In this document: positions 1-64,000 of the stretch, in pieces
Numbering within the stretch: position 1 is the first letter of the stretch
How the letters are laid out: the number at the start of each line of letters is the position of its first letter
Assembly: GCA_964540475.1 (NCBI GenBank)
Contig: CAZIMC010000001.1
Location: 97,203 to 161,202, forward strand
From: an uncultured Gammaproteobacteria bacterium
Lineage (GTDB): Bacteria > Patescibacteriota > Microgenomatia > UBA8517
Direction: 5' to 3'
DNA length: 64,000 bases
Translations under genes and position numbers: made by a program
The notes under the pieces: generated by a model
Seen by the model: only the letters and a program-made list of their open reading frames with translations
What the model was told of the DNA's origin: nothing
Database searches by the model: none

Positions 1-2310
1 ACTGATACGCCACACGAGAAATTACGAGAGTTTGAAGCTATGGTGGATATTTTATCGTATGCCAACGAGCTCATTAACGATTTAAAACCCAGTATAAAGA
101 TCGATTGTGTAAAAGCTGTCCATTTTATTCTTCAAGACGAAGATAAAAACACAATTCAGCAGGAAATGACCTCTCTTCAAGAAGATATAAATTTCGTCAA
201 GGAGAGTTCTAAAAAATACCCCAAGAACTTTGATAAGTTAGGAATTCGACTTACAGATTTAAAGACACTCACAGAAAACAATCTTACAAGATTAGGCGAT
301 TTGGATTTCAATAGTCTAGTTCGATATGTAACTTTGAAGCAGAAACTAGAAAAAGAATTTCAAAGGATTCCTGAGCTGAATTACAGCCAAGCTAAAAAAG
401 ATATAGAAGAGCTGGTTACAACTCAAATGACTTACATTATGGACGGTCGATTGGTCAACTTTTATGACCAAAGCAGGAGTGATGCAAAAACATTAAGAGA
501 TATTATTAGAAAGAAACAAAGATTTCCAAAAGACGAATTTCTCAAGTTGAAAGAGGCTTTTCCCTGCATTTTGGCTGGAATTAGGGATTATGCAGAATAT
601 ATTCCACTCGAACCTGAAATTTTTGATTTAGTTGTCATTGATGAAGCTTCACAAGTAAGTATAGCCCAGGCATTTCCGGCACTGCTTCGAGCAAAAAAGG
701 TGTTGATTTTAGGAGATAAACGGCAATTCAGCAACGTCAAATCAGCACAGGTACGTACAGCCACTAATAGAGAGTATCTTAACGACCTCGAGAGAGTATT
801 CAAAGACAGTGTATCTACAGACCAGGCAAAGCTCTCAAGGCTTTCTAAATTCAACATTAAAACTTCAATTTTGGAATTTTTCGAATTTATCAGCAATTAT
901 CACACCCAACTACTAAAACATTTCCGGGGGTATAAAGAAACCATATCGTACTCCAACAGGTATTTTTACCAAAATAACTTGCAGGTAATGAAAATTCGAG
1001 GGAAAAACATCGATGATGTTTTGAAGTTTTCGTTCATTAAACACGATGGAAAAGAAGATCTTTATCCGAATACAAACTCCTTGGAGGGAGAGTTTATTAT
1101 CAATGAACTAAAAAAACTTAAGGAAGTTGATAGCAATTCTAGTGTATGCATAATCACACCGCACACTAACCAGCAAAAATTACTAATGGAGATGATAAGT
1201 AAGTTGCCAGAAAGAGATTTCTTCTTTGATAAACTCCAGTTGAAAATCATGACATTCGATACTTGTCAGGGCGAAGAAAGGGATATTGTCTTCTATTCGA
1301 TGGTCGCCACAGAAAATTCCGACAGACTTTGGGGTGTGTTCATTAAAGACTTAAGTCAAGTAGACATTGAGGAAGATGGGCAGATAAAAGCCCAACGCCT
1401 CAACGTTGGCTTTAGCCGAGCAAAGGAGCGTATGCACTTTGTCTTAAGTAAACCACTTGATAAATTCTCAGGTTCTGTAGGTGAAGCTCTTAGACATTAT
1501 TACAACGCTTTAGAAGAAGGTAAAAAGGAACCTTTACCAAATGAGGTTGATCCAAATTCACCTAAAGAAAAGGAGGTATTAAATTGGATCACACAGACTA
1601 CGTTTTGGCAGGATAACTTTCCTGAAAATTTAATGCTTAAGCCTCAATTCGAACTTGGAAAGTATCTTAAGCAACTCGATAAGACGTATACCTATCCCAA
1701 TTACAAGGTGGATTTCCTTCTGGTCTACAAAGATCCAAGACACAATACCCATAAAATTATCATTGAATACGACGGTTTTGAAGAACATTTTAGAAATATC
1801 GATGAAGTAAATGAATATAACTACACCGAATATTACTCAGACGACGACGTTTATCGTCAAAAGGTACTAGAGAGTTATGGCTATAAATTCTTGAGAATTA
1901 ATAGATTTAATTCAGGAGAAGACCCCATTCAAACAATCAATACCAGGATTGAGAATCTTGTCAAAAATTACAGCGCTAGCCATAAACGCCTAAGTCGAAT
2001 CTATGAAACAATAGAAAATTTACAAAACGGACAGATGAAGGAGTGTCCGAAATGTAATGAAGTTAGATCCGCCGAAGATTTCAAAGACTCATCGCTTATT
2101 ACCGGGTATGGCAGATTTTGCAAGTACTGTAAAGGTAATATCTCATATTCAGAGTTAAGAAGTTCTTTGTCAGACAATACAGACTTAGAGAGTGACGACA
2201 AAACATGTCCGCGATGTAATTCAAAAATGATACTGAGAAGCGGCAGATACGGAAAGTTTTATGGGTGTTCCCGATTCCCTTATTGTAGAGGGACTCGTCA
2301 ATACAACTAA
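1..2310 (+). CDS. 5'-truncated SF1 (Upf1/Dna2-like) DNA helicase C-terminal half fused to a DUF559/Vsr-like endonuclease domain and a C-terminal C4 zinc ribbon (topoisomerase-type)
   Basis: Frame is open from nt 1 with no upstream stop; listed ORF 40..2310. Helicase motifs: DEASQ (motif II), TFDTCQGEERDIV, LNVGFSRAKERMHFV (motif VI). DUF559-like block KIIIEYDGFEEHF...YGYKFLRINRF. Terminal CPRCNSKMILRSGRYGKFYGCSRFPYC zinc ribbon. Confidence 0.75.
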   Translation, partial: TDTPHEKLREFEAMVDILSYANELINDLKPSIKIDCVKAVHFILQDEDKNTIQQEMTSLQEDINFVKESSKKYPKNFDKLGIRLTDLKTLTENNLTRLGDLDFNSLVRYVTLKQKLEKEFQRIPELNYSQAKKDIEELVTTQMTYIMDGRLVNFYDQSRSDAKTLRDIIRKKQRFPKDEFLKLKEAFPCILAGIRDYAEYIPLEPEIFDLVVIDEASQVSIAQAFPALLRAKKVLILGDKRQFSNVKSAQVRTATNREYLNDLERVFKDSVSTDQAKLSRLSKFNIKTSILEFFEFISNYHTQLLKHFRGYKETISYSNRYFYQNNLQVMKIRGKNIDDVLKFSFIKHDGKEDLYPNTNSLEGEFIINELKKLKEVDSNSSVCIITPHTNQQKLLMEMISKLPERDFFFDKLQLKIMTFDTCQGEERDIVFYSMVATENSDRLWGVFIKDLSQVDIEEDGQIKAQRLNVGFSRAKERMHFVLSKPLDKFSGSVGEALRHYYNALEEGKKEPLPNEVDPNSPKEKEVLNWITQTTFWQDNFPENLMLKPQFELGKYLKQLDKTYTYPNYKVDFLLVYKDPRHNTHKIIIEYDGFEEHFRNIDEVNEYNYTEYYSDDDVYRQKVLESYGYKFLRINRFNSGEDPIQTINTRIENLVKNYSASHKRLSRIYETIENLQNGQMKECPKCNEVRSAEDFKDSSLITGYGRFCKYCKGNISYSELRSSLSDNTDLESDDKTCPRCNSKMILRSGRYGKFYGCSRFPYCRGTRQYN

Positions 2311-2314
2311 GAAT

Positions 2315-3355
2315 ATGGATAACCAAGACTATAAATGCCCTTTATGCGGTAGTTTGTTGACCAGAGATCGTTGGGTAAAGATAACGGGTCGATGGTCAGA
2401 ATTTGAGAAAGAGCGGGAAGAAAACAAAAAGCTACTTGAGAGATATAAAAAAGAGAAGGCCGAAAGGGAGAAGAAATATAAGATGGAACTAAAAAAGGCT
2501 GCGAAACTAGCAGAAGCTACGGGAATGGCGAAGGGAATAAAAAAGGAAAAAAGCGAAAGAGATAGAATGGGCAAAATGCTTCAAAATCAAGCAAAAGCAA
2601 TTATTGCTAGCAATAAAAAAATTCAAGAATTACAAAAACAACTTAAAGAGGGAAAAACGCCACAAACAGCAGGCTTCGATTATGAAAAGGAGGTAGTAAG
2701 GATTTTATCTGAGAATTTTCCAGACGATATTTTAAAACCCACAGGCAAAGAGGGCGATGTAATTCAACACGTTACTTATAACAATAATCAGGTTGGCTGC
2801 ATTCTATATGAATGTAAAAAAACCGATAAGTTTAATAACTCCTTTATTAGAGAAGTATTAAAGCACCAAGATACTGCTCGAGCCGAGTTTGCAGTAATCG
2901 TTACTCATGCATTGAAGGAAGGAAAATCTAAGTTTTTTATAGAGGAAAACGTCATTGTTATAGATCCACTGGGCCTTCTAGATGTAGCCTCGCTTTTAAG
3001 GAGTTCACTACTAGAGATGCACAGACTTAAGTTAACCAAAGAAGAGGTAAAGGAAAAGGGTGTCCAAATTTTACGCTATATGCAGTCAGGTGAATTTAGA
3101 AATAACATGGTCGATACGATTGAGAAATCAAGAAAGGCATACGAACTTTTAGTGAAAGAGGTGAAAGATCACGAAAAGGCTTGGACTGAAAGGATTAAGC
3201 TATATTATTCAATTCACGAAAACATACAAGGAGTTAGGAGGTCAATTGGTGAAATAGTTACAGGAGGAGCAGTCGAATTAGAAGGGTATAACTTTGTTCA
3301 GCTAACAGGTTCAGAATTACCTAAACTATTGAGCGGTGAAAGAACTACGCAATAA
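2315..3355 (+). CDS. DUF2130-like protein: N-terminal CxxC, long K/E-rich coiled coil, C-terminal PD-(D/E)xK nuclease-like core
   Basis: ORF 2261..3355; ATG at 2315 lies 4 nt after the upstream stop. CPLCGS motif, KE-rich coiled coil, GDVIQHV...ILYECKKT (D...E.K) nuclease-like signature. Confidence 0.55.
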   Translation: MDNQDYKCPLCGSLLTRDRWVKITGRWSEFEKEREENKKLLERYKKEKAEREKKYKMELKKAAKLAEATGMAKGIKKEKSERDRMGKMLQNQAKAIIASNKKIQELQKQLKEGKTPQTAGFDYEKEVVRILSENFPDDILKPTGKEGDVIQHVTYNNNQVGCILYECKKTDKFNNSFIREVLKHQDTARAEFAVIVTHALKEGKSKFFIEENVIVIDPLGLLDVASLLRSSLLEMHRLKLTKEEVKEKGVQILRYMQSGEFRNNMVDTIEKSRKAYELLVKEVKDHEKAWTERIKLYYSIHENIQGVRRSIGEIVTGGAVELEGYNFVQLTGSELPKLLSGERTTQ

Positions 3356-3427
3356 AGATATAAAAGTAATATTTGAAAAGTTTTTGGCCTTCTGTGGGAT
3401 TGGGCTTACAACTAATAAAAATGCTCT

Positions 3428-4777
3428 ATGCAAAACAGAGACGATATAAAAAACCAGCAAACTCTTAGTAGAATTGATGACTACTTAAAATCTAATAAGA
3501 ATGACAAAGGCCAAACTTTATCAAAGGATGAAATTGAGGCGTTGCGGTTTGGTAGAAGATTGATTGCCGAGCAGTTAGAAATACCCAGCTATGAAGTCCA
3601 CTGGTCTGACGGTACTACAAAATCTACAAAGATTAGCTTTAAAGACCAAATGGTTCGAATTATCCCTGAGTCCGAGGACGAAATATACGGACAGTATTAC
3701 CACTCTCCTGATAAAAAATACTTTGTTGTCACAAAAGGCAGTTTTTGGACGGACTATGGAAAAACGGAAAAATTCACTAAGGGATGGGTGTTTCTTTTTG
3801 AGGGCAATACAAAATGCCTTTGGAAAAAAGAGTTTATCGCACCTGATAAGGCATATGTAAATAACAATGGCAATGTTGTTGTAATTGACTCACTTAATAC
3901 TGATTATGGCAAGAAGTACACAAGTGGCCTTTTTATTGTTGATAAGACAAACAAAGATATTTTCACCCGTCTGTTTACTTCTATCTTAGACAAGGTCTTA
4001 TACTCGCAAAAAAGAAACGAATTGTTATGTCTAACAAACAATCCGGAGAGAGCGTTTTTTCTTGTCGATCTTGCTACCCAGAAAGTTATTTATAAAGCAA
4101 AATTGAAGCGGGCATTTGAAAAGTGGTATTTAGAAAATGCCAATTATTCATTTAAAGATGACCATATCAATATCTGGAATGAAGATTTGTTTGAACATAT
4201 CCGAACTAGATTGCAAGAGGAGGAGGACATAAAAACGCCATCAGACGATCAGGCAGAACATTTAGAGCATATACAAGTCGAGACTGAGAGAACTACTGAA
4301 GAATATGAGCGAGAGCAATTTTTGGAAATCTATACTAAACCTGAGTTCAGCATTTTTGAAGAGTATGAAATATTAAAATGTGAGAAAGAGGGAAAAGAAT
4401 TCGAAGGCTTGGTATCTGAATACTACTTTGATTATCTTCACTCTATGGGTATTTCCACGATGGACGATTTGCTCAATACAGATATCACGGTGCTTATCAA
4501 CAGGACTGGCGATGGACTCAGACCAGGACCAGGAAGAATATACGGCATCAATAATAGGGTCTCAAGTGAACTTGGAAGACAGCTTAAAGGAATCGAAGAT
4601 TATATTCCTGTATCACCAAGAATAAGAACAGAACTCGAAAAGATTGGTGTTAACAAACTTGGTGATTGTGCTAACTTCTCCAGAAGCGAACTATTAAAAA
4701 TTAAAGGTATAGGTGTAAAAGTGTTGGAATACATATCAAGTGCATTGCAAGAATTTCACCAGAACGAAATAAAATAA
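3428..4777 (+). CDS. hypothetical protein with C-terminal helix-hairpin-helix repeats (RNAP alpha-CTD-like)
   Basis: 449-aa ORF; C-terminal SELLKIKGIGVKVLEYI and DDLLNTDITVLINRTG HhH-like motifs; no other recognisable domain. Confidence 0.5.
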   Translation: MQNRDDIKNQQTLSRIDDYLKSNKNDKGQTLSKDEIEALRFGRRLIAEQLEIPSYEVHWSDGTTKSTKISFKDQMVRIIPESEDEIYGQYYHSPDKKYFVVTKGSFWTDYGKTEKFTKGWVFLFEGNTKCLWKKEFIAPDKAYVNNNGNVVVIDSLNTDYGKKYTSGLFIVDKTNKDIFTRLFTSILDKVLYSQKRNELLCLTNNPERAFFLVDLATQKVIYKAKLKRAFEKWYLENANYSFKDDHINIWNEDLFEHIRTRLQEEEDIKTPSDDQAEHLEHIQVETERTTEEYEREQFLEIYTKPEFSIFEEYEILKCEKEGKEFEGLVSEYYFDYLHSMGISTMDDLLNTDITVLINRTGDGLRPGPGRIYGINNRVSSELGRQLKGIEDYIPVSPRIRTELEKIGVNKLGDCANFSRSELLKIKGIGVKVLEYISSALQEFHQNEIK

Positions 4778-4788
4778 TCAGAAAAGAA

Positions 4789-4826
4789 GGTCAGTAGTAT
4801 TACCGACCCTCTTTTTCTTGCCGAGC
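4789..4826. terminator. putative bidirectional rho-independent terminator between convergent genes
   Basis: Imperfect stem GGTCAGT / ACCGACC followed by CTCTTTTTCTT, between 3428..4777 (+) and 4827..5060 (-). Confidence 0.3.
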
Positions 4827-5060
4827 TTATTTTTTACTCTTTACCACTTCTTTAGCAGGTTCTTTCGTTATTTCAGGCTTTACTACTTCCTCTGAAATTT
4901 TCTGTTTTGCTGCCGCTAATTTCTCTTTTCTCTTTAGCATGTAGCGTGCTCGTGCTGCTTTGCCCTTCACCGACTCCTGATAGCGTTTGCGGGCTTCTTT
5001 ACCCCTGGCAGACCTGGCGTATTTCTTTTGTGCTTGTGTCCATTTTCCCATTGTCATCAC
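4827..5060 (-). CDS. small highly basic Lys/Arg-rich protein, function unknown
   Basis: 77-aa ORF, KR-rich (KKYARSARGKEARKRY...). Sits just downstream of the XRE gene on the same strand. Confidence 0.4.
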   Translation of the reverse strand: MMTMGKWTQAQKKYARSARGKEARKRYQESVKGKAARARYMLKRKEKLAAAKQKISEEVVKPEITKEPAKEVVKSKK

Positions 5061-5125
5061 CTCCTAACGGACTATCCTGATATATTTATTATCAAGACCC
5101 TACTGGAAGAAGGCACTCCGGCAAT

Positions 5126-5323
5126 TTATGTATGCTTACTGATGTACCGCCTCAAAGCTCTGCGTAAATCTTTCTTACAGCGGATACTGGGATTGACCCT
5201 GCTTGTTTCTATGAGTGAAATATATGTCTGGGTGTATCCTGAGAGTTTTGCCAGCCTTTGTTGGCTTACAAACACGCCTTCGTTAACTCGCGTTTGGTAT
5301 AGGTAGTTTGCAAAATCGACCAT
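5126..5323 (-). CDS. XRE-family helix-turn-helix transcriptional regulator
   Basis: HTH_3-like SQQRLAKLSGYTQTYISLIETSRVNPS. Start taken at MVDF; ORF listed to 5335. Confidence 0.65.
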   Translation of the reverse strand: MVDFANYLYQTRVNEGVFVSQQRLAKLSGYTQTYISLIETSRVNPSIRCKKDLRRALRRYISKHT

Positions 5324-5867
5324 TGGTAGCCTCAATTACCTGATATTTGGATTCGGAATCCAATAACTCCTTCAAAACCTCTAACTGAACCTTGACCTGT
5401 GCGACTAAATCTCTAGGGAATAACTGGTAAAGAACATTCGGCGAGCTATGGAGCAGAGTTGGATTTTGATTCCACAATAGTTCTATTTGGGGCGCTGCAT
5501 CAGTCTCTTTTGCATGTTCGAACATTGCAGAAATAGTAGGCTCTTTCTTTTTAGCTTCTTCGATAAATTGAACAGGACTTTCGTCATCCACACGCACAAT
5601 TTTGTCTTGTAAAATTAAGTTCGAACATATACCTTGCAGTATTGATCTTTTCTGTAGCTTATCTCCATGTTCAAACCAATGTCTTGCATAACAAGCAAAG
5701 TTGAATGTGTTTTCAGTAAGTTCTACCCATTTACTAATCCTTCGATCTGTATCATTGAGCTTCTCCCTTTTTAGTACCCAGGAGTGATACAATAGAAGGT
5801 AATCGGCTGCCCATCGTGCAGCCTTTTTTTGTATGAGTAAATACAGAGCAGTAGGCAGTAAACTCAA
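5283..5867 (-). CDS. hypothetical protein, upstream of and overlapping the XRE gene
   Basis: 194-aa ORF with no recognisable motif. Same strand as the XRE gene with a 41-bp overlap, suggesting co-transcription. Confidence 0.45.
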   Translation of the reverse strand: MSLLPTALYLLIQKKAARWAADYLLLYHSWVLKREKLNDTDRRISKWVELTENTFNFACYARHWFEHGDKLQKRSILQGICSNLILQDKIVRVDDESPVQFIEEAKKKEPTISAMFEHAKETDAAPQIELLWNQNPTLLHSSPNVLYQLFPRDLVAQVKVQLEVLKELLDSESKYQVIEATNGRFCKLPIPNAS

Positions 5868-6582
5868 GAACGAATCCGATCCTTCTCTTGCAAAGGAACA
5901 TAAGGCTGGGGCTGTCGTTGAATTAGTTCAACCAGCTAAGGATGATCGCTGGGGCAGATACTACTTCAATCACTATCAGCGTTATTGGAATATCCTGAAC
6001 GAATCTCGAAGACACTACAATAGAGCTCTTATTTATCTTAAAAAATGTCGTCAGTTGCCAGTCGATACAAAAACTCAAAATCGACATGTACCTGAAGAAC
6101 TAAGAGACAAACTTGAAATGCACTCAATGAAATATCTTGTCCTCCTGAAGATGGGGTATGAATATATGACTCTGGAGATGTTGCCATCAATAGATCATAT
6201 ACAAGAAGCAAAACAAGGTATAGCAAAGACAGATTGGGATAAGGTTGATCTATTGAAAAGAATAAGCTCATTGAAGAGCAAATTGTCCATAAGCAAAGAC
6301 GTCCCTGACTGTCTCTTCCCACTTTTTGATCGAAGAGACATTGTTGAACACCCTAATCAAGAGCGCTTATACAATGCTACCGCTAATGGCTGGAAAAATA
6401 ATCATTTAGCATGGGTTTTAAGTGGTGATATGGAAGGGACAATGGAAAAGATTGTTGATTTTACAAGCGAAATAATCAAAGTGTTTGATGAATATGTAAA
6501 AAATAATCCCATTCCTGGAACATTGGAAGGAGTAGTAAGGGGATTAAAAGCATCCGAGTCATATAAAAATCCTAAAAAATAA
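5833..6582 (+). CDS. hypothetical protein, first gene of a tight three-gene operon
   Basis: 249-aa ORF; diverges from the 5283..5867 gene with a 35-bp overlap; next gene starts 3 bp after its stop. Confidence 0.5.
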   Translation: MSKYRAVGSKLKNESDPSLAKEHKAGAVVELVQPAKDDRWGRYYFNHYQRYWNILNESRRHYNRALIYLKKCRQLPVDTKTQNRHVPEELRDKLEMHSMKYLVLLKMGYEYMTLEMLPSIDHIQEAKQGIAKTDWDKVDLLKRISSLKSKLSISKDVPDCLFPLFDRRDIVEHPNQERLYNATANGWKNNHLAWVLSGDMEGTMEKIVDFTSEIIKVFDEYVKNNPIPGTLEGVVRGLKASESYKNPKK

Positions 6583-6584
6583 AC

Positions 6585-7103
6585 ATGAACAACTCTAATC
6601 TTAGATATATCAATACTGCATTAGAAGGAGCTAAGTATCACGAAGATCAAGCATTTCAAGTAAGAGGTAATCAACCAAATGATTACAATAAAATTGTTTT
6701 TCATCTGAGGGCATATTTTTGGGAGCTTTGGTCTGCCTGGGATTATGTACTGCAGGAAACCAACAGGCAAACCTTTCATTTAGAGCCACATGAGGTACGC
6801 AGAAATATCCTAAATAAAGTTAGGAAAGAAGTTCCTGACTATAAATTTCTCGAACTGCTCGAATCCATTCAGGAAAATGAAAGATTAAAAAGAATTATGT
6901 GGTTGCGTGACCATGCTCACAAATGGCAAATTGAGCCATATATGATTGACCATGATGATGAAAAAGTAAATGTCATTGCCTTAAATAATCTTGATTCACG
7001 AGATAAGTTTTTAGATAGGCAAATTAACATAGATAGAAATGATTTATATTTTATGCAAGAGTTCATAAACACACTTTCGAAGGAAGGTTTTTTTGAAGCA
7101 TGA
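6585..7103 (+). CDS. hypothetical protein with N-terminal LxxAKYH motif (paralogue of next gene's N-terminus)
   Basis: 172 aa; INTALEGAKYHEDQAF resembles LKKLERAKYHLNIL in the next ORF; 4-bp overlap with the next gene. Confidence 0.5.
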   Translation: MNNSNLRYINTALEGAKYHEDQAFQVRGNQPNDYNKIVFHLRAYFWELWSAWDYVLQETNRQTFHLEPHEVRRNILNKVRKEVPDYKFLELLESIQENERLKRIMWLRDHAHKWQIEPYMIDHDDEKVNVIALNNLDSRDKFLDRQINIDRNDLYFMQEFINTLSKEGFFEA

Positions 7104-7864
7104 ACTCCTTAAAAAAACTTGAAAGAGCAAAGTATCACCTCAATATACTTACTCAGGAAGTAAAAGAATTTATTCAAAGCCAACCATACAAAATTTACAC
7201 TACCGAAGAAGCTAATGGAGATCTGGTTTACAGATTGAAAATTATTAAGCCTGTTCCAGAAGAGTGGAGTTTAACAATTGGAGACATAATACATAATCTT
7301 CGTTCATCCCTGGATCTTCTGATTTCAGATCTCCTGATAAAGAATGGGAAACAACCTGATAATAGAAGTGCGTTTCCAATTTATGAAACTGAGACAGAAT
7401 TGTTAAAAGATTCTCAACACAGAATTACTGGAATAACTCCAGCAGCTCGAAAAGTCATTTCCAAGATTAAACCATACAAGGGAGGAAACCAGATACTTTG
7501 GAAGCTACATAAACTTGATATTCTTGATAAACATAAACTAATTATTCCTGTAGGATCTGCATCGAGAAGTGTAGGTATTGATTTTAATTCCTTATTGCAC
7601 ACTCAAGGATTTTCAAAAGATTTAAAGTTACCCCCAATTTTTATTAGACCTGCTGACACACAATTTCCATTAAAAGATGGTATGGGATTATTTTCTATAT
7701 TAAAACAGGCTCGGACAGGAGGTGAGCCACCTCCCCATTCGTTTGCTTTTGATATTGCATTTGGTGAAGGAGATTTAGTAATGGGCGAGCCTATTATAGA
7801 AACATTAAATTTGTTTGTTATAGAAGTAGAGAGTATATTAAATAAGTTCAAAAAATTACTGTAG
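7100..7864 (+). CDS. hypothetical protein with N-terminal LxxAKYH motif
   Basis: 254 aa; ATGA overlap with the upstream gene. Confidence 0.5.
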   Translation: MNSLKKLERAKYHLNILTQEVKEFIQSQPYKIYTTEEANGDLVYRLKIIKPVPEEWSLTIGDIIHNLRSSLDLLISDLLIKNGKQPDNRSAFPIYETETELLKDSQHRITGITPAARKVISKIKPYKGGNQILWKLHKLDILDKHKLIIPVGSASRSVGIDFNSLLHTQGFSKDLKLPPIFIRPADTQFPLKDGMGLFSILKQARTGGEPPPHSFAFDIAFGEGDLVMGEPIIETLNLFVIEVESILNKFKKLL

Positions 7865-8107
7865 TTTGTGGAGAGATAAGGAATCCTATTATTTCTTTGT
7901 TTGCCTGGAAACACATACCCCCTCCAGTATCATGATAAACTCATGAGGTTTACATGAGCTTCTACAGTAGGTAATACTGGGATGCTTACATAATCTTTGG
8001 TGGTGGTGTAATATGTTCGCATCTGCTCCATGAGGGAGAGCAAGGTTTTTTAGCTTCATTTTTCCTCCTTACCACAAGGTATTTTCGAACTTTGGTAAAA
8101 TTTTGAT

Positions 8108-8713
8108 GTGAGTAAGAGAGAATTGTCAACAAACATTGAAGATTTGGGGACCGATGAAATTACAGAGGCTTTTCTTAGAACTGCGGGTCGAAATCCTGAA
8201 TATATTGAAGCGGAGAATATAGTAAGGGGAAACACGAGTGCGGGTATATGGTTGATAGGTGGATTTGTATACAGAGGGATTGTCGCAGATTTGTATGGAG
8301 TGCAAGTTTCTACCGATGCTGATTTTGATTTTATTGTGGAAAAGCCGAGTGATAGCCTAAAACTTCCTGATGGGTGGGAAATAATAACCAATAGATATGG
8401 TAATCCTAAATTTGTTGGTCCAAAATATGAAATCGACTTTGTACCAATTAAAAACGTTCATTCTATTTTAAGACGTGGGCTGGCTCCAACTATTAGCAAC
8501 TTTCTATCGGGTGCGCCTCTTACGGTGCAATCCATAGCTTTTGACGTGTTAGGTAAAAAAGTAATTGGGGGGGTGGGGAGAAGAGCCATAATATTGCAGA
8601 CAGTTGGAGTAAATAATGAACAACAGGCAACCCATAGGGCCGAACTGAAAGGAAAAACAGTACAAGAATTAGTAACGGAAACGGCTCAAAGTTTGAATTT
8701 TACTGCTGAATAG
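8108..8713 (+). CDS. minimal nucleotidyltransferase (Pol-beta-like NTase fold) protein
   Basis: GIWLIGGFVYRG...STDADFDFIV matches the G[SG]x9-13 Dx[DE] NTase signature; 201 aa. Confidence 0.55.
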   Translation: MSKRELSTNIEDLGTDEITEAFLRTAGRNPEYIEAENIVRGNTSAGIWLIGGFVYRGIVADLYGVQVSTDADFDFIVEKPSDSLKLPDGWEIITNRYGNPKFVGPKYEIDFVPIKNVHSILRRGLAPTISNFLSGAPLTVQSIAFDVLGKKVIGGVGRRAIILQTVGVNNEQQATHRAELKGKTVQELVTETAQSLNFTAE

Positions 8714-8745
8714 AAAAGGGGGCCTCCATGTATTAGAATAAAAAA

Positions 8746-9252
8746 ATGAGCAGATTAATAGCGTGCATCTGGTTTGTAAATAATAACGGCGAAGAGGCGG
8801 TAAAGTACTACATAGACACTTTTAAGAAAGCCCCTGGTAATCACGAAGCAAAACTGGGAGATACAACAAAAGCCCCTAAGGCAACCGAAGAGGTCTCAGG
8901 TAGACCCGAAGGTTCGGTCTTAACAGCAGAGTGTGAACTTGACGGAATTAGCTTTATGGCTCTTAACGGAGGACCTGTTGATCAATTCAAACTTAATGGA
9001 TCTACATCTTTTATAATTGAGTGTGAGACACAAGAAGAAATTGACTACTTCTGGGAGGCCCTTTCGGCAGTTCCAGAAGCCGAACAATGCGGTTGGTGCA
9101 CGGACAAATTCGGTGTCACCTGGCAAGTAGTTCCAAGAATATTGGATGAGATGATGCGCGACCCTGAAAAAGCTGAGGCTGTAACAAAAGTCTTCATGCC
9201 AATGAAAAAGCTCGACATTGAAACCATTAAACAAGCTGGCGAGAAAAGCTAG
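8746..9252 (+). CDS. VOC-family (glyoxalase-like, PhnB / 3-demethylubiquinone-9 3-methyltransferase-domain) protein
   Basis: DYFWEAL...CGWCTDKFGVTWQVVP is characteristic of PhnB-like VOC proteins. Confidence 0.7.
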   Translation: MSRLIACIWFVNNNGEEAVKYYIDTFKKAPGNHEAKLGDTTKAPKATEEVSGRPEGSVLTAECELDGISFMALNGGPVDQFKLNGSTSFIIECETQEEIDYFWEALSAVPEAEQCGWCTDKFGVTWQVVPRILDEMMRDPEKAEAVTKVFMPMKKLDIETIKQAGEKS

Positions 9253-9279
9253 AAATATTGGACATATATTGAAGGACTT

Positions 9280-9699
9280 ATGGCTGAACTAAAAACAAAA
9301 CCTACTAAAGGAAATGTTGAGGACTTTTTAGATTCAATAGCGCCAGAACAAAAACGTCTAGATGGTTATGTCTTGCTTCAAATGTTTAAAGAAATAACAG
9401 GTGAAAAACCGGTAATGTGGGGAAATAGTATAGTCGGGTTTGGTAAGTATCATTATAAGTCAGAAAGAAGCAAGCAAGAAGGAGATTGGCCCCTTTCTGC
9501 ATTCTCCCCCCGCAAGCAAAGCTTGTCCCTCTACATCATGGCAGAAAATGAGAAGTTTAAAAAATTACTTAATAAACTTGGTAAGCACAAAACCGGAGTT
9601 GGGTGCTTATATATAAATAAACTCTCGGATATTGACATAAATGTACTTAAAGCATTAATAAAAGTGTCATATGTGCACTCAAAAAGATCTCTAACCTAA
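9280..9699 (+). CDS. DUF1801 (YdhG-like) domain protein
   Basis: N-terminal VEDFLDSIAPEQKRLDGYVLLQMFKEITG pattern typical of DUF1801. Confidence 0.6.
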   Translation: MAELKTKPTKGNVEDFLDSIAPEQKRLDGYVLLQMFKEITGEKPVMWGNSIVGFGKYHYKSERSKQEGDWPLSAFSPRKQSLSLYIMAENEKFKKLLNKLGKHKTGVGCLYINKLSDIDINVLKALIKVSYVHSKRSLT

Positions 9700-9919
9700 A
9701 ATCACACACCGGGCGCAAAAATGACAATAGAATTCAGAACCCAGCCAAATACTCCCGAAAAGCCCAAAAGCCCCGCGCCCACAAAACCAGTTTTACCCCC
9801 CAGAAAACCAGAAGCTTCTAAAAAACATATCCGCCGAAGCGGAAAGTAATCTTTCTTTGCCATTTGTCAATTTGATTTAATAAATTGATGGTCGCCGGCC
9901 TAAATGTTACAATTTCAAA

Positions 9920-10453
9920 ATGGTAGAAAGAATAACCCAGCTTTCCCACAATTATGCTTTAGATAACTTTTTTAGATTGCGCTATGGAGTAGAAGGCGCA
10001 AATACCCTAATGCCTTGCGAGCCCATCAACGATCCACATCTCGTTCTTGGAATTATTGACAATAACAATGTTAACCCCAGAAGGCTACTTCTTTTAGACA
10101 AAGATTTGGCACCAATCCGTGTAACTTCCCCCGAGACCGGCAAAGACCATGCATTGGCACTGCCTGGAAAGTCCGCATTCATCTGTTTTACCAATGAAGA
10201 GTGCGAAGAGGATATTGTCAGAGAAATGGTAGCCAGCAACTTAGCATGCGAACCAAACAGGAGGCACCACCTTCATCTTGCTACAGTTGCAAAAATAAAA
10301 ACCGCCGGTTGGACCCCATTTTGGGCTCCATTACAGCTTAAAGGAAATGTCTTGCATGTGAGAATGGTTGCGCAAAGAACAATTGACACACTAGCTCACC
10401 CTACCATTGATGACGCTCAAAGGCTTGCAGAAGCGTTTACCAAAGTTGCCTAA
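9920..10453 (+). CDS. hypothetical protein
   Basis: 177-aa ORF with no recognisable motif; slightly GC-richer local composition. Confidence 0.4.
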   Translation: MVERITQLSHNYALDNFFRLRYGVEGANTLMPCEPINDPHLVLGIIDNNNVNPRRLLLLDKDLAPIRVTSPETGKDHALALPGKSAFICFTNEECEEDIVREMVASNLACEPNRRHHLHLATVAKIKTAGWTPFWAPLQLKGNVLHVRMVAQRTIDTLAHPTIDDAQRLAEAFTKVA

Positions 10454-10492
10454 CCGGCAAGGAATGCCCCCAACACCTCAAGCGTCTCCCTT

Positions 10493-10693
10493 TTACTGCG
10501 CTGGAGTGTTCACATTAACATCCACTTCTCGCGGGATGTTAATATTTGTTCCTCCGCCAAACCCCCCGCCTCTACCAAAGTAAAACAGTAGTAAAAACAA
10601 AGCTATCAAAAGCACCACGCCAATAGCTAAATTTGTACCACCAGATGGACTGGTTTCTCTATGCTCTCTTATTACATCTGCCACATTTCTCAC
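10493..10693 (-). CDS. small Gly-rich membrane protein
   Basis: 66 aa; one TM helix (LAIGVVLLIALFLLLFYF) followed by GRGGGFGGG. Confidence 0.35.
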   Translation of the reverse strand: MRNVADVIREHRETSPSGGTNLAIGVVLLIALFLLLFYFGRGGGFGGGTNINIPREVDVNVNTPAQ

Positions 10694-10697
10694 CCCC

Positions 10698-10955
10698 TTA
10701 AGGTGTCATATCTACCTGTATTTGTGCTGGAACTGCCGCACCATTCATATTAAAGGTATTAACCGCTCTTTTAACCACTGGTGTCCCGTAATATGCGAGT
10801 GCCGCCATTAGTGCTATCAATACAATTGCCCCCAGCAGTGTCTCCGCCCTTCTTTGAGCCTGAACTGCCCTAACATTCTCTAAAGTATCCATCATAAATA
10901 TCACCCCCTTGACTTCGCTTAAGATCATTGACCTTTCTTTAAGCACTATAAGCAC
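10698..10955 (-). CDS. small membrane protein
   Basis: 85 aa, one TM helix; 5 bp upstream of the previous small gene on the same strand. Confidence 0.35.
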   Translation of the reverse strand: MLIVLKERSMILSEVKGVIFMMDTLENVRAVQAQRRAETLLGAIVLIALMAALAYYGTPVVKRAVNTFNMNGAAVPAQIQVDMTP

Positions 10956-11041
10956 GAGGCAAAAGAATTTGATAAATATTGTTTAAAGAAATTGTAAGAA
11001 AGCGTGGCTTTGGGGTCAGATATACAGTAAGAGGCCCGCCC

Positions 11042-11314
11042 TTACTCCTCAATGAATATCTCGTCAATATAGCACCACTTCCAGCTCTCCCCTGGCTCGT
11101 GTGATCTAATTACAGGGTGGTTGGTTGATTTAAAATGCTTAGTGGCATGCTTATTTTTAGATTGATCACAGCAGCCAACATGTCCACAACTAAGACACAT
11201 GCGTAGATGAACCCATTCATCCCCTGTTTTAAGACATTCTTCGCACCCCGACGCGCTTGGAGTAACGTTCTTGATTTGATCCAGGTGCTCACAATTTTGA
11301 ACAGAAGCTTTCAT
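11042..11314 (-). CDS. UBP-type zinc finger (zf-UBP) domain protein
   Basis: CEHL...CEECLK...WVHLRMCLSCGHVGCCD...HATKHF...NHP matches the Znf-UBP Cys/His pattern. Confidence 0.65.
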   Translation of the reverse strand: MKASVQNCEHLDQIKNVTPSASGCEECLKTGDEWVHLRMCLSCGHVGCCDQSKNKHATKHFKSTNHPVIRSHEPGESWKWCYIDEIFIEE

Positions 11315-11406
11315 AACTTAAACATTAATATATAGGCCGGCTTCGGTCAATCAACTAAAATATTGCTTGACTTCCATATTGGCGACCATACAATTAAACC
11401 AGCTTA

Positions 11407-12558
11407 ATGGGAAATATTTTAGAAGAAATCTACAAATCATCGCTTAAGTTTTTATCTCCCTTAAATCCACAAGAGACGTATGAAGCCATTGTTTCCGAGG
11501 CGGTCCATCTTACAGGCACAAAATGGGGATCGATATTTTTAGCTCATAACGATGCTCTCAAAAGGGTATACACCAATCAGCCTTCAAAACTGCAACCCGG
11601 GGTAAGAAAACGTGGGTATACATATAAGACTTTTAAAACCGGAAGGGCCCATGTTCTTGCGGGTAAAAGTATAAAAAAAACACACCCCCTATATGGAAAA
11701 GCAAAAGCAGTGGTTTTTGTACCGCTTTACTATGGTAGTGGCCCTGTGGGAGTTCTAAACTTGCTTTCCGACAGAATAATAAAACTTGACCGGCAAACCT
11801 TGCATCAGCTTCAGTTATATGGCTCAATGGCTTCGTTGGCAATCCACAAGGCTCAACTCCTTGAAAAAGCCCAGGAAGCTCTTAAAAACCGAGATTTTTT
11901 CATCTCGACAGCTTCACATGAGCTTAAAACTCCTTTAACTTCAATTTATGTATATGCCCAACTACTAAGCCAAAAGTTCGGCGAAAGCAAGAATCCGGAA
12001 GGTAAGTGGAGTAAAAACCTGTATAAGGAGGTTAACAGGCTTACGCGACTGGTTAACGAGTTTCTGCATGTAGATTCCGTTAAAGCCGGGGCTTTAAAGT
12101 ATTTCATACGAAAGCATTCACTTAAAAAAATTGTCCAGCAGGCAATCTCAGACAGCCTACTCGCCTATCCCGAGCACAATTTTGTTGCGACTCTGGAAAA
12201 CAAACGGGGCAATTATTTTGTTTATGGTGATTTTGACAAACTCTTGCAAGCGATTTTAAACCTTTTAACAAATGCTGCCAAATTCTCCCCTGCAGGTTCT
12301 CTAATTACTGTTACCCTTTTTCGCCAGGGCTCTGACAATGTATTAGCCATACAGGATAACGGCAAAGGAATACCCAAAGAAGAGCTTGAAAGAGTTTTTG
12401 ATGTCTTTTATAAGGGCAAGGGCTCATATCAAGAGGGTATGGGCATTGGGTTATATCTAGTCAAGGAGATAATTGAAAAGCATCACGGAGAAATAAAGTT
12501 AATATCCCATCCTGGCAAAGGCACCAGGGTGGAAATAAGGTTACTAGAAGCAAAATAA
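11407..12558 (+). CDS. sensor histidine kinase with N-terminal GAF-like domain (no adjacent response regulator)
   Basis: H-box SHELKTPLTSI; N and G boxes LLTNAAKFSP, GMGIGLYLVKEIIEKHHGEI; 383 aa without TM segments. Confidence 0.8.
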   Translation: MGNILEEIYKSSLKFLSPLNPQETYEAIVSEAVHLTGTKWGSIFLAHNDALKRVYTNQPSKLQPGVRKRGYTYKTFKTGRAHVLAGKSIKKTHPLYGKAKAVVFVPLYYGSGPVGVLNLLSDRIIKLDRQTLHQLQLYGSMASLAIHKAQLLEKAQEALKNRDFFISTASHELKTPLTSIYVYAQLLSQKFGESKNPEGKWSKNLYKEVNRLTRLVNEFLHVDSVKAGALKYFIRKHSLKKIVQQAISDSLLAYPEHNFVATLENKRGNYFVYGDFDKLLQAILNLLTNAAKFSPAGSLITVTLFRQGSDNVLAIQDNGKGIPKEELERVFDVFYKGKGSYQEGMGIGLYLVKEIIEKHHGEIKLISHPGKGTRVEIRLLEAK

Positions 12559-12564
12559 TATAAA

Positions 12565-13674
12565 TTGAATAGCGAAAGAAGATCCAACATTCAAATTGAT
12601 ATTGGCGCAGACCTGGAAACAAGGAAAGAGGAGTTTCTTGTGGTGCAAAATTTGGAAACTGTGTATGTGCCCGCCAGAATACAAGAACCTTTCGTCAGCT
12701 ACTTTGTGAAAGCCATGGCTGAAAACCAAATTAAAGAGTTCGTAATAAGTGGCGCACCTCAAATAGGAAAATCCCGGATAGCAAATGAACTGAACCACCT
12801 AGTAAGACATTACTCCACCATTGTGGCTCCATACAGAAAAGAACCACTTCAAATATTTATGCAGTGGTATGATATGGCCAGAAGAACCGTACTTGAGAGT
12901 ACCCGGTGGAAGAATTACACTTCAGAAATTTCTCCGGTTGATCCTGACTGGGCCACTAAAGTATTTGATAGAATTGCAAAAGATAGTCGGGAGGAAGAAT
13001 TTCGGGAGGATGTTAACAACCAGATTGTACTTGATTATGAAAAGATTAAAAGCGAAGGCACCATATTCCGTGGAAATATTCACGGAATTGAAGTGCCGCT
13101 AATTGGGAAAAAAGACTTAGGTAGAACTGCTTTAAATACCATAAAAAATAAATTGAGAAACAGCATGCTTGTAGCTGTTGTTCCTGAATTTAGTTACCAA
13201 CAAGAAAGATCTGGAGTGCAAGAGAGAGGAAATGAGATTTCCTCTCTCGTGTTAAACGCAGCAAGCAGCGAAGTTCCAGAGCTACTTGAAAGCCGCGGTA
13301 TATCAATCAGATATGCAGGAAAGAGGCTGACTGATAAGGAGTTGGGCGACCGTCTCAAAGGGGTATTTAGATGGGTTGCTTCAAGCAAGCGGGTCATCGA
13401 CTTAAATAAAGATGTTGTGGAGGCAGCCAGAAATGTTCCTGTTTGGATAGAAAAAAGGATGAAGGCTCCCAAAATGTATAACGGCTTAGATATACCAGTT
13501 CAACACTGGGATAACCCATATGTCAGACATATGTTGCACATTTTACTCGCCAGAAAGGATGAAGGGGGGATCGGAATACCCCAAAACCAATTTGTGGTTG
13601 TGATGAACCGCTTTAGGCCGCAATTCCAACACCAAATAATCGATTTGGACTTCTTGGAAAGTAAAAATGGTTAA
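12565..13674 (+). CDS. P-loop NTPase-domain protein of unknown function
   Basis: Walker A GAPQIGKS; 369 aa; starts 7 bp after the histidine kinase gene. Confidence 0.45.
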   Translation: MNSERRSNIQIDIGADLETRKEEFLVVQNLETVYVPARIQEPFVSYFVKAMAENQIKEFVISGAPQIGKSRIANELNHLVRHYSTIVAPYRKEPLQIFMQWYDMARRTVLESTRWKNYTSEISPVDPDWATKVFDRIAKDSREEEFREDVNNQIVLDYEKIKSEGTIFRGNIHGIEVPLIGKKDLGRTALNTIKNKLRNSMLVAVVPEFSYQQERSGVQERGNEISSLVLNAASSEVPELLESRGISIRYAGKRLTDKELGDRLKGVFRWVASSKRVIDLNKDVVEAARNVPVWIEKRMKAPKMYNGLDIPVQHWDNPYVRHMLHILLARKDEGGIGIPQNQFVVVMNRFRPQFQHQIIDLDFLESKNG

Positions 13675-13719
13675 GAATATGCAGCACCCCCAGTAACGTC
13701 TATAATAACTCTAATATTT

Positions 13720-14055
13720 ATGGATTCGACACTTAGCGAGAAATCTTTTTGGCCCACCTGGGAAAGAGGTAGGGCCGAAATCACAACACACTTTGCAAAC
13801 TCTATCGAGCCCAAGCAAGCTGCTGAGTTTGTCAGGGGTTGTCATCGCATCTACGAAATGGTTTTGTCCGAACACCCGGATGTGCTAATAACCACAGAAA
13901 GAGGAGGAATTCCTCTTGGTTGGGCAATATCTGTAATTGAACAGGAAAAAGGAGCTAAGCCTATCAAAAAGATTGTATTACCCTTGGCATGCATACTGAC
14001 ACACGCCATCAGAAAACCAAAATTATTCACCCCACCGAACACAAAATTGCCATAA
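13720..14055 (+). CDS. hypothetical protein (possibly the N-terminal part of a frameshifted gene)
   Basis: 111-aa ORF overlapping the next ORF by 67 nt in a different frame. Confidence 0.35.
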   Translation: MDSTLSEKSFWPTWERGRAEITTHFANSIEPKQAAEFVRGCHRIYEMVLSEHPDVLITTERGGIPLGWAISVIEQEKGAKPIKKIVLPLACILTHAIRKPKLFTPPNTKLP

Positions 14056-14588
14056 CAAGAAAGCTACTTGAACACGAGCAAGTGTCACCAGCTGGTCTGG
14101 GTAAAGTTGCATATGTTGAAGAAACAATAAGCGGAAACTCTCTTAATTTCTTTTTGAAATCGGTCTACCCAGTGCTTTATGATTATGGATGTACCCAACT
14201 TTTTGTGATTGCAGCAATAGACAACACCTCTAAGGCCAAGCAAACAGAAATAGCTGATCCACCAAATGCCAGTGTAAAAATCTCGCGGATCTCTCTACCG
14301 TTAATATTTACAGACAGGAGCATATTTTTGAATACCCTAGCAATAGCAACAGGGCAAGAGCAAATAATGCCACAAACAGTACATAACGTCGAAACCAGAA
14401 AAATAGTGGAAATTATTACATTGGCCCACCTCCATCCCGCTCGATTAAAGAGTGTGCTTGATAATACGGCGGCTAGCGAAAAAGGAGGAAATCAGCTACA
14501 GGAACTAGTAAAAGAAGTGACAAAAGATATGCCAAAGCCAGAGGTGTTTATTGATTGGCTTAAAAGGTACTACGGAGAAATAAACTAA
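13989..14588 (+). CDS. hypothetical protein (possibly the C-terminal part of a frameshifted gene)
   Basis: 199-aa ORF in frame 3, overlapping 13720..14055 (frame 1). Confidence 0.35.
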   Translation: MHTDTRHQKTKIIHPTEHKIAITRKLLEHEQVSPAGLGKVAYVEETISGNSLNFFLKSVYPVLYDYGCTQLFVIAAIDNTSKAKQTEIADPPNASVKISRISLPLIFTDRSIFLNTLAIATGQEQIMPQTVHNVETRKIVEIITLAHLHPARLKSVLDNTAASEKGGNQLQELVKEVTKDMPKPEVFIDWLKRYYGEIN

Positions 14589-15304
14589 GCTTTTCTTTCT
14601 TTTACATATCCTGGCGGATAAAAGGCGTATTCCTCTTCTTCTGCTCCCTTCTCGAGAACGTGTACAATTCTCCCCGCCACAAATTCGGGGGTTAGGTACT
14701 TTTTGCCCTTTTTCATCCTCTCTTTTTTCTTTTCAATGCTTGCTCCAAAATTGGTCAGAACACTCCCCAGGGTTACCAAACTGAAATTAATTTTACCCTT
14801 GTATTCTTTTGCCAGTGACAACGACCATCCCCGTAATGCAAACTTTGAAGCACAATAAAGACTCCTTTCAGAAAAGCCACGCTTCCCCATACCGGAACCC
14901 ATTGAAATCACCACTGGATTCGAGGCTCTCTTAAGCAGTGGCAAAACTTCTTTGGTAATTAAATAATTGGCATCGACATTTAGTCCAAAGCTAACCTGCC
15001 ATTCATCAAAACTTGCGTTCTCAAAGCTTTTATAAATTCCAATTCCTGCGGCATGAATTACCCCATCGATATGTTTAAAATCGGCTCGCAATTTTGACCC
15101 CAAATCTTTTATTGATCCACGGTCTAAAAGATTGCATGTATAATATTTATCCGCACCAACCTCTTCGGCAATAGCCTTGAGTTCTTCCTCGCTTCTTGCA
15201 ACCAACACGAGTCGGACTTCGTTTTTTGAAAGCTCTTTGGCAATAGCGCTACCTATCCCCCCCGTTGCACCAATAAGAAGAATTATTTTACCAGCAAGTT
15301 GCAT
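14585..15304 (-). CDS. short-chain dehydrogenase/reductase (SDR) family oxidoreductase
   Basis: GATGGIGSAIAKEL Rossmann motif and YCASKFAL (YxxxK catalytic motif). Confidence 0.85.
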   Translation of the reverse strand: MQLAGKIILLIGATGGIGSAIAKELSKNEVRLVLVARSEEELKAIAEEVGADKYYTCNLLDRGSIKDLGSKLRADFKHIDGVIHAAGIGIYKSFENASFDEWQVSFGLNVDANYLITKEVLPLLKRASNPVVISMGSGMGKRGFSERSLYCASKFALRGWSLSLAKEYKGKINFSLVTLGSVLTNFGASIEKKKERMKKGKKYLTPEFVAGRIVHVLEKGAEEEEYAFYPPGYVKERKA

Positions 15305-15340
15305 TACCCCATTATATGACCAAAACAGGGATAATGTATA

Positions 15341-16444
15341 TTAATCCAAATAATCCTGAAGTTTCTTTCTCCTGCTTGGATGTTTTAACTTTCTTAACGC
15401 TTTTGCCTCAATTTGCCTAATACGCTCACGGGTCACTCCGAAAACTTTGCCAACCTCCTCAAGTGTCATTTGTTTGTTGCCTTCAAGGCCAAAGCGAAGC
15501 TTGAGCACTCTTGCCTCACGGTCTGAAAGAGTTGCTAAAACCTCATCTAAATGATCTTTAAGAAGCTGTTTGCTGGCCTGGTCAACCGGCGAAAGCTGGC
15601 TCTCATCAGGAATAAAGTCACCCAATATACTTTCCTCATCCTCCCCAACAGGTGTTTCAAGGGATGTAACCTCCTGTGCAATCTTAAAGATTTCGCGTAC
15701 TCGGTCCGGTTCAATCTCAAGCTCTTCCCCAATCTCCTCGGCAGTAGGTTCACGACCCAGCTCTTGCATTAACCTTCTACTTGTCCGGTAGAGTTTGTTA
15801 ATTGTCTCTACCATATGAACCGGGATACGGATGGTTCTTGCCTGATCTGCGATTGCACGGGTTATGGCTTGCCTAATCCACCATGTTGCATATGTTGAAA
15901 ACTTAAAACCTTTCCTCCAGTCGTATTTTTCAACCGCACGAATAAGGCCTTGATTACCCTCTTGTATTAAGTCCAAAAGCGATAATCCTCTACCAATGTA
16001 TTTTTTGGCAATTGAAACAACCAGCCTTAAATTGCTTTCTGTTAACTTGTCCTTGGCTCTTCTGTCCCCTTTTTCATATCTTTTGGCAAGCTCCGCCTCC
16101 TCTTCAGCATCAAGAAGGGGAACTCGTCCAATTTCGCGCAAATACTGCCTGACCGGATCGGTTGATTCTATTCCTTCAAGCTTTGAGAGGATTTCAATCT
16201 CCCGATCAAGCTTTTCTTGGGCTTTTTCCGAAGTTTCAGCCTCCTCCAGGCTTACTGATTCAAAAACATCAATATTTTCACCGAGGAGCGTGTCGTAGAA
16301 ATCGTCAAGCTCAACTATGCGCATTTCAGCATCCGGAAAGACCTCCAAGATTTCATCCTGAGTTAAGAACCCCTGCTCACGTCCCTTTTTAATTAGTTCT
16401 TGTACCGGTTTTCTTATCATTATAAAACTTTGCCACGGTTTCAC
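15341..16444 (-). CDS. rpoD: RNA polymerase sigma-70 factor RpoD
   Basis: Region 2 [43 protein letters not shown]; region 4 [21 protein letters not shown]. Directly downstream of dnaG on the same strand. Confidence 0.9.
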
Positions 16445-16473
16445 TCACCGCAAAAAATAACCCCTTAGGGGCG

Positions 16474-18264
16474 TTAATAAGTAATTATACCCTTCTTTTC
16501 CGCTTCTTCAAGTCTCGATAGTCGTCTGGCCAGTTCTGCAAACCTTATTTGTGCTTTTTCTAACTTCGACAAGCTTTTGTCTTCTTCAAACTGTCTCATC
16601 TTTGCGCTTAACTCTTCCAAGGTTTTACGGATACTCAAAACCTCAAGTTCACGAACAATAACACCTACTTCTTTGTTCAGGTGGTCAGGTGAAGTTTCTC
16701 CGATCCCTGCATCAACCAACACCATATCCGTGAAGCCACGTACTAGCTCCTTAGGCAAGCTCGCGGCAAATTGCGCCTGACTAAACTTCTCTTTGTTCAC
16801 AAAATTACCCAATTCTTCAACAATTCTGCTGGCAAGGGGTGTTATGATTAAATTCTTAACTTCTCTTTTAAGCAAGACTGTCGGGTCTCCCTGAAAACAG
16901 ATCGCAAGTAGCCTCTCCTCTAGTAAAACTCTCCTGCTCTTTTCAGGCTGCTTGACGAGGCTACCAATACTGCTAATCGTGGCGCTTGGTTTAAGCTTCA
17001 GTCTGTCAAGTTCAGTAAAAACCGCCTCCGGCGGTACATCGAGTCGTTTTGCAACCAGCCCCACGTAATGAGACTTCACAATGGCATCATCTATATTTGC
17101 CAAAACAGGTACCACCTCTTTACTTATTCTGGCCTTACCTTCTCCCTTTAAACTGTATTTTTTGAAAATTGAATCCACCAGAAAATCCCAAATACTTACC
17201 GCACCATCGAGAGACTCCTTGTAAGATTCCGGGTCGCTACGTGCCGCCTCATCGGGATCTTTAAACCTTGTTTGACCAGCAACATTAACTTCAAGCCCTT
17301 CCGCTTGCGCGGTTTTTATACCTTTTTTGGCGGCTTCATTGCCTGCAAAATCGGAATCAAGTGCAAGGGTGATTTTTTTTGTGAAACGTGCTAAGAGTCT
17401 TACCTGCTCATCGGTCAAGGCTGAACCCTTGATGGCAACCACATTTTTAATTCCAATTTGCCAAGAAGAAATCATGTCAAGCTCCCCCTCAACCACTACG
17501 GCAACACCAGACCTTTTTATAAATTCACGCGAAAGATTTATGCCATAAAGGGTAGCGCTTTTATGGTAAATGGGTGTTTCGGGAGAATTAATATATTTTG
17601 CCATATCTTCACGGCTACCGGGCAGTATCCGTCCAGCAAAAGCAATTGTATTACCACGACTGTCTGATATCGGAAAAATTACCCGACCCTTCATGCGATC
17701 AATAATAAACTTACTTCTAGCAAACCCGATTCCTGCTGTTTCCAGGTCTTGTGGTCTAAATTTCTTTTTTTCGACAAGAAATCTACTCAACAAGCTTGAG
17801 TTGCTGGGCGCAAAACCCAAGTTAAATTCCTTTATAGTCGCCACTGTTATACCGCGATTTTCAACTAGATACTTTAATGCCAGTGCACCTAATTTGTGGT
17901 TAAGAAGTATATGATTATAAAACCGCGCAGTCCAGCTGTTTACTTCAAGTAATGTATCTTTTATACCCCTGGTTTCACCGTGATAGCTTTTCAGCTTAAT
18001 CCCAGCCCTATCAGCCAAATATTTAAGAGCTTCAGAAAAATCCATACCTTCATACTTCTCAAGAAAGGTAAAAACATCCCCGCTTTCTCCGCAACCGAAA
18101 CACTTAAAAATCTGAAGTTCTCCCGAAATCATAAACGATGGGCTTTTCTCTCCATGAAACGGGCAAAGAGCTTTATAGTTGCGCCCAGCTTTTTTAACCT
18201 CTATCCGCTCTCCAATTATTGATGCTATATCTGTCCTCTGTTTTACCTCGGTGGCCTGGTCCAT
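16474..18264 (-). CDS. dnaG: DNA primase DnaG
   Basis: Zinc-binding CPFHGEKSPSF...CFGCG and a TOPRIM region; dnaG-rpoD arrangement. Confidence 0.9.
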   Translation of the reverse strand: MDQATEVKQRTDIASIIGERIEVKKAGRNYKALCPFHGEKSPSFMISGELQIFKCFGCGESGDVFTFLEKYEGMDFSEALKYLADRAGIKLKSYHGETRGIKDTLLEVNSWTARFYNHILLNHKLGALALKYLVENRGITVATIKEFNLGFAPSNSSLLSRFLVEKKKFRPQDLETAGIGFARSKFIIDRMKGRVIFPISDSRGNTIAFAGRILPGSREDMAKYINSPETPIYHKSATLYGINLSREFIKRSGVAVVVEGELDMISSWQIGIKNVVAIKGSALTDEQVRLLARFTKKITLALDSDFAGNEAAKKGIKTAQAEGLEVNVAGQTRFKDPDEAARSDPESYKESLDGAVSIWDFLVDSIFKKYSLKGEGKARISKEVVPVLANIDDAIVKSHYVGLVAKRLDVPPEAVFTELDRLKLKPSATISSIGSLVKQPEKSRRVLLEERLLAICFQGDPTVLLKREVKNLIITPLASRIVEELGNFVNKEKFSQAQFAASLPKELVRGFTDMVLVDAGIGETSPDHLNKEVGVIVRELEVLSIRKTLEELSAKMRQFEEDKSLSKLEKAQIRFAELARRLSRLEEAEKKGIITY

Positions 18265-18297
18265 GCTTTTGGCTGATTATATAACAGTAGACAGGCA

Positions 18298-19125
18298 TTA
18301 CCAATGAATCCCAATATTTAGCAGTAAATTATAAAATTCCTGCATATTACAAACCCTCGCTACACCCATTTTCTCCAATTCAGTAAATCCTTGAGCTGGG
18401 CGTCGGTTTTTGGAGTCATAATTAACCACCCACTTATATCCTGCCGCTAGGGAGGAGGACACATCAGAAACCAAACTATCACCCATAGCCAAACTTCTTG
18501 TGGGCTCGGCGCGTACGGTCCTAGCACAATCTTTCCAGTGTTCGGGTGTTTTAGCGCTTTTGGTAACGCAGTAAAGCGTGTCAATAAGATTATATATATC
18601 TGCTTCTTCACATTTCCTGACCGCATCCTTTTCTGTCGATAAAGTAATAACCGCAATTTTCCTGTCACATGAGCTAAGCGCGCTAAGCAATTCGACTACG
18701 CCCGGAAAGGGTGGAAAAGGGTCCTGGTAAGCTTTCATCAAATACTCCCAACTCCTCCTCACAGCCTCTTCCTCTATTTCAGGCCAACCCCTCACCATGC
18801 CCTCAACCACCAGGCCCCACCTTCCCGGTTCAGAACCATAGTAATCCAAAGATGCCCTATCAAGCTCCCAAAATATTTCTAGAGCGGTGCTCCTTTCTGA
18901 TTCTTTAATGGATTGAACCAAAATCTCTCCCGCTCTTCTTCTATTTTCCTTAAAGGATTTATCCTGCAATAAAGTACCATCCAAATCAAAAAACAATGCC
19001 TGCAAGTCAATTAAGTCCAGATGTTCTTTTAATTTTTCTTGTTCTAAATGGAATTGCGGAGACTCGGGCTTAAGTCTTTGGCCTTCACTTCTTTCTGGCA
19101 TACATGGGATTATATGAAAAAGCAA
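18298..19125 (-). CDS. HAD-superfamily hydrolase
   Basis: Motif I FFDLDGTLL; 275 aa. The true start may be downstream of the first Met. Confidence 0.6.
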   Translation of the reverse strand: MLFHIIPCMPERSEGQRLKPESPQFHLEQEKLKEHLDLIDLQALFFDLDGTLLQDKSFKENRRRAGEILVQSIKESERSTALEIFWELDRASLDYYGSEPGRWGLVVEGMVRGWPEIEEEAVRRSWEYLMKAYQDPFPPFPGVVELLSALSSCDRKIAVITLSTEKDAVRKCEEADIYNLIDTLYCVTKSAKTPEHWKDCARTVRAEPTRSLAMGDSLVSDVSSSLAAGYKWVVNYDSKNRRPAQGFTELEKMGVARVCNMQEFYNLLLNIGIHW

Positions 19126-19196
19126 GTAAGAAAACGATAAGAAGACGGAAAGAAAACAAATTGATTCAAGCGAATAAATTGACAGTGATTATAACT

Positions 19197-19276
19197 GGGG
19201 TGAGGGAGGGATTCGTGTGCACAGTTGATTCTCACCTTGGCACTATCGAATACCGCACTCAACGCGAGTCTGCGAG
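19197..19276 (-). repeat. tRNA-3'-end direct-repeat module downstream of tRNA-Ser(GGA): 17-bp copy of the tRNA 3' end plus a conserved insert
   Basis: GGTGAGGGAGGGATTCG at 19199..19215 repeats 19278..19294 (tRNA 3' end). Insert carries CTTGGCACTATC and TGTGCACA and is near-identical to the module at 20286..20367. Confidence 0.7.
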
Positions 19277-19363
19277 CGGTGAGGGAGGGATTCGAACCCT
19301 CGGTAACCTTGCGGCTACACACGATCTCCAATCGTGCTCTTTAGACCACTCAGACACCTCACC
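19277..19363 (-). tRNA. tRNA-Ser (anticodon GGA), class II with long variable arm
   Basis: Reverse complement folds as GGTGAGG acceptor, 3-bp D stem, anticodon stem CACGA/TCGTG with loop TTGGAGA, long variable arm, T arm GAGGGTTCGAATCCCTC. Confidence 0.85.
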
Positions 19364-19377
19364 AGAGCTAAATTATA

Positions 19378-19896
19378 TCAAAGTTGATGGGATTTAAGCT
19401 CCAATATCTCTTTTGCCTTTTTTAAAATCTCTTTATCACCCTTAAATGTTAGTTTTGTCAAAGCTTTCTTTAATGGGAAGAATTTGGCTTGCCGGACCTC
19501 TTTGTCGTGATTATTAGTATCTCCGCCGGCATACTTCATCAAATAAAATGTGACGATTTTGAATATCTTTGCACCATCCCAGTGAAAAAAATATTTCTGG
19601 TCGGCAATCTTTTCAATTAAACTTGCTCTCACTCCACACTCCTCCGCTACTTCACGAACAGCGGTAGCCTTTGATGATTCGCCGGGGTCGATATGTCCCT
19701 TGGGAAACTGCCACCGATCGGTTCCTGCAGGATTAATAAGCAACCACTCCATTTTGGCACTGTCAGGGCTTTTTCTGAAAACAATCCCTCCAGCCGAGAA
19801 CTCTCGTTTAAGCGGGGAGCTCGGGTTCTTCCTCTTTTTTGTTTCTTGGGGATTTCTCCCAGATTTTGAGTACTTCTTTTGCATTTTTGAAAACAT
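19378..19896 (-). CDS. Nudix hydrolase
   Basis: Nudix box GHIDPGESSKATAVREVAEECG. The N-terminal K-rich extension may not be translated; overlaps the upstream Nudix gene. Confidence 0.75.
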   Translation of the reverse strand: MFSKMQKKYSKSGRNPQETKKRKNPSSPLKREFSAGGIVFRKSPDSAKMEWLLINPAGTDRWQFPKGHIDPGESSKATAVREVAEECGVRASLIEKIADQKYFFHWDGAKIFKIVTFYLMKYAGGDTNNHDKEVRQAKFFPLKKALTKLTFKGDKEILKKAKEILELKSHQL

Positions 19897-20269
19897 CCTT
19901 TTCTCGCTTTAAATGGACCGCACTACGAGCGCGGCTTAACTCCATCCATTTATAATCGCTAAATCCCAAGACTTCGCCGCCCGCTCGTTGCATCATAAGA
20001 TAATAGTAAAATTTCTGTGAGACCGTTCTACCATTAACTATGGCAGAACCAGTGGTTCTAAATGCCTCTTCCAAAACCCGTGCATTCATTCCGGCCATTT
20101 CACCGGTCATTCTTAAAGCTGCCCTAATGGAGGATTCCCCTCTTCTGACTGTCACTTTGGGTATTTCCCACTTTGCATCATCAGAGATTTTAACCACCAA
20201 AAAGGTCTTTTTCCCATTATTTTCTTTAAAAACCACTGCTCCACTTATAACTATTTGGTTATTTTTCAT
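19808..20269 (-). CDS. Nudix hydrolase
   Basis: Nudix box RRGESSIRAALRMTGEMAG. Start taken at MKNNQ (ATG complement at 20267..20269) because the listed ORF extends through the tRNA and repeat. Confidence 0.75.
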   Translation of the reverse strand: MKNNQIVISGAVVFKENNGKKTFLVVKISDDAKWEIPKVTVRRGESSIRAALRMTGEMAGMNARVLEEAFRTTGSAIVNGRTVSQKFYYYLMMQRAGGEVLGFSDYKWMELSRARSAVHLKREKDVFKNAKEVLKIWEKSPRNKKEEEPELPA

Positions 20270-20285
20270 ATTTATGTTTTCTTCT

Positions 20286-20367
20286 CGTGCGGTGAGGGTG
20301 GGATTCGTGTGCACAACTTCTCTTTGCTTGGCACTATCGAATACCACACTCAACGCGAGTCCATGTG
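20286..20367 (-). repeat. tRNA-3'-end direct-repeat module downstream of tRNA-Ser(TGA): 20-bp copy of the tRNA 3' end plus a conserved insert
   Basis: TGCGGTGAGGGTGGGATTCG at 20288..20307 repeats 20366..20385. Insert shares CTTGGCACTATCGAATACCRCACTCAACGCGAGTC and TGTGCACA with the 19197 module. Confidence 0.7.
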
Positions 20368-20456
20368 CGGTGAGGGTGGGATTCGAACCCACGGTAACGA
20401 AAATTCGCTACGTCGGTTTTCAAAACCGATGCACTAGTCCGCTATGCGACCTCACC
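20368..20456 (-). tRNA. tRNA-Ser (anticodon TGA), class II
   Basis: Reverse complement GGTGAGGTCGCATAGCGGACTAGTGCATCGGTTTTGAAAACCGACG...GGGTTCGAATCCCACCCTCACCG. Anticodon stem TCGGT/ACCGA, loop TTTGAAA. Confidence 0.85.
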
Positions 20457-20506
20457 GAGTCTGCGAGGTGAGTAGCACAAGCTTGCCTTATGCGACCTCA
20501 CCCCAA
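20443..20506 (-). repeat. 14-bp direct duplication of the tRNA-Ser(TGA) 5' end, 50 bp upstream of the gene
   Basis: TATGCGACCTCACC at 20443..20456 (tRNA 5' end, plus-strand view) and again at 20493..20506. The intervening GAGTCTGCGAG also occurs at 19267..19277. Confidence 0.6.
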
Positions 20507-20529
20507 TCTACCATTGCCGCACCTTAGAG

Positions 20530-20618
20530 CGGTAGGGACAGGATTCGAACCTGCGCGAGGGGTATTAACCCTCAAGGGTTTAGCAAACCCTCGCCTTAGA
20601 CCGCTCGGCCACCCTACC
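20530..20618 (-). tRNA. tRNA-Ser (anticodon GCT), class II
   Basis: Reverse complement GGTAGGGTGGCCGAGCGGTCTAAGGCGAGGGTTTGCTAAACCCT...GCAGGTTCGAATCCTGTCCCTACCG. Anticodon stem AGGGT/ACCCT, loop TTGCTAA. Confidence 0.85.
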
Positions 20619-20630
20619 ACAAGCGTGCAT

Positions 20631-20668
20631 ATTATACCAGAATCACCGGTTGGAACGAAGCCTTAATT
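20631..20668 (-). promoter_or_regulatory. putative sigma-70 promoter (extended -10 TGGTATAAT) for the minus-strand tRNA-Ser(GCT)/(TGA) genes
   Basis: Minus-strand TTCGTT, 17-nt spacer, TGGTATAAT, ending about 12 nt before the tRNA 5' end. Confidence 0.35.
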
Positions 20669-20680
20669 TGGGATATAATA

Positions 20681-21226
20681 ATGCGTAGCATGCCCGAGGA
20701 CTTAAGTGAGAGCACATTAAAAGAAAATGTTGTTGAGCCTATTGCAAAAACCGAGCCTGAGACTGATCTAGTTGTTTGGGTAGCGCCAGCTCGACCCTTC
20801 AAAAGGCGTAACAGACAGTTTTATGTCACCTTAATTGCCACAGCCTCGATAGTGGGGCTAGTGCTGTTCTTTGTAGAAGGATGGGTACCGGTTGTTCTTA
20901 TTATTTCTTTAATTTTTTTGTTTTATGTAATGTCAACGGTCCCCCCGGAAGATATCGAGTATAAAATTACCAATAAAGGCATAAAAATTGCAGGCAGAAG
21001 ATCAGATTGGGAAACCCTCGGCAGGTTCTGGTTTAGCAGAAGATTTGACACCAGGCTCTTGGTTATAGAGACTTATACAATTCCAGGCAGAATCGAACTG
21101 GTAATTGAGCCTTATAAAAATGAGGAGATCCAGAGCGCAATCGCTAAGTTTTTGGTGCATGAAGAAATTCCACCTTCAAACCTGGATAAGGCCGCGGTTT
21201 GGTTTGCTAAAAAACTCCCTCAATAA
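20681..21226 (+). CDS. hypothetical membrane protein (two TM helices)
   Basis: 181-aa ORF with TM stretch VTLIATASIVGLVLFFVEGWVPVVLIISLIFLFYVM. Confidence 0.45.
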   Translation: MRSMPEDLSESTLKENVVEPIAKTEPETDLVVWVAPARPFKRRNRQFYVTLIATASIVGLVLFFVEGWVPVVLIISLIFLFYVMSTVPPEDIEYKITNKGIKIAGRRSDWETLGRFWFSRRFDTRLLVIETYTIPGRIELVIEPYKNEEIQSAIAKFLVHEEIPPSNLDKAAVWFAKKLPQ

Positions 21227-21229
21227 AAA

Positions 21230-21301
21230 GCGCTCGTAGCTTAATGGATAGAGTGGCGGCTTGCGGAGCCGTTGATCCCAGTTCGAGTCTGGGCGAGCGC
21301 A
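21230..21301 (+). tRNA. tRNA-Arg (anticodon read as GCG)
   Basis: GCGCTCGTAGCTTAATGGATAGAGT...TTCGAGTCTGGGCGAGCGCA. D arm resembles bacterial tRNA-Arg; anticodon stem GCGGC/GCCGT, loop TTGCGGA. Confidence 0.75.
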
Positions 21302-21306
21302 CACAC

Positions 21307-21391
21307 GGTGGGGTGCCGGAGTGGCCAAACGGGATGGTTTCGAAAACCATATCGGTTTTCCGATACGCGAGTTCGAATCTCGCCTCCACCG
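21307..21391 (+). tRNA. tRNA-Ser (anticodon CGA), class II
   Basis: GGTGGGGTGCCGGAGTGGCCAAACGGGATGGTTTCGAAAACCAT...GCGAGTTCGAATCTCGCCTCCACCG. Anticodon stem ATGGT/ACCAT, loop TTCGAAA. Confidence 0.85.
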
Positions 21392-21447
21392 CCGCACAGG
21401 TCGCAATTTGCTTAAAGCAAATTTGGCATGCATTCTATACCCTCCGC

Positions 21448-22125
21448 CTACCTCACTACGGCTAATCCCCAAACTCGTTTTGCTCCCGCCCGTTTTAAAA
21501 CCTTTGCTGCCTCTTTAAGAGTTGAGCCAGTTGTAAAAACATCATCGAATATGATGTAGTCGGTAGATTGTAGTTTGTAGGTAGAATTAAGAGAAAACAC
21601 ATTTTTGACGTTTACTCTCCTTTCTTCCGCCATTACTTCGGTTTGCGATGGGGTAATTTTTTTCTTTATTAATAAATCCGGTATAAACTTGATCTTTAAA
21701 AAACCGGAAACTTCTCTTCCTAAAAACTCCGACTGATTAAAACCTCTCCAGTTTTGTCTTAAATACTGCAGTGGTATCGATGTTAAAACTTCAAAATCTT
21801 TCAAAACAGATGTGCTCGGGTGCCCACCAAGCGCCTTAAGTGTCAAGTTTATAATTTCCTCACCCACTTGCTTTGCAAACTTGTACTTTAAACTTATAAT
21901 TGCCCGCTTTAAAACCCCCTCATAATTCCAAAGACAACTTAGTCCATCAAGGCCAAATTTACGTTTACATTTATAATGTGTCATTCCGTCAATACTTGCA
22001 TTTTCGCAATAAGGACAAACCTGCTTGGCTGCCCGAACTTTTTCTAAGCAAACTAAGCATATGTATCTCCCCACCGCACCGCAACCTAGACATTTTTTGG
22101 GAAATAAAAGATCCAAAGCGTCCAT
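21448..22125 (-). CDS. comFC: ComF-family phosphoribosyltransferase-domain protein (ComFC-like)
   Basis: N-terminal double CxxC zinc ribbon (CLGCG...CLVCL...CPYC); C-terminal PRTase motif IIFDDVFTTGSTLKEAAKVL. Confidence 0.75.
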   Translation of the reverse strand: MDALDLLFPKKCLGCGAVGRYICLVCLEKVRAAKQVCPYCENASIDGMTHYKCKRKFGLDGLSCLWNYEGVLKRAIISLKYKFAKQVGEEIINLTLKALGGHPSTSVLKDFEVLTSIPLQYLRQNWRGFNQSEFLGREVSGFLKIKFIPDLLIKKKITPSQTEVMAEERRVNVKNVFSLNSTYKLQSTDYIIFDDVFTTGSTLKEAAKVLKRAGAKRVWGLAVVR

Positions 22126-22145
22126 TGGGGTACAATATTAAGTAT

Positions 22146-22574
22146 ATGAGAATATTTAACAAACGTGCTAGATATCTTTATCAAATCCAAGAGGCAGAAA
22201 TCGAGGCAGGTCTTGTGCTAACAGGGGCAGAGGCTAAGTCTTTGCGTGAAGGAAGAGGTGATTTAAGTCAGGCACATATTAGGTTAATTGCAGACGGACT
22301 TTATCTTATAAACGCCAATGTTCCAACAAATAATCCCCAAAACCCACCCACACGCATGAGGAAGCTGCTTTTAAATAAGCATGAAATTGTTTCTCTGACA
22401 ACCAAAATGAAGCAGCAAAAATTGATTCTCGTGCCTCTTGCGGTGTATAATAGAGGCCGGCTATTTAAGCTCGAAGTGGGTTTGGGTAAACCCAAAAGAA
22501 AGTTTGAAAAGCGCGAGTATTTAAAGGAAAAAGATTTAAAGCGCGATATCCAAAAAGAGCTTAAATTGCGATGA
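22146..22574 (+). CDS. smpB: SsrA-binding protein SmpB
   Basis: NKRARYLYQIQEAEIEAGLVLTGAEAKSLR...LLLNKHEI...KLEVGLGKPKRKFEKRE. tmRNA lies immediately downstream. Confidence 0.9.
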   Translation: MRIFNKRARYLYQIQEAEIEAGLVLTGAEAKSLREGRGDLSQAHIRLIADGLYLINANVPTNNPQNPPTRMRKLLLNKHEIVSLTTKMKQQKLILVPLAVYNRGRLFKLEVGLGKPKRKFEKREYLKEKDLKRDIQKELKLR

Positions 22575-22575
22575 T

Positions 22576-22944
22576 GGGGGCGACCGGTTTCGACGGAATG
22601 TACTTTAACAAACTGCAAGCCGAGTTTGATTCAAACTCGTAAAACAGAATCAAAACCTTAAGCGTCAATACAAAAAACGCTCCAGCTTATGCTGGCGTAA
22701 GCAATTACGCTTTCGCCTAAGCGGTGTCTTCTATTTCGCATCCTGATCGAATTAGAAAGGCATAAACCAATCGGGATCGGTTTTTGGTTGCTGGTTGTAG
22801 GCCCGAAACTTAAATACAACTAACCTTACTTTTTGGTTTCCAGTTAATCGGTTAGCCTTAAAGGAAATTGCTGGATTAACTAAGCTTGTAGTAGTTTTCT
22901 AAAGGAATTTTCGGATGAGGGTTCAATTCCCTCCGCCTCCACTC
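22576..22944 (+). ncRNA. ssrA: tmRNA (ssrA)
   Basis: 5' GGGGGCGACCGGTTTCGACGG and 3' GGTTCAATTCCCTCCGCCTCCA can form a tRNA-like acceptor. Internal tag-like reading frame ends ...NYAFA-stop. Directly follows smpB. Confidence 0.85.
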
Positions 22945-23025
22945 ACATTCGTTCGTTTCGTCTCCAGGACTTGATAGTGCCAAGATTGGTAATGCTGTGC
23001 ACGCAATTCCCTCCGCCTCCACACT
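22945..23025 (+). repeat. tmRNA-3'-end direct-repeat module: 19-bp copy of the ssrA 3' end 80 bp downstream, with the same insert motifs as the tRNA-Ser modules
   Basis: CAATTCCCTCCGCCTCCAC at 22924..22942 and at 23004..23022. Insert contains GATAGTGCCAAG (22973..22984) and TGTGCAC (22996..23002). Confidence 0.7.
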
Positions 23026-23142
23026 TCGCCCTTTTTAACAAAAGGGCTTCGCGTGGCAAGCCACCTTTCGATAAATCAAGGCTGACGCTGCAATTGTAAA
23101 GAAGTGTGTCCCGCGAAGTCTTGACGAAGTGGGACAGTTGAC

Positions 23143-23379
23143 ATGTTTTACGTATATATTCTCCAGCTAACAGAAGGTTCGTTTTACGTTGGTTACTCTA
23201 CGGATCTTGTTAAGAGAATGAAATACCATAAAACCGGGAAAGTGATATCAACAAGTAATTCGAAGTCCCTAATTCTTGTGTTTTATGCTGCCTTTAAAAA
23301 TAAATCTAAAGCTATTAACTTTGAAAAGTACCTCAAATCGAGTTCTGGCTCAGCTTTCAGAAGCAAACGGCTAATTTAA
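23143..23379 (+). CDS. small GIY-YIG nuclease-superfamily protein (COG2827-like)
   Basis: YVYILQLTEGSFYVGYSTDLVKRMKYHKTG matches the GIY...YIG motifs plus conserved R and H residues; 78 aa. Confidence 0.65.
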   Translation: MFYVYILQLTEGSFYVGYSTDLVKRMKYHKTGKVISTSNSKSLILVFYAAFKNKSKAINFEKYLKSSSGSAFRSKRLI

Positions 23380-25250
23380 AGGTGTTTGAGTTCCAGACTC
23401 TTCAAGTTTCCATTTACTAAAAATATTGCCCGTCTGGTTTTTTCTGATACAACCAAGTCGGTCGCATTTTTAAGTTCATCCACTTTGTACTGAGATTTAT
23501 AAATTCCCTTTTTATCAACCACAACCATTCTTGCAGATTGCGGATCAAGTATGTAAAGATAAGAAAGTTCCTCATTGGTATAAAGATTAACTGGATTGTT
23601 TAGTGTTTCTGTCATGGCGGTTATGGTAAAGCTTTCAGGGCTTCCCATGCCAAATTTCAATATTTTACCTGTACTAAGAAGCACCCAAACCGAACCGTCT
23701 ATAGCAAAAGAAACTGCATTTGAAAAGTCCGGATTAACTCCAGCACCAAGCCAGCGCTGCTTACCACCAAAGCTACCCTGAATGGCTGGGTACCGCCAAA
23801 CATTCCCGGACCCTTTATCTAAAACGTACAAGTTCCCAGCATATGAATACACAAAAGCCTCACCTTCCCAATCCTTTTGTATAACAACCTCCTTGCGCCC
23901 TCCAACCTCTTTTATCCCTTCCTCTATCAACAAAAACGGCCTATCCTGATAGGCTGCAACCCACGACGGGGTGGTAGTGTCTTCCGGGCCAGCAACTATT
24001 TCAGCTCTTTTACTGGAAATTGAGATACGAGCCACCTTGCGACCAGAAGCATCCATAGCAAAAATGTCTTCACCCGACGAAGCTAGGTCGCTTGCGACAA
24101 AACCACTAGAAAGTAGTCCCAAGTCAACAAAATTTTCTAATTGACCCTCGAACTCCCCCAATATTACTCCCTGGCTCTCTGCCAGTTTGCGAGACAATTC
24201 ATTAAGACGATCATCCTTAACTCCCTCTTTTTGTAAAGTATCTACAATTGCATGGCTATTTAAGTAAAGTTCTCGCGACCTTTCGGGGCTTATAGTCAAA
24301 AGGGTGCCTGCTTCATTAAAATCTTTTAGCGCCTGATTTAGACGTAGCTCGTATCGTCCTTTTGCCAAATTGACATTTCTCTGTCTTATTCCAAAGCCTA
24401 TACTTATTAAAAGCAGGAGAAGTAAGATTACGCCAACAGTAATTGTAGTTTTCTTCTTTCCTGCTTCATATTCATTTACTTGGCCGACCCTGATGGTAGA
24501 AACAGGTAATCCCCTGGGTGTTGGTATCTTAGCCAAAATCCTTTTCTTTACCAAATTTACAAAACTTTGCAGTTGATTTGTCAATACTGGCGACTTAAAT
24601 CTTTCTGCTTCAAGACTACTAATAGTCGGCGTGGCGTTGGCATGAAACAGGACGATAGCAGCCCCAACTGCTTCACCCTGGTCTTTGAAAGCAAATGACG
24701 CAAAAGAGTCTGATATGGCGTCCCTGTTTCCACTCTCCAAATTTGCTTTTAGCACTCCAGAGGGTACATTATCAAAGAACGACTTAGTGCCTAGAAGTAA
24801 TATGTCGCGATCTTTAGGATGCCCCGAAGCAGACACGAGGCTTCCGGAACCCGCTAATATGGTTGCAAGCATGCCATCCCTTAAAATAACGACTTGCCCG
24901 CCTCCCGCAACCACCGCGTAAACAACACCGTCAACAAAGGAAGATGCAATAATTTCAACTCCACCCAAGTCATTTTTGTTTTCATCCGAAATTCTCTGAA
25001 TGACACCTTTGAGTGTGTCATAAGCGGATGTCTGCTTGTCTTCGTAATATTCCTTACCAATCCTATTTAAAATATCCCTTCCCAAACTGAGAGCTCCTAC
25101 TCCACCATTTAAGAACTTGGTTGACACAATAACCATCAACACCCCGCGCGCACTTGCACTTTGCTGGCTTTCGGGCTTAAATTCATGAACCTGAACCCAA
25201 CCGGAATTGTGTTTGTTTCCGGTAATTTTGACTGAAGTAATATTAAGCAT
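23376..25250 (-). CDS. hypothetical membrane-anchored protein (one central TM helix, large C-terminal extracytoplasmic domain)
   Basis: 624-aa ORF with TM stretch TVGVILLLLLLISIGFGI; no confidently recognised domain. Confidence 0.5.
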   Translation of the reverse strand: MLNITSVKITGNKHNSGWVQVHEFKPESQQSASARGVLMVIVSTKFLNGGVGALSLGRDILNRIGKEYYEDKQTSAYDTLKGVIQRISDENKNDLGGVEIIASSFVDGVVYAVVAGGGQVVILRDGMLATILAGSGSLVSASGHPKDRDILLLGTKSFFDNVPSGVLKANLESGNRDAISDSFASFAFKDQGEAVGAAIVLFHANATPTISSLEAERFKSPVLTNQLQSFVNLVKKRILAKIPTPRGLPVSTIRVGQVNEYEAGKKKTTITVGVILLLLLLISIGFGIRQRNVNLAKGRYELRLNQALKDFNEAGTLLTISPERSRELYLNSHAIVDTLQKEGVKDDRLNELSRKLAESQGVILGEFEGQLENFVDLGLLSSGFVASDLASSGEDIFAMDASGRKVARISISSKRAEIVAGPEDTTTPSWVAAYQDRPFLLIEEGIKEVGGRKEVVIQKDWEGEAFVYSYAGNLYVLDKGSGNVWRYPAIQGSFGGKQRWLGAGVNPDFSNAVSFAIDGSVWVLLSTGKILKFGMGSPESFTITAMTETLNNPVNLYTNEELSYLYILDPQSARMVVVDKKGIYKSQYKVDELKNATDLVVSEKTRRAIFLVNGNLKSLELKHL

Positions 25251-25472
25251 CTATAGCGCGATCAGTGCCACCAAAAACACCAGTACTGCAAAGGCGAGAT
25301 GGATGTAGGACAAAAACCTGATTGGTGCTTCAAATCCCACCTCTACAGTTTCTGTCATTAGTTGCACCTGCCTAATTACCACAAGCGCAAAAACAAGGTA
25401 TAAAACCAGAGCAAAGAGAATAAAAAGTTTTGCAACTGAAAGGAGAGACACGCCAATTAACGGTACCTCCAC
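25251..25472 (-). CDS. small membrane protein
   Basis: 73 aa with two hydrophobic helices; start codon adjoins the stop of the upstream gene. Confidence 0.4.
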   Translation of the reverse strand: MEVPLIGVSLLSVAKLFILFALVLYLVFALVVIRQVQLMTETVEVGFEAPIRFLSYIHLAFAVLVFLVALIAL

Positions 25473-26158
25473 TATCTTACCCTCCCCTCTATCTTTTCCT
25501 GTTCTTCTTCAATTCTTAACTGCTGCAAAATACGGCTTACCTGATCTGGTTTAGGAACTGCCAGAAAATCAAATGTCGGAACCTCAGCAGCGGTTTGAAT
25601 ATGCACATCGCCATAATTAAAGATAGTTCTAATTACTCCACCCATTTTGTACGTAACATCCTGGATTCGGTCGATATTTGCATCTGAAATTTCTTTATAA
25701 ATCAAATTATAGAAATCTATATCGACAATCCGCTCGTCGGTTATTATGTTTACGTTAAAAAACCAGGTCAAAAAACTTTCCAGAACAAAAGCAGTAGTAA
25801 TCAAATACCACCCCAAAACAACAACAAATTGAAAATTAGCCGGTAAAAACGCAATGATCGGAAAAAAAGTTAATAATAAAGGTGCAAGTAGCATTAAAAT
25901 AGCAATTGATATCCAGGATAGATTTGTAATCGGATGTTTTCTTAATAGCAAAACAACACGTTCTTCACTGTCTTTGTTTTCAAAATCCACACTATCGGGT
26001 AAATAACAGTAGGCTGCCAGTGGGTTATGTGTGTGCCCGGGGCTCTCCTCTATTTGGGTTTTGATTTTTGGCACCACTCGAGCTTGCACGGTTTTACTGC
26101 TCGTACTACTTTTTTCTTTTGTCTTTGTGGTGTCTCTAGAGATGAAAATGTCAGGCAT
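25472..26158 (-). CDS. membrane protein with bacterial PH (bPH_2/YdbS-like) domain
   Basis: Two TM helices followed by ITDERIVDIDF...FDFLAVPKPDQV, typical of bPH_2. Confidence 0.5.
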   Translation of the reverse strand: MPDIFISRDTTKTKEKSSTSSKTVQARVVPKIKTQIEESPGHTHNPLAAYCYLPDSVDFENKDSEERVVLLLRKHPITNLSWISIAILMLLAPLLLTFFPIIAFLPANFQFVVVLGWYLITTAFVLESFLTWFFNVNIITDERIVDIDFYNLIYKEISDANIDRIQDVTYKMGGVIRTIFNYGDVHIQTAAEVPTFDFLAVPKPDQVSRILQQLRIEEEQEKIEGRVR

Positions 26159-26202
26159 CTTAGGGAGATTGTATCACTTTGAACTAAAAACCTAAAGTCA
26201 AA

Positions 26203-27942
26203 CTACTTTCTTTCGATATTGAAAAAGGCAAAGTCCTCCCCAGAAAATGCCCCAAAACCTTTTCCTTGTGGAATTCTTAAGTAGCCTGGCGCCCTGGCAT
26301 TAAATGCTTCTTTAAACTCTATGCCTCCAATTTCAATTGTTCCATTAATAACTACCTTATTCGTAGTGCCGTTACCCTGGAGGGTGTTTATTGATATTAC
26401 AGATGAAATTCCTCCTGCCACATTTCTTAGCTCATCAAAACTATATGGATTTCCTGAATGACAACTGGTTGTTATAGGAGTAATACGATCCTTGTCTACG
26501 CCACCTTTTCTCATTGCCAACGCTGCATTGACAACATCTGCCAGTTCTGCTGAAGTTAACCAAGGATTGCCCCTGCCGCAAGTGTCACCTGAACTCGTAT
26601 ACCCTTTTCTATACCAAGCTTTGTAAAGCCAAGGAGAACCACCTCTGGCCTCCCAGGCTCGGTCTATAAAGTTGCCCCCTCCCTGTCCGTCTGTGGTATC
26701 CCAACCCTTAGAAAGAATGAAACCACCCGTAGTTGAAGAGTAATACGCTTTTAATGGTTGTCCTCCCGAAATCATCACTTTCCCTGAAGTAGCGTTGACG
26801 GCGTCCTCCCACGCTCCTCCTTTAGGGGTAGTTTTAAAGACTTGGCATTTCTCTGTAGCACAAATCGAATGTTCGCCATTATTGGTAGCAGACAAAACAT
26901 AAGATCGGGCAGCTATTGCTTGCGCCTCTAAAGAGGCTTGCGGCCAAGAAGCTGGGATTTCATAAATTCTTTTTATGTAATCCTCTAGGCTACCAGTCCA
27001 CACAACATTTCCAGAATTAACACCACCACCATTGTTAACTTTTATGGTTACACCCCCTCGATCCTCATAGTTGTCAAAGTTGTAGTAACCGCGCAAAATT
27101 GCATCATGGTTTTGCCCATTCGCTGCTCTTCCACGCGCACCATACTGACTCATGCCACGCCTGTGTGTATATGAACCAAACGAAAAAACTGCAAACGATC
27201 CGGCAGGTGCACTTTCTCTGAATCCACGGATAGAAGCGTTATAATCGTCGGCCAACTCGATATCGCCCACGCTTGTTGTAAAACTCCCCGCTTTCGCGGC
27301 TAAAATTTCCTGCTGCTTTGCTGAAAGTTGAGCCAGATGAGCCTCAGTTTTGTCAACCTCGCTACCCAGAAACTTGGCTTCGGCATCCAAGCTTGTCTTG
27401 GCAGACGCAAGGCTCGCCTGGTTTTTTTCCAAACTAGCCTTATCCTCTTTGAGTTTTATTAGCTCAATTGCATAAAGATCCATAGTCTTTCTGTCCTCAT
27501 CCGCCGCTTTTTGCCTGAAACTTATCTCACGAAAAGCCTCAGACGCGTCTTCCGAAGAGAAGAATGGTAATAGCGGATCATAAAGCCTTATAAACCTGTA
27601 GTGATTGGCTGCCTTAGCTTCAAAAACTTCCTGAGTAAACGCCAGGTCTTCCTCTCTTTTTCGTATGTCGTTTTCAAGGCCCTTTAATTGCATGGAGACT
27701 CCTGCAATCCGACTGTTTAGGTTTGTGATTTGATTTTTAAGGCTGGAGAGCTGGTTTTTGTTGGTTTCGTGGGCTTTTGAAAGAGCGTCAATTTCATTCT
27801 GAATTTCCGCAATTTGGCAATCATAATCAGTGGTTGCACAATGGCTGGCATTGACTAGAGTAAAAGAATAAAAAAGTAGAAGAGTAGAAGTCAAAAATAA
27901 GAATAATCTTGAGATGGCAGTTTTAGCAGTTAGATTTGACAT
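26203..27942 (-). CDS. SpoIID/LytB-domain protein with N-terminal signal/TM segment and coiled coil
   Basis: RGMSQYGARGRA, LEAQAIAARSYVL and YYSSTTGG motifs; 579 aa. Confidence 0.75.
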   Translation of the reverse strand: MSNLTAKTAISRLFLFLTSTLLLFYSFTLVNASHCATTDYDCQIAEIQNEIDALSKAHETNKNQLSSLKNQITNLNSRIAGVSMQLKGLENDIRKREEDLAFTQEVFEAKAANHYRFIRLYDPLLPFFSSEDASEAFREISFRQKAADEDRKTMDLYAIELIKLKEDKASLEKNQASLASAKTSLDAEAKFLGSEVDKTEAHLAQLSAKQQEILAAKAGSFTTSVGDIELADDYNASIRGFRESAPAGSFAVFSFGSYTHRRGMSQYGARGRAANGQNHDAILRGYYNFDNYEDRGGVTIKVNNGGGVNSGNVVWTGSLEDYIKRIYEIPASWPQASLEAQAIAARSYVLSATNNGEHSICATEKCQVFKTTPKGGAWEDAVNATSGKVMISGGQPLKAYYSSTTGGFILSKGWDTTDGQGGGNFIDRAWEARGGSPWLYKAWYRKGYTSSGDTCGRGNPWLTSAELADVVNAALAMRKGGVDKDRITPITTSCHSGNPYSFDELRNVAGGISSVISINTLQGNGTTNKVVINGTIEIGGIEFKEAFNARAPGYLRIPQGKGFGAFSGEDFAFFNIERK

Positions 27943-28020
27943 TTAGTATTTGATTTGCAAGGCTCCGCCTTACATTATACCAGTTCAAATCTAACTGCCA
28001 CCTGTGATAAACTTAAGGCC

Positions 28021-28401
28021 ATGAAACGGTTTATACTTTTGGGATTTTTATGCACTTGTTTGTTAATAAAGCCCACCAGCTTAATGGCACAAACGCCCCT
28101 AAACGAGGGTGGGTGCACGAATAATTCACTTAACACCGCCATTGGCTGCATTCCAGTTGAGGACACAAATCAATTTATGGGCTACTTACTCGGCTGGGCT
28201 ATTGGAATTGGAGGAGGCATTGCCTTTTTGCTAATTGTTTACGCAGCCTTTATGATAACGACCTCTTCCGGAGTACCGGAACGGCTAAAAGCGGGACAAG
28301 AACTACTAACCTCTGCCTTAATGGGTATAATAATGTTAATATTTTCTGTCTTTATTCTGAGATTTATTGGCGTTGACATATTAAAGATTCCAGGCTTATA
28401 G
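28021..28401 (+). CDS. VirB2/TrbC-like T4SS pilin-family small membrane protein (paralogue 1 of 8)
   Basis: Start taken at MKRF; signal peptide plus two TM helices; conserved SSG...LKAGQELLTSALMGII block shared with the following seven ORFs. Confidence 0.55.
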   Translation: MKRFILLGFLCTCLLIKPTSLMAQTPLNEGGCTNNSLNTAIGCIPVEDTNQFMGYLLGWAIGIGGGIAFLLIVYAAFMITTSSGVPERLKAGQELLTSALMGIIMLIFSVFILRFIGVDILKIPGL

Positions 28402-28414
28402 CCACCATTGTCAA

Positions 28415-28726
28415 ATGATAGACTTTAACCAAATCCAGCAAAATGCAAATGTGGGATTTAAATTTACCAACTCATCAGTTGGACAAATCATAAAAGACAC
28501 AATTCCCTATATCTTTTCTGCGGCGGGCATTGCTGTTTTGATTTATCTAATTGTTGCCGGGTTGCAGCTTATGACTTCCGCTGGCGACCCAAAGGCGGTT
28601 GAATCAGCAAAAGGAAAAGTTACCGGTGCATTGATTGGGTTTGTAGTAATATTTGCATCTTACTGGATTGTACAGCTTCTATCAGCTTTCCTGGGAGTTG
28701 ACAGGGTTGGTGAGCCATTTAACTAG
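28415..28726 (+). CDS. VirB2/TrbC-like pilin-family protein (paralogue 2)
   Basis: SAGDPKAVESAKGKVTGALIGFVVIFASYWIV. Confidence 0.55.
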   Translation: MIDFNQIQQNANVGFKFTNSSVGQIIKDTIPYIFSAAGIAVLIYLIVAGLQLMTSAGDPKAVESAKGKVTGALIGFVVIFASYWIVQLLSAFLGVDRVGEPFN

Positions 28727-28763
28727 CTTTTACATTTTAACCAAGCTGTAATAAAATTGTTAT

Positions 28764-29072
28764 ATGCTTGCACAAGTTGATATAGGCAATACTTATCTCG
28801 GTTCTGGAAGTCAGTTAACAAATTTGTCAAATGTCGGCTCATTTGTTTCACGCATAGTACAGGGATCAATTGCAGTAGCAGGAATTATTCTGGTGTTTCT
28901 TTTTGTGTTCGGAGGTATTAGCATAATTGCATCTGCAGGAAGCGATAACCCACAAGGTGTAGAAAAAGGAAAGCAGGCTATAACCACCGCCCTCTTGGGA
29001 TTTTTGTTAATCTTTGGTGCTTACTGGATTGTTAAGTTGATTGAAATTATTGCAGGAGTTACAATTCTATAA
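28764..29072 (+). CDS. VirB2/TrbC-like pilin-family protein (paralogue 3)
   Basis: SAGSDNPQGVEKGKQAITTALLGFLLIFGAYWIV. Confidence 0.55.
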   Translation: MLAQVDIGNTYLGSGSQLTNLSNVGSFVSRIVQGSIAVAGIILVFLFVFGGISIIASAGSDNPQGVEKGKQAITTALLGFLLIFGAYWIVKLIEIIAGVTIL

Positions 29073-29420
29073 ATGAACCTTATAGCACAAAACCCTTTCG
29101 GAACCATCGCCCCCCCACCGCAAGTTGCCAAATATGGAAGCGTACAGGACGGTGCAATTGGTACTTTTATCAATTTGGCATTAAACGTATTGATAATTGG
29201 CGCCGGTATTTATGCTGTAATCAATCTAGTTTTAGCGGGATATGCATTCATGTCGGCAGGAGATGATCCCAAAAAAGTGGCTGGAGCATGGGCTAAAATA
29301 TGGCAAACTCTGCTGGGCCTGGCTGTTGCGGCTGGTGCCTTTGTTCTGGCGGCGATTTTTGGAAGAATTATTTTTGGCCCAGGGTACGACATTCTTAATC
29401 CGTCAATTCCAACACCATGA
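29073..29420 (+). CDS. VirB2/TrbC-like pilin-family protein (paralogue 4)
   Basis: SAGDDPKKVAGAWAKIWQTLLGLAVAAGAF; start adjoins the stop of the previous gene. Confidence 0.5.
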   Translation: MNLIAQNPFGTIAPPPQVAKYGSVQDGAIGTFINLALNVLIIGAGIYAVINLVLAGYAFMSAGDDPKKVAGAWAKIWQTLLGLAVAAGAFVLAAIFGRIIFGPGYDILNPSIPTP

Positions 29421-29791
29421 TAAATTACCTATTTCAAATACCATTAGCTCCCGGAGGCGGTTTCCGGGGAATAGGTCCCCTTGGTTTGGAAGGATCAGCC
29501 ACCACCGGCGCAGCTAACGTCTTTACCAGGTTTTTATCTATCACCATTGGAATAATGACAATTGTTGCGATAATTTGGTTTATATTTCTTTTTATTGCCG
29601 GTGCATACGGGATAATGAGTTCCGGAGGAGACAAACAAGCACTTGAGGGTGCAAGAAAAAAGATCACGACTGGTTTAATTGGGCTCGTGGTAACTATTGC
29701 TGCTATTTTTATTGTAAACCTGGTAGGTAATTTCATAGGTATACCTAATATTCTAGATATTGAAGCTTTGCTTGACAGAGTCGCGCCATAA
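29417..29791 (+). CDS. VirB2/TrbC-like pilin-family protein (paralogue 5)
   Basis: SSGGDKQALEGARKKITTGLIGLVVTIAAIFIV; ATGA overlap with the upstream gene. Confidence 0.55.
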   Translation: MINYLFQIPLAPGGGFRGIGPLGLEGSATTGAANVFTRFLSITIGIMTIVAIIWFIFLFIAGAYGIMSSGGDKQALEGARKKITTGLIGLVVTIAAIFIVNLVGNFIGIPNILDIEALLDRVAP

Positions 29792-29800
29792 TCAAAACCA

Positions 29801-30157
29801 ATGAACCACGCCTTAATCGCACAAATCAGAAACCCCGCCCTTGGACCTACGCTAGACAACCTTCAGCGCCAGGAAAACTCTGGGGTGGCTTTCTTAAACC
29901 TGTATCTGCCAAAATTTGTTCAATTGGGACTTCTTGTTGGTGCCTTGTTGTTTTTTGCGATGCTCTTGTTCGGGGCAATACAATGGATTTCGTCGGGCGG
30001 CGACAAAGCAGCTCTCGAAACAGCGCGAGGTAGAATTACGAATGCCATCATTGGTCTGGTTGTGCTTTTTTCCGTATTTGCGTTTATTGTGCTAATTGAG
30101 AATTTCTTCGATATCTCGATCCTTCAAATAGACCTGTCCCCTTTTAGAATTAATTAG
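29801..30157 (+). CDS. VirB2/TrbC-like pilin-family protein (paralogue 6)
   Basis: SSGGDKAALETARGRITNAIIGLVVLFSVFAFIVL. Confidence 0.55.
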   Translation: MNHALIAQIRNPALGPTLDNLQRQENSGVAFLNLYLPKFVQLGLLVGALLFFAMLLFGAIQWISSGGDKAALETARGRITNAIIGLVVLFSVFAFIVLIENFFDISILQIDLSPFRIN

Positions 30158-30208
30158 CATTTAGCTCTTGACATTATGATGGGTTGGGCTCGATAATATG
30201 CTTAATAT

Positions 30209-30523
30209 ATGGATACGATAGATTTAACGCCCGGGGGTCAGTTTGATAGATTGGGTACACTTACCATCCCCGGTATAATTTCCGCCCTTATTAGACTTAC
30301 TTTAGTTGTAGCAGCTTTGGTGTTCTTCTTTATTCTCGTCATTGGAGGGATCAGATGGATACTTTCCGGCGGGGATAAGGCACAAACTGAGGCAGCTCGC
30401 AATCAAATAACGGCTGCGCTGGTTGGATTAGTAATTGTTTTTGCTGCATGGGCAATAATTCAACTAGTACAGGTGTTCTTTGGAATCAACATACTGCAGC
30501 TTGATATCCCCACTGCAAATTAA
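30209..30523 (+). CDS. VirB2/TrbC-like pilin-family protein (paralogue 7)
   Basis: SGGDKAQTEAARNQITAALVGLVIVFAAWAIIQL. Confidence 0.55.
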   Translation: MDTIDLTPGGQFDRLGTLTIPGIISALIRLTLVVAALVFFFILVIGGIRWILSGGDKAQTEAARNQITAALVGLVIVFAAWAIIQLVQVFFGINILQLDIPTAN

Positions 30524-30576
30524 TAAACCGCGTTCTTCTTGCTCAATTGTGGCTATTCAGTTAAACTTGTTATTAT

Positions 30577-30882
30577 ATGCCACCACACTGTGCGGATTTT
30601 ACAAGTCGGGACGTTGTGCAGTTGCGCGACCTCGAATGTATTTTTTTTAATCTAGTGAATGTTATTTTGGCATTTGCAGGCATAGTCTTGTTTATTGTAA
30701 TTGTCATAGGTGGATTTAAGTACATAACATCAGGCGGCAACCCCCAATCTGTTGATGGTGCCAAAAAAACTATCACCTATGCCATAGGTGGTGTGGTGCT
30801 TCTAGCGCTAGCATATTTAATCTTGGTTCTGATCAAACAATTCACCGGCGTTGACGTGACAAGATTTCAAATCTACCGCTAA
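30577..30882 (+). CDS. VirB2/TrbC-like pilin-family protein (paralogue 8)
   Basis: SGGNPQSVDGAKKTITYAIGGVVLLALAYLILVL. Confidence 0.55.
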   Translation: MPPHCADFTSRDVVQLRDLECIFFNLVNVILAFAGIVLFIVIVIGGFKYITSGGNPQSVDGAKKTITYAIGGVVLLALAYLILVLIKQFTGVDVTRFQIYR

Positions 30883-30883
30883 C

Positions 30884-33319
30884 TTGGCACTAATAGTGGA
30901 ACTTAAATCTATGCCAAAACTCTCTATCTTCAACCAAAAATCTAATTTTTCAGCGCTCTTTTTGTTATTTTTTCTCCTGTGTGCAATGTACTATATGCTT
31001 TCAGTTAAACAGGTAGCCGCTCAAGTCCCCCCTCCAATCGTAAAATGTAACCAAACAGAAAACCCAGAATTTCACTCCCTGCGCCCGTATCAGGCGAGCC
31101 CCTGCGTGGAGGAGCAAGAGCAAATCCAAATAGCGTGTGGAAACGACTTAATCATTCAAAAGAAGTACAATATAACAAGCCGTATTGGAGCAAAAAGCTG
31201 CACTTCCCACGCAGACGGCTCTTTTGACTGCGAATTCGAGTTCACAGACTCAAGCAATATAAAAATAAGCCTGCCTGATGCAGAACTTCCAATTTTAGGC
31301 AACACTCAACTTGTCAAAAATAGTCAAAATGCAAGCAGCCAACTGAATCCCGCACAAAGAGTGAATGAATATGTAAGCTGGTATCTAAATGGTGCCAATT
31401 ATCGCGCAGAGGAAACACCAGTTGATGCATCCACCAGCCAAGGACAAAAGGATCTATTAAGTTTTGCTGGGCCTTTGAGAAAACTCCTACCGCTAGCAAT
31501 TGTGCACCAAAAACAAGTGGAAACTATTAAAGAAGAGGGGGTTAAACAACACGATCAAATAGTTGTGTGTGCAAAGAAAAAATACTTTTTTGGACTAATC
31601 GGCCCAGCCGAACCGCGCGAATGCTACAAAGGTAACAACACCCAAGCTAACGAAGAGTATAGGTTGTCTGAATGGGATGCGGATTTATCACTATTAAACA
31701 GTGCGTGGAATGCAGCAGGAAATATGCTTGAACCTTTTAAGCTATTTCTGCCCGATTACCCAATTGACCAGATACAAAACTTAATTGGCAACAAATGGAA
31801 CAAAAGATACCCCCCTGCTCCATCGGATTTTGAAAACGGGCTGTTATATGAGAAGGCTTACAGTGAATGGAGAGGCAAAACTTGCATAGTAGTGCCAATT
31901 GTAAACCGTCTCGCATGTATTGATAACCCGTTAATAACAAATGAATACGCAGATCTTTTCCCGTATGTCCCACTCTCTTCAGCCGAAGACCGCATTGGGT
32001 CCGTTGATGTAAACGATGCACTAACAATACAACCGGCCTCCAACAGCATAAATGTTACGGATGTTAAGTTCACCCCAAACTCGAACGAAACAAACGAGAA
32101 TCTCATCTATGTTCCACACACAGAGGAAGTCTCGGGATTGTCAGGGTTGCTACAGAAAACCTTCGCCGCGCAGGGTGTTCCCGAGACAAACAGCCCGCAA
32201 GACGAGAAAGGAAAGCTGTTTGTTACCGACAACCACTGCGACTTAAATAACGTACGCTGGAATTCTGGCGACGATCTATTTGGCGAAGTCGACACTACGC
32301 CCATCCAAGGAAAGCTCGACTATAAAGTCTCATTTAGCTGCAATTTCGGACCGCCAGTACTTAACCCAACATGCTTTTCAGAATGCAGAGACAATGGGGG
32401 AAACATTGCCAATTGTCAGGCGCAATGTACCGGCTCCTCAACTTGCGAAAAAGAAGTTAATGTTGCCCTCTCTGTTTACACCAACACGCCGCTTATGAAC
32501 GACATTGGAGACAGGCTGGTCTTCGGAGATGCCTCCATTGTCAAAAGGATTTATCCCTTTGATTTATCGCGCAAATCTCAGCTTCTGGGTCTGCCTGGAG
32601 TCACAACTGCAAAATACGAAAGCCCAGATTCAAACACTACTGTTTTGGCCGGAGATCCTAAAAACAATCGGCCTGGCAGTCGTGCAGAAATATTTATTCC
32701 ACACCTTGGGGCAATACAGGAATATTTCTTAAGAGGTATACAGACTGCCTTAAGGCCAAAAGGTCTAGCGGGTAGTCTTTTGTCTGGGATAACCTCCGGT
32801 AATACAAGCAACGAAGTTGACTGCAACCAAAACGCATCTGCCTCCAATGTTTCCGGCATTCTTTCAAAAGATGCTTATCATGACTTGGCTTTAAGATGGG
32901 TGGGTAATAAACCAGGCACCAATGCGGACAAGTGTTATAACGATGTCATCTCAAAAGCCCGCGCTGCCGGGGTAAATGTCGGGCTTGCTCTCTGGTTATG
33001 GGTCCACGAAAGCGACGCCAGCAACTATAACGTTTCAGTCGAGGACTTTGGGGTTCATTACGGCCAACCGAAAGGCTTTAATGCACAGATAAACGGTTTT
33101 TTAAGTAGAGCAAAAATATATAATACCAGTCATTCGACCTGCCAGGGGACGGGGGTAACAAATGACCTTCAAGCTTTTGCATATATTTATAAAAGCGGAA
33201 AATGCGACAACAGCCAAGAGGGCGCGGAAACTTTCTGGCAAGAGCTACGAAATCAATTCAACTGGGTAGCGCCTGGGTGTTCCCTGCCATCAAGCGCAAC
33301 AGACACCAGTTGTCCATGA
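30884..33319 (+). CDS. large Cys-rich secreted/surface protein within the T4SS-like cluster
   Basis: 811 aa; N-terminal signal/TM (LFLLFFLLCAMYYMLSV); many Cys and Asn, no TM helix thereafter. Confidence 0.55.
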   Translation: MALIVELKSMPKLSIFNQKSNFSALFLLFFLLCAMYYMLSVKQVAAQVPPPIVKCNQTENPEFHSLRPYQASPCVEEQEQIQIACGNDLIIQKKYNITSRIGAKSCTSHADGSFDCEFEFTDSSNIKISLPDAELPILGNTQLVKNSQNASSQLNPAQRVNEYVSWYLNGANYRAEETPVDASTSQGQKDLLSFAGPLRKLLPLAIVHQKQVETIKEEGVKQHDQIVVCAKKKYFFGLIGPAEPRECYKGNNTQANEEYRLSEWDADLSLLNSAWNAAGNMLEPFKLFLPDYPIDQIQNLIGNKWNKRYPPAPSDFENGLLYEKAYSEWRGKTCIVVPIVNRLACIDNPLITNEYADLFPYVPLSSAEDRIGSVDVNDALTIQPASNSINVTDVKFTPNSNETNENLIYVPHTEEVSGLSGLLQKTFAAQGVPETNSPQDEKGKLFVTDNHCDLNNVRWNSGDDLFGEVDTTPIQGKLDYKVSFSCNFGPPVLNPTCFSECRDNGGNIANCQAQCTGSSTCEKEVNVALSVYTNTPLMNDIGDRLVFGDASIVKRIYPFDLSRKSQLLGLPGVTTAKYESPDSNTTVLAGDPKNNRPGSRAEIFIPHLGAIQEYFLRGIQTALRPKGLAGSLLSGITSGNTSNEVDCNQNASASNVSGILSKDAYHDLALRWVGNKPGTNADKCYNDVISKARAAGVNVGLALWLWVHESDASNYNVSVEDFGVHYGQPKGFNAQINGFLSRAKIYNTSHSTCQGTGVTNDLQAFAYIYKSGKCDNSQEGAETFWQELRNQFNWVAPGCSLPSSATDTSCP

Positions 33320-33361
33320 CGTCCTACACAGACTTAAGTCTGTGGTTTCCTTTAAACAGGA

Positions 33362-34987
33362 TTGTTAGATATTTTTGCTTGTTGTATCATTAAAAGGATT
33401 CCTAAAATGTTTAAAAAATTATTGATATCACTACTCTTGGGTATTGTTTTACTCGCCCCATTTACTGCTGTGGCTCATGCCCAAACAACATGGTACAACC
33501 AGGGTTTCAGCGAGTGGTACTTAAAAGTCTACGATAACAACAATCAATCAGAAATTTTCGGTGAACGCTATACCGCCGCACAAATCCAGTGGATTTATTA
33601 CAGCATCATTTCGTTTGTTATCAACATGATGACGGGGGGCAACACACAACTTGTAAGCTGTGTAATGAGCCCTGACGTGGGCACATGCATTGAAGGTGCG
33701 CTTGAGGCAATTCCATTTGTGGGCAGTTCTAGCCCTAATGGTACGGAAAATTTCTCTGTTGTCTCCGTTTTTTCTAACCGACCAATTTCAGGAGTCGGGT
33801 ATTTACTGAATATCGGCAAAAATCTAAACATTATCCCCGAAGTGCAGGCCCAGGGCTTCGGTTTCCAGGCAGCAAGTCCCGTACTCACTCTTTGGAGGGT
33901 TACAAGAAACATGACTTATGGCCTCCTGATTCTTGTGGTAATTGCAATGGCGTTTATGATTATGTTTAGGGTCAAAATTTCTCCGCAAACAGTTATATCT
34001 GTGCAGTCAGCCCTTCCCCGAGTAGTTCTGGCAATTATTCTTATCACCTTCTCGTACGCTATTGCTGGGTTTTTGATCGATTTAATGTACGTGGTTATAG
34101 GTCTGGTGGCTGCTCTGTTTGCTGGATCTGGACTCCTTTCGGCGCCGTTTAACCAATTTGGAACCATGTTCGGGGCTTTAACCACCGAACGAAACGTCCT
34201 AACATTAATTCTAAATTATTTTATTTCCTTTTTGATTATCTACATGCCAGCCAGCATAACTGGTTGGGAGTCACTGTTAATTGCACCTCTAGCCGCGGCA
34301 ATCTTTCCCCTCGTCTTAATTGTACTCACGGTTGTGCTCATTTTTGTTTTCTTTAGAATTTTCTGGCTACTGCTAAGAACATATGTGACAATCCTTCTCT
34401 TAATCATAGTTGGCCCATTACAGATACTTATTGGTGCAGTTTCAGCTACGGGCGGGTTTGGTCTGTGGTTGCGCAACCTGGCTGCCAATCTTGCTGTATA
34501 CCCCATTGTGGGTGTAATGTTCGTCGTTGCGTTTGTGTTTCTTGGTGCAGCACTAGATGAAAACATTTCATCTGGATTAACTCCGGACTGGGTACGCAAC
34601 GCGATATTGCCGTTTAATGTTGCTTCCGGCGCGTTGGGAGGTAACACCTGGGCGCCCCCTTTGACTTTGGGGGAAAGCCTCCATGGATTATTGTGGCTAG
34701 GGGCAAGTTTTGTCATAATCACCCTTATACCAAGAACCGCAGATATTATTAGAAGCTTCATTCAAGGTCAGGAGTTTGGTTTTGGTACTGCAATCGGCCA
34801 GCAGTTTGCACAGGTTGGAACAGGGGTTGCCATGGGTACGAGAATTGGCCAGGCTGTTATCAACAGAGGTCGCGCAGGTCTCGCAGGGGGTGGGGCAGCT
34901 CCTAACAACGCGGCTGTACCACAGCCAGCAGCACAGGCAGGTGCAGCGGGCGGCGGCGGAGTACCCGGCGGAACTACAACAATTTAG
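33362..34987 (+). CDS. VirB6/TrbL-like polytopic T4SS membrane protein
   Basis: Signal peptide, at least six TM helices, Gly/Ala-rich C-terminal tail (GGGAAPNNAAVPQPAAQAGAAGGGG); position after the pilin array. Confidence 0.5.
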   Translation: MLDIFACCIIKRIPKMFKKLLISLLLGIVLLAPFTAVAHAQTTWYNQGFSEWYLKVYDNNNQSEIFGERYTAAQIQWIYYSIISFVINMMTGGNTQLVSCVMSPDVGTCIEGALEAIPFVGSSSPNGTENFSVVSVFSNRPISGVGYLLNIGKNLNIIPEVQAQGFGFQAASPVLTLWRVTRNMTYGLLILVVIAMAFMIMFRVKISPQTVISVQSALPRVVLAIILITFSYAIAGFLIDLMYVVIGLVAALFAGSGLLSAPFNQFGTMFGALTTERNVLTLILNYFISFLIIYMPASITGWESLLIAPLAAAIFPLVLIVLTVVLIFVFFRIFWLLLRTYVTILLLIIVGPLQILIGAVSATGGFGLWLRNLAANLAVYPIVGVMFVVAFVFLGAALDENISSGLTPDWVRNAILPFNVASGALGGNTWAPPLTLGESLHGLLWLGASFVIITLIPRTADIIRSFIQGQEFGFGTAIGQQFAQVGTGVAMGTRIGQAVINRGRAGLAGGGAAPNNAAVPQPAAQAGAAGGGGVPGGTTTI

Positions 34988-35002
34988 TCGTAACAAAAAC
35001 TG

Positions 35003-37489
35003 CTATTTTTTCCCGCCTCCACCAACTATTTGAGCAACATCAAAAATTAGACCGAAGGCATTAAGAAGTATCTGCCTTCCACGGCTACCTCTTTGGTCAT
35101 TGGTTTGGATAATTTTTCTTGCGTTACTTAAGCTTTTTTCTGCATAATATTTATTGCCTCTGAATATAAGCCCATTTCTTCCTCCAGCCTGGGCTGCCAA
35201 AAAACCAGCTTTTCCATTTAGTTCCGGTCCCCACAGAAACTGCTCAACCTCCATAAAGGGCCTCGCTGCATCCGGTGAGAAAAGAACCTTTGAAGCCTCG
35301 GAGCCAGCATGACGAGCGCTCTCAACAGTTGCTGCTATTGTTTTGCACTCTATGAGTCTCGCGACCATAGCGCCGACTATATGTCTTCCTTCGTCCGGGA
35401 AAACCCCTTCTGCCGTCTTCTTGCTAATTCCTCCATACACTTGTTTAAGCAGGTCCGCTATTGCATCCATGCTGGTAAATGTGTCTTTGGTCCACATAGG
35501 CAAACCGTTAGCCGTTGACCCGCCAAGAGCCGCCCACATAGCGGCATTAAGCCGGTAGTATTTTTTGATACCTTCTACAGCACTTGGTATAACCATTTTG
35601 CCCATCAATGTCCCGTTAAAAACATCCGAGGGCTTAAATGCAGAATCAAAAGCAACCAAAATTACAGAATAGTCACCCTGATAAACCGCTTTCACCCTTC
35701 GAGGCAGAAATGCCGGTTCCAAAACCATTCTGAACGGGTCCCCGCCCCATGACGGCAGAGGTTTCATTCCGTACTCATCCTTGGATTGGGGGTCACCTGC
35801 TCTGGTGAGCAAGTATTCCCACCGTGTGTATTTTTCTGCCAAAAATGCATCACAAGCAAGCTTGGCAGCCACCATGTTCATTTCGTTTTGCTTGTCTGTT
35901 CCTTGAAGAAGTCTTTCATTAATATAGGCATCAAAGCCACCTTTATATGGCCTATCCTGAATTCCATCGCCACGCAAAGTCTTAGTTCTAAGGTAATCAG
36001 CCAAACCACCAGGTGAATTTGCAGTACTAATGCTAAGATTAAATTCGCTAAATGCCCGCGCTTTACCATCATCAAGAAGATCGCCACAATCTCTACCGGC
36101 AGCAACCGTCATTCCTGCATCTTGCAATATCCGTCTGTAATACTGTCGGACAAGAGGAATGCTTATAACCTTTCTATATTTATCGGGATCGTCTGCCAGC
36201 AAATACTCCCGCCAGGTATCTTGCATGTCTAAACTGGGTTCTCTTTCGTTAGCAGGTGTTTGGGTTACAATTTTTGCATAAGAAGTCGCAGAACCAACAG
36301 AAAGCTCCATGGCACGGGCCGGAACAGTCACTGCAATCATGGCAATTAGATCCTTCTTGGTTTCCTCGACTTCTGCCATTTGCTCAGCATTAAGCTTTCC
36401 TCTACGAGCAGCGTCTCCCAAGTCCCCCAGCCATGTGTCAAGCACCCCTTTCCATCTGTCCGCCAACCCCAACTCGTTAAACAGCCTTAAATTGTTAAAC
36501 ACCCACCTATCCCTGTCTTCTTTCTTGCGAATATCTAAAAACTCAACTTCCGTCCAGGCTCTTTCGTACCGTCTATACTTCCCGTCCCGAAACGTCATCG
36601 TAACATAATCTGGCGGCAGAGGCGCTGCCCCGCCGTCTCCACCTTCGCGCGAGTCGCGAATTTGACGATGCATGGCTCGTTCTAATTGAACAGACGCCTT
36701 ATTGTGAAGTTCCTGCAAGGGCGGGTCTTCATAATTAAAAAGCTCAACGGTCCTGTCTAGAAACGGCTGAGGCGGTATCGTGCCATCCTGAGGCAAAACC
36801 CCACCCTCATCGTCCCACGCCTTCATCATATTGTAAAAGGCTGCGTTTCTATATGCCCCAAGAATCCCCTCAAGTCTTTGGTCCCAGCCGCTTAAGCCCC
36901 GCGCCGTTGCTTCATATCTTGAGACGTCTATTCTTCGTATATCTTCTGCTGCTTGTAAAAAATCCTGCTTTCGTTGGATGTCCTCTATCCTTGCCTTTAA
37001 ATCCTCAAACACCCCAATTCTTTTTGCATAACTTCCAAGGACATTAAGTTCTGCTTTTAGTCTCTGCTCTTTTGTCTGGTCGGGGTTCCTTAAAACTTCT
37101 GTTAGCTCGGATATAACGCGCTTAACAGAGCGGGCTCTCCTGTTCAAAACGGGTTCTTCTTCCGGTGCCATAGTTGGAGTTTCTGTTTCAATTTTGCCTT
37201 TTTTATCCTCTTCTTGTATCCGGTCTGCCATGCGTGCCAAATAGGGCGCAACTTGAGGCCAAACCTCGTCGCCTTCTTCAACCGCTTCTTCTCCCCACCT
37301 GGCAGCTCTGTCACTTAACTGATCCGCATTTAGTGTATCTGCAAGTCCAGTTTGGTGAAGCATGGCAATCTTCTTCCCAGCAGTACCCAGCGCCCCGCTT
37401 CTTAAAGCTACGAATTCTTCCTCCGTAGCTACGAGCCACGATGGTTTTTTAAATTCCTCTATTGGTCTTGGTTTATCAGCTTCCGACAT
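35003..37489 (-). CDS. large soluble hypothetical protein encoded antisense within the T4SS-like cluster, locally GC-elevated
   Basis: 828-aa ORF with no TM helix, Walker motif or recognisable catalytic motif. Spot GC counts are about 45-65% versus about 33% in the adjacent pilin genes. Confidence 0.6.
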   Translation of the reverse strand: MSEADKPRPIEEFKKPSWLVATEEEFVALRSGALGTAGKKIAMLHQTGLADTLNADQLSDRAARWGEEAVEEGDEVWPQVAPYLARMADRIQEEDKKGKIETETPTMAPEEEPVLNRRARSVKRVISELTEVLRNPDQTKEQRLKAELNVLGSYAKRIGVFEDLKARIEDIQRKQDFLQAAEDIRRIDVSRYEATARGLSGWDQRLEGILGAYRNAAFYNMMKAWDDEGGVLPQDGTIPPQPFLDRTVELFNYEDPPLQELHNKASVQLERAMHRQIRDSREGGDGGAAPLPPDYVTMTFRDGKYRRYERAWTEVEFLDIRKKEDRDRWVFNNLRLFNELGLADRWKGVLDTWLGDLGDAARRGKLNAEQMAEVEETKKDLIAMIAVTVPARAMELSVGSATSYAKIVTQTPANEREPSLDMQDTWREYLLADDPDKYRKVISIPLVRQYYRRILQDAGMTVAAGRDCGDLLDDGKARAFSEFNLSISTANSPGGLADYLRTKTLRGDGIQDRPYKGGFDAYINERLLQGTDKQNEMNMVAAKLACDAFLAEKYTRWEYLLTRAGDPQSKDEYGMKPLPSWGGDPFRMVLEPAFLPRRVKAVYQGDYSVILVAFDSAFKPSDVFNGTLMGKMVIPSAVEGIKKYYRLNAAMWAALGGSTANGLPMWTKDTFTSMDAIADLLKQVYGGISKKTAEGVFPDEGRHIVGAMVARLIECKTIAATVESARHAGSEASKVLFSPDAARPFMEVEQFLWGPELNGKAGFLAAQAGGRNGLIFRGNKYYAEKSLSNARKIIQTNDQRGSRGRQILLNAFGLIFDVAQIVGGGGKK

Positions 37490-37627
37490 AATAACCCTTC
37501 TGCCTCGAATTATATCAAGTTTGAGGATTTATAACAAAAATACATGTGAAAAAGGGATGTGGTTGCATAAAGCACTTCACGCAGTAACCTAAAAAATAGA
37601 GCAAAAGACTATTTACTAAATAAATAC

Positions 37628-38722
37628 TTGCCAAATATGCAAGAACAGCATCCGATACCACAACAAATAAGCTCTTATCAGTTCAGGCTGGTGGGCGACA
37701 TGACATTAAAACAGTTTTTCCAGCTAGCAGGTGGCGTTATGGTGTCATTGCTTTTTTACGCGTCTCCCCTTCATCCAGCCATCAAGTGGCCATTTATAAT
37801 TCTTTTTGTTCTTCTGGGTATTGCTCTTGCATTTTTACCTTTTGAGGAGCGGCCATTGGAAAAATGGATTTTAGCATTTTTCCGTTCTATTTACTCCCCA
37901 ACCATCTTTGGCTGGAGCAAGGCACAGATTCCCGTTAAATATTTTCAGGAGGAAGCGGTGTCTCAGCTTGCTCCACAATTTGTTGCCCCACAGGGGAACG
38001 ACACACTTAACGCGTATCTTGCAACTCCTACCACTCACACCACCAGTTTTAGACAACTTGAGCATTCAGAGCAGACTTTTCTTACTAGAATGGGAGACCT
38101 TTTTGCACCCGGAAGTCCCCAAAAGGGAGTCGTTAGTTTGCCTGTTGCCACACAAAACCCACAGACCCCACCACCCCCAGCACAAACCAGCAACATTGGG
38201 AGCACGCAAATTCCGCAAACCCCATTGATTAAAGCGGTCGGAGAAAACAGGACCCGAGTTGTGGTTGAAGAAACTGCTCTGCCACCAGATGTTCAACAAG
38301 CAGCCGTAAGTGAGACTATACAAGCTGCCCCACCACAAGTACAGGTGTCAGAACAGGCTATTTTTTCAACCGAAGCCGCTCCACCACACCCGCCAACTAT
38401 CCCCAACACAATTTCTGGGCAGGTTATGGACCCTGATGGAAAGATTGTTGAGGGGGCAATTCTTGAGATTCGTGATGTAAGCGGAAGGCCGGTAAGAGCA
38501 CTTCGGTCTAACAAGCTGGGTCATTTTCTGATTGTCACCGCCCTGCTTAACGGAGCATACGAAATCATAACAGAAAAGGACGGCCTCGAGTTCAAGCCGG
38601 TTTCTTTTGAAACCACTGGAGGAATTGTACCCCCAATTGCCATTAAGGCTGTCGCGAGAAACACACCCCCTCCTGTAGCAGAAAGTCCAACACCCAATAC
38701 AGCTCAGGTGGCAACCATATAA
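37628..38722 (+). CDS. PrgI/VirB3-like T4SS protein with Pro-rich linker and C-terminal CarboxypepD_reg-like beta domain
   Basis: N-terminus QFRLVGDMTLKQFFQLAGGVMVSLLFY...PFEERPLEKWILAFFRSI (PrgI-family pattern). C-terminal ISGQVMDPDGKIVEGAILEIRDVSGRPV. Confidence 0.5.
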   Translation: MPNMQEQHPIPQQISSYQFRLVGDMTLKQFFQLAGGVMVSLLFYASPLHPAIKWPFIILFVLLGIALAFLPFEERPLEKWILAFFRSIYSPTIFGWSKAQIPVKYFQEEAVSQLAPQFVAPQGNDTLNAYLATPTTHTTSFRQLEHSEQTFLTRMGDLFAPGSPQKGVVSLPVATQNPQTPPPPAQTSNIGSTQIPQTPLIKAVGENRTRVVVEETALPPDVQQAAVSETIQAAPPQVQVSEQAIFSTEAAPPHPPTIPNTISGQVMDPDGKIVEGAILEIRDVSGRPVRALRSNKLGHFLIVTALLNGAYEIITEKDGLEFKPVSFETTGGIVPPIAIKAVARNTPPPVAESPTPNTAQVATI

Positions 38723-38730
38723 AAAAGGAC

Positions 38731-39393
38731 ATGCTAAAAATTCCCATACTCTCAACCCCGGATACCCCCTTGACTGCACCAACACAGCATCATCTGCCAA
38801 TTGCAGATATAACCGACGACATTGTGCTTTTCAAAGACGGAGGAGCAGCGGTTGTTATGGAGTCCTCATCCCTTAACTTTAGTCTTCTTTCAGAAAAGGA
38901 GCAGCAGGCTGTTATTGCCGCCTATGCTGCACTACTTAATTCGCTTTCCTTTGCAATTCAAATTGTTATTCGCACCCAACGTAAAGACATCAGTTCATAC
39001 ATTCACTATCTGGACGAGGCGGCCAGCAAAATCACGAACCCAAAAATGGCAACAGTCATGCAAGGATACCGAAGGTTCATTGTTGAGTCTATTAAGAAAA
39101 AGAACGTTTTGGGTAAAAAGTTTTACATCGTAGTTCCCTTTAGCCCGTTGGAACTCGGAATAACAAAGTCTTTCTTTTCAGCCACCAAAAAGGGGGGTCC
39201 TCTTCCTTTTACAAAATCTTACATTGTCAAAAAGGCAAAAGTAGTTCTCTACCCCAGACGAGACCATCTAATTCGTCAAACAGGAAGGCTTGGTCTTAAA
39301 TTAAGACAGCTTACCACTAACGAACTTGTCGAAACTTACTACACAATTTTTAACCCTGAGCTGCCTGCAGTTAAGAAGGAGGAGGGAGTGTAA
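38731..39393 (+). CDS. VirB4 N-terminal-domain-like protein (separate ORF immediately upstream of VirB4)
   Basis: PIADITDDIVLFKDGGAAVVMESSSLNFSLLSEKEQQAVIAAYAALLNSLSFAIQIVIR resembles N-termini of Gram-positive VirB4 (PrgJ/TcpF-type). Stop overlaps the next start as TAATG. Confidence 0.45.
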   Translation: MLKIPILSTPDTPLTAPTQHHLPIADITDDIVLFKDGGAAVVMESSSLNFSLLSEKEQQAVIAAYAALLNSLSFAIQIVIRTQRKDISSYIHYLDEAASKITNPKMATVMQGYRRFIVESIKKKNVLGKKFYIVVPFSPLELGITKSFFSATKKGGPLPFTKSYIVKKAKVVLYPRRDHLIRQTGRLGLKLRQLTTNELVETYYTIFNPELPAVKKEEGV

Positions 39394-41360
39394 TGAAACT
39401 TAATCTGCCATTTTTAAAGAAAAAAGATACTCAAAATACTGGCCAAACTGTAGTTAATTATATTCCGCCAATCCAAACCAAGCCGACTGCACCATCTGTT
39501 ACCACCACAAATACTGTGCCACCAATCCCCCACACACACCATACCTCGCAACCTCAGTCAAACCAAGCCATAAATTTAGCGGGGCAAGGGTCGCTAGCTA
39601 ACAAGCCAAAGATCTTAAGCCCCACTTTAAGTTTGTACCAAAAACAACTTTCCGTTCAAGACGTTATTGCTCCCCAAGCAAGTGAAATTGATTTTGACTA
39701 TTTTAAGGTAAACGATGTGTATTTTAGGACTCTTTTTATCGCCGGCTACCCTCGGTTTGTCTCTCCTGGGTGGCTAGAGCCAGTGATCAACTTTGACAGT
39801 TCACTGGATATATCTTTTTATATATATCCAGTTGAGGGGAAATCTGTATTAGACGATTTAAGACGTAAAATTGCAGAGATGGAGGCTGAGATTGGTACGG
39901 ATCTTGAGCGCGGAAGGATTGTTGATCCAGGAACACAGGCCAAGCTCGAAGATGCCAGAGCACTACAAGAACAGCTTGTTAAGGGTATAGAGAGATTTTA
40001 TGAGTTTTCATTTTACATAACAATTCCTGCTCCCAGTGTTGAAGAGCTTAATAGAATTACCAAAGAGGTTGAAAGTGTTTTGTCCTCACTTTTGATTGTT
40101 GGAAAACAAGCTCTCTTAGATATGGACAGCGGTTTTTTGTCATCAGCCCCACTGGGTATGGACAGGTTATCAATCACCAGGAACATGGACACAACATCTC
40201 TTGCAACCACTTTTCCGTTAACCTCTGCTGAGCTTTCGTCCGATAAAGGTGTTCTTTATGGTATTAACTCCGAAAATGAATCATTTATTATTTTTGACCG
40301 CTACTCGCTTGAGAACTATAACATGGCAATTTTTGCGACTTCAGGTGCAGGTAAAAGCTTTTTTGTTAAGCTTGAAGCACTTAGGAGTCTATTGCTTGGA
40401 GCTGAGGTTATTATTATTGACCCAGAGAATGAGTACAAATCAATTAGCGACGCCGTGGGCGGAGAATATATTTCATTCTCATTCACCTCCCCTGCTAAAA
40501 TAAATCCATTCGATCTTTCTCAAATCTACGAGGAAGGCGAAAACCAGCTGGGACTTAAAATACTTTCTCTTCACTCGCTATTCAAAGTAATAATGGGTCA
40601 GATCACGCCCTCACAAGAAGCACTGCTGGACCGAGCTATTGTGGGTGCATACCGCGCTAAAGGTATAACAACCGATCCCGAAACACAAAAAAATGAACCC
40701 CCACTAATGGAAGACCTGTATAAAACTTTAGTTGGCATGGAAAGTGCTGAGGCAATGGATCTGGCGGCCCGGCTTGAGAAGTTTGTAAAGGGTAGTTATG
40801 TGGGAATCTTTGATAAACAAACTAATATCGACCTCAAAAATCCATTTACTGTTTTTTCGGTTCGGGACATGCAGGATGCGCTTCGTCCTATCGCAATGTT
40901 TATTATTCTTGATTACATTTGGACAAGAGTCAAAAAAGACCTCAAGAAACGCCTCCTAATCGTCGATGAGGCCTGGCATATGATGAAATACCCAGATACC
41001 GCATCTTTTCTCTGGATGGTCGTTAAACGGGCAAGAAAGTACTTTTTAGGCTTAACAACAATTACACAGGATGTTGAAGATTTTTTGGCACAAGATATTG
41101 GTAAGGCTATCGTTACCAATTCGGCTATGAAACTCCTCCTGAAACAGTCTCCAGCCGCAATAGATAGAATTGGTGAAGTTTTCTACCTTTCTCAGGGAGA
41201 AAAACAACTTTTGTTGGCTGCAAATGTCGGGGAGGGTATATTTTTTGCCGGCCCTCACCATGCCCCGATCAGGGTGGTCGCATCAGAAGAAGAACACAGG
41301 CTTATGACAACCAAGCCACAGGAAGTGATGGTTCAAAAACCAAATGGCCAACAATATTGA
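39393..41360 (+). CDS. VirB4/TraE-family T4SS ATPase
   Basis: Walker A IFATSGAGKSFFVK; Walker B LLIVDEAWHMM; VirB4-type N-domain FRTLFIAGYPRFV; 655 aa. Confidence 0.8.
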   Translation: MKLNLPFLKKKDTQNTGQTVVNYIPPIQTKPTAPSVTTTNTVPPIPHTHHTSQPQSNQAINLAGQGSLANKPKILSPTLSLYQKQLSVQDVIAPQASEIDFDYFKVNDVYFRTLFIAGYPRFVSPGWLEPVINFDSSLDISFYIYPVEGKSVLDDLRRKIAEMEAEIGTDLERGRIVDPGTQAKLEDARALQEQLVKGIERFYEFSFYITIPAPSVEELNRITKEVESVLSSLLIVGKQALLDMDSGFLSSAPLGMDRLSITRNMDTTSLATTFPLTSAELSSDKGVLYGINSENESFIIFDRYSLENYNMAIFATSGAGKSFFVKLEALRSLLLGAEVIIIDPENEYKSISDAVGGEYISFSFTSPAKINPFDLSQIYEEGENQLGLKILSLHSLFKVIMGQITPSQEALLDRAIVGAYRAKGITTDPETQKNEPPLMEDLYKTLVGMESAEAMDLAARLEKFVKGSYVGIFDKQTNIDLKNPFTVFSVRDMQDALRPIAMFIILDYIWTRVKKDLKKRLLIVDEAWHMMKYPDTASFLWMVVKRARKYFLGLTTITQDVEDFLAQDIGKAIVTNSAMKLLLKQSPAAIDRIGEVFYLSQGEKQLLLAANVGEGIFFAGPHHAPIRVVASEEEHRLMTTKPQEVMVQKPNGQQY

Positions 41361-44300
41361 TACAAATAAGCTAACCGGTAAGTTTTTTCTTACAGCTGAA
41401 CTGGTTGCTGAATTAAGAAGACTCTGCGAGAGCTTTAATCCGGTAGAATTGTTGGGTGAGGGCTATCCTTTTATAAATAAGGCAGAGATCCCCGAACTCG
41501 GCTATAAATGGAATAGCCGCTCCGAATTTAACCAAGATATTTTTAATCTTACTGGGAAAAACACTATTAAAGAAGCCCATAGAATTTTGTATGAATGGGA
41601 AAGTGCTCTCTCAAGTGGCGCTCCAGTTGACGAAACTGTTCCCAAAAAAGATCGTCTAGACCAACTAGAGAAAGAGGCAGAAGAAAGACAAAAGGCTGCC
41701 CAGGAAGCAAAAGGCCGCGCTGAAACACAAACGCGGGAGCAAATTGAAAGACTCGAAGAAAAAGCCGCTAGGGAGCGTGTGCGCGCCTCGGACCAGAAGC
41801 CTACCACCGATGTTAATTCTGTTCCGTCGGAAGCTGGATCAACCCCTCTAACTAGAGAGCAGACAAGTCAACCACCTGCAATTAACCCAACCATTTCTTC
41901 AATGCCCTCCACACAACCCGGGGAGATTGGTGTGTCACCGATTACTGATAAAGCAGTGAAGGAAACTCAAAAAATGGTTGCTTCAAATGAGCGACCCGCA
42001 GCTTCTCCGGCTCAATCAACAACCCCCACGCCTATAGGCACCGAAGTTAGCCTAAGTCCCTCAGAACAAAGACGTATCGTTTACCTTGAACCAAAAGAAT
42101 CGCCTGGGCCAGTAAAGCTCAGTGCACAAGAACAGGTTGCAAAAGAACGGCTGGAAGTTTCTGCCAGACAAAACCCTAGATTGTTTGTACAAACAATCTC
42201 CAGCAAAATAGAGAATAACCTTAGTAAAATCCCAGACCCTGCCATTAAGGAGTATGTAACAACACTGCCCAAACCCGAGCTTAAAGCTGCAATAAACAAT
42301 GTTGCCGCAGACTTTACAACCAGACTCTTAATGGGAAATCAGCTGTCAACCGTGCCGTCAGGTGTTTATGCTTCCATGCTTAACTCCGATGACATACCAG
42401 GAGTCCTAAAAAGTGAGGCATTGCCTGCTCTTGCAATAGTAACAGCTTCGTCCGAAGACACGGTGAGGCAGCTCTTAACACCCACTCTTGGCGCTAACCT
42501 AACTGAATTTTTCTACCAGAAACCAGACATTACCTACATAGTATCGACAGAACCCTCAGAGCGAACAACTCATCAAGTTTCGTTGGGTGGCATCGCAGAT
42601 AGCTGGAACGCTTTTAGACAAAACCCAATTGCAGGATTTGTGGAAGGAAAGGCTAAAGAAAAGATTTTAGGAATTGCCCAACAAAGATTCAACACTTTTA
42701 TTGGGAAACTGCCAGCACAGGGCGGGTTAAGTTTCGTTTCAAGGTTTGCCTCCTCGTCAGGAATCAGTTCAGCACTGTCTTACATTGCGGCACCTGCCAC
42801 CCAATACCAAGTAACATCGTCTCTCGGGTGGGTTATTCGCAGTGCTGCCCCGGAAATGGTTCCGGTATTCACAAATCTTGCTGGGAGGATTGGTATAAAT
42901 ATCGGTTTTGGGGCTATAAACACTCTAGCTCCGGTAGCTGCAACAACCCTGGAAGTTGGAGCAGTAACCGCAGTAACAACAACTGCGACTGGAACAGGAG
43001 CGGCGGTTGCTACTAGTGCTGCGGCTACAGCGGCTGGTACAGCAATCGGAGAAGCCGCAGGTGTCGCAGCAGGAACTGCAGCAGCTACGGCAACTGGCAC
43101 TGCAGCAGGTGTATCAGCAGGAGCTGCTGCTGGGTCAGTTGCCCCCATAGTGGGAACGGCTATAGGGGCAATTGTTGGCTTCGTTGCTGGCAAATTACTC
43201 CCTAAAGTCTTGTCGTGGCTCAAGCGAAACAAAAGCACCGCCGTTATATTAGCCTCCTTACCACTAGCTACGGGGGTATTTATAGGGTCTATTCCCCTAA
43301 TTCTTTTCGGCACTGTGTTTGCAATCGGTTTTACAGCAGCAACTGTAGGTGGGGCAAGTCTGTTAACTGGAGGCGTTGGGGGTTTCTTTGGAGGAATATT
43401 TAATGGTTTTTTTGGTCTGGTATTAAAGTCAATTGCAATCCCTTTCATTGTTTCTATTTTGGGATTAGCCGTAAGTATCGCCCTTATTATGTTTATTATT
43501 AATTCCGGCGCATATATTGTTCCCCCACATACAAGCACTGCAATTGAGATAGACCAAAGTCCTTATATTAACGTTTCGAAAGTTGCAAGTGTCACCAATC
43601 TCTCAAACAGCCAACTTACTCCAGCTACGGTTAACTACACGGTTACAATTTCTGCCCCTTTGGGAACAATTTCAAACATATCTTTTAAAAATGAATGTGT
43701 GGTTACTAAATCAGGATCAATACCGCCATGCACTCCCCCACTCCCAAATACTGTTCCGGAAACAATAGGTCCAGCAGAACCGTATGTCTTCACCTATTCT
43801 CAAGAATTTGATTCATCGTTTGCAAACAGTCTCGTTGCTGACACCTTCAGTGTTACAGCCGACGCTCCGGATGCCGCAACGCAAACCTCTATTTCAACCG
43901 CCTCAATTGTCATAGGAAGTCCTCCAACCAGCTGTTTTGAAGTTGTGGGTAGCAACTGGCCTGCTAATCACAAAGCAAATATTATGTCCGCAATTGCAAC
44001 TCTTAGTAGCTCATTCCCAACCTATACAGCTAAAGTTTGTGCAGCTGGAACGGTGAGGCTTGTGTACGATACAACAAAGAATCCCGGTGGTTGGGGTTAC
44101 TACAGCGGAAGAACAATCTACTTTAACGGAGGAGGCTTAAATAGCGCAATCAATGCGCTTTACATTTTTTCCCACGAAACTGGACATCATGTACAATCTG
44201 TCTCATTCGCCTCACTAATGGTTTATTACTTAAATAACTTTGTTGGCTTAGCTCAAGAAAGACCTCTTTGTTCATATGTTAACACAGGCAATCCGTACGA

Positions 44301-44433
44301 AGCGTTCGCTGAAGCTATTGCACTTTTTGTAACACGCGATCAATCATCTCAGTGGAAAAACAAATGTTCTGGGACCTTCCAAACTACCTATCCAAGGCAC
44401 TATAATTTTGCTGAGACAGTGATTTTTAAATAA
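41344..44433 (+). CDS. large T4SS-associated membrane protein with coiled coil, Pro/Thr-rich linker, Ala/Gly-rich TM region and C-terminal HExxH-containing domain
   Basis: 1029 aa; IFSHETGHHV near the C-terminus; multiple TM helices around residues 540-700. Confidence 0.55.
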   Translation: MANNIDTNKLTGKFFLTAELVAELRRLCESFNPVELLGEGYPFINKAEIPELGYKWNSRSEFNQDIFNLTGKNTIKEAHRILYEWESALSSGAPVDETVPKKDRLDQLEKEAEERQKAAQEAKGRAETQTREQIERLEEKAARERVRASDQKPTTDVNSVPSEAGSTPLTREQTSQPPAINPTISSMPSTQPGEIGVSPITDKAVKETQKMVASNERPAASPAQSTTPTPIGTEVSLSPSEQRRIVYLEPKESPGPVKLSAQEQVAKERLEVSARQNPRLFVQTISSKIENNLSKIPDPAIKEYVTTLPKPELKAAINNVAADFTTRLLMGNQLSTVPSGVYASMLNSDDIPGVLKSEALPALAIVTASSEDTVRQLLTPTLGANLTEFFYQKPDITYIVSTEPSERTTHQVSLGGIADSWNAFRQNPIAGFVEGKAKEKILGIAQQRFNTFIGKLPAQGGLSFVSRFASSSGISSALSYIAAPATQYQVTSSLGWVIRSAAPEMVPVFTNLAGRIGINIGFGAINTLAPVAATTLEVGAVTAVTTTATGTGAAVATSAAATAAGTAIGEAAGVAAGTAAATATGTAAGVSAGAAAGSVAPIVGTAIGAIVGFVAGKLLPKVLSWLKRNKSTAVILASLPLATGVFIGSIPLILFGTVFAIGFTAATVGGASLLTGGVGGFFGGIFNGFFGLVLKSIAIPFIVSILGLAVSIALIMFIINSGAYIVPPHTSTAIEIDQSPYINVSKVASVTNLSNSQLTPATVNYTVTISAPLGTISNISFKNECVVTKSGSIPPCTPPLPNTVPETIGPAEPYVFTYSQEFDSSFANSLVADTFSVTADAPDAATQTSISTASIVIGSPPTSCFEVVGSNWPANHKANIMSAIATLSSSFPTYTAKVCAAGTVRLVYDTTKNPGGWGYYSGRTIYFNGGGLNSAINALYIFSHETGHHVQSVSFASLMVYYLNNFVGLAQERPLCSYVNTGNPYEAFAEAIALFVTRDQSSQWKNKCSGTFQTTYPRHYNFAETVIFK

Positions 44434-44438
44434 TAAAT

Positions 44439-45032
44439 ATGGAAAAATTATCATATTACGTCCAAAATAAGAAATGGCTAGTATTTGTTGCACTTCTTGG
44501 AGTTTTACTTATCCTAAGTTTTTTCTTTTTAGCAAAACCTTCTCCAGTACCACCTCCCCCTCAATCTAATGAAGGACTAACGTACAATTCACTTACACCT
44601 GGAGTATCAACTAAAAGCGATGTTTTAAATACTCTAGGAAATCCCCAAGAGGAAGCACAGAGCGAAGGGTCTACTCTCTTGACATTTGAAACAGACAATA
44701 CATCAAGACCAATTGAAATTTATATTCAAAATGATAGTGTTCAGTTAATAAAAGAAGTCATACCGTTCGATGATGAAAGAAGATCAGATACGATTCGTAA
44801 AAGATATGGAAATGCCGATCTGGTAATGTATGGTGAAGGTGCTGTTGCGGATTTTTATCTCTTTGTATACCTAAAGCAAGGTATAGCATATATTGGTAAT
44901 ACCAATTCCGGTAATCTGCTTGAGATTTGGTACTTTTCTCCAACTAATGAAACGACTTTTGTGAATACGTGGGCAAAAAGTTATTCACGAACCCTACCAG
45001 AACCCCATGCGGACACTATCCTTGAATTCTGA
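44439..45032 (+). CDS. N-terminally anchored membrane protein (possible VirB8/PrgL-like; weak)
   Basis: 197 aa; single N-terminal TM helix then a soluble domain; last gene of the cluster. Confidence 0.4.
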   Translation: MEKLSYYVQNKKWLVFVALLGVLLILSFFFLAKPSPVPPPPQSNEGLTYNSLTPGVSTKSDVLNTLGNPQEEAQSEGSTLLTFETDNTSRPIEIYIQNDSVQLIKEVIPFDDERRSDTIRKRYGNADLVMYGEGAVADFYLFVYLKQGIAYIGNTNSGNLLEIWYFSPTNETTFVNTWAKSYSRTLPEPHADTILEF

Positions 45033-46131
45033 CTGGCATTATCAAATGAAGGTAGTTTGCATCTGTTGGGTCCAAAAAGACACCCGGTGAATCGGTATCT
45101 GAAAGCTCCATTCTTATGTCGCTTGAGTTTGTTGAGTGTAGAAACTCCTCTAAGAATTTATAGTTAAACGCAATCTCAAAATTATTATCACTTTCAACTC
45201 CTTCAACTTTTGCCTCAACCGAGGTTTCTTGTGTCCCTGAAGACGGGCTCTCAGCAAAGATACCCAATGAATGTTTACCTACCTTAATTTTAATAATATT
45301 TGCTGCATCGCGGGCAATTGCTGATGAAATCTTTACTGCTCGAACCAACTCTTCCCGACCAACCAAAACCTTGTATTTAGTGGTTTTTGGAATTATTTTT
45401 TCAAAGTCTGGAAAATTTCCTTCAATAATTCTCGACGACAAAACCAAATCCTCGTTTCCAAACAACACCTGATTGTCTTTAGACTTAAAATTCATTAAAA
45501 TCTCTTCTTGCCCTTCAAACAATTTAGCTACTTCCAGGATTGCACCTCTGGGTAAGTTTATTTGCCCCTCAAATGATTCACTACTTGCAATTCTTTTCTG
45601 TGACAACCTAAAACCGTCGGTTGCGACCATTAGAATGCTATTTTTATCATGAAGCATTAAAATACCAGTCAGGACCGGCCTAGTTTCGTCGGTTGAGCAA
45701 GCAAAAACCACTTGGGGAATAGACTTTAAAAACTCACCGTTAGTGAGTTTAATTACATTATCGCTACCCACCACTTCTGGTACTTTGGGATAGTCTGACG
45801 AGTTCATTCCAAGTAATGTAGAACTAAAACCATCCTTTTGAAGACTTAATTGCTCCTTTTCTGATGCAATATTTATTCCACCCGGGGTTAAATTATTTAC
45901 TATCTCTGTTATTACCTTAGACGGTACAGTTATTTCCCCTTCTTCTTCAATCTTACCTGCTAATTTAACTACTACTGAAATTTCTAAATTTGTAGACGCT
46001 AGTAAGAATTTTGTCTTACGAGCAGACAATAATGTGTTCCCAAGTACAGGCAGCTGTGCCTTGGAACTACTGAATCTGGATGTAATACTAAGTGCTTTTG
46101 CGAAATTTTCCTGTAGTAATTTAACTTTCAT
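45016..46131 (-). CDS. dnaN: DNA polymerase III beta sliding clamp DnaN
   Basis: 371 aa; N-terminus MKVKLLQENFAKALSITSRF...LPVLGNTLL; sits downstream of dnaA. Confidence 0.85.
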   Translation of the reverse strand: MKVKLLQENFAKALSITSRFSSSKAQLPVLGNTLLSARKTKFLLASTNLEISVVVKLAGKIEEEGEITVPSKVITEIVNNLTPGGINIASEKEQLSLQKDGFSSTLLGMNSSDYPKVPEVVGSDNVIKLTNGEFLKSIPQVVFACSTDETRPVLTGILMLHDKNSILMVATDGFRLSQKRIASSESFEGQINLPRGAILEVAKLFEGQEEILMNFKSKDNQVLFGNEDLVLSSRIIEGNFPDFEKIIPKTTKYKVLVGREELVRAVKISSAIARDAANIIKIKVGKHSLGIFAESPSSGTQETSVEAKVEGVESDNNFEIAFNYKFLEEFLHSTNSSDIRMELSDTDSPGVFLDPTDANYLHLIMPVRIQG

Positions 46132-46336
46132 ATTTATTGGTTAATGACAAATTTCTTCTTACTCCTTTTATCATATATTAATTAGTAGAACTAGTAGTAG
46201 GTATTGTTGATATGTGTAATTTTAAGCATATTTAGGCGCAGATAAAATGTGAATAATACGCATATCAATTTGTTGATAAATTTGTGGATATTTATAAAAA
46301 GATTGTTGATAAGTGGAAATCTCTTTAAAAGTATCC
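46132..46336. promoter_or_regulatory. AT-rich dnaA-dnaN intergenic region with DnaA-box-like repeats (candidate oriC element)
   Basis: TTGTTGATATGTG (46204), TGTTGATAA (46271), TGTGGATAT (46283), TTGTTGATAAG (46303); about 75% AT. Confidence 0.55.
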
Positions 46337-47704
46337 TCAAAGCTTTTGCTTTATACCCATTATGTCCTCACGTATTTGCACATTGCTTGAAGCTAGTTCG
46401 GTCACCTTATCAACAGCGTGCATGACGGTAGTGTGATCGCGCCCCCCCACCAGTCTGCCAACCTCTTCCAGTGGCAGCAGTAACTCTTTCCTTAAGAGAT
46501 ACATTAATATTTGCCTTGGCCTGGCAATTGGGCGTGCCCTCGAGTCTCCCAACAAAGACCTTTTACCCACAGAATAATATTTACAAACAATTTCTATTAA
46601 ATCATTCGGCGCCACTCGTTGTGTGTTGCCATTTGTTGTTGGCTTACCCAGAACTGAATTAATAAGGTCAGGTGTAATTTCGGTCTGCTTAAGGTGCGCT
46701 TCTGATATAAGTCTTGTTAGAAAACCCTCAATCTTTCTTGCCGACTCGAGACTTCCCGCAATAAGCTGAATTTGTTCCATGCTTATTTCCAAGCCTTTCT
46801 CCTTGGTTTTTATCATAATAATTGCACACCTGAGCTCAAAGTCGGGAGGGGCTATGTCAACTATTAATCCTGCCTCAAACCTGCTTCTTAATCTTTCTTC
46901 AAGCTTTGAAATTTCTGAAGGGGGTCTGTCAGAAGTTAGGATAATTTGCCCGCCAGCCCGGGTTACGGCATTAAAAGTGTGGAAAAACTCCTCCTGTACA
47001 GTATCTTTACCGGCAATGAACTGAATATCGTCTAAAAGCAATATATCAAGCCTCCTGTATTTATCTCTAAAGGTTTGTGTTGTCTTGTTTCTTATTCCTT
47101 CGACAATATCGTTAGTAAAATCCTCAGCAGTGCAGAACAGGACCTTTGTGTCAACCTTTTTTTTCAAGACCTCGACTGCTACGGCATTAGCCAAATGCGT
47201 TTTGCCTACCCCCACTCCACCCCAAAGAAAAAGTGGATTATAGGTAGTGCCTGGATTTCGCGATACTGCCTCTGCGGCGGCGTGGGCCATTTGATTGGAA
47301 GGGGAGACAGCAAAATTTTCAAAAGTAAAATTTTCCTTTATTCTTGCACTGATAAGTTTTTCTTGGGACAAACTATTTGTTGTCGTTTCGTTTTTTTGAA
47401 ACAGGGGTGCTTCTATTTCAACTGCCTTTTCATTTAATACAACTTGTCTGACTTCAAATACCAGGTCACATGGTTTCCCTAGGTGTTGAGCTAGTGTGTC
47501 TTGCACTAAACCAAAGTATCTTGTTTCAAGGGTGGTCTTTACATAAGAGGAGTTGCAGCCAACTGTTGATATAAACCGGCCTCCCGTATCCTTGGTGTCA
47601 ATCAGGTGTGTTTGGGTGAACCAGGTTGAAAAGATTGCGGGCGAAACTGAAAGCCGTATGCTTTCTAGAATTTCTTTCCAAAGGTGTTTGTTGTCTGTAT
47701 CCAT
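46337..47704 (-). CDS. dnaA: chromosomal replication initiator DnaA
   Basis: Walker A GGVGVGKTHL; LLLDDIQFIAGK; C-terminal DNA-binding signature DHTTVMHAVDKV. Confidence 0.92.
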   Translation of the reverse strand: MDTDNKHLWKEILESIRLSVSPAIFSTWFTQTHLIDTKDTGGRFISTVGCNSSYVKTTLETRYFGLVQDTLAQHLGKPCDLVFEVRQVVLNEKAVEIEAPLFQKNETTTNSLSQEKLISARIKENFTFENFAVSPSNQMAHAAAEAVSRNPGTTYNPLFLWGGVGVGKTHLANAVAVEVLKKKVDTKVLFCTAEDFTNDIVEGIRNKTTQTFRDKYRRLDILLLDDIQFIAGKDTVQEEFFHTFNAVTRAGGQIILTSDRPPSEISKLEERLRSRFEAGLIVDIAPPDFELRCAIIMIKTKEKGLEISMEQIQLIAGSLESARKIEGFLTRLISEAHLKQTEITPDLINSVLGKPTTNGNTQRVAPNDLIEIVCKYYSVGKRSLLGDSRARPIARPRQILMYLLRKELLLPLEEVGRLVGGRDHTTVMHAVDKVTELASSNVQIREDIMGIKQKL

Positions 47705-47789
47705 GTTTGCTTTTGCACAGAAGTCCCTTTGTCTGTTGTTATGGGGGTGGGCGGTGTGTTCTGTGCTTTTTGCTTCTGCACTTTAATAA

Positions 47790-47860
47790 AGTTATCCACA
47801 ATTCGTCAATCCCCAAAACTGCAGGCTACATTGCAAAATGTAACTCTTACGGTATAATCG
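47790..47860 (+). promoter_or_regulatory. perfect DnaA box (TTATCCACA, 47792..47800) and sigma-70-like promoter (TTGCAA, 16-nt spacer, TATAAT) upstream of rpmH
   Basis: TTGCAA at 47831..47836, TATAAT at 47853..47858, ATG of rpmH at 47865. Confidence 0.5.
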
Positions 47861-47864
47861 TACT

Positions 47865-48005
47865 ATGGCCACAAAAAGAACATACAGTCCGAGCAAAGTC
47901 AAGCGAGCAAAGAAATTCGGTTTTCGAGCAAGAATGAAGACAAAATCAGGTAGAGACGTAATTAAACGAAGGGCGCTAAAGGAAAGAAAAGTGCTTACTT
48001 CTTAA
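47865..48005 (+). CDS. rpmH: 50S ribosomal protein L34
   Basis: [46 protein letters not shown], 46 aa; below the ORF-track size cutoff; precedes rnpA. Confidence 0.85.
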
Positions 48006-48012
48006 GTCCACA

Positions 48013-48360
48013 ATGCTGGCTGCAAAATATCATCTCAAAGGAAAGAAGAATTTTGATGAAGTATTAGGAAAAGGCAAGTTTGCTCAGTCCGAATCGTTTG
48101 GGATTGCATATTTGCGAAACGACAGCAAAGAAGCCTCTTGTTTTGGCTTTGTTGTGTCGACAAAGATCTCCAAACATGCAGTACTGCGAAATAGGGTAAA
48201 AAGAGCGCTCAGCGAGGCTGTTCGTTTTATGATGGGAGAGATTGAACCTGGGTACAATGTTGTTTTTCTGGCAAAGTCCCTAAGCCTTAAGAAGTCTACC
48301 GACGAGCTTATGCGGGAGGTGCAGGTTTCCTTACGAAAAACAAAGCTTGTAAAAAAATGA
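48013..48360 (+). CDS. rnpA: RNase P protein component RnpA
   Basis: 115 aa, basic; FGFVVSTKISKHAVLRNRVKRALSEA motif; rpmH-rnpA-yidD-yidC order. Confidence 0.85.
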   Translation: MLAAKYHLKGKKNFDEVLGKGKFAQSESFGIAYLRNDSKEASCFGFVVSTKISKHAVLRNRVKRALSEAVRFMMGEIEPGYNVVFLAKSLSLKKSTDELMREVQVSLRKTKLVKK

Positions 48361-48599
48361 AAACTTTCTTGTTAATCATACTCGATATATACAAAATCGT
48401 TCTCTCACCTTTTCTCCACAGGCTGGGAATAGGAGGGGAACAGGTGTGCAGATTTAAGCCTACATGTAGTGAATACCTAAAAATTAGCATAATTAAACAC
48501 GGTGTCTTAAGGGGTGTGTCTTTGGGGTTTCGCAGACTTTTGAGCTGTAACGCTTGGGAGATCGGTGCAAATCGTTTTTTAAAAGTTCTTAAGTCTTAA
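48357..48599 (+). CDS. yidD: membrane protein insertion efficiency factor YidD
   Basis: YKIVLSPFL...CRFKPTCSEY...HG...G...RLLSCN. Confidence 0.8.
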   Translation: MKTFLLIILDIYKIVLSPFLHRLGIGGEQVCRFKPTCSEYLKISIIKHGVLRGVSLGFRRLLSCNAWEIGANRFLKVLKS

Positions 48600-48623
48600 C
48601 TTTTTAGCTTAATACAAACAGAA

Positions 48624-49475
48624 ATGAACATATTTAATACTTTACTTATCGAGCCCCTCGCTAACGGGCTGATGGTTTTTTATAGACTGCTAGGTGGCAA
48701 CATGGGTCTTGCAATAGTTGCTTTCAGTTTTGCTTTGAGACTTCTTCTAAACCCACTAACTAAGCCTTACATGCAGTCTATGAAAAAGATGAAGGAAGTT
48801 GAACCACTAGTTGCAAAGTTAAAGAAAAAGTATCAAAAAGACCCAAAAAAACTAATGCAGGCACAAAGCGACCTTTACAAACAAAAAGGAATAAACCCAG
48901 GGGCAGGGTGTTTGCCATACATTTTGCAGATAGTTGTCTTAATTGCGCTTTTCAATGTGTTTAACCGGGCGCTTGCTGGAAATGGCGAGCCCCTTACGCG
49001 GTTTAATGAGCTTCTTTATGAACCATTAAAATTTGCCCAAGGAGAGACCTTAAACACAAGGTTTTTATACTTAGATATCACTAAGCCAGACACGTTTAAT
49101 GTCGGCTTGCCTTTTCCAGTCCCTGGGCCACTTTTGCTCTTTGCAGCTGTACTGCAATTCGCAGCAAGCAAAATGATGACGCCATTTGTCAAAAAGGCAG
49201 AAACAGTAGCCAAAAAAACAGAAACCGGGGTTGACGATATGCAGGTGGCTATGCAAAAGTCCATGAGTTATACATTTCCGCTTTTTACAATAATTTTTGG
49301 TATCAATTTCCCATCAGGATTGGCTTTGTACTGGTTGCTGTTTTCTTTTTGGCAGGTGTGGCAGCAGTACCACACATCCGGGTGGGGAGGGCTCACCCCT
49401 TTCATTAATCGAATTGGTCTGATAAAATTGGCGGGAACAGGAGAAGTCGATGTCAAACACAAAACCAGAAAGTAA
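48624..49475 (+). CDS. yidC: membrane protein insertase YidC/Oxa1 family
   Basis: MKKMKEVEPLVAKLKKKYQKDPKKLMQAQSDLYKQKGINPGAGCLPYILQIVVLIALF. Confidence 0.85.
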   Translation: MNIFNTLLIEPLANGLMVFYRLLGGNMGLAIVAFSFALRLLLNPLTKPYMQSMKKMKEVEPLVAKLKKKYQKDPKKLMQAQSDLYKQKGINPGAGCLPYILQIVVLIALFNVFNRALAGNGEPLTRFNELLYEPLKFAQGETLNTRFLYLDITKPDTFNVGLPFPVPGPLLLFAAVLQFAASKMMTPFVKKAETVAKKTETGVDDMQVAMQKSMSYTFPLFTIIFGINFPSGLALYWLLFSFWQVWQQYHTSGWGGLTPFINRIGLIKLAGTGEVDVKHKTRK

Positions 49476-49926
49476 GCTCCAAATGGTTCAAGAAACCGCT
49501 GAGAAACTTGTTAGTTTAATGAGTTTGCAAGCTAGTGTTAACACCACCGAGGATGCTGCCGGTGGCCACTACATTGTTAATATTGAAGCAGGAGAGGAAA
49601 ACGGTTTGTTAATTGGCAGGCGTGGAGAAACCTTGCTCTCATTACAATTTATGCTTTCAGTTTTAACTAAAGAGGCTTTAGAGGAGGGGGAACGTGTATT
49701 GGTCAATGTGGGGGATTGGCGCGAAAAACAAGAGCTGTATTTAAAGGAGCTTGCGCATGAAACAGCACAAAGAGCCAAAGATACTCAAGAGCCGCAACCG
49801 CTATACAACCTATCAGCTGCACAAAGGAGAATTGTACACATGGAATTGTCTGAAGACAATTCTGTCTTGACAGAGTCTATCGGCGAGGGTGATGAGCGTT
49901 ATTTGGTGGTTAAGCCAAAAAGTTAA
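49450..49926 (+). CDS. jag: Jag/KhpB-like RNA-binding protein (KH + R3H domains)
   Basis: C-terminal R3H LSAAQRRIVHMELSEDNSVLTESIGEGDERYLVV; position after yidC. Confidence 0.75.
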   Translation: MSNTKPESKLQMVQETAEKLVSLMSLQASVNTTEDAAGGHYIVNIEAGEENGLLIGRRGETLLSLQFMLSVLTKEALEEGERVLVNVGDWREKQELYLKELAHETAQRAKDTQEPQPLYNLSAAQRRIVHMELSEDNSVLTESIGEGDERYLVVKPKS

Positions 49927-49929
49927 GAA

Positions 49930-51162
49930 GTGCTTAAGAGTCTTGAAGACAAAACGTTTAAATTATTAGCATTCCTTCTTCCCACACAGCTATCAGTTCA
50001 TTTTTTCCCATCTTGGAGCTATTTACTTGGAATACGCATAGACTACTTTGCTCCAGCACTTTATGCAACCGACATTCTTGTTTTAAGCTTGTTTATTCTA
50101 TCGGTATACAATAGAAACTTCAAAGCTGACAAAAATGTGCCTTGGATGATATTTATGATCTTTATTTTTGCAGTCATAAATATCCACCTTTCCACACTTC
50201 CACAAGTTGCAATACTTAAGTGGCTTAAGTTTTTCCAGATGGTCTTTTTGTTTTTGTATATTAAGAATAAAAAAAACTTAGGCGTCAACTCTGTTGTACT
50301 TCCCTTGAGTTTGTCCATCATTGTAATTGGAATTTTGGGGGTATTACAGCTGGTTATGCAGCAGAGCGTAGGGTCACTTTTTTATTTATTGGGAGAAAGA
50401 CAAATAAGCATCTCGACTGTGGGTGTTTCCAAAATAACACTGTTAGGTAAGGAGTATTTAAGAGCATATTCCACATTTTCTCACCCCAACGCGAAAGCGG
50501 CGTTTGTGTTAGCTGCTATGCCAATGTTGTTTACCTTGAAACATACTGGGCATCTTAAATATGTCAAACATGCATCAATTGCGATGGGGTCTATTGCCGT
50601 TCTAATAGCGTTTTCGCTTTCAGCGTACATTGCCGCTCTTGTAATGGGCTTACTGGCAACAACGAAGAAATGGGTTTTGGTGAAGGTGGTAAAGGCTGGT
50701 GTGGTAATTGGAATAGCCCTGAGTGTGGCTCTTCCGTTATTTTCAAGATACATGATAAGTACATATTCATTAGAACAAAGTGTTGTTGAGCGGCTTGAAC
50801 AGGCAGAAGTTTCAGGACAATTAATTTCCCAGAATTTTTTGTTTGGAGCAGGTCTTAACAACTATATACACGAGGCTATTAAAGCGATGCCTGGGCTTCC
50901 TGGCACATGGCTAATGCAGCCGGTTCATAACATTTTTTTGCTTCTTTTTACAGAGTCTGGCGCCTTTGGCTTAGTTGGATCCTTTTTACTTATATGCTAT
51001 TTACTATCATCTGATAAAACAAAAACAACTCGCACATTGACCCTAAGCTTATTTGTCATTATTGTTACAGGGCTGTTTGATCATCACTGGTTAACACAGC
51101 AACAAAATATTCTGTTTTTTACAATGGTTGCCGGCTTTCTTGCAAAGGAGAAAACTATTTAA
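49930..51162 (+). CDS. polytopic membrane protein, O-antigen ligase (Wzy_C)-like
   Basis: 410 aa, at least ten TM helices; central loop RAYSTFSHPNAKAAFVLAAMP resembles the Wzy_C signature. Confidence 0.5.
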   Translation: MLKSLEDKTFKLLAFLLPTQLSVHFFPSWSYLLGIRIDYFAPALYATDILVLSLFILSVYNRNFKADKNVPWMIFMIFIFAVINIHLSTLPQVAILKWLKFFQMVFLFLYIKNKKNLGVNSVVLPLSLSIIVIGILGVLQLVMQQSVGSLFYLLGERQISISTVGVSKITLLGKEYLRAYSTFSHPNAKAAFVLAAMPMLFTLKHTGHLKYVKHASIAMGSIAVLIAFSLSAYIAALVMGLLATTKKWVLVKVVKAGVVIGIALSVALPLFSRYMISTYSLEQSVVERLEQAEVSGQLISQNFLFGAGLNNYIHEAIKAMPGLPGTWLMQPVHNIFLLLFTESGAFGLVGSFLLICYLLSSDKTKTTRTLTLSLFVIIVTGLFDHHWLTQQQNILFFTMVAGFLAKEKTI

Positions 51163-51185
51163 AAATTTTGTATACTTTTTAAGTT

Positions 51186-51587
51186 ATGCTAAAAATATTT
51201 TGCGATGGTGGTGCAAGGGGGAATCCTGGTCCAGCTGCTTGTGCAATTGCAGTGTTTGACGGGGAAGTGGTTATTTACAAAACCTCTAAATATTTGGGTG
51301 TAGCAACTAACAATGTTGCCGAGTACGAATCTGTGTTGTTGGGGCTTCATTATTTAACCAATAATCTACCCGACAAAGATGTTGTTTTTATACTTGATTC
51401 CCAACTTGTTGCAAGACAGATGTCTGGCGTCTATAAAATTAAAAACGAGAAGTTGCGTGGTCTTTTCGTTAAGGCAAAAACACTTGAGAATCTGTTGCCA
51501 ATTAAAATTTCCTACACGAGTGTTGCCCGTGAGCAGAACACAGTAGCAGACGCCCTGGTCAACGAGGCACTTGATGAAAACCCTTAA
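51186..51587 (+). CDS. RNase H-like domain protein (RNase HI family)
   Basis: CDGGARGNPGPAACA...TNNVAEYESVLLGL...LDSQLV...REQNTVADALVN matches RNase H catalytic D/E/D/D context. Confidence 0.7.
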   Translation: MLKIFCDGGARGNPGPAACAIAVFDGEVVIYKTSKYLGVATNNVAEYESVLLGLHYLTNNLPDKDVVFILDSQLVARQMSGVYKIKNEKLRGLFVKAKTLENLLPIKISYTSVAREQNTVADALVNEALDENP

Positions 51588-51707
51588 AAATTTCACGTTG
51601 CCATTTTATGATATTTGCCCTCCTTCACTTGAAAACCACAAGAAGCATAAAATTGTGCCGATTTAAGCAGTTTGAAAAGCTGCGGTAATTGCCTTAGCAT
51701 GTAGTAG

Positions 51708-54386
51708 ATGAATCTAGACACACTGCGTGTTAATAAACCCAAGGTATCCTTAATATGTCAGCCTTCTTCTTTGGGCCTGTATATTGCAGAGAGATTGCTG
51801 TCTAGCTATTGCAGCGTTACGGTTTTTACACCTGAGCCAAACACGTGGGAGAAAAAGTACAGCCACCTTCGTTTTAGTAAATCCTTTGCAGTGGTAACTA
51901 CACCAGCCCCCTCTTTTGGGTCACCCGACTACGTAGTTACTGATTTTTCCGACCTTTCCAATACCACTTGGATAGAAGAAACCCTTGGGATGATTAGAGT
52001 GTCAGAAAATTTGTCTGCTTTAAGAATACTTATGATTTTACCATTTGCTGTTAACAGCAGCCAGGGGAAAATTTTAAAAAAGATTATACATTCTTTCTCT
52101 AAATTTTTGCACGTTAAGATAATTTACGTTGGGCAAACATATGGCCCCAGAATGCTAAGTGGGGAAAGCGTTTTTGCAGCCGAACTCTTTGATGCACTCA
52201 CCATAGGAGAGGCCGTTTCTAAAGATGCTGAGATCTGCCTCTCTTATTCTCCGTATACTGCTAAGGAAATTGTTAAGTGCTTACTGTCTTTTGACTTCCT
52301 TTCTGTTAAGACCATTGTGATAACAACGATTATTAAGCATAGCGAGCTTATAAATATTTTAGGTGAGTTATTGCCTGAACTTAAAATTAAGAAAGCACGA
52401 AAAATTATTCGTCAAAGTGTTGTGGGCGAGGGAAAAAGATATGTGTTACAAACAAACGTATATAAGAGCTTAAGTGAAACACTTACCTGGTTTATCAAAA
52501 GACCTGAACTTCTCGACGACCCGGAAGATGTACCCCTGCTTACCGAACTTCGAAACCAGTACTTCGATAGAAAATTATTAAAAAGTAGAATTGCTACGAC
52601 GTTTGCTATATTTGCAACAGTGTTTGTTGTGCTTCCGGTAGTTTTATTGCTTTTGTCGGGTGCCACCCTTTTCATTTCTTATAAACGTATTGCAGAGGGG
52701 GATCTAAATTCGTCTAAAGCAATTTTGTCGTTCTCTAAGACCACCGCCCGCATTGCAGGGCAACAAACAACCACCCTAGCGTCCGTGCCCATATTGGGCC
52801 ACTTGTTTAAGCTGCAACACAACTCCGCAAGCCTGCTTCTTGAAGCAGGGGAGTTGGGTGACCAGGTGATTTATGTTGGCGAGAAAGCCAGCTCTCTTGT
52901 TGCCAATGTGATTGGTCAAGGCGAGCTCGACATTTCCCGGGATGCGAGCGACTTGGCAGTTGGTATCGATGCTTTATATAGACAAACAGCCTTTATTGAA
53001 AGCGACTTATTATTTTTGGAACCCTTTAGTAGCAGCTTGTTGTATAGGTTCACAAAGCTTGCGCCCACTGAAATTAGGGAATATTTACTATATGCCAAAA
53101 CGTTTGCAACAGAGCTTCCAGACCTTCTTGGACAAAGCGGAAAGGTGAGTTATATGGTGCTTTTTCAAAACAACATGGAGCTTAGACCTACTGGTGGTTT
53201 TATTGGCTCTTTTGCCTTGGTTGACTTTGAGCGGGGTAAGTTGGTTAATTACGAAATATTTGATGTATATGAGGCCGACGGTCAACTTAAAGGTTATGTT
53301 GCCCCTCCCGAACCGATTTCTAAATATCTAGGAGAAGCAGCATGGTATATGCGAGATGGAAATTGGGATCCAGACTTTCCAGTCTCGGCAGAGAGAATTG
53401 AGTGGTTTTTGGCCAAAGAGCTTGAGAAAGAGGTAGAAGGTGTGGTGGCAATAGATTTAAATGCTGTCGCCTTGCTTCTTGATAATATGGGGCCAGTTTA
53501 TTTAGCAGACTTTAATAAGGAAATAGGAAGCCATAACTTATATGAAGAAACACAGGAAGAGGTTGAACTTGAATTTTTCCCTGGGTCATATAGGAAACGG
53601 AATTTTCTGACGGCACTTGCACGAAGCCTAATGCTTGAAGTTACAGAAGCTGACTCTGATTTGCAAATTGCAATAATTAAATCGCTCCTTACGGGTCTTG
53701 ACAGAAAACACATTCAGGTCTTTTTGCACAATCACAAAGCTCAGGCTACAATTGGCCGCTTGGGCTTCGGGGGCGAAGTGTCGGCACCTAGTTGCCTAGA
53801 GCCTAATTGCACTACTGGCTACACCGGTTTGGTTGAAGCCAACGTTGGGGTTAATAAAATTAATTACCATATTAAAAGAACCACAAACCTTGATGTGTTT
53901 TTAGACGAGGAAAGGATAAAAAATACCCTGGAAGTTACTTACACTAACTCTTCTTCTGTTTCCCACGACCCGAGTGTTAACAATATTTATAAAAATTACC
54001 TAAGACTTTTAATACCAAAAGAAGCTGTAGGTGTATCGGCTTTTGAGGACGAAAACCAGATTGAGCACCTAGACATTATTGATACCGCCAAAGCTCGCGA
54101 AGTTGGGGTATTAATTAATGTTGGCCCTGAGTCCCAAAAAAAAGTCCGTTTCGTTTGGGAGCAGCCAGCTGCCATTAGTTATGATGAATCCGGGCAGTAT
54201 ACTCATTATTGGCGCAAACAGGCAGGAACAGCAGCTGACCCTGTAGTCGTGCGTATAATTGCCCCCAAGCAGGTAAGCCTTAGCGCCAATTTAAAAGGGG
54301 ATTTCTTGACCAGTGCGGGTACATACGTTTATAATACTAACTTGTTGAAGGATTTAGTACTCAATACAACATGGCAACCCCAATAA
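51708..54386 (+). CDS. large DUF4012-domain membrane protein with N-terminal Rossmann-like region
   Basis: 892 aa; central TM helix; YMVLFQNNMELRPTGGFIGSFALVDFERGKL...GVVAIDLNAVALLLDNMGPV is characteristic of DUF4012. Confidence 0.6.
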   Translation: MNLDTLRVNKPKVSLICQPSSLGLYIAERLLSSYCSVTVFTPEPNTWEKKYSHLRFSKSFAVVTTPAPSFGSPDYVVTDFSDLSNTTWIEETLGMIRVSENLSALRILMILPFAVNSSQGKILKKIIHSFSKFLHVKIIYVGQTYGPRMLSGESVFAAELFDALTIGEAVSKDAEICLSYSPYTAKEIVKCLLSFDFLSVKTIVITTIIKHSELINILGELLPELKIKKARKIIRQSVVGEGKRYVLQTNVYKSLSETLTWFIKRPELLDDPEDVPLLTELRNQYFDRKLLKSRIATTFAIFATVFVVLPVVLLLLSGATLFISYKRIAEGDLNSSKAILSFSKTTARIAGQQTTTLASVPILGHLFKLQHNSASLLLEAGELGDQVIYVGEKASSLVANVIGQGELDISRDASDLAVGIDALYRQTAFIESDLLFLEPFSSSLLYRFTKLAPTEIREYLLYAKTFATELPDLLGQSGKVSYMVLFQNNMELRPTGGFIGSFALVDFERGKLVNYEIFDVYEADGQLKGYVAPPEPISKYLGEAAWYMRDGNWDPDFPVSAERIEWFLAKELEKEVEGVVAIDLNAVALLLDNMGPVYLADFNKEIGSHNLYEETQEEVELEFFPGSYRKRNFLTALARSLMLEVTEADSDLQIAIIKSLLTGLDRKHIQVFLHNHKAQATIGRLGFGGEVSAPSCLEPNCTTGYTGLVEANVGVNKINYHIKRTTNLDVFLDEERIKNTLEVTYTNSSSVSHDPSVNNIYKNYLRLLIPKEAVGVSAFEDENQIEHLDIIDTAKAREVGVLINVGPESQKKVRFVWEQPAAISYDESGQYTHYWRKQAGTAADPVVVRIIAPKQVSLSANLKGDFLTSAGTYVYNTNLLKDLVLNTTWQPQ

Positions 54387-55048
54387 TATTAAAGGCTGAG
54401 GAAAGAAATGTGGCAGGCAGAAAAACCAAAGCCTTAAGAAATAAAGGCATTTTGCCGGGTAATGTGTATGGGAAATCTGTAAAAAGTTTGTCGGTTCAGG
54501 TTTCGGCTAGCGACTTTCTAAAGGTTTTCAAAGAGGCTGGGGAGACTGGATTGGTAGATTTAGATTTAGGCAAAGACAAAAAGCCAGTGCTTATACACAA
54601 TATCCAGAAAAATCCCATGACTGACGAGCTCATTCACGTCGACTTTTTCCAGGTCAATCTAAAAGAGAAAGTTACTGCACAGGTTCCTGTTGAACTTACA
54701 GGTGAAGCGCCGGCTGAAAAAATGGGCGTCGGTACTGCAGTTCAATACGTAAATGAAGTGGAGGTAGAGGCCCTTCCGACAGATTTGGTGGAAAGTTTTG
54801 AGGTTGATATTAGCGGCTTAAGCGAGGTTGATCAGGCGATTTACGTTAAGGACTTAAAGTATGATAAAAATAAAATTGAAATCAAAGACGATCTGGAGCA
54901 GATTGTTGTTAAAGTAGAGCCTCCTCAAAAGGAGGAAGAAGTAGCGCCTGCACCCGCTGAGGGTGTGGAGGGGGATGCTTCGCAACCAGCAGAGGGCGAG
55001 GAGTCTCAAGAAGAAGTGGGGCCACAGGCCGAAGAACCCAAAGAGTAA
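54371..55048 (+). CDS. rplY: 50S ribosomal protein L25/general stress protein Ctc
   Basis: ILKAEERNVAGRKTKALRNKGILPGNVYG...LIHNIQKNPMTDELIHVDF; acidic C-terminal tail. Confidence 0.85.
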   Translation: MATPIILKAEERNVAGRKTKALRNKGILPGNVYGKSVKSLSVQVSASDFLKVFKEAGETGLVDLDLGKDKKPVLIHNIQKNPMTDELIHVDFFQVNLKEKVTAQVPVELTGEAPAEKMGVGTAVQYVNEVEVEALPTDLVESFEVDISGLSEVDQAIYVKDLKYDKNKIEIKDDLEQIVVKVEPPQKEEEVAPAPAEGVEGDASQPAEGEESQEEVGPQAEEPKE

Positions 55049-55049
55049 T

Positions 55050-55391
55050 TTATTTTCCTAAAATTTGTTTTTCAAGATTCATAATTTTTATAGAGTTTGG
55101 GTCAATACTTTTGGCTCTTAAAATTAAGCTTCGTGCATACTCCACATTTCCTGCTTCAGCCTCAAGACTTGCGATTTCAAGCCACGCATCGCGGTAGGTG
55201 GGGTTTGTTGCTGCTATGTGCTCCCAGTAGTATCTCTCGTCAGATTGATTAGTTTCTGCCCCAAGCACAACGTGTGGTTTGTCGTTCAAATATACTCCCA
55301 AGTTAAATATACCCAGAATAAACACCAGAAGTCCGAATATCGCAAATGTAAGATCTACATACTGTGCACCTTTTACTTTTGCAGAAGGCAT
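55050..55391 (-). CDS. hypothetical membrane-anchored protein with TPR-like C-terminus
   Basis: 113 aa; N-terminal TM helix; DAWLEIASLEAEAGNVEYARSLILRAKSIDP. Confidence 0.4.
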   Translation of the reverse strand: MPSAKVKGAQYVDLTFAIFGLLVFILGIFNLGVYLNDKPHVVLGAETNQSDERYYWEHIAATNPTYRDAWLEIASLEAEAGNVEYARSLILRAKSIDPNSIKIMNLEKQILGK

Positions 55392-55446
55392 ATATTAATT
55401 TGTAATACCTTTTGACCCGGCTGACAATGGTGTATTGGGTTTGGAG

Positions 55447-57534
55447 TTATATTTTTACATTGGGCCACGTGGCTGAGATTAGAAGCGGGGAATCAAAGCG
55501 GCCATTTGCTGATTTCCAGATTTCTTCCGTTAAAAATGGCATGAAAGGGTGAAGAAGTTTTAAGGTTTCCTGTAAAACAATCTCTAATGTTTTTTGGGCA
55601 TCATCTCTGCGAACTTTTGTCTTTTCAACGTAAATATCGGCAAATTTATGCCACGCAAAATCGTAAATTTCCTCTGCAGCCTCGTTAAGTTTATAGCCAT
55701 CAAGTGCTTTGGTTACTTTCTTAATAGTCTTTTTAAGTTCTGCTTTTATCCATTTGTCGTCATCGTTTGCTTTGAGCTTTCTGCTTTTAGCATTCGGCTG
55801 ATCCAGTACAAAGCGAGCAATATTCCAGATTTTGTTTGCAAAGTTTCTTTGACCTCTTATATTATCCTCTGAAAGGGAAATGTCGTTTTCTACCAATGCC
55901 CCCCAGACTAGGGCGACTCTTAATGCGTCACTTCCATATCGCTCTACCATTTCGATTGGATCAATAACATTACCCTTAGACTTACTGATTTTTTGTCCTT
56001 CGCGGTCCCTAACCAGACCATGGAACAAAACGTTCTTGAAGGGAACTTCTCCTGTTGTATAAATTCCAAGCATTATCATTCTTATCACCCAGAAAGGGAG
56101 TATGTCATACGCAGTGTTCATGACTGTTGTCGGGTAAAATGTTTTAAAGTCATCCTCGCCCGTTGTTTGAAGTGTGGCAAAAGGCCATTGGCCCGAGGAA
56201 AACCAGGTATCGAAAGTGTCTGTGTCTTGAACAAGCTTTTCATGGCCACAGTTATGGCAGGAGGCAGGTTTCACGCCATCTGTTATTGTCCATTCAAGGC
56301 ACCTATCGCATCGGTATGCAGGAATTCGCATCCCCCACACAATCTGTCTACTTATATTCCAGTCTTTTAAGTTCTTAAGCCAGTGTATTGCAACCTTTTC
56401 GTATTTTTTGGCAACGATGTTAACTTGCCTTTTTTTTATTGCTGCCAACGCTTTTATGGCTAGGGGCTCGACCTTGATAAACCACTGCTTAGAGACTTTT
56501 GGTTCGATAATGCCCTTATCGCGGTAGCAGGTACCCACCATGTGCTTAATTTTTTCTACCTTGAGAATCTTGCCTTCTTTTTGCAGATCTTTCACAACCT
56601 CTTCGCGGGCGGTTAGTGCTTTCATGCCGATAAATTTTTCGGGCGAGCCTGTCATGCGGCCAGCATCATCGATTACGCTAACGGTTGGAAGTTTGTGCTT
56701 TTGCCCAACCTCGAAATCCAAAGGATCGTGGCCGGGAGTAATTTTCACAGCACCTGTGCCAAAATCCCTTTTGACTAAAACGTCAGAAATTATTGGAATC
56801 CCCCTGTTAATTAACGGTATAACTGCGGTTTTCCCGACTAATTTAGTGAAACGAGTGTCGCTTGGATGAACTGCCACTGCTACATCGGCAAATATAGTTT
56901 CGGGTCTTGTGGTAGCAATCTTAATCGTTCCATAATCCAAATAATATAAATTATCTTCTCTTTCTTGATAGTTGACTTCCAGCTGGGAAAACGCGGTACC
57001 ACACCTGGGGCAATAATTAACAATTCGTTCACCTCTATAGACAAGTCCGTCGTCAAAAAGTTTTTTAAATGTTTTATATACGATTTTTACGATATCCGGG
57101 TCGAGGGTAAATTTGAAACGGCTCCAGTCGCATGAGGCCCCTAGCTTTTTGAGCTGGGTTTCCATAAGGCCCGTATTTTCCTGTACATAATCCCAAATCA
57201 TTTTAAATAGACTCTCGCGATCATAGTCAAAGCGGCTTTTACCTTTTTCTTTAAGTCTCTTCTCGAAGACGAATTGCGTTTCAATTCCTGCATGATCACT
57301 TCCTGGCATCCAAAGTGTTGCTTCACCTTTCATGCGATGGTAGCGGGTAAGTATGTCCTCAATTGCGACAAACCTGGCATGGCCAATGTGCAAGGGGTCG
57401 TTCGCATTTGGGGGCGGCATGATTATGGTAAAGGTGTTTTTGCCTTTGCATAATGAGGGCTTAAAGGAGCCCGAACTCTCCCAAATGGAGTAAATGGATT
57501 GCTCTACCGCCGAGTGATTGTAGTTTTTATCCAT
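55447..57534 (-). CDS. valS: valine--tRNA ligase ValS (short form)
   Basis: PPPNANDPLHIGHA (HIGH), KISKSKGNV (KMSKS), editing-domain block. Start taken at MDKNYNHS; ORF listed to 57615. Confidence 0.85.
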   Translation of the reverse strand: MDKNYNHSAVEQSIYSIWESSGSFKPSLCKGKNTFTIIMPPPNANDPLHIGHARFVAIEDILTRYHRMKGEATLWMPGSDHAGIETQFVFEKRLKEKGKSRFDYDRESLFKMIWDYVQENTGLMETQLKKLGASCDWSRFKFTLDPDIVKIVYKTFKKLFDDGLVYRGERIVNYCPRCGTAFSQLEVNYQEREDNLYYLDYGTIKIATTRPETIFADVAVAVHPSDTRFTKLVGKTAVIPLINRGIPIISDVLVKRDFGTGAVKITPGHDPLDFEVGQKHKLPTVSVIDDAGRMTGSPEKFIGMKALTAREEVVKDLQKEGKILKVEKIKHMVGTCYRDKGIIEPKVSKQWFIKVEPLAIKALAAIKKRQVNIVAKKYEKVAIHWLKNLKDWNISRQIVWGMRIPAYRCDRCLEWTITDGVKPASCHNCGHEKLVQDTDTFDTWFSSGQWPFATLQTTGEDDFKTFYPTTVMNTAYDILPFWVIRMIMLGIYTTGEVPFKNVLFHGLVRDREGQKISKSKGNVIDPIEMVERYGSDALRVALVWGALVENDISLSEDNIRGQRNFANKIWNIARFVLDQPNAKSRKLKANDDDKWIKAELKKTIKKVTKALDGYKLNEAAEEIYDFAWHKFADIYVEKTKVRRDDAQKTLEIVLQETLKLLHPFMPFLTEEIWKSANGRFDSPLLISATWPNVKI

Positions 57535-57538
57535 GATC

Positions 57539-57835
57539 TTAAAGTAATCTTTCTCCAAATGAGTAATACCATATATTGTTTTCGTCGCTTTTAAATACGA
57601 TTTCGTTTGTGTCAAATCCCCACTTTGATAACACTTGATCTAAAAGCTCAAGTGGATGCTCTGGATTTGCCAGTGCAACCTGCAAACACTCTAAAAGCTC
57701 ACGCTCTCCCTGAGAAAGACTTTGATTGAAATCTGGATCTTTAAGCCTCAAAAATATTTGGTCGGCCGTCCCCAATCGTGCCTTTAGAAGTAGTGTGTCT
57801 GTATCAATTGTCATATTTAACAAAAAAACACGCAA
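57539..57835 (-). CDS. hypothetical protein
   Basis: 98-aa ORF directly upstream of valS on the same strand. Confidence 0.35.
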   Translation of the reverse strand: MRVFLLNMTIDTDTLLLKARLGTADQIFLRLKDPDFNQSLSQGERELLECLQVALANPEHPLELLDQVLSKWGFDTNEIVFKSDENNIWYYSFGERLL

Positions 57836-57839
57836 TTAC

Positions 57840-57868
57840 TTGCGTGTTGCGGTCCCTCATAGCTTTAC
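57840..57868 (-). terminator. rho-independent terminator (minus strand)
   Basis: Minus-strand AACACGCAAGTAATTGCGTGTT (9-bp stem) followed by TTTTTTT; downstream of tsaD. Confidence 0.55.
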
Positions 57869-58000
57869 GCGACGGGGAAGGTACCACCTCAACTGTACTC
57901 AATTTATCGGCTAAGTTTCTTGTCACCGAAATTTAAAGTTTGGGGACGAGCCAAACTGCACACTTAAAGTATATATAAAATTGATCTGCTTGGCAACAAC

Positions 58001-59062
58001 TTAGTACCCACCATCTGTGATTTTAAGATTTGGTTTGCGGTCTATGTTTTCTAAATTGTATGATATGCTTTTGTTTTTGTGCTTAATATAGGCGGTGACC
58101 CCAATCATCGCAGCATTGTCTCCATAAAGCTTTTTGGTGTAGGGAGTAAGAAGATTAAACCCCACCTCCTTGCCCAAATGTCTTAATCTTTTTCTAACCT
58201 CAACATTTGCAGCAACACCGCCTCCTAGTAGAAAATCGTAAACAGGTAGGTACGGGTAATGGTTTATGCAATACCCAACAACACGAAGCAGATGTGTAAA
58301 AGCAGCATGCTGAAAGGCAGCAGCCAGATCATACACCTCTTGTCTGGGAGGGAACTTTGGGTTTTCTGATTTTTTCTTTTCGATAAGTCTAAAAAAGGAA
58401 GTCTTAAGGCCAGAGTAGCTAAAAATTTGTCTTGCTTCCTGTCCCGCAAGGGGGATGGTAAGTGGAAATTTGCTGGGGTTACCAAGTTTAGCCATTTTTT
58501 CCAGGACCGCACCTCCAGGGTATCCAAGACCGATCATCCTAGCCGCTTTATCAAGTGCTTCGCCGAGCGCATCGTCGACAGTTTGTGCCAGAATCTCATA
58601 TTTTCCAACAGCGTGGATGCGACAAAAAACCGTATTGCCACCGGAAATTACGAGTCCAAATGCGGGGAAATTTGCCTCAACACTTTTACCGCCGACTGGT
58701 GTTGCTAGGGTGCTTAGGATATGGGCCTCGGTGTGGTTAACAGGAATTAACGGAATGTGAAATTCATTTGCTAATTCTTTTGCCCTCCTAATCCCAACTC
58801 CCAAGGCGATAGATAAACCCGGTCCAACCGTTACCGCAATTGCCTCAAAGTTGCCAGTCTCAATACCCGATCTTTGAATTGCTTTTTCAATAACCCAGTC
58901 GATACGCTCCTCGTGTTGTCTTTGCGCTAAAGACGGCATTACACCCCCCAAGTGGGCGTGCAAACTTGCCTGCGACCAGACAATATTTGAAAGAACACTT
59001 GTACCCTCGGTAACTGCCGCGGCGGTCTCGTCGCAGGAGGTATCAATTGCAAGTATTCTCAT
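58001..59062 (-). CDS. tsaD: tRNA N6-adenosine threonylcarbamoyltransferase TsaD (Kae1/Gcp family)
   Basis: MRILAIDTSCDETAAAV...; HxxH region NHTEAHI; C-terminal GGGVAANVEVRKRL. Start taken at MRIL. Confidence 0.88.
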   Translation of the reverse strand: MRILAIDTSCDETAAAVTEGTSVLSNIVWSQASLHAHLGGVMPSLAQRQHEERIDWVIEKAIQRSGIETGNFEAIAVTVGPGLSIALGVGIRRAKELANEFHIPLIPVNHTEAHILSTLATPVGGKSVEANFPAFGLVISGGNTVFCRIHAVGKYEILAQTVDDALGEALDKAARMIGLGYPGGAVLEKMAKLGNPSKFPLTIPLAGQEARQIFSYSGLKTSFFRLIEKKKSENPKFPPRQEVYDLAAAFQHAAFTHLLRVVGYCINHYPYLPVYDFLLGGGVAANVEVRKRLRHLGKEVGFNLLTPYTKKLYGDNAAMIGVTAYIKHKNKSISYNLENIDRKPNLKITDGGY

Positions 59063-60105
59063 ACATTTCCCCACGAAATAATTCTTTCGTTTTCCTTTTT
59101 ACCGTAGCTAATTTTAACCCAAACAATAATTGCGGTTTCAGAGTGCCGCTTTATCATTTCAAGAACTCGGTCGGCCCATTCAACCACAACTACCGAACCT
59201 TTATCCTCTAAAATTTTTGTCAAACCCACCCCGTCAAGCTCTTTCTGGTCAGAAATTTTCCAGGCATCGATATGAAAAAGGTGGGGATACTCCAAAAGCA
59301 GATTAAATGTAGGGGATACAATTTCATCTGTTATACCCATAGCTCGCCCTACACCCTTTGTAAATTGTGTTTTGCCTGCACCCATTGGTCCTTCTAGTGC
59401 AAAAATAACTGGCCGCTTGCCAAGATATTTTTCGTATTTTTGAAAAAGCTCCTTGCCGATATTTTGAGTATTTTCCTCGTTTCTTGATAGAAGCTCGACT
59501 TCGTCTTTAAGTTTGACATCCCCTTGCCGCAAAACAACCGGATCGTCAAGTGTTGTGTCAACCACCGTGGAGGGTTCGTTGTGGGGTAGTTCGCCAGCAT
59601 CTATAACAAGGTCGATTAGCCGCTTTTGTTTTGAGGAAATATTCTCAAAAATATCCTCTTTTTTGTATGGTCGTTTTTGATAGCTTGCGTTCGCACTTGT
59701 TGCAACAATCGGTCTTCCAAATTTTTCTATTAATTCAAGCATGAATTTGTAATCAGGAATTCTCACCCCCAAAGTGCCGGTTTCCGATTCTACTCCTGGT
59801 GCTACTTTGCCTTTACCCTTTGAGACTACAGTTACTGGCCCCGGAAGAAACCTTTTATAGAAATTTCTCGCGGTTGTGTTTAAACTGACGTACTCTTTTG
59901 CCATTTTTTGACTTGAGCACATGATGGCGTATGGTTTGCCAAGCGGGCGCTTCTTGTAGATATTAAGCCTATGGACGGCTTCTTCGTTTAAACAATCCAC
60001 AGCGATTCCGTAAACAGTTTCACAGGGAAATATAACCAGACCACCCATTTCAAGAGTGGCTAGCGCCTCCTCTGTTGCTTGCTCACTTTCTTTAATTATT
60101 CTCAT
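59059..60105 (-). CDS. fusion protein: TsaC/Sua5 (YrdC domain) N-terminal + TsaE (YjeE P-loop ATPase) C-terminal
   Basis: YrdC block GGLVIFPCETVYGIAVDCLNEEAV...GTLGVRIPD...PIVATSANASY...PSTVVD. TsaE block EGPMGAGKTQFTKGVGRAMGI...SPTFNLLLEY...VEWADRV. ATGA overlap with tsaD. Confidence 0.75.
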   Translation of the reverse strand: MRIIKESEQATEEALATLEMGGLVIFPCETVYGIAVDCLNEEAVHRLNIYKKRPLGKPYAIMCSSQKMAKEYVSLNTTARNFYKRFLPGPVTVVSKGKGKVAPGVESETGTLGVRIPDYKFMLELIEKFGRPIVATSANASYQKRPYKKEDIFENISSKQKRLIDLVIDAGELPHNEPSTVVDTTLDDPVVLRQGDVKLKDEVELLSRNEENTQNIGKELFQKYEKYLGKRPVIFALEGPMGAGKTQFTKGVGRAMGITDEIVSPTFNLLLEYPHLFHIDAWKISDQKELDGVGLTKILEDKGSVVVVEWADRVLEMIKRHSETAIIVWVKISYGKKENERIISWGNV

Positions 60106-60152
60106 TTGCTAATAAATACTTTGATGCTCCCGATTGTTGGGGTGTGGGGATA

Positions 60153-61964
60153 TTATATAGTCTGGCCAGTTCCGCGCAAAAAGACCGCCTGCCAAGGCCT
60201 GTAAGTTGAAATAAAGTTTTTCTGATAAACGACTTGATTATTGCGCTTTACTGAATAGCTAAAACTAGCAGTTGCACCCCAGGCTTTAAAATCAACTTGC
60301 TTGATTACTCCTGCGGGTAGCGTGGGATCATCCTGGTACATATCCGGGGGTGGCGGGGTAACATTGCTGACTACTGGTTTGGTTGTTTCTGCGACACGTC
60401 CGTCAGAAGTACCGTAAAACTCAAAAACCAGAGTATAGGTTTTTGGATCGAAATGAGTTTGAATTAATATGTGCCCCGGCGTGTCATTTGTAAATTTAAA
60501 GTCGGTAGTGGGGGCAAAGACTGTTGCATCCAAGCCTGGCCCCGAATCCTGCTCATAGTAGCTGACGCGGTATGAGTGTGCACGCCTTTCTGGAATAGGA
60601 AGGCCAGCATCGAGGACCGCTCTGAAAAGGGTGGTTGAGACCTGACAAACACCCCCGCCGTCTCCCAAGACAGTTCTTCCATCCTGAATAATATATGCCT
60701 GCTTATATCCAGTCAGGCTCGAAACATCCCCCACGGTGTTATTAAATGAAAGTGTTTGGCCTGGTGCTACCAAAATGCCATTAAACTTAGAAGACGCGAG
60801 CCCCACGTTATGGACTCTGCCTGGAATTGAACCAGTAAAGCGAGAACTGCCACGTCCTATAAGCTCTTTAATCCCCAGATTATTAACAGTCTCGGTTTTT
60901 ATATTAGCCTCCGTTTTGTTAACAGGGACGGATATCGAAACTGCGTTTTCATCTGTTTCTTCGAGGAGCTTGAGATTTTCTAGAAGCGCCTGTTGCAGAT
61001 TGGTTGTGTCGAGGATCACCCCTTCTTTACTGGGCGCAAACTCAGTGACTTTGCCGTTTTCGAACTGGAACTTGGCATCCTGGGGTTCACGATTAACACT
61101 TACCGCGATCTCATTTATCTTTTTATTGATATTACCCAAATCTGCCCCATCCGGACCAAGAAAGGAAAGTAGCTCGGAGCCGGCAACGGTGAAATTTTGG
61201 TATTCGAAACTTAAGTCTACCTTCTTGCCAGCCAGTTTCTCTGCCCGGGATTTGAGAACTGCAGCTTGCTCGTCAGAGATTGTCGGGTCAATAACTTTTA
61301 TCGGAAGGGTAACCGGTACCGACTCTTGCGATTGCGAATAGGCAACCATTCTACCTATCTGGGCCCGAAGAAGCGTTTTATCCACGCTGGTGCCGGCACG
61401 ACCTTTCTCTACTACAATTTCGCCGCCCACGATTTTAACTACAGGGTAAACTGGTGCAATTGTTGCAGCGTCTTCGATTGAGGCCATTTTTTGACTCAGG
61501 ACGGTTTCGTCGACGCTAAGCCTTAAGCCCAATTGACGATTTTTATAAAGGGCGGATATCCTTCCTGCAAAGTCAAATAATATATTGCCAGTTCGATCAT
61601 GGTAAAAAGCAGATGCGGCGGAATCTGTAAAATTATACGCGAGTGCTATATCTTGAGAGTCGATTTCAAAAGTTTGACCTTGGTGGTTAATTGCGATTTT
61701 TGCCGGCAGACGTGCCTCGCTTTCGAGTTTTGTCTCTGCCTCAGCGCGGGTCAAAAATCCGACATTTATTCCAGCAACATATGTGTTGGGATAAATTTTA
61801 TCGGAAAAATGAAGGTTGTAAATGGTAAACAGGCTAGCCACGAATAATATACCAAAAAGGCTTATTGGTAAAAAAAACCGGCTTACAGGTTTAACCTGGG
61901 GTTTGGATCTGGCTAATGCCTTTTTGGCAGATGAAGGCTTCTTCATATTACGTATAATAAACAA
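60153..61964 (-). CDS. VanW-family protein with N-terminal TM anchor
   Basis: GGGVCQVSTTLFRAVLDAGLPIPERRAHSYRVSYY is typical of the VanW domain; 603 aa. Confidence 0.75.
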   Translation of the reverse strand: MFIIRNMKKPSSAKKALARSKPQVKPVSRFFLPISLFGILFVASLFTIYNLHFSDKIYPNTYVAGINVGFLTRAEAETKLESEARLPAKIAINHQGQTFEIDSQDIALAYNFTDSAASAFYHDRTGNILFDFAGRISALYKNRQLGLRLSVDETVLSQKMASIEDAATIAPVYPVVKIVGGEIVVEKGRAGTSVDKTLLRAQIGRMVAYSQSQESVPVTLPIKVIDPTISDEQAAVLKSRAEKLAGKKVDLSFEYQNFTVAGSELLSFLGPDGADLGNINKKINEIAVSVNREPQDAKFQFENGKVTEFAPSKEGVILDTTNLQQALLENLKLLEETDENAVSISVPVNKTEANIKTETVNNLGIKELIGRGSSRFTGSIPGRVHNVGLASSKFNGILVAPGQTLSFNNTVGDVSSLTGYKQAYIIQDGRTVLGDGGGVCQVSTTLFRAVLDAGLPIPERRAHSYRVSYYEQDSGPGLDATVFAPTTDFKFTNDTPGHILIQTHFDPKTYTLVFEFYGTSDGRVAETTKPVVSNVTPPPPDMYQDDPTLPAGVIKQVDFKAWGATASFSYSVKRNNQVVYQKNFISTYRPWQAVFLRGTGQTI

Positions 61965-62054
61965 TCGAATGGTAATTTTCCAGGATTTCGCCTAAATGTG
62001 ACCCATAAAACATTGTAAGTTTAACATACATACCCTATAATACCCAATACTGTT

Positions 62055-62735
62055 ATGAGCGTAAGTGAACACATCAGGAAGCATTTTATGAGCACTAATG
62101 AGCCAAATTGCTCGTCTGTTTCAATGGCTGCTTTGGTTCAGAATAATTTAGAGGATATAACCATCAGAGCTGCTGTTCAAAATGGAATAGCACTAGAAAA
62201 TAGGCGTATGGATTATTATTCCACATTGGTCAGTCACGAATTTGGTAGACAGGGGATTGTCAGTGTGCCGTTTAAGTTTGAATGCGGCAAACCTTCTGAA
62301 TTTCTGTGGGAGAGTTACCGCAGCTTAAGGCAATCCAGTGCTGGGATCAGGTTTTTGGGGGGATTAATGCTAAGACGAATTTTAAACCCAGAATTTAGTG
62401 ATCACATTATTGCAATAACAGCAATTCATGCGAACAGAAAAGCATCAATTGTAGATACTGCGCGTGTCGAAAAACACTTGAAACCACGGGAAAAATTACA
62501 ATTAACCAGAAAACCCTTTCAGTACAAAGTTCCCTTGAGCACAGTTGATAGATGGGCAGAAAAAAACCATAATCCCCAAGACATGCTTGTAATATTTGCT
62601 GGTATTGGTGTTGATGATTTTGTAAAGAAATCAAACGGCAGGAGGTATACCGAATATGTAATCGACCGACTATCTGCCTTAACCCAAAATCAGATGTCAC
62701 AAATAGCTAACGCCCTTCAGGAACTTGAGACTTGA
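62055..62735 (+). CDS. hypothetical protein
   Basis: 226-aa ORF with no recognisable motif. Confidence 0.4.
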   Translation: MSVSEHIRKHFMSTNEPNCSSVSMAALVQNNLEDITIRAAVQNGIALENRRMDYYSTLVSHEFGRQGIVSVPFKFECGKPSEFLWESYRSLRQSSAGIRFLGGLMLRRILNPEFSDHIIAITAIHANRKASIVDTARVEKHLKPREKLQLTRKPFQYKVPLSTVDRWAEKNHNPQDMLVIFAGIGVDDFVKKSNGRRYTEYVIDRLSALTQNQMSQIANALQELET

Positions 62736-62788
62736 TTCAGCTTGTTTATATTCCATAACTGACTAGCTATAATTAGTAAAATATCGCT

Positions 62789-64000
62789 ATGGACCCGAAT
62801 TCTTATCAGCAACCAAACCTCAATCCTCATCCAGTGGCGTCTGCCCCCCAACCTGTCCTTTCTGGGGGGAGCAAAAAGGGCTTTCCTATTCCTAAGAAGT
62901 TTTTGTTGATTGGCCTTGGTGTGTTGGCGTTTTTGCTCTTGGTTATAATTGTCATAAAGCTTTTGGCTGGCGGGGATGGGGGATCATCCAGGGATGAAAT
63001 TGTCTGGTGGGGTTTATGGGAAGAAAAAGAGGTTATAGAGCCGTTAATTGAAGAATATAAACGAATAAATCCAAAAGCCAATATTAGATATGAAAAGCAA
63101 TCACCGCAAGATTATCGCGAGAGACTTATAAATGCGCTTGCTCGGGGAACAGGGCCAGATATTTTCAGAATCCACAATAGTTGGGGCCCAATGTTTAGAG
63201 GAGAGCTTGCCACTGTGCCAGCCGGTGTTTTGTCTTCATCAGAATTCGCAACTTCATATTATCCGGTTGCGGTTTCTGACTTAACGACAAATGATGGTAT
63301 TGTTGGCATACCTTTAATGTATGACGGACTAACCCTTTTTATTAACGAGGAGATTTTTGAAGAGTCGGGCAAAGTGCCCCCTAAAACTTGGGATGAGGTT
63401 CGTGTGGTGGCCCGCGAATTAACACGCAAAGATGAAGAGGGAAGTATTACACAAGCCGGGATTGCTCTTGGCAGGACCGAGAACGTGGATCATTGGCCAG
63501 AGATATTAGGACTAATGATGCTTCAAAACGGAGCAAGTCTGTCTAAGCCACAGGGACCACTGGCTGAGGGCGCATTAACTTTTTTTACCATTTTTGCAGG
63601 CAGTGACGGTGTGTGGGACTCAACACTTCCACCATCAACCATATATTTCGCTGGGGGCAATTTAGCTATGTACTTTGGCCCCAGCTGGCGAGTCTTTGAA
63701 ATACAACAAATGAACCCGTCATTAAGGTTTAAAGCTGTGCCCTTGCCGCAATTGGCAAAAGAAGACCCCAATGAGCCAGATGTAACATATGCTAGTTATT
63801 GGGTTGAAGCGGTTTCCGAAAGAAGTGGCAATAAGGACATTGCCTGGGATTTTTTGAAGTTCCTTTCAACCGCAGACAGTCTATCAAAGCTCTACCAGGG
63901 TGCCTCCCTAACAAGAGGGTTTGGTGCTGCTTATCCAAGGGTTGACATGCAGCCGCTTCTTGTGGATCACCCATTTCTGGGAGCGCTGACATCTGAGGCG
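62789..64000 (+). CDS. ABC transporter extracellular solute-binding protein (family 1, sugar-type), 3'-truncated at the window end
   Basis: Hand-translated frame is open from ATG 62789 to the window end, so it is absent from the ORF track. N-terminal TM/signal anchor. WWGLWEEKEVIEPLIEEYKRINPKANIRYEKQS...ALARGTGPDIFRIHNSWGPMF...GIPLMYDGLTLFINEEIF matches SBP_bac_1. Confidence 0.7.
   Translation, partial: MDPNSYQQPNLNPHPVASAPQPVLSGGSKKGFPIPKKFLLIGLGVLAFLLLVIIVIKLLAGGDGGSSRDEIVWWGLWEEKEVIEPLIEEYKRINPKANIRYEKQSPQDYRERLINALARGTGPDIFRIHNSWGPMFRGELATVPAGVLSSSEFATSYYPVAVSDLTTNDGIVGIPLMYDGLTLFINEEIFEESGKVPPKTWDEVRVVARELTRKDEEGSITQAGIALGRTENVDHWPEILGLMMLQNGASLSKPQGPLAEGALTFFTIFAGSDGVWDSTLPPSTIYFAGGNLAMYFGPSWRVFEIQQMNPSLRFKAVPLPQLAKEDPNEPDVTYASYWVEAVSERSGNKDIAWDFLKFLSTADSLSKLYQGASLTRGFGAAYPRVDMQPLLVDHPFLGALTSEA

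Follow-up and report, generated by a model that had tools for sequence, protein, structure and literature searches.

Three co-oriented genes lie at the edge of the window, the 64,000-nucleotide stretch of DNA analysed here: the end of a gene for a helicase-nuclease, a gene for a DUF2130 protein (ORF2) and a gene for a 449-aa protein (ORF3). A preliminary description had taken them for one defence-like module comparable to anti-phage systems such as Nhi, Hachiman and Gabija. Do these genes form a system of three, a system of two, or are they neighbours with separate functions? We hold, with moderate confidence, that they stand at the border of a low-GC island gained by horizontal transfer and are functionally separable, namely a stand-alone helicase-nuclease, an independent DUF2130 gene and an orphan, ORF3.

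Organisation of the window edge

The stretch with the three genes (Table 1) has a GC content of 0.35-0.39 as compared to 0.41-0.47 elsewhere. All three are located on the same strand, with gaps of 4 nt between the helicase gene and ORF2 and of 72 nt between ORF2 and ORF3. The gap of 4 nt, already given in the preliminary description, follows from a start of ORF2 at position 2315 that is supported by the N-termini of homologues; an alternative ATG at 2261 was rejected on the same evidence. No terminator-like site was found on the + strand between 2310 and 4777, and the hairpin downstream of ORF3 is likely a bidirectional terminator at which the + strand transcription unit ends. The three genes are probably co-transcribed in the window.

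Table 1 Position of genes and sequence features at the window edge.
Feature	Position (nt)	Strand	Remarks
Helicase-nuclease (~1,520 aa), C-terminal 769 aa	1-2310	+	Frame 1 open to base 1; TAA at 2308-2310
RecA1 part of SF1B core, AAA_11, residues 80-243	238-729	+	Pfam 2.9e-8; motif II at 640-654
RecA2 part of core, AAA_12, residues 300-481	898-1443	+	Pfam 1.1e-17
Vsr/DUF559-type restriction-endonuclease-fold domain, MTES_1575, residues 561-647	1681-1941	+	Pfam 1.7e-4, below gathering score
First C4 zinc ribbon, C682, C685, C707, C710	2044-2130	+	Four Cys invariant
Second C4 zinc ribbon, topoisomerase-I type, residues 734-767	2200-2301	+	Zn_ribbon_Top1 2.6e-12
DUF2130 protein, ORF2, 346 aa	2315-3355	+	Pfam 2.2e-23
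ORF2, N-terminal CPLC knuckle	2336-2347	+	
ORF2, 85-residue helix	2393-2647	+	
ORF2, PD-(D/E)xK core	2660-3025	+	D148, E166, K168
Orphan protein, ORF3, 449 aa	3428-4777	+	Not conserved with helicase or DUF2130 gene
ORF3, HhH unit, residues 393-443	4604-4756	+	Pfam 8.3e-6
Hairpin, 15-bp stem	4782-4815		Between ORF3 and convergent 77-aa ORF

The common strand, the short gaps and the lack of a terminator up to the hairpin would suit one conserved defence module of helicase, DUF2130 protein and ORF3. However, the check for co-occurrence in other genomes was negative. At no locus except the window are all three genes present together; ORF3 is rare, and its homologues never lie near the other two genes. 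A conserved three-gene module is therefore extremely improbable, and such a 'system' should not enter catalogues as a real one.

ORF3 features a single C-terminal HhH unit of the RNA_pol_A_CTD/HHH_5 type, with a match to the alpha-CTD in the PDB at E 0.03. It is preceded by an N-domain (residues ~63-271) that is weakly beta-propeller-like and by an acidic linker. The preliminary description was right about the HhH fold of this protein, and slightly overstated in its 'tandem HhH motifs', since only one unit is present. Among 5.8 billion clusters only three close homologues were found; a set of 1.84 billion representatives yielded 33 relatives. Neither a helicase nor a DUF2130 gene was found near the homologue at the two loci that could be recovered. 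We read ORF3 as an orphan that is unrelated to the helicase and DUF2130 genes.

Domain architecture of the helicase-nuclease

Frame 1 is uninterrupted from the first base of the window to its stop codon (770 codons), and the gene therefore starts before the window, as had been recognised at the outset. In full-length homologues (L005, L009, L018, L045, L046, L047) the protein is encoded by one ORF and measures 1515-1536 aa, from which it follows that about 750 N-terminal residues, including Walker A, are located outside the window. The remaining part contains the SF1 helicase core of the Upf1/Dna2 type that the preliminary description had named. Its RecA1 part features motif II (DEASQ) and motif III (GDKRQ), and residues D214-Q218, G238, D239 and Q242 do not vary among 36 homologues; in the RecA2 part, motif V (TFDTCQGEE) and motif VI (QRLNVGxSR) form invariant columns among the homologues. 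Profile matches of the core in the PDB are to Upf1/NAM7, DNA2 and IGHMBP2.

The core is followed by a domain with the restriction-endonuclease fold of the Vsr/DUF559 type. The MTES_1575 (Vsr-type) match of the window protein itself remains below the Pfam gathering score, but when the nuclease segment was scanned alone MTES_1575 was found in 15/15 family members (best 1.3e-6), DUF559 in eight and DUF2726 in five of the 15, which bears out the nuclease assignment made before. D571, E589, D591 and H596 are invariant in the 36 homologues, as are eight zinc-ribbon cysteines, and these four residues are the putative catalytic residues of the nuclease domain. An AF2 model of the domain (pLDDT 81) gave TnsA, BstEII, AgeI, VRR-NUC and 3hrl as best Foldseek matches, all of them weak and not significant (E >= 0.017). 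PDB searches, whether with single protein sequences or with a nuclease-segment profile, were uninformative. At the C-terminus, the topoisomerase-type C4 zinc ribbon of the preliminary description turned out to be the second of two; it matches topo I in the PDB (5e-7), and an NCBIfam match to a topo I/SWI fusion spans residues 681-765.

As judged from sequence, the full-length protein would begin with an N-terminal region of ~450 aa, followed by an SF1B motor of the Upf1/Dna2-like kind that contains a large insert; a Vsr/DUF559-type nuclease and two zinc ribbons of the ssDNA-binding type would complete it. An ORF of ~250 aa is located upstream of the helicase gene in L001-L003. It was considered as a conserved partner gene and rejected, because it is fused in frame to the helicase in six other loci.

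Comparison with known defence systems

The closest parallel in architecture is Hhe, the single-gene system of Gao et al. 2020 that combines a DUF4011 helicase with a Vsr endonuclease. In both, one large polypeptide carries an AAA_11/AAA_12 SF1 helicase followed by a nuclease of the MTES_1575/Vsr type, the match of the latter being below gathering score here and yet found in all 15 members, and both occur in defence islands. The glutamate of the Hhe nuclease is required for defence (bioRxiv 10.1101/2022.06.16.496414). In contrast to Hhe, DUF4011, its N-domain, was not found at Pfam E <= 0.001 in the full-length homologues L018, L009 and L005, which were used because the window protein has no N-terminus. 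The DUF3320/wHTH C-domain is likewise absent (Pfam) and two zinc ribbons take its place. The NCBIfam model for Hhe (NF042953) has a cutoff of 2000 and gives scores of 66-98 bits; the PADLOC match to Hhe covers the helicase core only.

Best model matches were PDC-S37, a PADLOC candidate, and NCBIfam ProA (NF058533), which have similar profile lengths (1550 and 1903). PDC-S37 (136-146 bits) is matched in two stretches, the better of which covers positions 928-1250 of 1550, and ProA (91-139 bits, equivalog cutoff 1500) at positions 1279-1567 only; each of these two profile ranges corresponds to only ~300 residues of the helicase core. MkoA/MkoC of Mokosh share a Upf1-like SF1 helicase core with our protein (PADLOC MkoC 1e-31), with the match confined to the core in L009 and L005 and extending over residues 278-1243 in L018. 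Unlike Mokosh, however, the helicase has neither a PLD nuclease (Pfam) nor a partner gene and does not belong to this system. The PADLOC and NCBIfam matches are limited to the generic helicase core.

Nhi and Hna also unite a helicase and a restriction-fold nuclease in a single protein (PMC11232893). Nhi differs by an N-terminal HsdR-like nuclease joined to a DUF2075 helicase, and Hna by an SF2 helicase. Among nine window proteins, PADLOC gave no match to Nhi, Hna, HamA/HamB or GajA/GajB at E <= 0.01, and no model matched ORF2 or ORF3; the proposed analogies to Nhi, Hachiman and Gabija therefore find no support. Literature on ProA, DUF2130, Hhe/DUF4011 and MTES_1575 provided background only, and we found no paper on these exact families. 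The best reading of the protein is a single-gene, Hhe-like candidate anti-phage helicase-nuclease outside Hhe, ProA, PDC-S37 and Mokosh.

Neighbourhood and possible function of the helicase-nuclease

In many phyla, relatives of the helicase are regularly found beside restriction-modification (RM), Abi/HEPN, toxin-antitoxin, reverse transcriptase, recombinase and IS genes. Examples are type I RM and GmrSD (L002), IS elements, an integrase and BrnTA (L004), a reverse transcriptase with a serine recombinase, a methyltransferase-like protein (weak UPF0020 match) with DUF499, HEPN AbiU2 with type I RM, Prim-Pol with a decayed type I RM, and Fic at another locus. The earlier statement that the genes have no housekeeping function is supported. 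The distribution is patchy over phyla (48-72% identity), and the gene is frequently broken by IS elements or splits.

A prophage or another mobile element might also own these genes and use them for its replication, its recombination or the exclusion of competitors. This would be consistent with L018, where the second gene after DUF2130 encodes a terminase large subunit and a PDDEXK_1 gene is located upstream, and with three full-length helicases on IMG/VR contigs, one near a tail-sheath-like gene and another near a serine recombinase. However, 50,697 deposited phage genomes contain no relative of the helicase or of DUF2130 except for one helicase match of 24% identity, PHROGs matches are restricted to generic helicase and zinc-ribbon families, and comparison to PHROGs revealed no phage structural genes in the first 10 kb of the window. 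We consider an origin of this kind very unlikely.

If the helicase-nuclease acts in defence, Hhe, Nhi and Hna suggest by analogy how it might work. The zinc ribbons and the N-domain would engage single-stranded DNA or replication intermediates of the invader, the motor would then translocate 5'->3', and the Vsr-type domain would nick or cleave the DNA. The protein may work alone as a defence or anti-mobile-element gene. If so, it would represent another single-protein system that is Hhe-like yet distinct. Its family is widely distributed among ultra-small bacteria of the candidate phyla radiation (CPR) and in several further phyla, groups whose immune repertoires are poorly known. As judged from the closest relatives of the helicase and of DUF2130, the window itself probably comes from Patescibacteria.

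The DUF2130 protein

ORF2 had been described as DUF2130-like with a D...ECK signature, and both features were confirmed. It matches DUF2130 (PF09903) with 83.3 bits, above the Pfam gathering cutoff of 26.7, over profile positions 6-247 of 255, and D148...E166-C-K168 is invariant over 38 sequences. An AF2 model (pLDDT 81) shows an alpha-beta-beta-beta-alpha-beta core (H116-134, E139-142, E148-155, E158-168, H176-188, E192-197) that carries the conserved D...(D/E)xK motif, as is characteristic of the PD-(D/E)xK superfamily; a C-terminal helical bundle follows. The best Foldseek matches (EcoT38I, the Cap4 nuclease domain, BamHI and Hjc) were all weak and not significant (E >= 0.013). The layout of ORF2, with a long N-terminal coiled coil ahead of the PD-(D/E)xK core, is presumably RmuC-like. 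Unlike RmuC, ORF2 has no Pfam RmuC match, its family is DUF2130/COG4487 and its N-terminal CPLC is invariant. The core is common to both, and one survey that includes RmuC places DUF2130 in the PD-(D/E)XK superfamily (PMC3424549).

DUF2130 has no assigned function, and the company it keeps is the more useful by-product of this analysis. The most common neighbour is LexA (13 of 34 loci), which is bona fide (TIGR00498, 131 bits, above cutoff), followed by type I or ISP RM genes; type I S/M/R, type ISP with SNF2, and DUF6119 are also found. In a tree of DUF2130, the LexA context is scattered throughout. Distant homologues on plasmids adjoin a WYL regulator (Chryseobacterium), type I RM genes, RelE-type toxin-antitoxin genes or large DEAD-box helicases. 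The window contains neither a LexA homologue nor a second DUF2130 copy. We take the DUF2130 protein for an independent coiled-coil nuclease, as predicted from its PD-(D/E)xK core, that is habitually located at restriction or defence loci and is probably under DNA-damage control.

LexA also bears on another explanation, SOS-controlled DNA repair or recombination in place of defence, in which the helicase-nuclease would process ends or flaps like Dna2 or AddAB and DUF2130 would serve as a recombination nuclease like RmuC. The Dna2/Upf1-type helicase core fits this assumption, and so does a Priestia plasmid, where the homologue adjoins an operon of a 'damage repair protein' (Y-family polymerase) and YolD. 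Against it stand the patchy and often disrupted occurrence of the helicase, its setting among RM, Abi, toxin-antitoxin and recombinase genes in a low-GC island, and the lack of synteny with core repair genes. A pure repair function appears improbable.

Relation between the helicase-nuclease and DUF2130 genes

With ORF3 set aside, the first two genes could still constitute a genuine, facultative two-gene system, in which the motor would sense or unwind invader DNA and DUF2130 would act as second effector or processing nuclease. Gene order is identical in the window, L009 and L018, with gaps of 4, 6 and 6 nt, and the loci with the pairing fall into two separate clades of the DUF2130 tree, as might result from selection for the pair. 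DUF2130 is also found directly 3' of other translocases; in L012 this is a type I HsdR, in Chryseobacterium balustinum a DEAD/DEAH helicase of ~1,950 aa. However, DUF2130 adjoins the helicase at only three of 14 independent helicase loci (~20%) and is absent from 11, and a helicase is located upstream in two of 34 DUF2130 loci (~6%) and missing from the other 32, in a sample that is small and consists mostly of metagenome fragments. These counts also speak against the co-localisation implied by the original module. DUF2130 is joined equally tightly to LexA and to S subunits, and L018 clusters in the helicase tree with L001, a locus without DUF2130. We regard a two-gene system as unlikely.

The position just 5' of DUF2130 is variable, and the helicase occupies it in three loci. 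L027 and L029 have DUF2130 and the downstream genes in common and differ upstream. The association of DUF2130 with LexA in CPR bacteria, with RM genes in CPR bacteria and on plasmids of other phyla, and with WYL and toxin-antitoxin genes on plasmids leads to the testable hypothesis of a damage-induced nuclease at defence hotspots. A bolder version, which we put forward as doubtful, is that DUF2130 is a DNA-damage-controlled accessory nuclease plugged behind varied translocase-based defence systems, the helicase-DUF2130 pair of the window being an undescribed two-component defence system of CPR bacteria. Its regulators would be LexA in CPR bacteria and WYL elsewhere, and the translocase systems served would comprise type I and ISP restriction enzymes, large DEAD-box helicases and the SF1 helicase-nuclease.

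A single-chain helicase-nuclease defence candidate

The first gene of the window encodes the C-terminal part of a new single-chain helicase-nuclease defence candidate whose nearest known counterpart is Hhe. Frame 1 is open from the first base up to a TAA stop at 2308-2310, hence the gene is truncated by the window edge. The preliminary description had recognised an SF1 helicase core, a Vsr/DUF559-like nuclease and a zinc ribbon in this fragment, and this reading is confirmed by Pfam matches (see table), by scans of the nuclease segment and by invariant residues. When the nuclease segments of family members were excised and scanned separately, MTES_1575 was detected in 15/15, DUF559 in 8/15 and DUF2726 in 5/15; all three belong to a single Vsr/DUF559/DUF2726 group in a survey of PD-(D/E)XK nucleases (PMC3424549). 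Helicase motifs II, III, V and VI, the nuclease residues D571, E589, D591 and H596 and eight cysteines across two zinc ribbons are invariant in an alignment of 36 sequences. A PDB profile search with the family returned Upf1/NAM7, DNA2, IGHMBP2 and topoisomerase I ribbons.

The N-terminus had correctly been placed outside the window. In the homologous loci L001-L003, an ORF of ~250 aa runs into the beginning of a helicase ORF of 1275-1281 aa. One continuous frame joins both parts in seven other loci (L005, L006, L009, L018, L045, L046, L047), and the true protein therefore comprises ~1,520 aa, of which ~750 aa are outside the window. Six of these frames are complete ORFs of 1515-1536 aa; that of L006 runs for 1476 aa and then shifts near the C-terminus. 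The fusions rule out the ~250-aa ORF as a conserved partner gene. In the full-length protein, ~450 N-terminal residues without Pfam match precede a Walker A motif near residue 470, followed by an insert of ~350 aa, the remaining motor, the nuclease and the two zinc ribbons. The split in L001-L003 is a frame change with 25-40 nt overlap that could reflect decay, sequencing error or programmed frameshifting. The gene is also split in L055-59, broken by a DDE transposase in L060 and interrupted by IS21 between the N-domain and the remainder in L004.

Coordinates of features in the window and in homologous loci (residues refer to the protein named)
Feature	Location	Strand	Remark
Helicase-nuclease, C-terminal part	1-2310	+
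AAA_11	helicase fragment residues 80-243		Pfam
AAA_12	helicase fragment residues 300-481		Pfam
MTES_1575, Vsr-family restriction-endonuclease fold	helicase fragment residues 561-647		Pfam E 1.7e-4, under curated cutoff
Zn_ribbon_Top1	helicase fragment residues 734-767		Pfam
ORF2, DUF2130 protein	2315-3355	+	346 aa
ORF2 invariant CPLC, abutting 85-residue helix	2336-2647		two Cys only
ORF3	3428-4777	+	449 aa
ORF3 N-domain	3614-4240		residues 63-271
15-bp hairpin	4782-4815		between ORF3 and convergent 77-aa ORF
XRE-type HTH ORF	5126-5335	-	divergent from three-ORF cluster
Three tightly packed ORFs	within 5126-7864	+	249, 172, 254 aa
tRNA/tmRNA cluster	19276-22944
Split helicase genes	L001 387-4966; L055 3630-8205; L059 4061-8526
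Helicase gene with IS21	L004 4701-8001
Helicase gene with DDE transposase	L060 1290-7917
Helicase homologue after methyltransferase-like and DUF499 genes	L046 2-5578
PDDEXK_1 gene upstream of helicase	L018 693-1370
139-aa ORF and terminase after DUF2130	L018 9368-11314
LexA divergent from DUF2130	L015 3131-3810; L016; L022
LexA in DUF2130 operon	L017 7285-8990; L024 1238-2894
LexA-methylase fusion beside DUF2130	L023 1698-3239; L034 5967-7556
Homologue of 172-aa ORF	L027 5748-6305
Distant DUF2130 genes with type I RM operon (HTH-PIN pair ahead of hsdR)	L054 1013-9490; L063 1-10612

Hundreds of relatives of the 769-aa fragment (46-72% identity) occur in WOR-3, Dehalococcoidales, Terriglobia, Bdellovibrionales, Actinomycetota and many Patescibacteria; deposited phage genomes contained no relatives of the helicase or the DUF2130 protein, save one helicase match of 24% identity. 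Helicase genes are accompanied by type I restriction-modification (RM) genes together with GmrSD (L002), with HEPN AbiU2 (L047) or, in decayed form, with Prim-Pol (L059); by IS elements, BrnTA and an integrase (L004); by a reverse transcriptase and a serine recombinase (L045); by Fic (L055); and, on a Priestia plasmid, by a Y-family-polymerase/YolD pair. By association, the patchy distribution among phyla, the island setting and the frequent decay amount to the usual signature of defence or conflict genes. In L046 the homologue immediately follows genes for a 931-aa methyltransferase-like protein (weak UPF0020 match) and a DUF499 ATPase. In the Hma system, a DUF1156 methylase and a DUF499 ATPase are encoded by the partner genes (PMC11232893); DUF1156 itself was not found beside the L046 homologue.

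Models of known systems (PADLOC MkoC, MkoA, Hhe and the best-scoring PDC-S37 stretch) match mainly the helicase core; one MkoC alignment, in L018, reaches beyond it (residues 278-1243). The NCBIfam models ProA and Hhe score 91-139 and 66-98 bits compared to cutoffs of 1500 and 2000, respectively, and neither DUF4011 nor DUF3320 was found by Pfam scans that included full-length homologues. Hhe shares the outline of an SF1 helicase and a Vsr-type nuclease in a single chain; it acts against lambda, T3, T7 and PhiV-1 and loses its activity when the nuclease site is mutated (bioRxiv 10.1101/2022.06.16.496414). The helicase-nuclease is not a member of the Hhe family.

Helicase, DUF2130 protein and ORF3 are not a three-gene system

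The first three genes had been proposed to form one defence-like module. This is not a real unit: in the homologue loci examined, the trio was never co-localised and homologues of ORF3 were never adjacent to helicase or DUF2130. The helicase-DUF2130 pair does recur as a minority arrangement. DUF2130 adjoins the helicase in three of 14 independent helicase loci (the window, L009 and L018) and is missing from the other 11 (L001, L002/3, L004, L005, L045, L046, L047, L052, L055-58, L059, L060); conversely, the helicase precedes DUF2130 in 2/34 metagenome loci, L009 and L018, where 6 nt separate the two genes. L018 clusters with L001, which is without DUF2130, in the helicase tree. In L018 the helicase is preceded by a PDDEXK_1 gene, and DUF2130 is followed by a 139-aa ORF and the gene for a terminase large subunit (Terminase_6N); this pair may be located at a prophage edge.

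ORF3 is rare: only three homologues besides its own sequence are present among 5.8 billion clusters, and 33 relatives emerged when 1.84 billion representatives were searched exhaustively. Two homologue loci (L042, L043) contained neither helicase nor DUF2130. The HhH assignment of ORF3 holds for its C-terminal end, where a single RNAP-alpha-CTD-like unit is present (Pfam; PDB E 0.03) and not the tandem described before. Its N-domain shows weak likeness to a beta-propeller and recurs fused to TPR, DnaJ or HEAT repeats. No link from ORF3 to nucleic-acid cleavage, helicase or DUF2130 was found.

The DUF2130 protein and its neighbourhoods

ORF2 starts 4 nt past the helicase stop and belongs clearly to DUF2130 (83 bits vs a Pfam cutoff of 26.7); its D148...E166-C-K168 motif is invariant among aligned homologues, so that gap, family and D...ECK signature stand as first described. 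A public gene call (P0121, 364 aa) begins at 2261 with a 50-nt overlap with the helicase; this start is ruled out by homologue N-termini, which begin at the equivalent of 2315 in 37/37 cases (MxxxxYKCPLCG). Close relatives come nearly all from Patescibacteria. The AF2 model (pLDDT 81) starts with a short N-terminal knuckle that holds the invariant CPLC, continues with a helix of 85 residues and an alpha/beta core bearing D148, E166 and K168, and ends in a helical C-terminal bundle. The best Foldseek matches in the PDB are restriction-fold nucleases (EcoT38I, Cap4 nuclease domain, BamHI, Hjc), none of them significant.

All neighbours of DUF2130 in 34 metagenome loci of the candidate phyla radiation (CPR) were clustered and then named. 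LexA is the commonest (13/34 loci, about 10 independent), and one copy exceeds the NCBIfam LexA cutoff. It is encoded either divergently over a spacer of ~55 nt or directly ahead of DUF2130 within one operon; two groups have a fusion of LexA (S24 peptidase) with an N6/N4 DNA methylase (514-530 aa). TTTCGAT...ATCGAAA-type palindromes occur in spacers of LexA-DUF2130 loci. Restriction genes rank second: a type I S subunit gene overlaps the DUF2130 start in L013, L014, L029 and L032/33, in L012, 47 nt separate the end of type I HsdR from the downstream DUF2130, and in L017 the upstream genes encode a type ISP enzyme and an SNF2 helicase. Another neighbour is a DUF6119 protein. L027 and L029 have DUF2130 and downstream membrane-protein genes in common and differ wholly upstream. 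DUF2130 thus looks like a conserved gene behind a variable, defence-rich slot; that it helps the respective upstream system appears unlikely. In a neighbour-joining tree of DUF2130, genes with LexA context are spread across all clades and helicase context appears in two separate ones (window with L009, and L018).

Distant plasmid homologues (26-30% identity) keep similar company. DUF2130 is followed by type I RM in Chryseobacterium oryzae and C. balustinum and preceded by a WYL regulator and a ~1,950-aa DEAD/DEAH helicase, respectively. On Chryseobacterium plasmids an HTH-PIN pair is inserted before hsdR of the RM operon. On a Bradyrhizobium plasmid, DUF2130 comes after genes for a RelE toxin and an HTH regulator; on one of Mesorhizobium, ArdC and relaxase genes are located nearby. 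That DUF2130 keeps company with LexA, WYL and RM genes is a new, if modest, lead; no LexA gene was found within the window.

Proposed mechanism

Most likely the helicase-nuclease acts alone. Its zinc ribbons belong to the topoisomerase-I type, which binds ssDNA; together with the N-domain they could recognise ssDNA or replication intermediates of an invader, the SF1B motor would translocate 5'->3' and the Vsr-type site would cut. For the DUF2130 protein, dimerisation by way of the long helix is most likely, and its CPLC pair may make up an intermolecular zinc site that recalls the Rad50 hook. Such a dimer would cut DNA under DNA-damage control.

Local anatomy of the window

Helicase, ORF2 and ORF3 lie on one strand, separated by 4 and 72 nt; no terminator-like site was found between them, and the 15-bp hairpin is located beyond ORF3. 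Co-transcription in the window is therefore plausible. The GC content of positions 1-8000 is 35-39% vs 41-47% elsewhere. Within the same low-GC island, the XRE-type ORF and the three tightly packed ORFs may constitute another small conflict module. Among them, the 172-aa ORF encodes a Cthe_2314-like HEPN protein (Pfam E 5e-5, under cutoff) with a homologue 1.7 kb upstream of DUF2130 in L027. Apart from the island, four tRNA-Ser, one tRNA-Arg and a tmRNA (tag APAYAGVSNYAFA) are clustered, and the window therefore represents chromosomal bacterial DNA.

Follow-up and report, generated by a model that had tools for sequence, protein, structure and literature searches.

Organization of the Locus

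The DNA analyzed here (the window) is a stretch of 64 kb. Three genes, A (249 aa, 5833..6582), B (172 aa, 6585..7103) and C (254 aa, 7100..7864), are found one after another on its plus strand. Three further open reading frames lie on the minus strand: a gene for a small basic protein (4827..5060), an XRE-type HTH gene (5126..5335) and an ORF of 194 codons (5283..5867). The coordinates and strands of all six agree with the initial annotation. The reading frames of B and C share 4 bp, the ATGA at 7100–7103, as had been claimed, and the gap between A and B is 2 bp (6583–6584) instead of the 3 bp given before. Together with a 77-nt leader (5756..5832, plus strand) and a 179-nt tail (7865..8043), the three genes make up a cassette of about 2.3 kb on the plus strand (5756..8043).

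A second copy of the cassette is present in L001, a contig of another genome. Its positions 9172–11459 differ from positions 5756–8043 of the window by 33 of 2288 nt, which corresponds to 98.6% identity, and its flanks are unrelated to those of the window on both sides. The cassette is a discrete unit with defined boundaries, and it is mobile. The cassette has a pN/pS of 0.24 (p = 1e-4 versus neutrality); A, B and C are real genes under purifying selection. In support of the initial annotation, the three genes are closely packed, move together and do not belong to the core genome, as is typical of toxin/abortive-infection or mobile-element units. With 0.359, the GC content of the cassette is lower than in every 2288-nt window of the remaining 56 kb (minimum 0.366, mean 0.427).

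The small basic protein has 74–77 aa and its likely start is the ATG at 5051, which follows an AGGAGG. No family and no phage match is found for it, and a bidirectional terminator at 4782–4815 follows its gene. The XRE gene likely starts at the ATG at 5323, with GAGG before the start. Its designation as XRE is consistent with the matches to HTH_31 (25.2 bits, cut-off 27) and HTH_3 (22.6 bits, cut-off 23), both weak and below cut-off, and with PADLOC matches to HTH/control proteins.

The ORF of 194 codons had been described as a partner gene that diverges from gene A with a head-to-head overlap of 35 bp. This overlap (5833–5867) exists for the mechanically longest ORF with its TTG start, but not for a real gene pair, as the ORF is a chimera of an insertion-junction artifact and a truncated recombinase. 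At 5756–5867 (codons 1–37), the ORF reads the cassette leader and the beginning of gene A in antisense, and the same 41 residues are found in antisense in L001, L002 and L019. What is left of a large serine recombinase, a C-terminal stub of about 105 aa, occupies 5445–5768, and the last 55 codons or so match a separate small-protein family. Full-length homologues of the recombinase have 564–596 aa with a Resolvase catalytic domain, a Recombinase domain and a Zn ribbon. No catalytic Resolvase domain and no other recombinase fragment is found in the 64-kb window. Judged by its sequence, the recombinase part of the ORF is a remnant and not a functional enzyme. A BLASTP extension hinted that the leader antisense might belong to the recombinase as well, and this was rejected because its 37 residues, when compared with 16 recombinases, do no better than shuffled sequences (median z −0.2). 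The public gene call for this ORF (P0128, 169 aa) starts at residue 26. As a lesson for annotation, a long ORF across an insertion junction can mimic a divergent partner gene.

Genomic Contexts and Mobility of the Cassette

A third context is found in L019, a phage-like contig, in which leader and tail enclose another gene set, A-234-236-B. C is absent from this unit and two other genes separate A from B. A Terminase_2 gene and an XRE gene adjoin it. L100 has the same element backbone with B as cargo and a large serine recombinase on either side. The backbone order shared by L019 and L100 is Terminase_2, a 98-aa gene and the XRE gene, followed by variable cargo with A and/or B. With their bounding large serine recombinase genes, these cargo regions are similar to small integrative elements and phage satellites, which carry a small terminase, a repressor-type HTH protein and an integrase. 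The window retains only recombinase stubs and the XRE gene around the cargo. The cassette is probably the cargo of a decayed integrative element. That it sits in a low-GC island amid the remains of serine-recombinase-type integrative, phage-like elements is a reading for which we see an even chance.

Around the cassette, no att sites, terminal repeats or target duplications are definable, and a target-site duplication is not found at the cassette junctions in any of the three contexts. The contigs of L019 and L100 are short, and their elements were recovered only in part. Two known types of mobile unit were considered and rejected. An integron gene cassette would have an attC site with inverse-core and core sequences (RYYYAAC … GTTRRRY) at its 3′ end and a G/TT junction; inspection of the junctions in the three contexts found no core sites. 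For a transposon or MITE, the cassette ends share only the 7-nt TCTCCCT, a match equaled by 2.4% of random 20-mer pairs, and this match is lost in L019.

The initial annotation suggested that the XRE gene controls the cassette. According to this reading, the divergent XRE protein would be the switch or antitoxin of a three-gene toxin/abortive-infection operon. The XRE gene is indeed less than 500 nt away from the cassette, a different XRE gene with the orientation of the leader precedes it by 33 nt in L019, and another is present in L100 on the same element backbone. However, no XRE gene is found beside the cassette in L001, despite the 98.6% identity of that copy, nor in L002. The recombinase pseudogene fragment stands between the XRE gene and the cassette in the window, and the GC content of the DNA around the XRE gene is 0.41, compared with 0.36 for the cassette. 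The XRE proteins of the window and L019 resemble each other no more than HTH proteins do in general (38% over 39 aa), and the XRE gene of L019 and L100 seems to belong with the element backbone and not with the cargo. Furthermore, none of 21 additional A-family loci carries B, C, leader or tail, and most A, B and C loci have no XRE gene. The XRE gene is not linked to the cassette, and we consider control by an XRE switch very unlikely.

Leader and Tail

The 5′ boundary of the cassette is identical across the three contexts. The leader is 93.5% identical between the window and L019 (72 of 77 nt), compared with nucleotide identities of 71% for gene A and 75% for gene B. A candidate extended −10 element, TGATACAAT, was read at 5785–5793 (plus strand) from the sequence only, and no −35 element is evident in the leader. 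Further downstream, a GC hairpin at 5805–5823 (plus strand, −10.7 kcal/mol) is followed by a run of seven T at 5824–5830, which stops 2 nt short of the ATG of gene A. Hairpin and T run are detected as a terminator-like site; the stability of the hairpin is unremarkable (z −1.2). An exact-pattern search for the leader in JGI metagenomes and IMG/VR gave zero matches. With its hairpin and U-run at the start codon, this unusually conserved leader is a testable candidate control element.

The tail shows one difference in 179 nt between the window and L001. In L019, it follows directly after gene B with 78% identity and an unchanged right boundary, and about 45 nt of it (7876–7921) recur upstream of B in L100. 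A conserved 33-aa ORF, MEQMRTYYTTTKDYVSIPVLPTVEAHVNLMSLS, is found in the tail on the minus strand (7930..8031), and it is called as a gene in L001. In L019 it has 34 aa, with substitutions by codon position of 3/2/11 plus an in-frame indel. The ORF faintly resembles the recombinase of L100 at its C-terminus, a match of 9 identical residues in 22 that lacks significance. It may encode a small protein or represent the 3′-terminal codons of a serine recombinase gene that has been truncated. Rfam gave no match for a structured RNA in the tail, and the minus-strand fold reaches only z −2.3.

The Protein Families A, B, and C

PADLOC, PHROGs and NCBIfam searches gave no match for A, B or C, and sequence searches found no relatives with a solved structure for any of the three families. 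Most of the relatives belong to Patescibacteria (CPR) and other uncultivated lineages. The three families are mostly solitary, often beside restriction–modification, Abi or Fic genes. A and B are absent from the IMG/VR contigs and the plasmids that were searched.

Gene A belongs to an orphan family of 29 clusters without a Pfam family. A motif RRDIVEHP (R168-x4-H173) is invariant in 29 sequences that are 41–76% identical to the window protein, and Glu110 and Glu115 are invariant as well. In the AF2 model (pLDDT 79.5 overall and only 70–84 around the motif), helix 161–172 ends at the motif and both glutamates are located in helix 88–128. The HEPN motif is known to lie at the C-terminal end of a helix and to run into the following loop (PMC3710099). 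A shows two features of HEPN domains: a conserved Rx4–6H motif, and the placement of this motif where a helix ends, with a conserved acidic residue in an earlier helix. No match is found in a profile search of the PDB with A, and Foldseek comparison of the model with the PDB gives no fold match (E at least 0.3). The family is rare, being present in just 10 of 185,579 species genomes. A stands without B or C in 9 of these 10 genomes and in all of 21 metagenome loci. Its neighbors include Fic, a type III restriction Res subunit and an Abi_C protein. From motif and model, A is most likely a HEPN-type ribonuclease.

Gene B is distantly related to HEPN_Cthe2314 (PF18730; Anantharaman et al. 2013, PMC3710099), possibly as an outlying member. 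The window protein matches this model with 23.8 bits (E 5.1e-5), below the gathering threshold of 27.1. Among the B family, 13 of 25 members match, with a best E of 1.1e-6, over nearly the full model (positions 30–161 of 174), and four cluster representatives already carry the PF18730 label in precomputed annotation. The invariant segments of the B family are ALxxAKYHE, HLRAYFWELWS and R108-x3-H112. The B family conserves an R..H pair, which may correspond to that of the HEPN active site. The family differs from HEPN_Cthe2314 in the Rx3H spacing of this pair, compared with Rx4–6H in HEPN proteins, and in its additional invariant N-terminal ALxxAKYHE. The Cthe_2314 family has no constant gene partner according to the 2013 survey (PMC3710099), and this is true of B too. 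B is found without A or C in L003–L010, and it is accompanied by a distant C-like gene in L011–L013. An Eco57I-type enzyme is encoded next to B, and TIR, SLFN_AlbA_2 and Phd genes occur in the same locus. According to the profile match and the alignment, B is most likely a HEPN-type ribonuclease. The proposal of the initial annotation to look for HEPN folds was apt: B matches a HEPN family at the family level and A has an invariant Rx4H. A lacks a profile or fold match.

Gene C represents a new family without a Pfam family. In its alignment, an N-domain of about 150 aa is conserved, with the motifs KLERAKxH, GDxIHNLRSSLD, PYKGGN and LHxLDxxDKH, and the C-terminal domain is variable. This combination of a conserved N-domain and a fast-changing C-domain would be the pattern expected of an arms-race sensor/effector. 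AbiV-type proteins frequently lack the His of the motif and have a different His N-terminal to the Arg (PMC3710099). The HNLRSSLD[H/L] motif of C recalls AbiV, a resemblance at the motif level only. In Pfam searches, the 29 A members have no match, Abi/HEPN models included, and the 42 C members match no Abi or HEPN model, in both cases even at E 0.1, which sets A and C apart from the lactococcal Abi HEPN proteins. The AF2 model of C has a pLDDT of 91.7. It has no fold match in the PDB, and one viral model matches it (E 1.3e-12, TM 0.67). Such a high-confidence model without a solved-structure match makes C an easy experimental target.

The C family HMM matches gp32 of Gordonia phage ZiggyZoo (1.3e-31), with a serine integrase four genes away, and a Streptomyces plasmid protein (5.5e-35) that adjoins IS elements and a TIGR02391 protein. 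Relatives of C are found at 44 IMG/VR loci with no constant partner gene. In viral contigs, C clusters at the contig ends, 14 of them within 1 kb compared with 4.7 expected. C occurs without A or B in L014–L018 and in the viral contigs.

B and C each contain an AKYH tetrapeptide, in agreement with the initial annotation; in the B family it is part of the invariant ALxxAKYHE, and in the C family of the mostly conserved KLERAKxH. Homology of the two segments is not supported. The motif is left unaligned when B is compared with C by BLASTP, and hhalign of the family profiles aligns only a 22-column AKYH segment (probability 0.4%, E 0.15). The proposed tandem duplication of an N-domain is rejected, on a ground that the initial annotation had itself named, because no significant similarity between B and C is found at the sequence or profile level. 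At the nucleotide level, 16 of 18 positions match in the AKYH segment, and identical residues with similar codon choice would yield that much. The hhalign comparison of families A and B detects nothing. For A and C it gives E 0.022 at 2% probability, confined to the helix after a β-hairpin, and homology is not detected.

Possible Function of the Cassette

Our preferred reading, which we hold with about even confidence, is that the cassette is a stack of abortive-infection-like effectors of the HEPN type, carried as cargo by mobile elements. RNase activity, a defense role and attenuation by the leader are what we infer. The cassette would bring its own leader, with a candidate promoter and a terminator-like hairpin whose U-run abuts the start codon of gene A. 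Attenuation in the leader would keep latent toxic RNases at a low level. Once a phage or another invader is sensed, A and B would cut RNA, and C would contribute as a sensor/effector.

Tha/Ith of a Staphylococcus aureus prophage (PMC11087260) and HepS of Gifsy-1 (PMC13043305) are abortive-infection systems with a single HEPN protein. We liken the possible mode of action of A and B to Tha and HepS because both act as single HEPN proteins. The likeness to the cassette lies in a stand-alone HEPN cargo with no MNT-type antitoxin, and sequence similarity was not detected. The Tha system includes a small modulating gene on the other strand, and the cassette tail has its conserved convergent small ORF. 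Unlike in Tha and HepS, three different proteins are stacked in the cassette, and A and B are not found in viral contigs.

The R..H pairs could also have a structural role or a ligand that is not RNA. A, B and C would then be accessory genes without a nuclease or defense function, such as orphan immunity or moron-type genes, which ride on mobile elements. In favor of this, no nuclease is significantly similar to A or C, all three proteins lack a PADLOC match, and the neighbor genes are heterogeneous. Yet B matches a family that is defined as HEPN with a conserved active site, and the polar R, H and E residues are invariant across 25–29 divergent A and B sequences. In addition, restriction–modification, Abi_C, Fic and TIR neighbors recur. 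We regard this explanation as rather unlikely.

Two unlike HEPN domains of Cas13 make up one site. In the same manner, A and B, with or without C, may form one heteromeric HEPN nuclease in an obligate multi-component system, with C as the sensor and the tail ORF as an Ith-like inhibitor. The tight coupling of the genes through gap and overlap, the joint transfer of A, B and C to L001, the joint recurrence of A and B in L019, the pairing of B with a C-like gene in L011–L013 and the conserved convergent ORF are all compatible with such a system. HEPN active sites are composite, and operons with two HEPN families are known, including the pairing of Bxe_C0808 with AbiU2 (Table 1, PMC3710099). But each of A, B and C is solitary in most contexts, L019 has no C and has two genes inserted between A and B, and the tail ORF is perhaps a mere recombinase remnant. 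These observations make an obligate system unlikely.

A broader proposal may be formulated from the same features. Leader and tail would be the functional ends of an undescribed cassette system, by which serine-recombinase-type elements in uncultivated bacteria swap variable sets of HEPN-type effector genes as whole units. As a conditional terminator, the leader would silence the toxic cargo until infection; the 33-aa ORF would be an inhibitor, A and B a heteromeric RNase and C the sensor. Taken as a whole, this proposal is speculative and we think it quite improbable.

If the reading of A, B and C as stacked HEPN-type effectors is true, the unannotated families A and C and the uncharacterized Pfam family of B join the HEPN/abortive-infection repertoire of defense. 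The cassette would be a concrete case of normally solitary effectors that are stacked and transferred jointly. Defense systems are poorly known in the Patescibacteria (CPR) and the other uncultivated lineages to which most of the relatives belong.

The defense-island context of A, B and C is in itself suggestive only. The lactococcal AbiD/F, AbiJ, AbiU2 and AbiV and the HEPN genes attached to restriction–modification operons (PMC3710099) are solitary genes in defense islands and beside restriction–modification genes, a distribution that the mostly solitary families of A, B and C resemble.

The cassette as a mobile unit

The exact homologue of protein B (P0066) leads to contig CAYPEN010000002.1 (locus L001), from a MAG labelled 'uncultured Gammaproteobacteria'. 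Genes for proteins of 249, 172 and 254 aa are found there in the same order as genes A (5833–6582), B (6585–7103) and C (7100–7864) on the plus strand of the window. A comparison of window positions 5756–8043 with positions 9172–11459 of L001 shows 33 differences in 2288 nt (98.6% identity). The similarity begins 77 nt 5' of A (the leader, 5756–5832) and ends 179 nt 3' of C (the tail, 7865–8043), and outside these limits DNA and protein comparison finds no likeness within 20 kb. The GC content of the cassette, 0.359, is below that of every stretch of equal length in the other 56 kb (mean 0.427, sd 0.021). The two copies differ by 15 non-synonymous and 16 synonymous changes. With a pN/pS of 0.24 (p = 1e-4 against neutrality), A, B and C are thus real genes under selection, and together they form a single sharply bounded mobile unit. 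Comparison of the ends and alignment of the junctions reveal neither terminal repeats nor duplicated target sites at its borders, and nothing that resembles attC.

A 24-nt direct repeat (20/24 identical) at 4824–4847 and 8052–8075 flanks a larger segment, which holds a 77-aa gene, an XRE gene and a recombinase stub (all described below) together with the cassette, and its right copy begins 9 nt past the cassette end. By a rough estimate, about 0.15–0.3 such matches are expected by chance in the region, and the repeat may be meaningless. The surroundings of the L001 copy are likewise an accessory region. At L001 6884–9124 it is adjoined by two overlapping genes, for a 245-aa protein and a 273-aa DUF5677 protein, and by a gene for a 141-aa protein whose N-terminus is hydrophobic; farther out there are copper/cation resistance genes and a cluster of XRE and FtsK_gamma.

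A recombinase remnant beside the cassette

All six ORFs of the initial annotation are present. The 4-bp overlap between B and C stands, while the gap between A and B is 2 bp and not 3 bp. On the minus strand lie a small basic protein of 77 aa (4827–5060), an XRE-type HTH protein of 69 aa (5126–5335) slightly under the Pfam cut-offs, and a 194-aa ORF with a TTG start (5283–5867). The last had been taken as a gene that diverges from A with a 35-bp head-to-head overlap. Its residues 1–37/41 are simply the leader and the 5' end of A read in antisense, which is why these 37–41 residues are recovered in L001, L002 and L019, three loci that carry this DNA. Residues 34–140 match the final ~105 residues of proteins of 560–600 aa with Resolvase, Recombinase and Zn_ribbon_recom domains, among them a 580-aa recombinase of locus L100 (E 3e-22). 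When the first 37 residues are compared with 16 such recombinases, shuffled sequences score as well, and the catalytic domain of this recombinase is found nowhere in the window. From the stub match, the antisense N-terminus and the missing catalytic part, the 194-aa ORF is a truncated recombinase gene whose frame is open across the junction by chance; the head-to-head overlap is an artefact of this open frame.

Residues 134–192 of the ORF (5283–5460) match a family of separate small proteins of 57–100 aa (examples P0163, P0167 and P0176; consensus SPPNILYKLFPRD.LA.VKVQL.VLK...Y.V.E..NG.F.KLP). Four of them (P0163, P0167, P0210 and P0215) were scanned and have no Pfam family. This segment may be a small gene fused in-frame to the stub.

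The XRE gene overlaps the 3' end of the same segment. Its closeness to A had suggested an XRE-controlled module, and an XRE gene also precedes A in L019. However, in the window it sits past the stub, in DNA with a GC content of 0.41, no XRE gene adjoins the L001 copy, and the XRE proteins of the window and L019 share generic HTH similarity only. The proposed link between XRE and cassette is not upheld.

Conserved leader and tail in related elements

Contig L019 carries, on the opposite strand, Terminase_2 and small genes, followed by XRE, A, genes for 234 and 236 aa, B and a 421-aa gene. Its A and B proteins are 78% and 76% identical to those of the window, and the 234-aa and 236-aa genes between them are unrelated. 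The leader is identical at 72 of 77 positions, whereas the nucleotide identity is only 71% for A and 75% for B, and the similarity begins at the same base as in L001. The tail is found 3' of B in L019 (78% identity) with the same end point. A possible extended -10 (TGATACAAT) can be read in the leader sequence. There is also a GC hairpin with a T7 run that stops 2 nt short of the ATG of A; the hairpin is of ordinary stability in a fold test. Given its strong conservation, and the position of this terminator-like hairpin right against the start codon, the leader may keep expression low or make it conditional.

A 33-aa ORF in the tail (8031–7930, minus strand) is an annotated gene in L001. Compared with its L019 counterpart, the ORF has substitutions distributed 3/2/11 over the codon positions, and the sole indel is in-frame; it is coding, or was until recently. 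An ATG at 8059 on the minus strand, barely outside the cassette, has a strong Shine–Dalgarno sequence (AAGGAGG). It opens a 56-aa ORF (7889–8059) that extends into the end of the cassette and does not share the frame of the conserved 33-aa ORF.

Locus L100 has the backbone of L019 (Terminase_2, a 98-aa gene, XRE). Its cargo is B, with A absent, and two large serine recombinase genes flank it. The 33-aa ORF is faintly like the end of one of these (9/22 identical, not significant). A segment of ~45 nt within the tail (TAGGAATCCTAYTATTT..TTTGTTTGSCTGGAAAC..TACCCC) is a junction element. It is located 3' of C in the window (7876–7921), 3' of B in L019 (4754–4813) and directly 5' of B in L100 (7926–7984, 87% identity). 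The cassette is probably the cargo of a decayed integrative, phage-like element.

Three protein families, two with HEPN-like features

Families A, B and C, with 29, 28 and 65 clusters, are each rare and patchy. In family B, 13 of 25 members match the Pfam family PF18730 (HEPN_Cthe2314; best E 1.1e-6); the window protein reaches 23.8 bits, below the cut-off of 27.1. Invariant residues of B include ALxxAKYHE, HLRAYFWELWS and R108xxxH112. The 2013 HEPN survey counts Cthe_2314 among the families whose active site is conserved, and detected no gene context for it (PMC3710099).

For A and C there is no Pfam family. Invariant in A are RRDIVEHP (R168-x4-H173), E110 and E115. In its AF2 model (pLDDT 79.5) the motif closes helix 161–172, and HEPN motifs are located at a helix end (PMC3710099). 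Since profile and fold searches returned no HEPN match, the assignment of A comes solely from motif and geometry. The conserved residues of C are confined to the first ~150 (KLERAKxH, GDxIHNLRSSLD, PYKGGN, LHxLDxxDKH), and its C-terminal part is variable. The AF2 model of C is confident (pLDDT 91.7) and has no fold match in the PDB, and its fold is found in one viral model (E 1.3e-12, TM 0.67). Non-nuclease passengers are a further reading of the cargo; the blank searches for A and C leave room for it, and the Pfam matches of B and the motif of A point to HEPN-type RNases.

Families B and C both conserve the AKYH motif, which had been read as a sign of duplicated N-domains. BLASTP detects no similarity between the two, and their profiles align over the motif only (E 0.15, probability 0.4%); AKYH is no evidence of a duplication.

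An obligate heteromeric system is a rival, less likely reading of the three genes. Among 185,579 species genomes, A is found in 10, mostly Patescibacteria, and only the L001 genome has B and C adjoining it. At 21 further metagenome loci A occurs without B, C, leader or tail. Its neighbours include Fic, a type III restriction Res subunit and an Abi_C protein. One B gene adjoins an Eco57I-type enzyme at a locus with TIR, SLFN_AlbA_2 and Phd genes; other B loci have housekeeping-gene surroundings. At L011–L013, B and a distant C-like gene are 1 kb apart, and an integrase and a recombinase are found nearby.

A and B were not found in IMG/VR contigs or plasmids. Relatives of C occur on 44 IMG/VR contigs, and many of them resemble C in the N-domain alone. 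Genes for phage structural proteins, integrases and transposases surround them, and no partner gene is constant among these viral loci. Fourteen of the 44 lie <1 kb from a contig end (4.7 expected). The family HMM also detects gp32 of Gordonia phage ZiggyZoo (E 1.3e-31), four genes away from a serine integrase gene (gp38), and a Streptomyces plasmid protein (E 5.5e-35) between IS elements and a TIGR02391 protein.

On the best-supported reading, the cargo would combine three effectors that normally act on their own, at least two of which are predicted HEPN-type RNases, and would serve abortive-infection-like defence. The early hunch of HEPN/Abi and mobility pointed the right way. Experimental precedents are Tha and HepS, single HEPN proteins which recognise structural proteins of phages and cleave RNA. 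HEPN effectors were already known as cargo of mobile elements; new here are families A and C, the stacked arrangement and the conserved leader and tail. In L019, the 234-aa protein encoded between A and B (2796–3500) carries the classical HEPN-like motif RNKVSH close to its C-terminus, and Pfam gives no match for it; judged by such motifs, the L019 operon may hold three HEPN-like proteins.

Other features of the window

GC content is low across positions 1–8000. Upstream of the cassette, a low-GC trio at 40–4777 looks like a separate defence-type system. Its first member is an SF1 helicase (AAA_11/AAA_12) that also carries an MTES_1575 nuclease-like domain and a Top1-type zinc ribbon; its NCBIfam matches, to the helicase cores of ProA and Hhe, are partial. 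A DUF2130 gene (2261–3355) overlaps it by 50 nt, and the third, a 449-aa protein (3428–4777), ends in an RNA polymerase alpha-CTD-like helix-hairpin-helix. To the right of the cassette, a 201-aa protein (8108–8713) has no match in Pfam, NCBIfam, PADLOC or PHROGs and is a singleton cluster in a collection of 15 billion proteins. The housekeeping proteins of the window are also singletons, at 90% identity. Four tRNA-Ser genes and one tRNA-Arg gene are clustered at 19276–22944, together with a tmRNA with the tag peptide APAYAGVSNYAFA.

Follow-up and report, generated by a model that had tools for sequence, protein, structure and literature searches.

Tail duplications behind two tRNA-Ser genes are members of a widespread family of short hairpin insertions

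Why should a tRNA gene be followed, a short distance downstream, by a second copy of its own 3' end? In the 64-kb stretch of DNA analyzed here (the window), two tRNA-Ser genes show this arrangement. The 3' ends of tRNA and tmRNA genes are classic landing sites of mobile DNA, and an earlier note on the locus had offered three explanations: scars of nearly deleted islands, a miniature tRNA-targeting element, or an RNA with a function of its own attached to the tRNA. The two tail duplications are members of a widespread family of ~80-nt hairpin insertions found behind many tRNA genes and behind tmRNA genes. The earlier interpretation is partly supported; it missed the antisense arm matched to each host gene and a third copy in the window, behind the tmRNA gene.

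Two tRNA-Ser genes carry elements with the same parts

On the minus strand, tRNA-Ser(GGA) occupies positions 19276 to 19363 (ARAGORN; Rfam tRNA, 58 bits), with G73 at 19277 and C74 at 19276. Its 3' end, GGTGAGGGAGGGATTCG (19278 to 19294), recurs exactly over 17 nt at 19199 to 19215, at a start-to-start spacing of 79. The upstream copy, termed X1 (CGAATCCCTCCCTCACC; repeat family D1/D2), corresponds to tRNA nt 56 to 72. It is followed by a leader, TCGCAGACTC (19266 to 19275), which together with C74 gives CTCG..., the CTCR start of the family; by a 5' arm, GCGTTGAGTGCGGTATTCG (19247 to 19265), identified by folds, arm/X alignment, and covariation as an imperfect reverse complement of nt 56 to 74; by a core, ATAGTGCC-(variable loop)-TGTGCACA (19216 to 19246), with an inner stem GUGC/GCAC; and by the downstream copy, X2, after which C replaces G73 and the native flank begins.

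The second element follows tRNA-Ser(TGA) on the same strand (20367 to 20456; ARAGORN and Rfam). Its X1, CGAATCCCACCCTCACCGCAC (20365 to 20385), was found by repeat search and spans nt 56 to 74 plus 2. The remainder of the leader is ATGGACTC (20357 to 20364), the arm is GCGTTGAGTGTGGTATTCG (20338 to 20356; hairpin z = −3.4), and the core again reads ATAGTGCC-(loop)-TGTGCACA (20308 to 20337). X2 (20287 to 20307) is an exact 21-nt copy at a spacing of 78, and a NUDIX gene (ATG at 20269) comes next. At both genes the insert between the tail copies is ~61 nt, and each duplicate keeps the T-stem variant of its own tRNA (CCCTC versus CCCAC). The two arms differ at one position, where the second has T for C opposite the tRNA-specific A of CCCAC.

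Tail copies of 17 to 20 bp at a spacing of 78 to 79 had been described earlier; the spacing and the GGA length stand, and the TGA identity is 21 nt rather than 20. The common motif read from the inserts, GACTCGCGTTGAGTG[C/T]GGTATTCGATAGTGCCAAG followed by ~13 variable nt and then TGTGCACA, is borne out at both loci, and its 19-mer GGTATTCGATAGTGCCAAG occurs at just these two places in the window, where shuffles expect 0.

A 12-mer from the GGA leader, CGAGTCTGCGAG, also lies directly upstream of tRNA-Ser(TGA), at 20456 to 20467. The spacer between tRNA-Ser(GCT) and tRNA-Ser(TGA) (20457 to 20528, minus strand; repeat families D7 and D11, and a fold) contains 14 nt repeated from the TGA 5' end (20489 to 20502), CTCACC, and the leader TCGCAGACTC touching the tRNA, and is probably a rearranged remnant of the same insertion system.

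Copies lie behind a dozen tRNA types and tmRNA

About 60 more copies were found, at tRNA genes for Tyr, Lys, Leu, Ser, Glu, Gln, Pro, Val, His, Trp, Gly, and Thr and at tmRNA genes. A motif scan of metagenomes returned 44 loci, 39 of which had the match 16 to 29 nt behind a same-strand tRNA gene, with 11 amino acid types represented; this ruled out the tRNA-Ser specificity that the first 18 matches had suggested. Annotated carrier genomes belong to the Microgenomates (CPR), which are ultra-small bacteria. In an unbiased set of tRNA-Ser clusters linked to dnaG, 13 of 106 tRNA-Ser genes had a copy. Insert size is uniform across the family (59 to 68 nt).

The covariance model found tmRNA-borne copies in the window and in one other locus (L092). 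In the window, the tmRNA gene occupies 22576 to 22942 on the plus strand (ARAGORN, Rfam, and sequence) and ends in X1, CAATTCCCTCCGCCTCCAC (22924 to 22942). The insert (22943 to 23003; model match 22944 to 23023, 47.1 bits, E = 2.6e-8) consists of a leader, TCACATTCGTTC (22943 to 22954), an arm, GTTTCGTCTCCAGGACTTG (22955 to 22973), and a core, ATAGTGCC...GTGCACG (22974 to 23003), and X2 (23004 to 23022) repeats the tmRNA 3' end exactly over 19 nt. Just 10 of the 19 arm positions can pair with X, and the element folds poorly (z = +1.55). An exact X2 beside an ill-matched arm is what would be expected if the arm were adjusted after insertion, and this copy is a candidate for a young insertion.

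Viral contigs yielded no family copy when searched, the sole match lying on a 62,375-nt contig equal in size to that of L099, a GC-rich, tRNA-less chance match of the metagenome scan, and a viral or plasmid parent element was dropped on this result. Among the 25 most frequent families listed for 108 ORFs neighboring the copies, there was no recombinase, reverse transcriptase, or transposase, a result that counts against a mobile module.

The arm and the tail copy form a host-matched hairpin

Four parts are present in every copy: the CTCR leader, the arm, a conserved stem-loop (TCGATAGTGC...TGCAC), and a near-verbatim repeat of host nt 56 to 74. X1 completes the tRNA gene and X2 retains the original downstream context; because nt 56 to 74 are present twice, the module leaves its host gene intact. 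Element-bearing tRNAs have CTCG or CTCA at nt 74 to 77 in 38 of 57 cases, versus 21 of 193 for element-free tRNAs.

On its 5' side the insert carries the duplicated tRNA end in inverted, imperfect form, so that each trailer is a long hairpin. In fold predictions, the arm pairs with X2 on the tRNA-sense strand to give a long imperfect hairpin. Across 49 copies, 82.4% of arm/X cells are paired, versus 19 to 52% in slid controls, and 148 cells are changed on both sides, versus 55 ± 8 in shuffles (none of the 500 was as high as 148). The arm is the complement of X and does not duplicate the 5' strand of the tRNA itself, a distinction visible at G·U positions: in Lys tRNAs with a G2·U71 pair, arm/X alignments place A opposite U71 in 6 of 8 arms. 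For this reason a pseudo-tRNA or mini-tRNA, derived from a duplicated tRNA gene that lost its interior, was ruled out.

These structures bear on whether the host keeps the element as a functional RNA, a tRNA-tail mimic resembling an acceptor/T-arm minihelix, whose role might be that of a processing signal or an insulator within tRNA operons, or that of a regulatory small RNA. Agreeing with such a role are the strong covariation and the G·U pairs that are common at two hairpin positions on the tRNA-sense strand, the conservation of the core and of the loop motif AAGGA, and the placement of copies, always on the tRNA strand, within tRNA operons, and amid housekeeping genes. In 36 of 50 copies X2 matches X1 exactly, whereas arm mismatches run at ~20 to 25%, a combination that goes beyond simple neutral persistence and needs frequent turnover, gene conversion, or selection. 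The mismatches are also non-random: most put a U across from a C, at X positions 61, 65, and 71, which hints at a selected structure and hence at function.

Several other roles were considered and set aside. The inserts have no Rfam match to a known RNA family, and the defining motifs of kink-turns, C/D boxes, and BHB introns were absent by eye. An intrinsic terminator or promoter was rejected, with no T-run after the hairpins and no site in a scan of the elements. Likewise rejected on inspection were a small ORF and a role in starting translation of the downstream NUDIX gene (start codon and ribosome-binding site): the window's TGA copy and L011 have in-frame starts, but other copies do not preserve the frame.

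The module is inserted DNA that moves between tRNA genes

The comparison with attL and attR made in the earlier note holds in its geometry: the direct repeat extends from the T-loop to a point slightly beyond the discriminator, and the DNA between the repeats is an insertion. A syntenic relative has the empty site, in which tRNA-Ser(TGA)...CCA is followed directly by the NUDIX ATG. CCA is encoded after X2 in 10 of 50 elements and behind 44 of 198 element-free tRNAs; after X1 it is encoded in just 1 of 50 (p = 3e-4). Because X2 sits in the native downstream context, encoded CCA included, and relatives have empty sites, the module was inserted.

It has also moved. In 24 of 36 cases the closest relative of a leader and core on another contig belongs to a different tRNA type; for example, those behind Ser(GCT) in L011 and Leu(TAA) in L073 are 94% identical while their arms and X copies are unrelated. 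Two loci contain tandem copies (L090 and L066), and left-half remnants occur at L008, L076, L088, L064 (Val), and L033, the last representing a second sequence family (family B). Taken together, these cases show that the module is inserted DNA that can be lost, tandemly duplicated, truncated, and moved to other tRNA genes.

Several observations count against the functional RNA reading. The element is patchy even among orthologous tRNA-Ser genes (the 13 of 106 above), and the empty site of the syntenic relative works; truncated halves and one non-folding copy persist; unrelated tRNAs carry the same leader and core; and a processing hairpin would have no need of a verbatim tRNA tail. A host-kept RNA is a possible but somewhat doubtful account of the family, and the earlier suggestion of an RNA appended to the tRNA is retained for the structural evidence that agrees with it.

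Independent local accidents are very improbable. Remnants of decayed islands could leave displaced 3' fragments, as tRNA-gene islands do (PMC4383910), and template switching at the T-loop, whose TTCGAA is palindromic, could produce a direct-inverted-direct triplication, a double switch yielding the order X, inverted X, X. Accidents of either kind would not share a leader and core, and these are homologous over ~60 loci and a dozen tRNA types, with uniform insert size; this largely refutes the reading. The same consistency of size, part order, and core at a dozen tRNA types and tmRNA does not fit the proposal that the loci are scars of nearly deleted islands. The miniature tRNA-targeting element fares best of the three original options, without the restriction to Ser and with no recombinase among the most frequent families of neighboring ORFs.

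The closest known system is an E. coli tRNA-Tyr repeat

Judged by sequence comparison, the 178-bp repeats of E. coli tyrT/tyrV (RtT RNA) appear to be the closest known system and the only known look-alike, sharing the architecture while belonging to a different family. RtT units (Rfam RF00391; small RNA gene rttR), like the CPR elements, lie directly behind a tRNA gene and in tandem. By inspection, the final 19 nt of the tRNA, AATCCTTCCCCCACCACCA, are repeated verbatim at the end of each unit, just as the CPR elements duplicate the tail, and the unit is closed by a comparable stem of an upstream antisense arm, GGGGAAGG, and the tail copy, CCUUCCCC. The unit start TCACTTTC matches leaders of family A, such as TCACTTTCGTTCG, and GGAUGAGAAG matches the family B motif GGGAYGAGAAG. 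Position behind a tRNA, a verbatim tail, and an antisense-arm stem are likewise found in the window elements and their relatives. The listing of this look-alike as an RNA, with a closing stem made of an arm and the tRNA-Tyr end, is a further point for the functional RNA reading.

The differences are in scale and host range. RtT is 178 bp, is annotated in E. coli behind tRNA-Tyr only, has an arm of ~8 nt, and includes CCA in its copy, whereas the CPR elements are ~80 nt, serve a dozen tRNA types and tmRNA genes, and have an arm spanning nt 56 to 74. The RtT covariance model, with which E. coli units score 133 to 138 bits, had no match in the window at the gathering score (45 bits), none over 19100 to 20700 at E ≤ 10, and none in the family B locus L033 at E ≤ 10; the family A model found nothing significant at the E. 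coli locus. To our knowledge, neither the origin nor the role of RtT is settled. The repeats were documented by 1991 at the latest (Bosl and Kersten, cited in PMC3318445).

Genomic islands and prophages in tRNA and tmRNA genes, as collected by Islander (PMC4383910), also have attL/attR with a displaced 3' fragment, and tycheposons form tandem arrays at tRNA genes (bioRxiv 10.1101/2020.12.28.424599). Like these islands, the hairpin elements target the 3' part of tRNA or tmRNA genes, create a direct repeat from T-loop to 3' end, restore the gene, displace the original end, and occur in tandem. Unlike them, they are ~60 nt long with no integrase inside (inserts of 59 to 68 nt) or among the most frequent families of neighboring ORFs, have a host-matched antisense arm that forms a hairpin, and serve many tRNAs with one sequence family. 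Plant mitochondrial t-elements, which are RNase P/Z processing signals (PMC1920247), and mascRNA would be comparable in placing an acceptor/T-arm-like helix, a candidate RNase P/RNase Z cut site, in a polycistronic transcript, and the t-element precedent also favors a functional RNA; t-elements and mascRNA mimic a generic tRNA shape, whereas the hairpin elements consist of the neighbor's verbatim tail and an antisense arm.

Two other classes of element offer partial parallels. MITEs, REPs, and other small palindromic repeats are short, non-coding, palindromic, multi-copy, and polymorphic for presence and absence. The hairpin elements share those traits, but their arms differ from copy to copy and match the local host gene, their position is strict, and their 19-nt duplication covers fixed tRNA positions; conserved terminal inverted repeats with a short fixed-length target-site duplication, as in MITEs, were not what was found. 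Integron attC sites and CTX-phage attP(+) are imperfect hairpins of 60 to 140 nt, conserved in structure and variable in sequence and tip. An attC hairpin, of 57 to 141 nt, terminates gene cassettes, has core sites at its base (R''/R' = RYYYAAC/GTTRRRY), and goes with an intI gene, adjacent or elsewhere in the genome.

This second parallel raises the improbable reading that the elements are folded single-strand attachment sites on tRNA 3' ends, integron-like or CTX-phage-like, in which the arm:X stem mimics a duplex attB, the 60-nt copies are ORF-less cassettes, and larger ones bear genes. Imperfect hairpins with fixed mismatch positions, a variable tip, and one arm common to the integration site recall attC and attP(+), and tandem arrays exist. 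At L077, tRNA-Gln is followed in turn by X, an element, X, two ORFs, a second arm-core, and X; one ORF has a weak DUF4145 match and the other a weak TPR match, both under the Pfam cutoff. At L104 an orphan hairpin ends a block of unannotated genes, and at L023 a right half-core precedes a third X located 1.2 kb downstream. Such cargo is rare, being present in just 2 or 3 of ~60 copies (L077 and perhaps L104 and L023), and could represent unrelated insertions into tandem elements. No integrase adjoined any array among the 25 most frequent families listed for the 108 neighboring ORFs, and inspection by eye recognized no attC-like R'/R'' boxes: the two Ser copies have GTTGAGT in the arm without RYYYAAC in the opposite arm, and other copies have neither.

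A proposed insertion module that would hide its own tail copy

The best explanation, in which we place about even confidence, is that the elements are small non-autonomous RtT-like insertion modules that lodge in tRNA and tmRNA 3' ends and duplicate the tail, with a hairpin that keeps the additional copy masked once transcribed. Such a module would spread by recombining at conserved tRNA sequence, in the T-loop and the 3' end, and templated correction inside the hairpin may rematch the arm to each new host. The element is presumably cotranscribed with the tRNA; the hairpin would then sequester the surplus 3' end so that X2 could not compete with X1 in tRNA folding. A second tRNA-like 3' end might also be offered to processing enzymes, releasing a small hairpin RNA.

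A farther-reaching version, which we consider rather unlikely, is that a ~45-nt leader and core moves between tRNA and tmRNA genes and gains verbatim and antisense copies of nt 56 to 74 at each site, either by copying the tRNA tail (end-to-end template jumping) or via a folded single-strand att site. If true, CPR bacteria would have an integration system, integron-like or retro-type, that is anchored on tRNAs, and the RtT repeats of E. coli could be left over from an element of this kind.

Whatever its mode of spread, the family is a small-scale version of the RtT design, present at a dozen tRNA types and tmRNA, with arms tracking each host gene. Its ~60 natural variants allow one to ask how tail duplications arise, how an inverted copy stays host matched, and whether any released hairpin RNA functions. 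For annotation, hairpin elements mislead gene callers and could pass for att sites of lost prophages.

A case in point is the NUDIX ORF of the window, which is 194 amino acids long, has its GTG start within the tRNA-Ser(TGA) gene, and continues through the element. The NCBI protein P0001, identical over the whole NUDIX query, is also 194 amino acids, the same length as the window ORF.

Two tRNA-Ser genes are followed by a copy of their own 3' end

In the minus-strand reading, tRNA-Ser(GGA) (19276-19363) and tRNA-Ser(TGA) (20367-20456), both called by ARAGORN and Rfam, each have an exact duplicate of their own 3' end, from C56 in the T-loop onward, about 61 nt downstream. An earlier note had reported these direct copies, and sequence comparison bore out their identity: the GGA duplicate spans 17 nt (19278-19294 = 19199-19215, minus strand), while the TGA duplicate (20365-20385 = 20287-20307, minus strand) proved to be 21 nt, one longer than reported. 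The T-stem variant in each duplicate is that of its own tRNA-Ser. The inserts are also near-identical, as the note had said, with GACTCGCGTTGAGTG[C/T]GGTATTCGATAGTGCCAAG and TGTGCACA common to both; the 19-mer GGTATTCGATAGTGCCAAG is confined to these two inserts within the window, with 0 occurrences expected from shuffles. No Rfam family matched the Ser inserts.

The duplicated tRNA end has an imperfect reverse complement in the conserved 5' part of the insert (GCGUUGAGUGYGGUAUUCG). Each Ser trailer is therefore predicted to fold as a long hairpin in which this arm pairs with the 3'-end duplicate around an inner GUGC/GCAC stem and its variable loop. The TGA hairpin had a z-score of -3.4, and in whole-transcript fold predictions the tRNA cloverleaf was preserved. 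The finding is real and extends further than first reported.

The spacer between tRNA-Ser(GCT) and tRNA-Ser(TGA) (20457-20528, minus strand) contains, in this order, 14 nt copied from the 5' end of tRNA-Ser(TGA), CTCACC, and the leader TCGCAGACTC, which directly adjoins the real tRNA. The arrangement suggests that an element arm rearranged with the tRNA 5' strand that it resembles.

Elements occur behind many tRNA types and tmRNA

The element is not restricted to tRNA-Ser. The note had suggested a search for further copies. Scanning metagenome contigs for TCGATAGTGC-N15-45-TGCAC-N1-2-CGAMTCC returned 44 loci, 39 of which had the match 16-29 nt behind a same-strand tRNA gene; of the others, 3 were GC-rich chance matches and 2 had the tRNA cut off or absent (comparison loci L083 and L104). 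Hosts were Tyr, Lys, Ser, Leu, Glu, Gln, Pro, Val, His, Thr, and Trp tRNA genes, 11 types in all. The arm fit the host tRNA 3' end in all true cases, and in nearly all the 3' arm was an exact 19-24 nt repeat of that end, a few copies (His, Trp) having one or two mismatches. Every element matches the particular tRNA or tmRNA gene that it follows. A covariance model trained on ten copies found 49 strong copies.

The same model placed a third window element after the tmRNA gene (match at 22944-23023, plus strand, 47 bits), where the gene end at 22924-22942 recurs at 23004-23022 (plus strand). This element (22943-23022, plus strand) has an exact 19-nt duplicate and an arm complementary at only 10 of 19 positions, and fails to fold (z = +1.55). 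In L092, too, the tmRNA gene is followed by a copy. For the window tmRNA copy, the inner arm CAGGACTTG would be a better match to a T arm of Leu type (CAAGTCCTG, found in L082) than to its host gene. A 78-aa ORF, GIY-YIG-like by eye, lies 120 nt past this element (23143-23379, plus strand), and a precomputed Pfam call places a GIY-YIG gene just upstream of the NUDIX gene in L052, the closest relative.

The arm and the duplicated tail covary

Elements at the relatives' loci form two sequence families with one common architecture. The core of family A, which includes the window copies, is TTCGATAGTGC...TTTGCAC(GG or A); CGAAT of the downstream duplicate (X2; the original segment is X1) comes next. 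Family B has GGGAYGAGAAGTTTAYCCGCC...GGCGG, then GAGTCCC, as at L033 5527-7868 and L037 98-1413 (both Shapirobacteria) and L015 286-393; some family B copies carry an extra hairpin of about 55 nt in the tip. Beyond the discriminator and C74, the order is a 10-12 nt leader with (A/G)CTCG at its 3' end, the arm, TCGATAGTGC, a loop often containing AAGGA, TGCAC plus 1-2 bases, and X2. CTCG or CTCA at nt 74-77 was found in 38 of 57 element-bearing tRNAs versus 21 of 193 element-free tRNAs.

In the 49-copy alignment, 82.4% of cells were paired, compared with 19-52% in slid-partner controls. Two-sided changes occurred in 148 cells, versus 55 ± 8 in shuffles (0 of 500), and 14 of 21 pairs had a compensatory change; covariation was also present in an unfitted 10-sequence MAFFT alignment. 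At one arm position G.U outnumbers every other pair, and it is also frequent in the inner stem; this favors the tRNA-sense strand as the one that folds. The element has a host-matched antisense arm, a conserved core, and strand-specific hairpin potential.

Arm mismatches are nonrandom, falling at X positions 60/61, 65, and 71, mostly as arm U opposite C. In Lys tRNAs with a G2.U71 pair, the arm has A opposite U71 in 6 of 8 cases (alignments read by eye), indicating that the arm is a complement of X2 and not a leftover of the 5' strand of its tRNA.

The elements are insertions

The context of CCA was compared between 50 nonredundant elements and 198 element-free tRNA genes. An encoded CCA followed X1 in 1 of 50 elements and X2 in 10 of 50, versus 44 of 198 element-free genes (P = 3e-4 for X1 and 0.85 for X2, each against element-free genes). 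X2 and its flank therefore resemble the end of a native gene in context. Across nt 56-73, X1 and X2 were identical in 36 of the 50 elements, with one difference in 9 and two in 5. The element is inserted DNA duplicating nt 56-74. Element-free genes encode C74 in 197 of 198 cases and full CCA in only 22%, an unusual 3' context that the tRNA genes of this lineage have.

The window belongs to a Microgenomates/Woesebacteria-like CPR bacterium, and its DnaG shares no more than 55% identity with those of GTDB species representatives. In these genomes dnaG lies in a conserved cluster with four tRNA-Ser genes and NUDIX genes, and 13 of 106 tRNA-Ser genes of dnaG clusters, of any isoacceptor, carry the same trailer type. 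An empty site is found in the syntenic relative L053-L062 (NUDIX 64% identical), where the NUDIX ATG immediately follows the CCA of tRNA-Ser(TGA), at about 4000; the counterpart ATG in the window is at 20269. This zero spacer implies a cotranscribed, leaderless or tRNA-led mRNA. An NCBI database protein, P0001 (194 aa), is identical to the window NUDIX query along the entire query, and its length is that of the window ORF read from a GTG inside tRNA-Ser(TGA) through the element.

Signs of spread, decay, and larger versions

The elements are patchy, repeated, and sometimes decayed. Among 36 cases with at least 75% identity over leader plus core, the nearest relative on another contig was at a tRNA of another type in 24. 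For example, L011 Ser(GCT) shares 94% identity with L073 Leu(TAA) over leader and core, variable leader and loop positions included; their arms and X segments are unrelated, and both elements fold. The leader and core shared between copies make it very unlikely that they arose as independent scars or as local accidents of replication. Tandem arrangements are present in L090 (two identical units) and L066, left halves lacking a right half or X2 in L008, L076, L088, L064 (Val), and family B L033, and short remnants in L004, L010, and L025.

The likeliest reading, at about even odds, is that the element is a spreading insertion unit whose arm is re-matched to each host and whose hairpin masks the surplus tail. 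Leader, core, and arm would move between tRNA genes by recombination at the near-universal T-loop and 3' end, and templated correction within the imperfect palindrome would re-match the arm. The transcript hairpin could then conceal a tail that would otherwise compete with X1 at equal strength for tRNA 5' strands. As the stem mimics an acceptor/T helix and ends at the discriminator, tRNA 3'-end enzymes may also cut at the hairpin, releasing a small RNA. The main rival is selection on the hairpin RNA itself, as a processing signal or regulator; this is favored by the covariation, by mismatches at fixed positions, and by the preservation of X2, but seems rather unlikely because the distribution is patchy, empty sites work, and some copies have decayed.

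Larger versions are rare (L077, L023, and L104). In L077 (984-2766, minus strand), two ORFs lie between X2 and a second arm-core-X3, and the bracketing elements share a tRNA-Gln tail; the ORFs (287 aa, weak DUF4145 match; 276 aa, weak TPR match) both score below the Pfam cutoff. L023 has a third X 1.2 kb downstream, preceded by a right half-core, and L104 an orphan hairpin at the end of an unannotated gene block. The families common to 108 element-adjoining ORFs were those of housekeeping genes and included no integrase or recombinase. In viral contigs the motif was absent except for one match, apparently by chance. An integron-like folded att site with cassettes appears unlikely.

Relationship to RtT repeats

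The E. coli tyrT 178-bp repeats each include the last 19 nt of tRNA-Tyr. In E. coli K-12, units follow tyrV at 178-bp spacing and one lies between tyrT and tyrV; on inspection every unit ends in AATCCTTCCCCCACCACCA, and the units score 133-138 bits as RtT RNA (Rfam RF00391), whose consensus structure pairs CCUUCCCC of the tRNA-tail copy with an upstream GGGGAAGG. RtT and CPR elements are thus alike in having a tRNA tail, leader, antisense arm, structured core, and tRNA tail; TCACTTTC at the E. coli unit start also occurs in family A leaders, and GGAUGAGAAG after the arm also occurs in family B. Despite this common architecture, the window and L033 copies fall outside the RtT family: the RtT model had no match in the window or L033, and the family A model no significant match in E. 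coli.

Integron attC and CTX-phage hairpin sites are further comparators. Others are tRNA- and tmRNA-integrated genomic islands (PMC4383910), tandem tRNA-anchored arrays (bioRxiv 10.1101/2020.12.28.424599), and tRNA-like t-elements (PMC1920247). Full-text literature searches found no description of the CPR hairpin element family. The CPR elements are a new, miniature, multihost variant of the RtT-type tRNA-tail repeat.

Other sequences at tRNA genes of relatives

Free-standing LAGLIDADG-type ORFs adjoin tRNA genes in L056 (2016-3053, between tRNA-Ser(CGA) and tRNA-Arg) and L104 (327-1121, just upstream of tRNA-Gln(CTG)). A second conserved trailer of about 100 nt, TCGTCGGAGCTAAAC...CTCCTCTCAAAATTGC...GCAATTTTG, is unrelated to the hairpin element and lies behind many tRNA genes (L003, L009, L010, L012, and L088), in L009 after X2.
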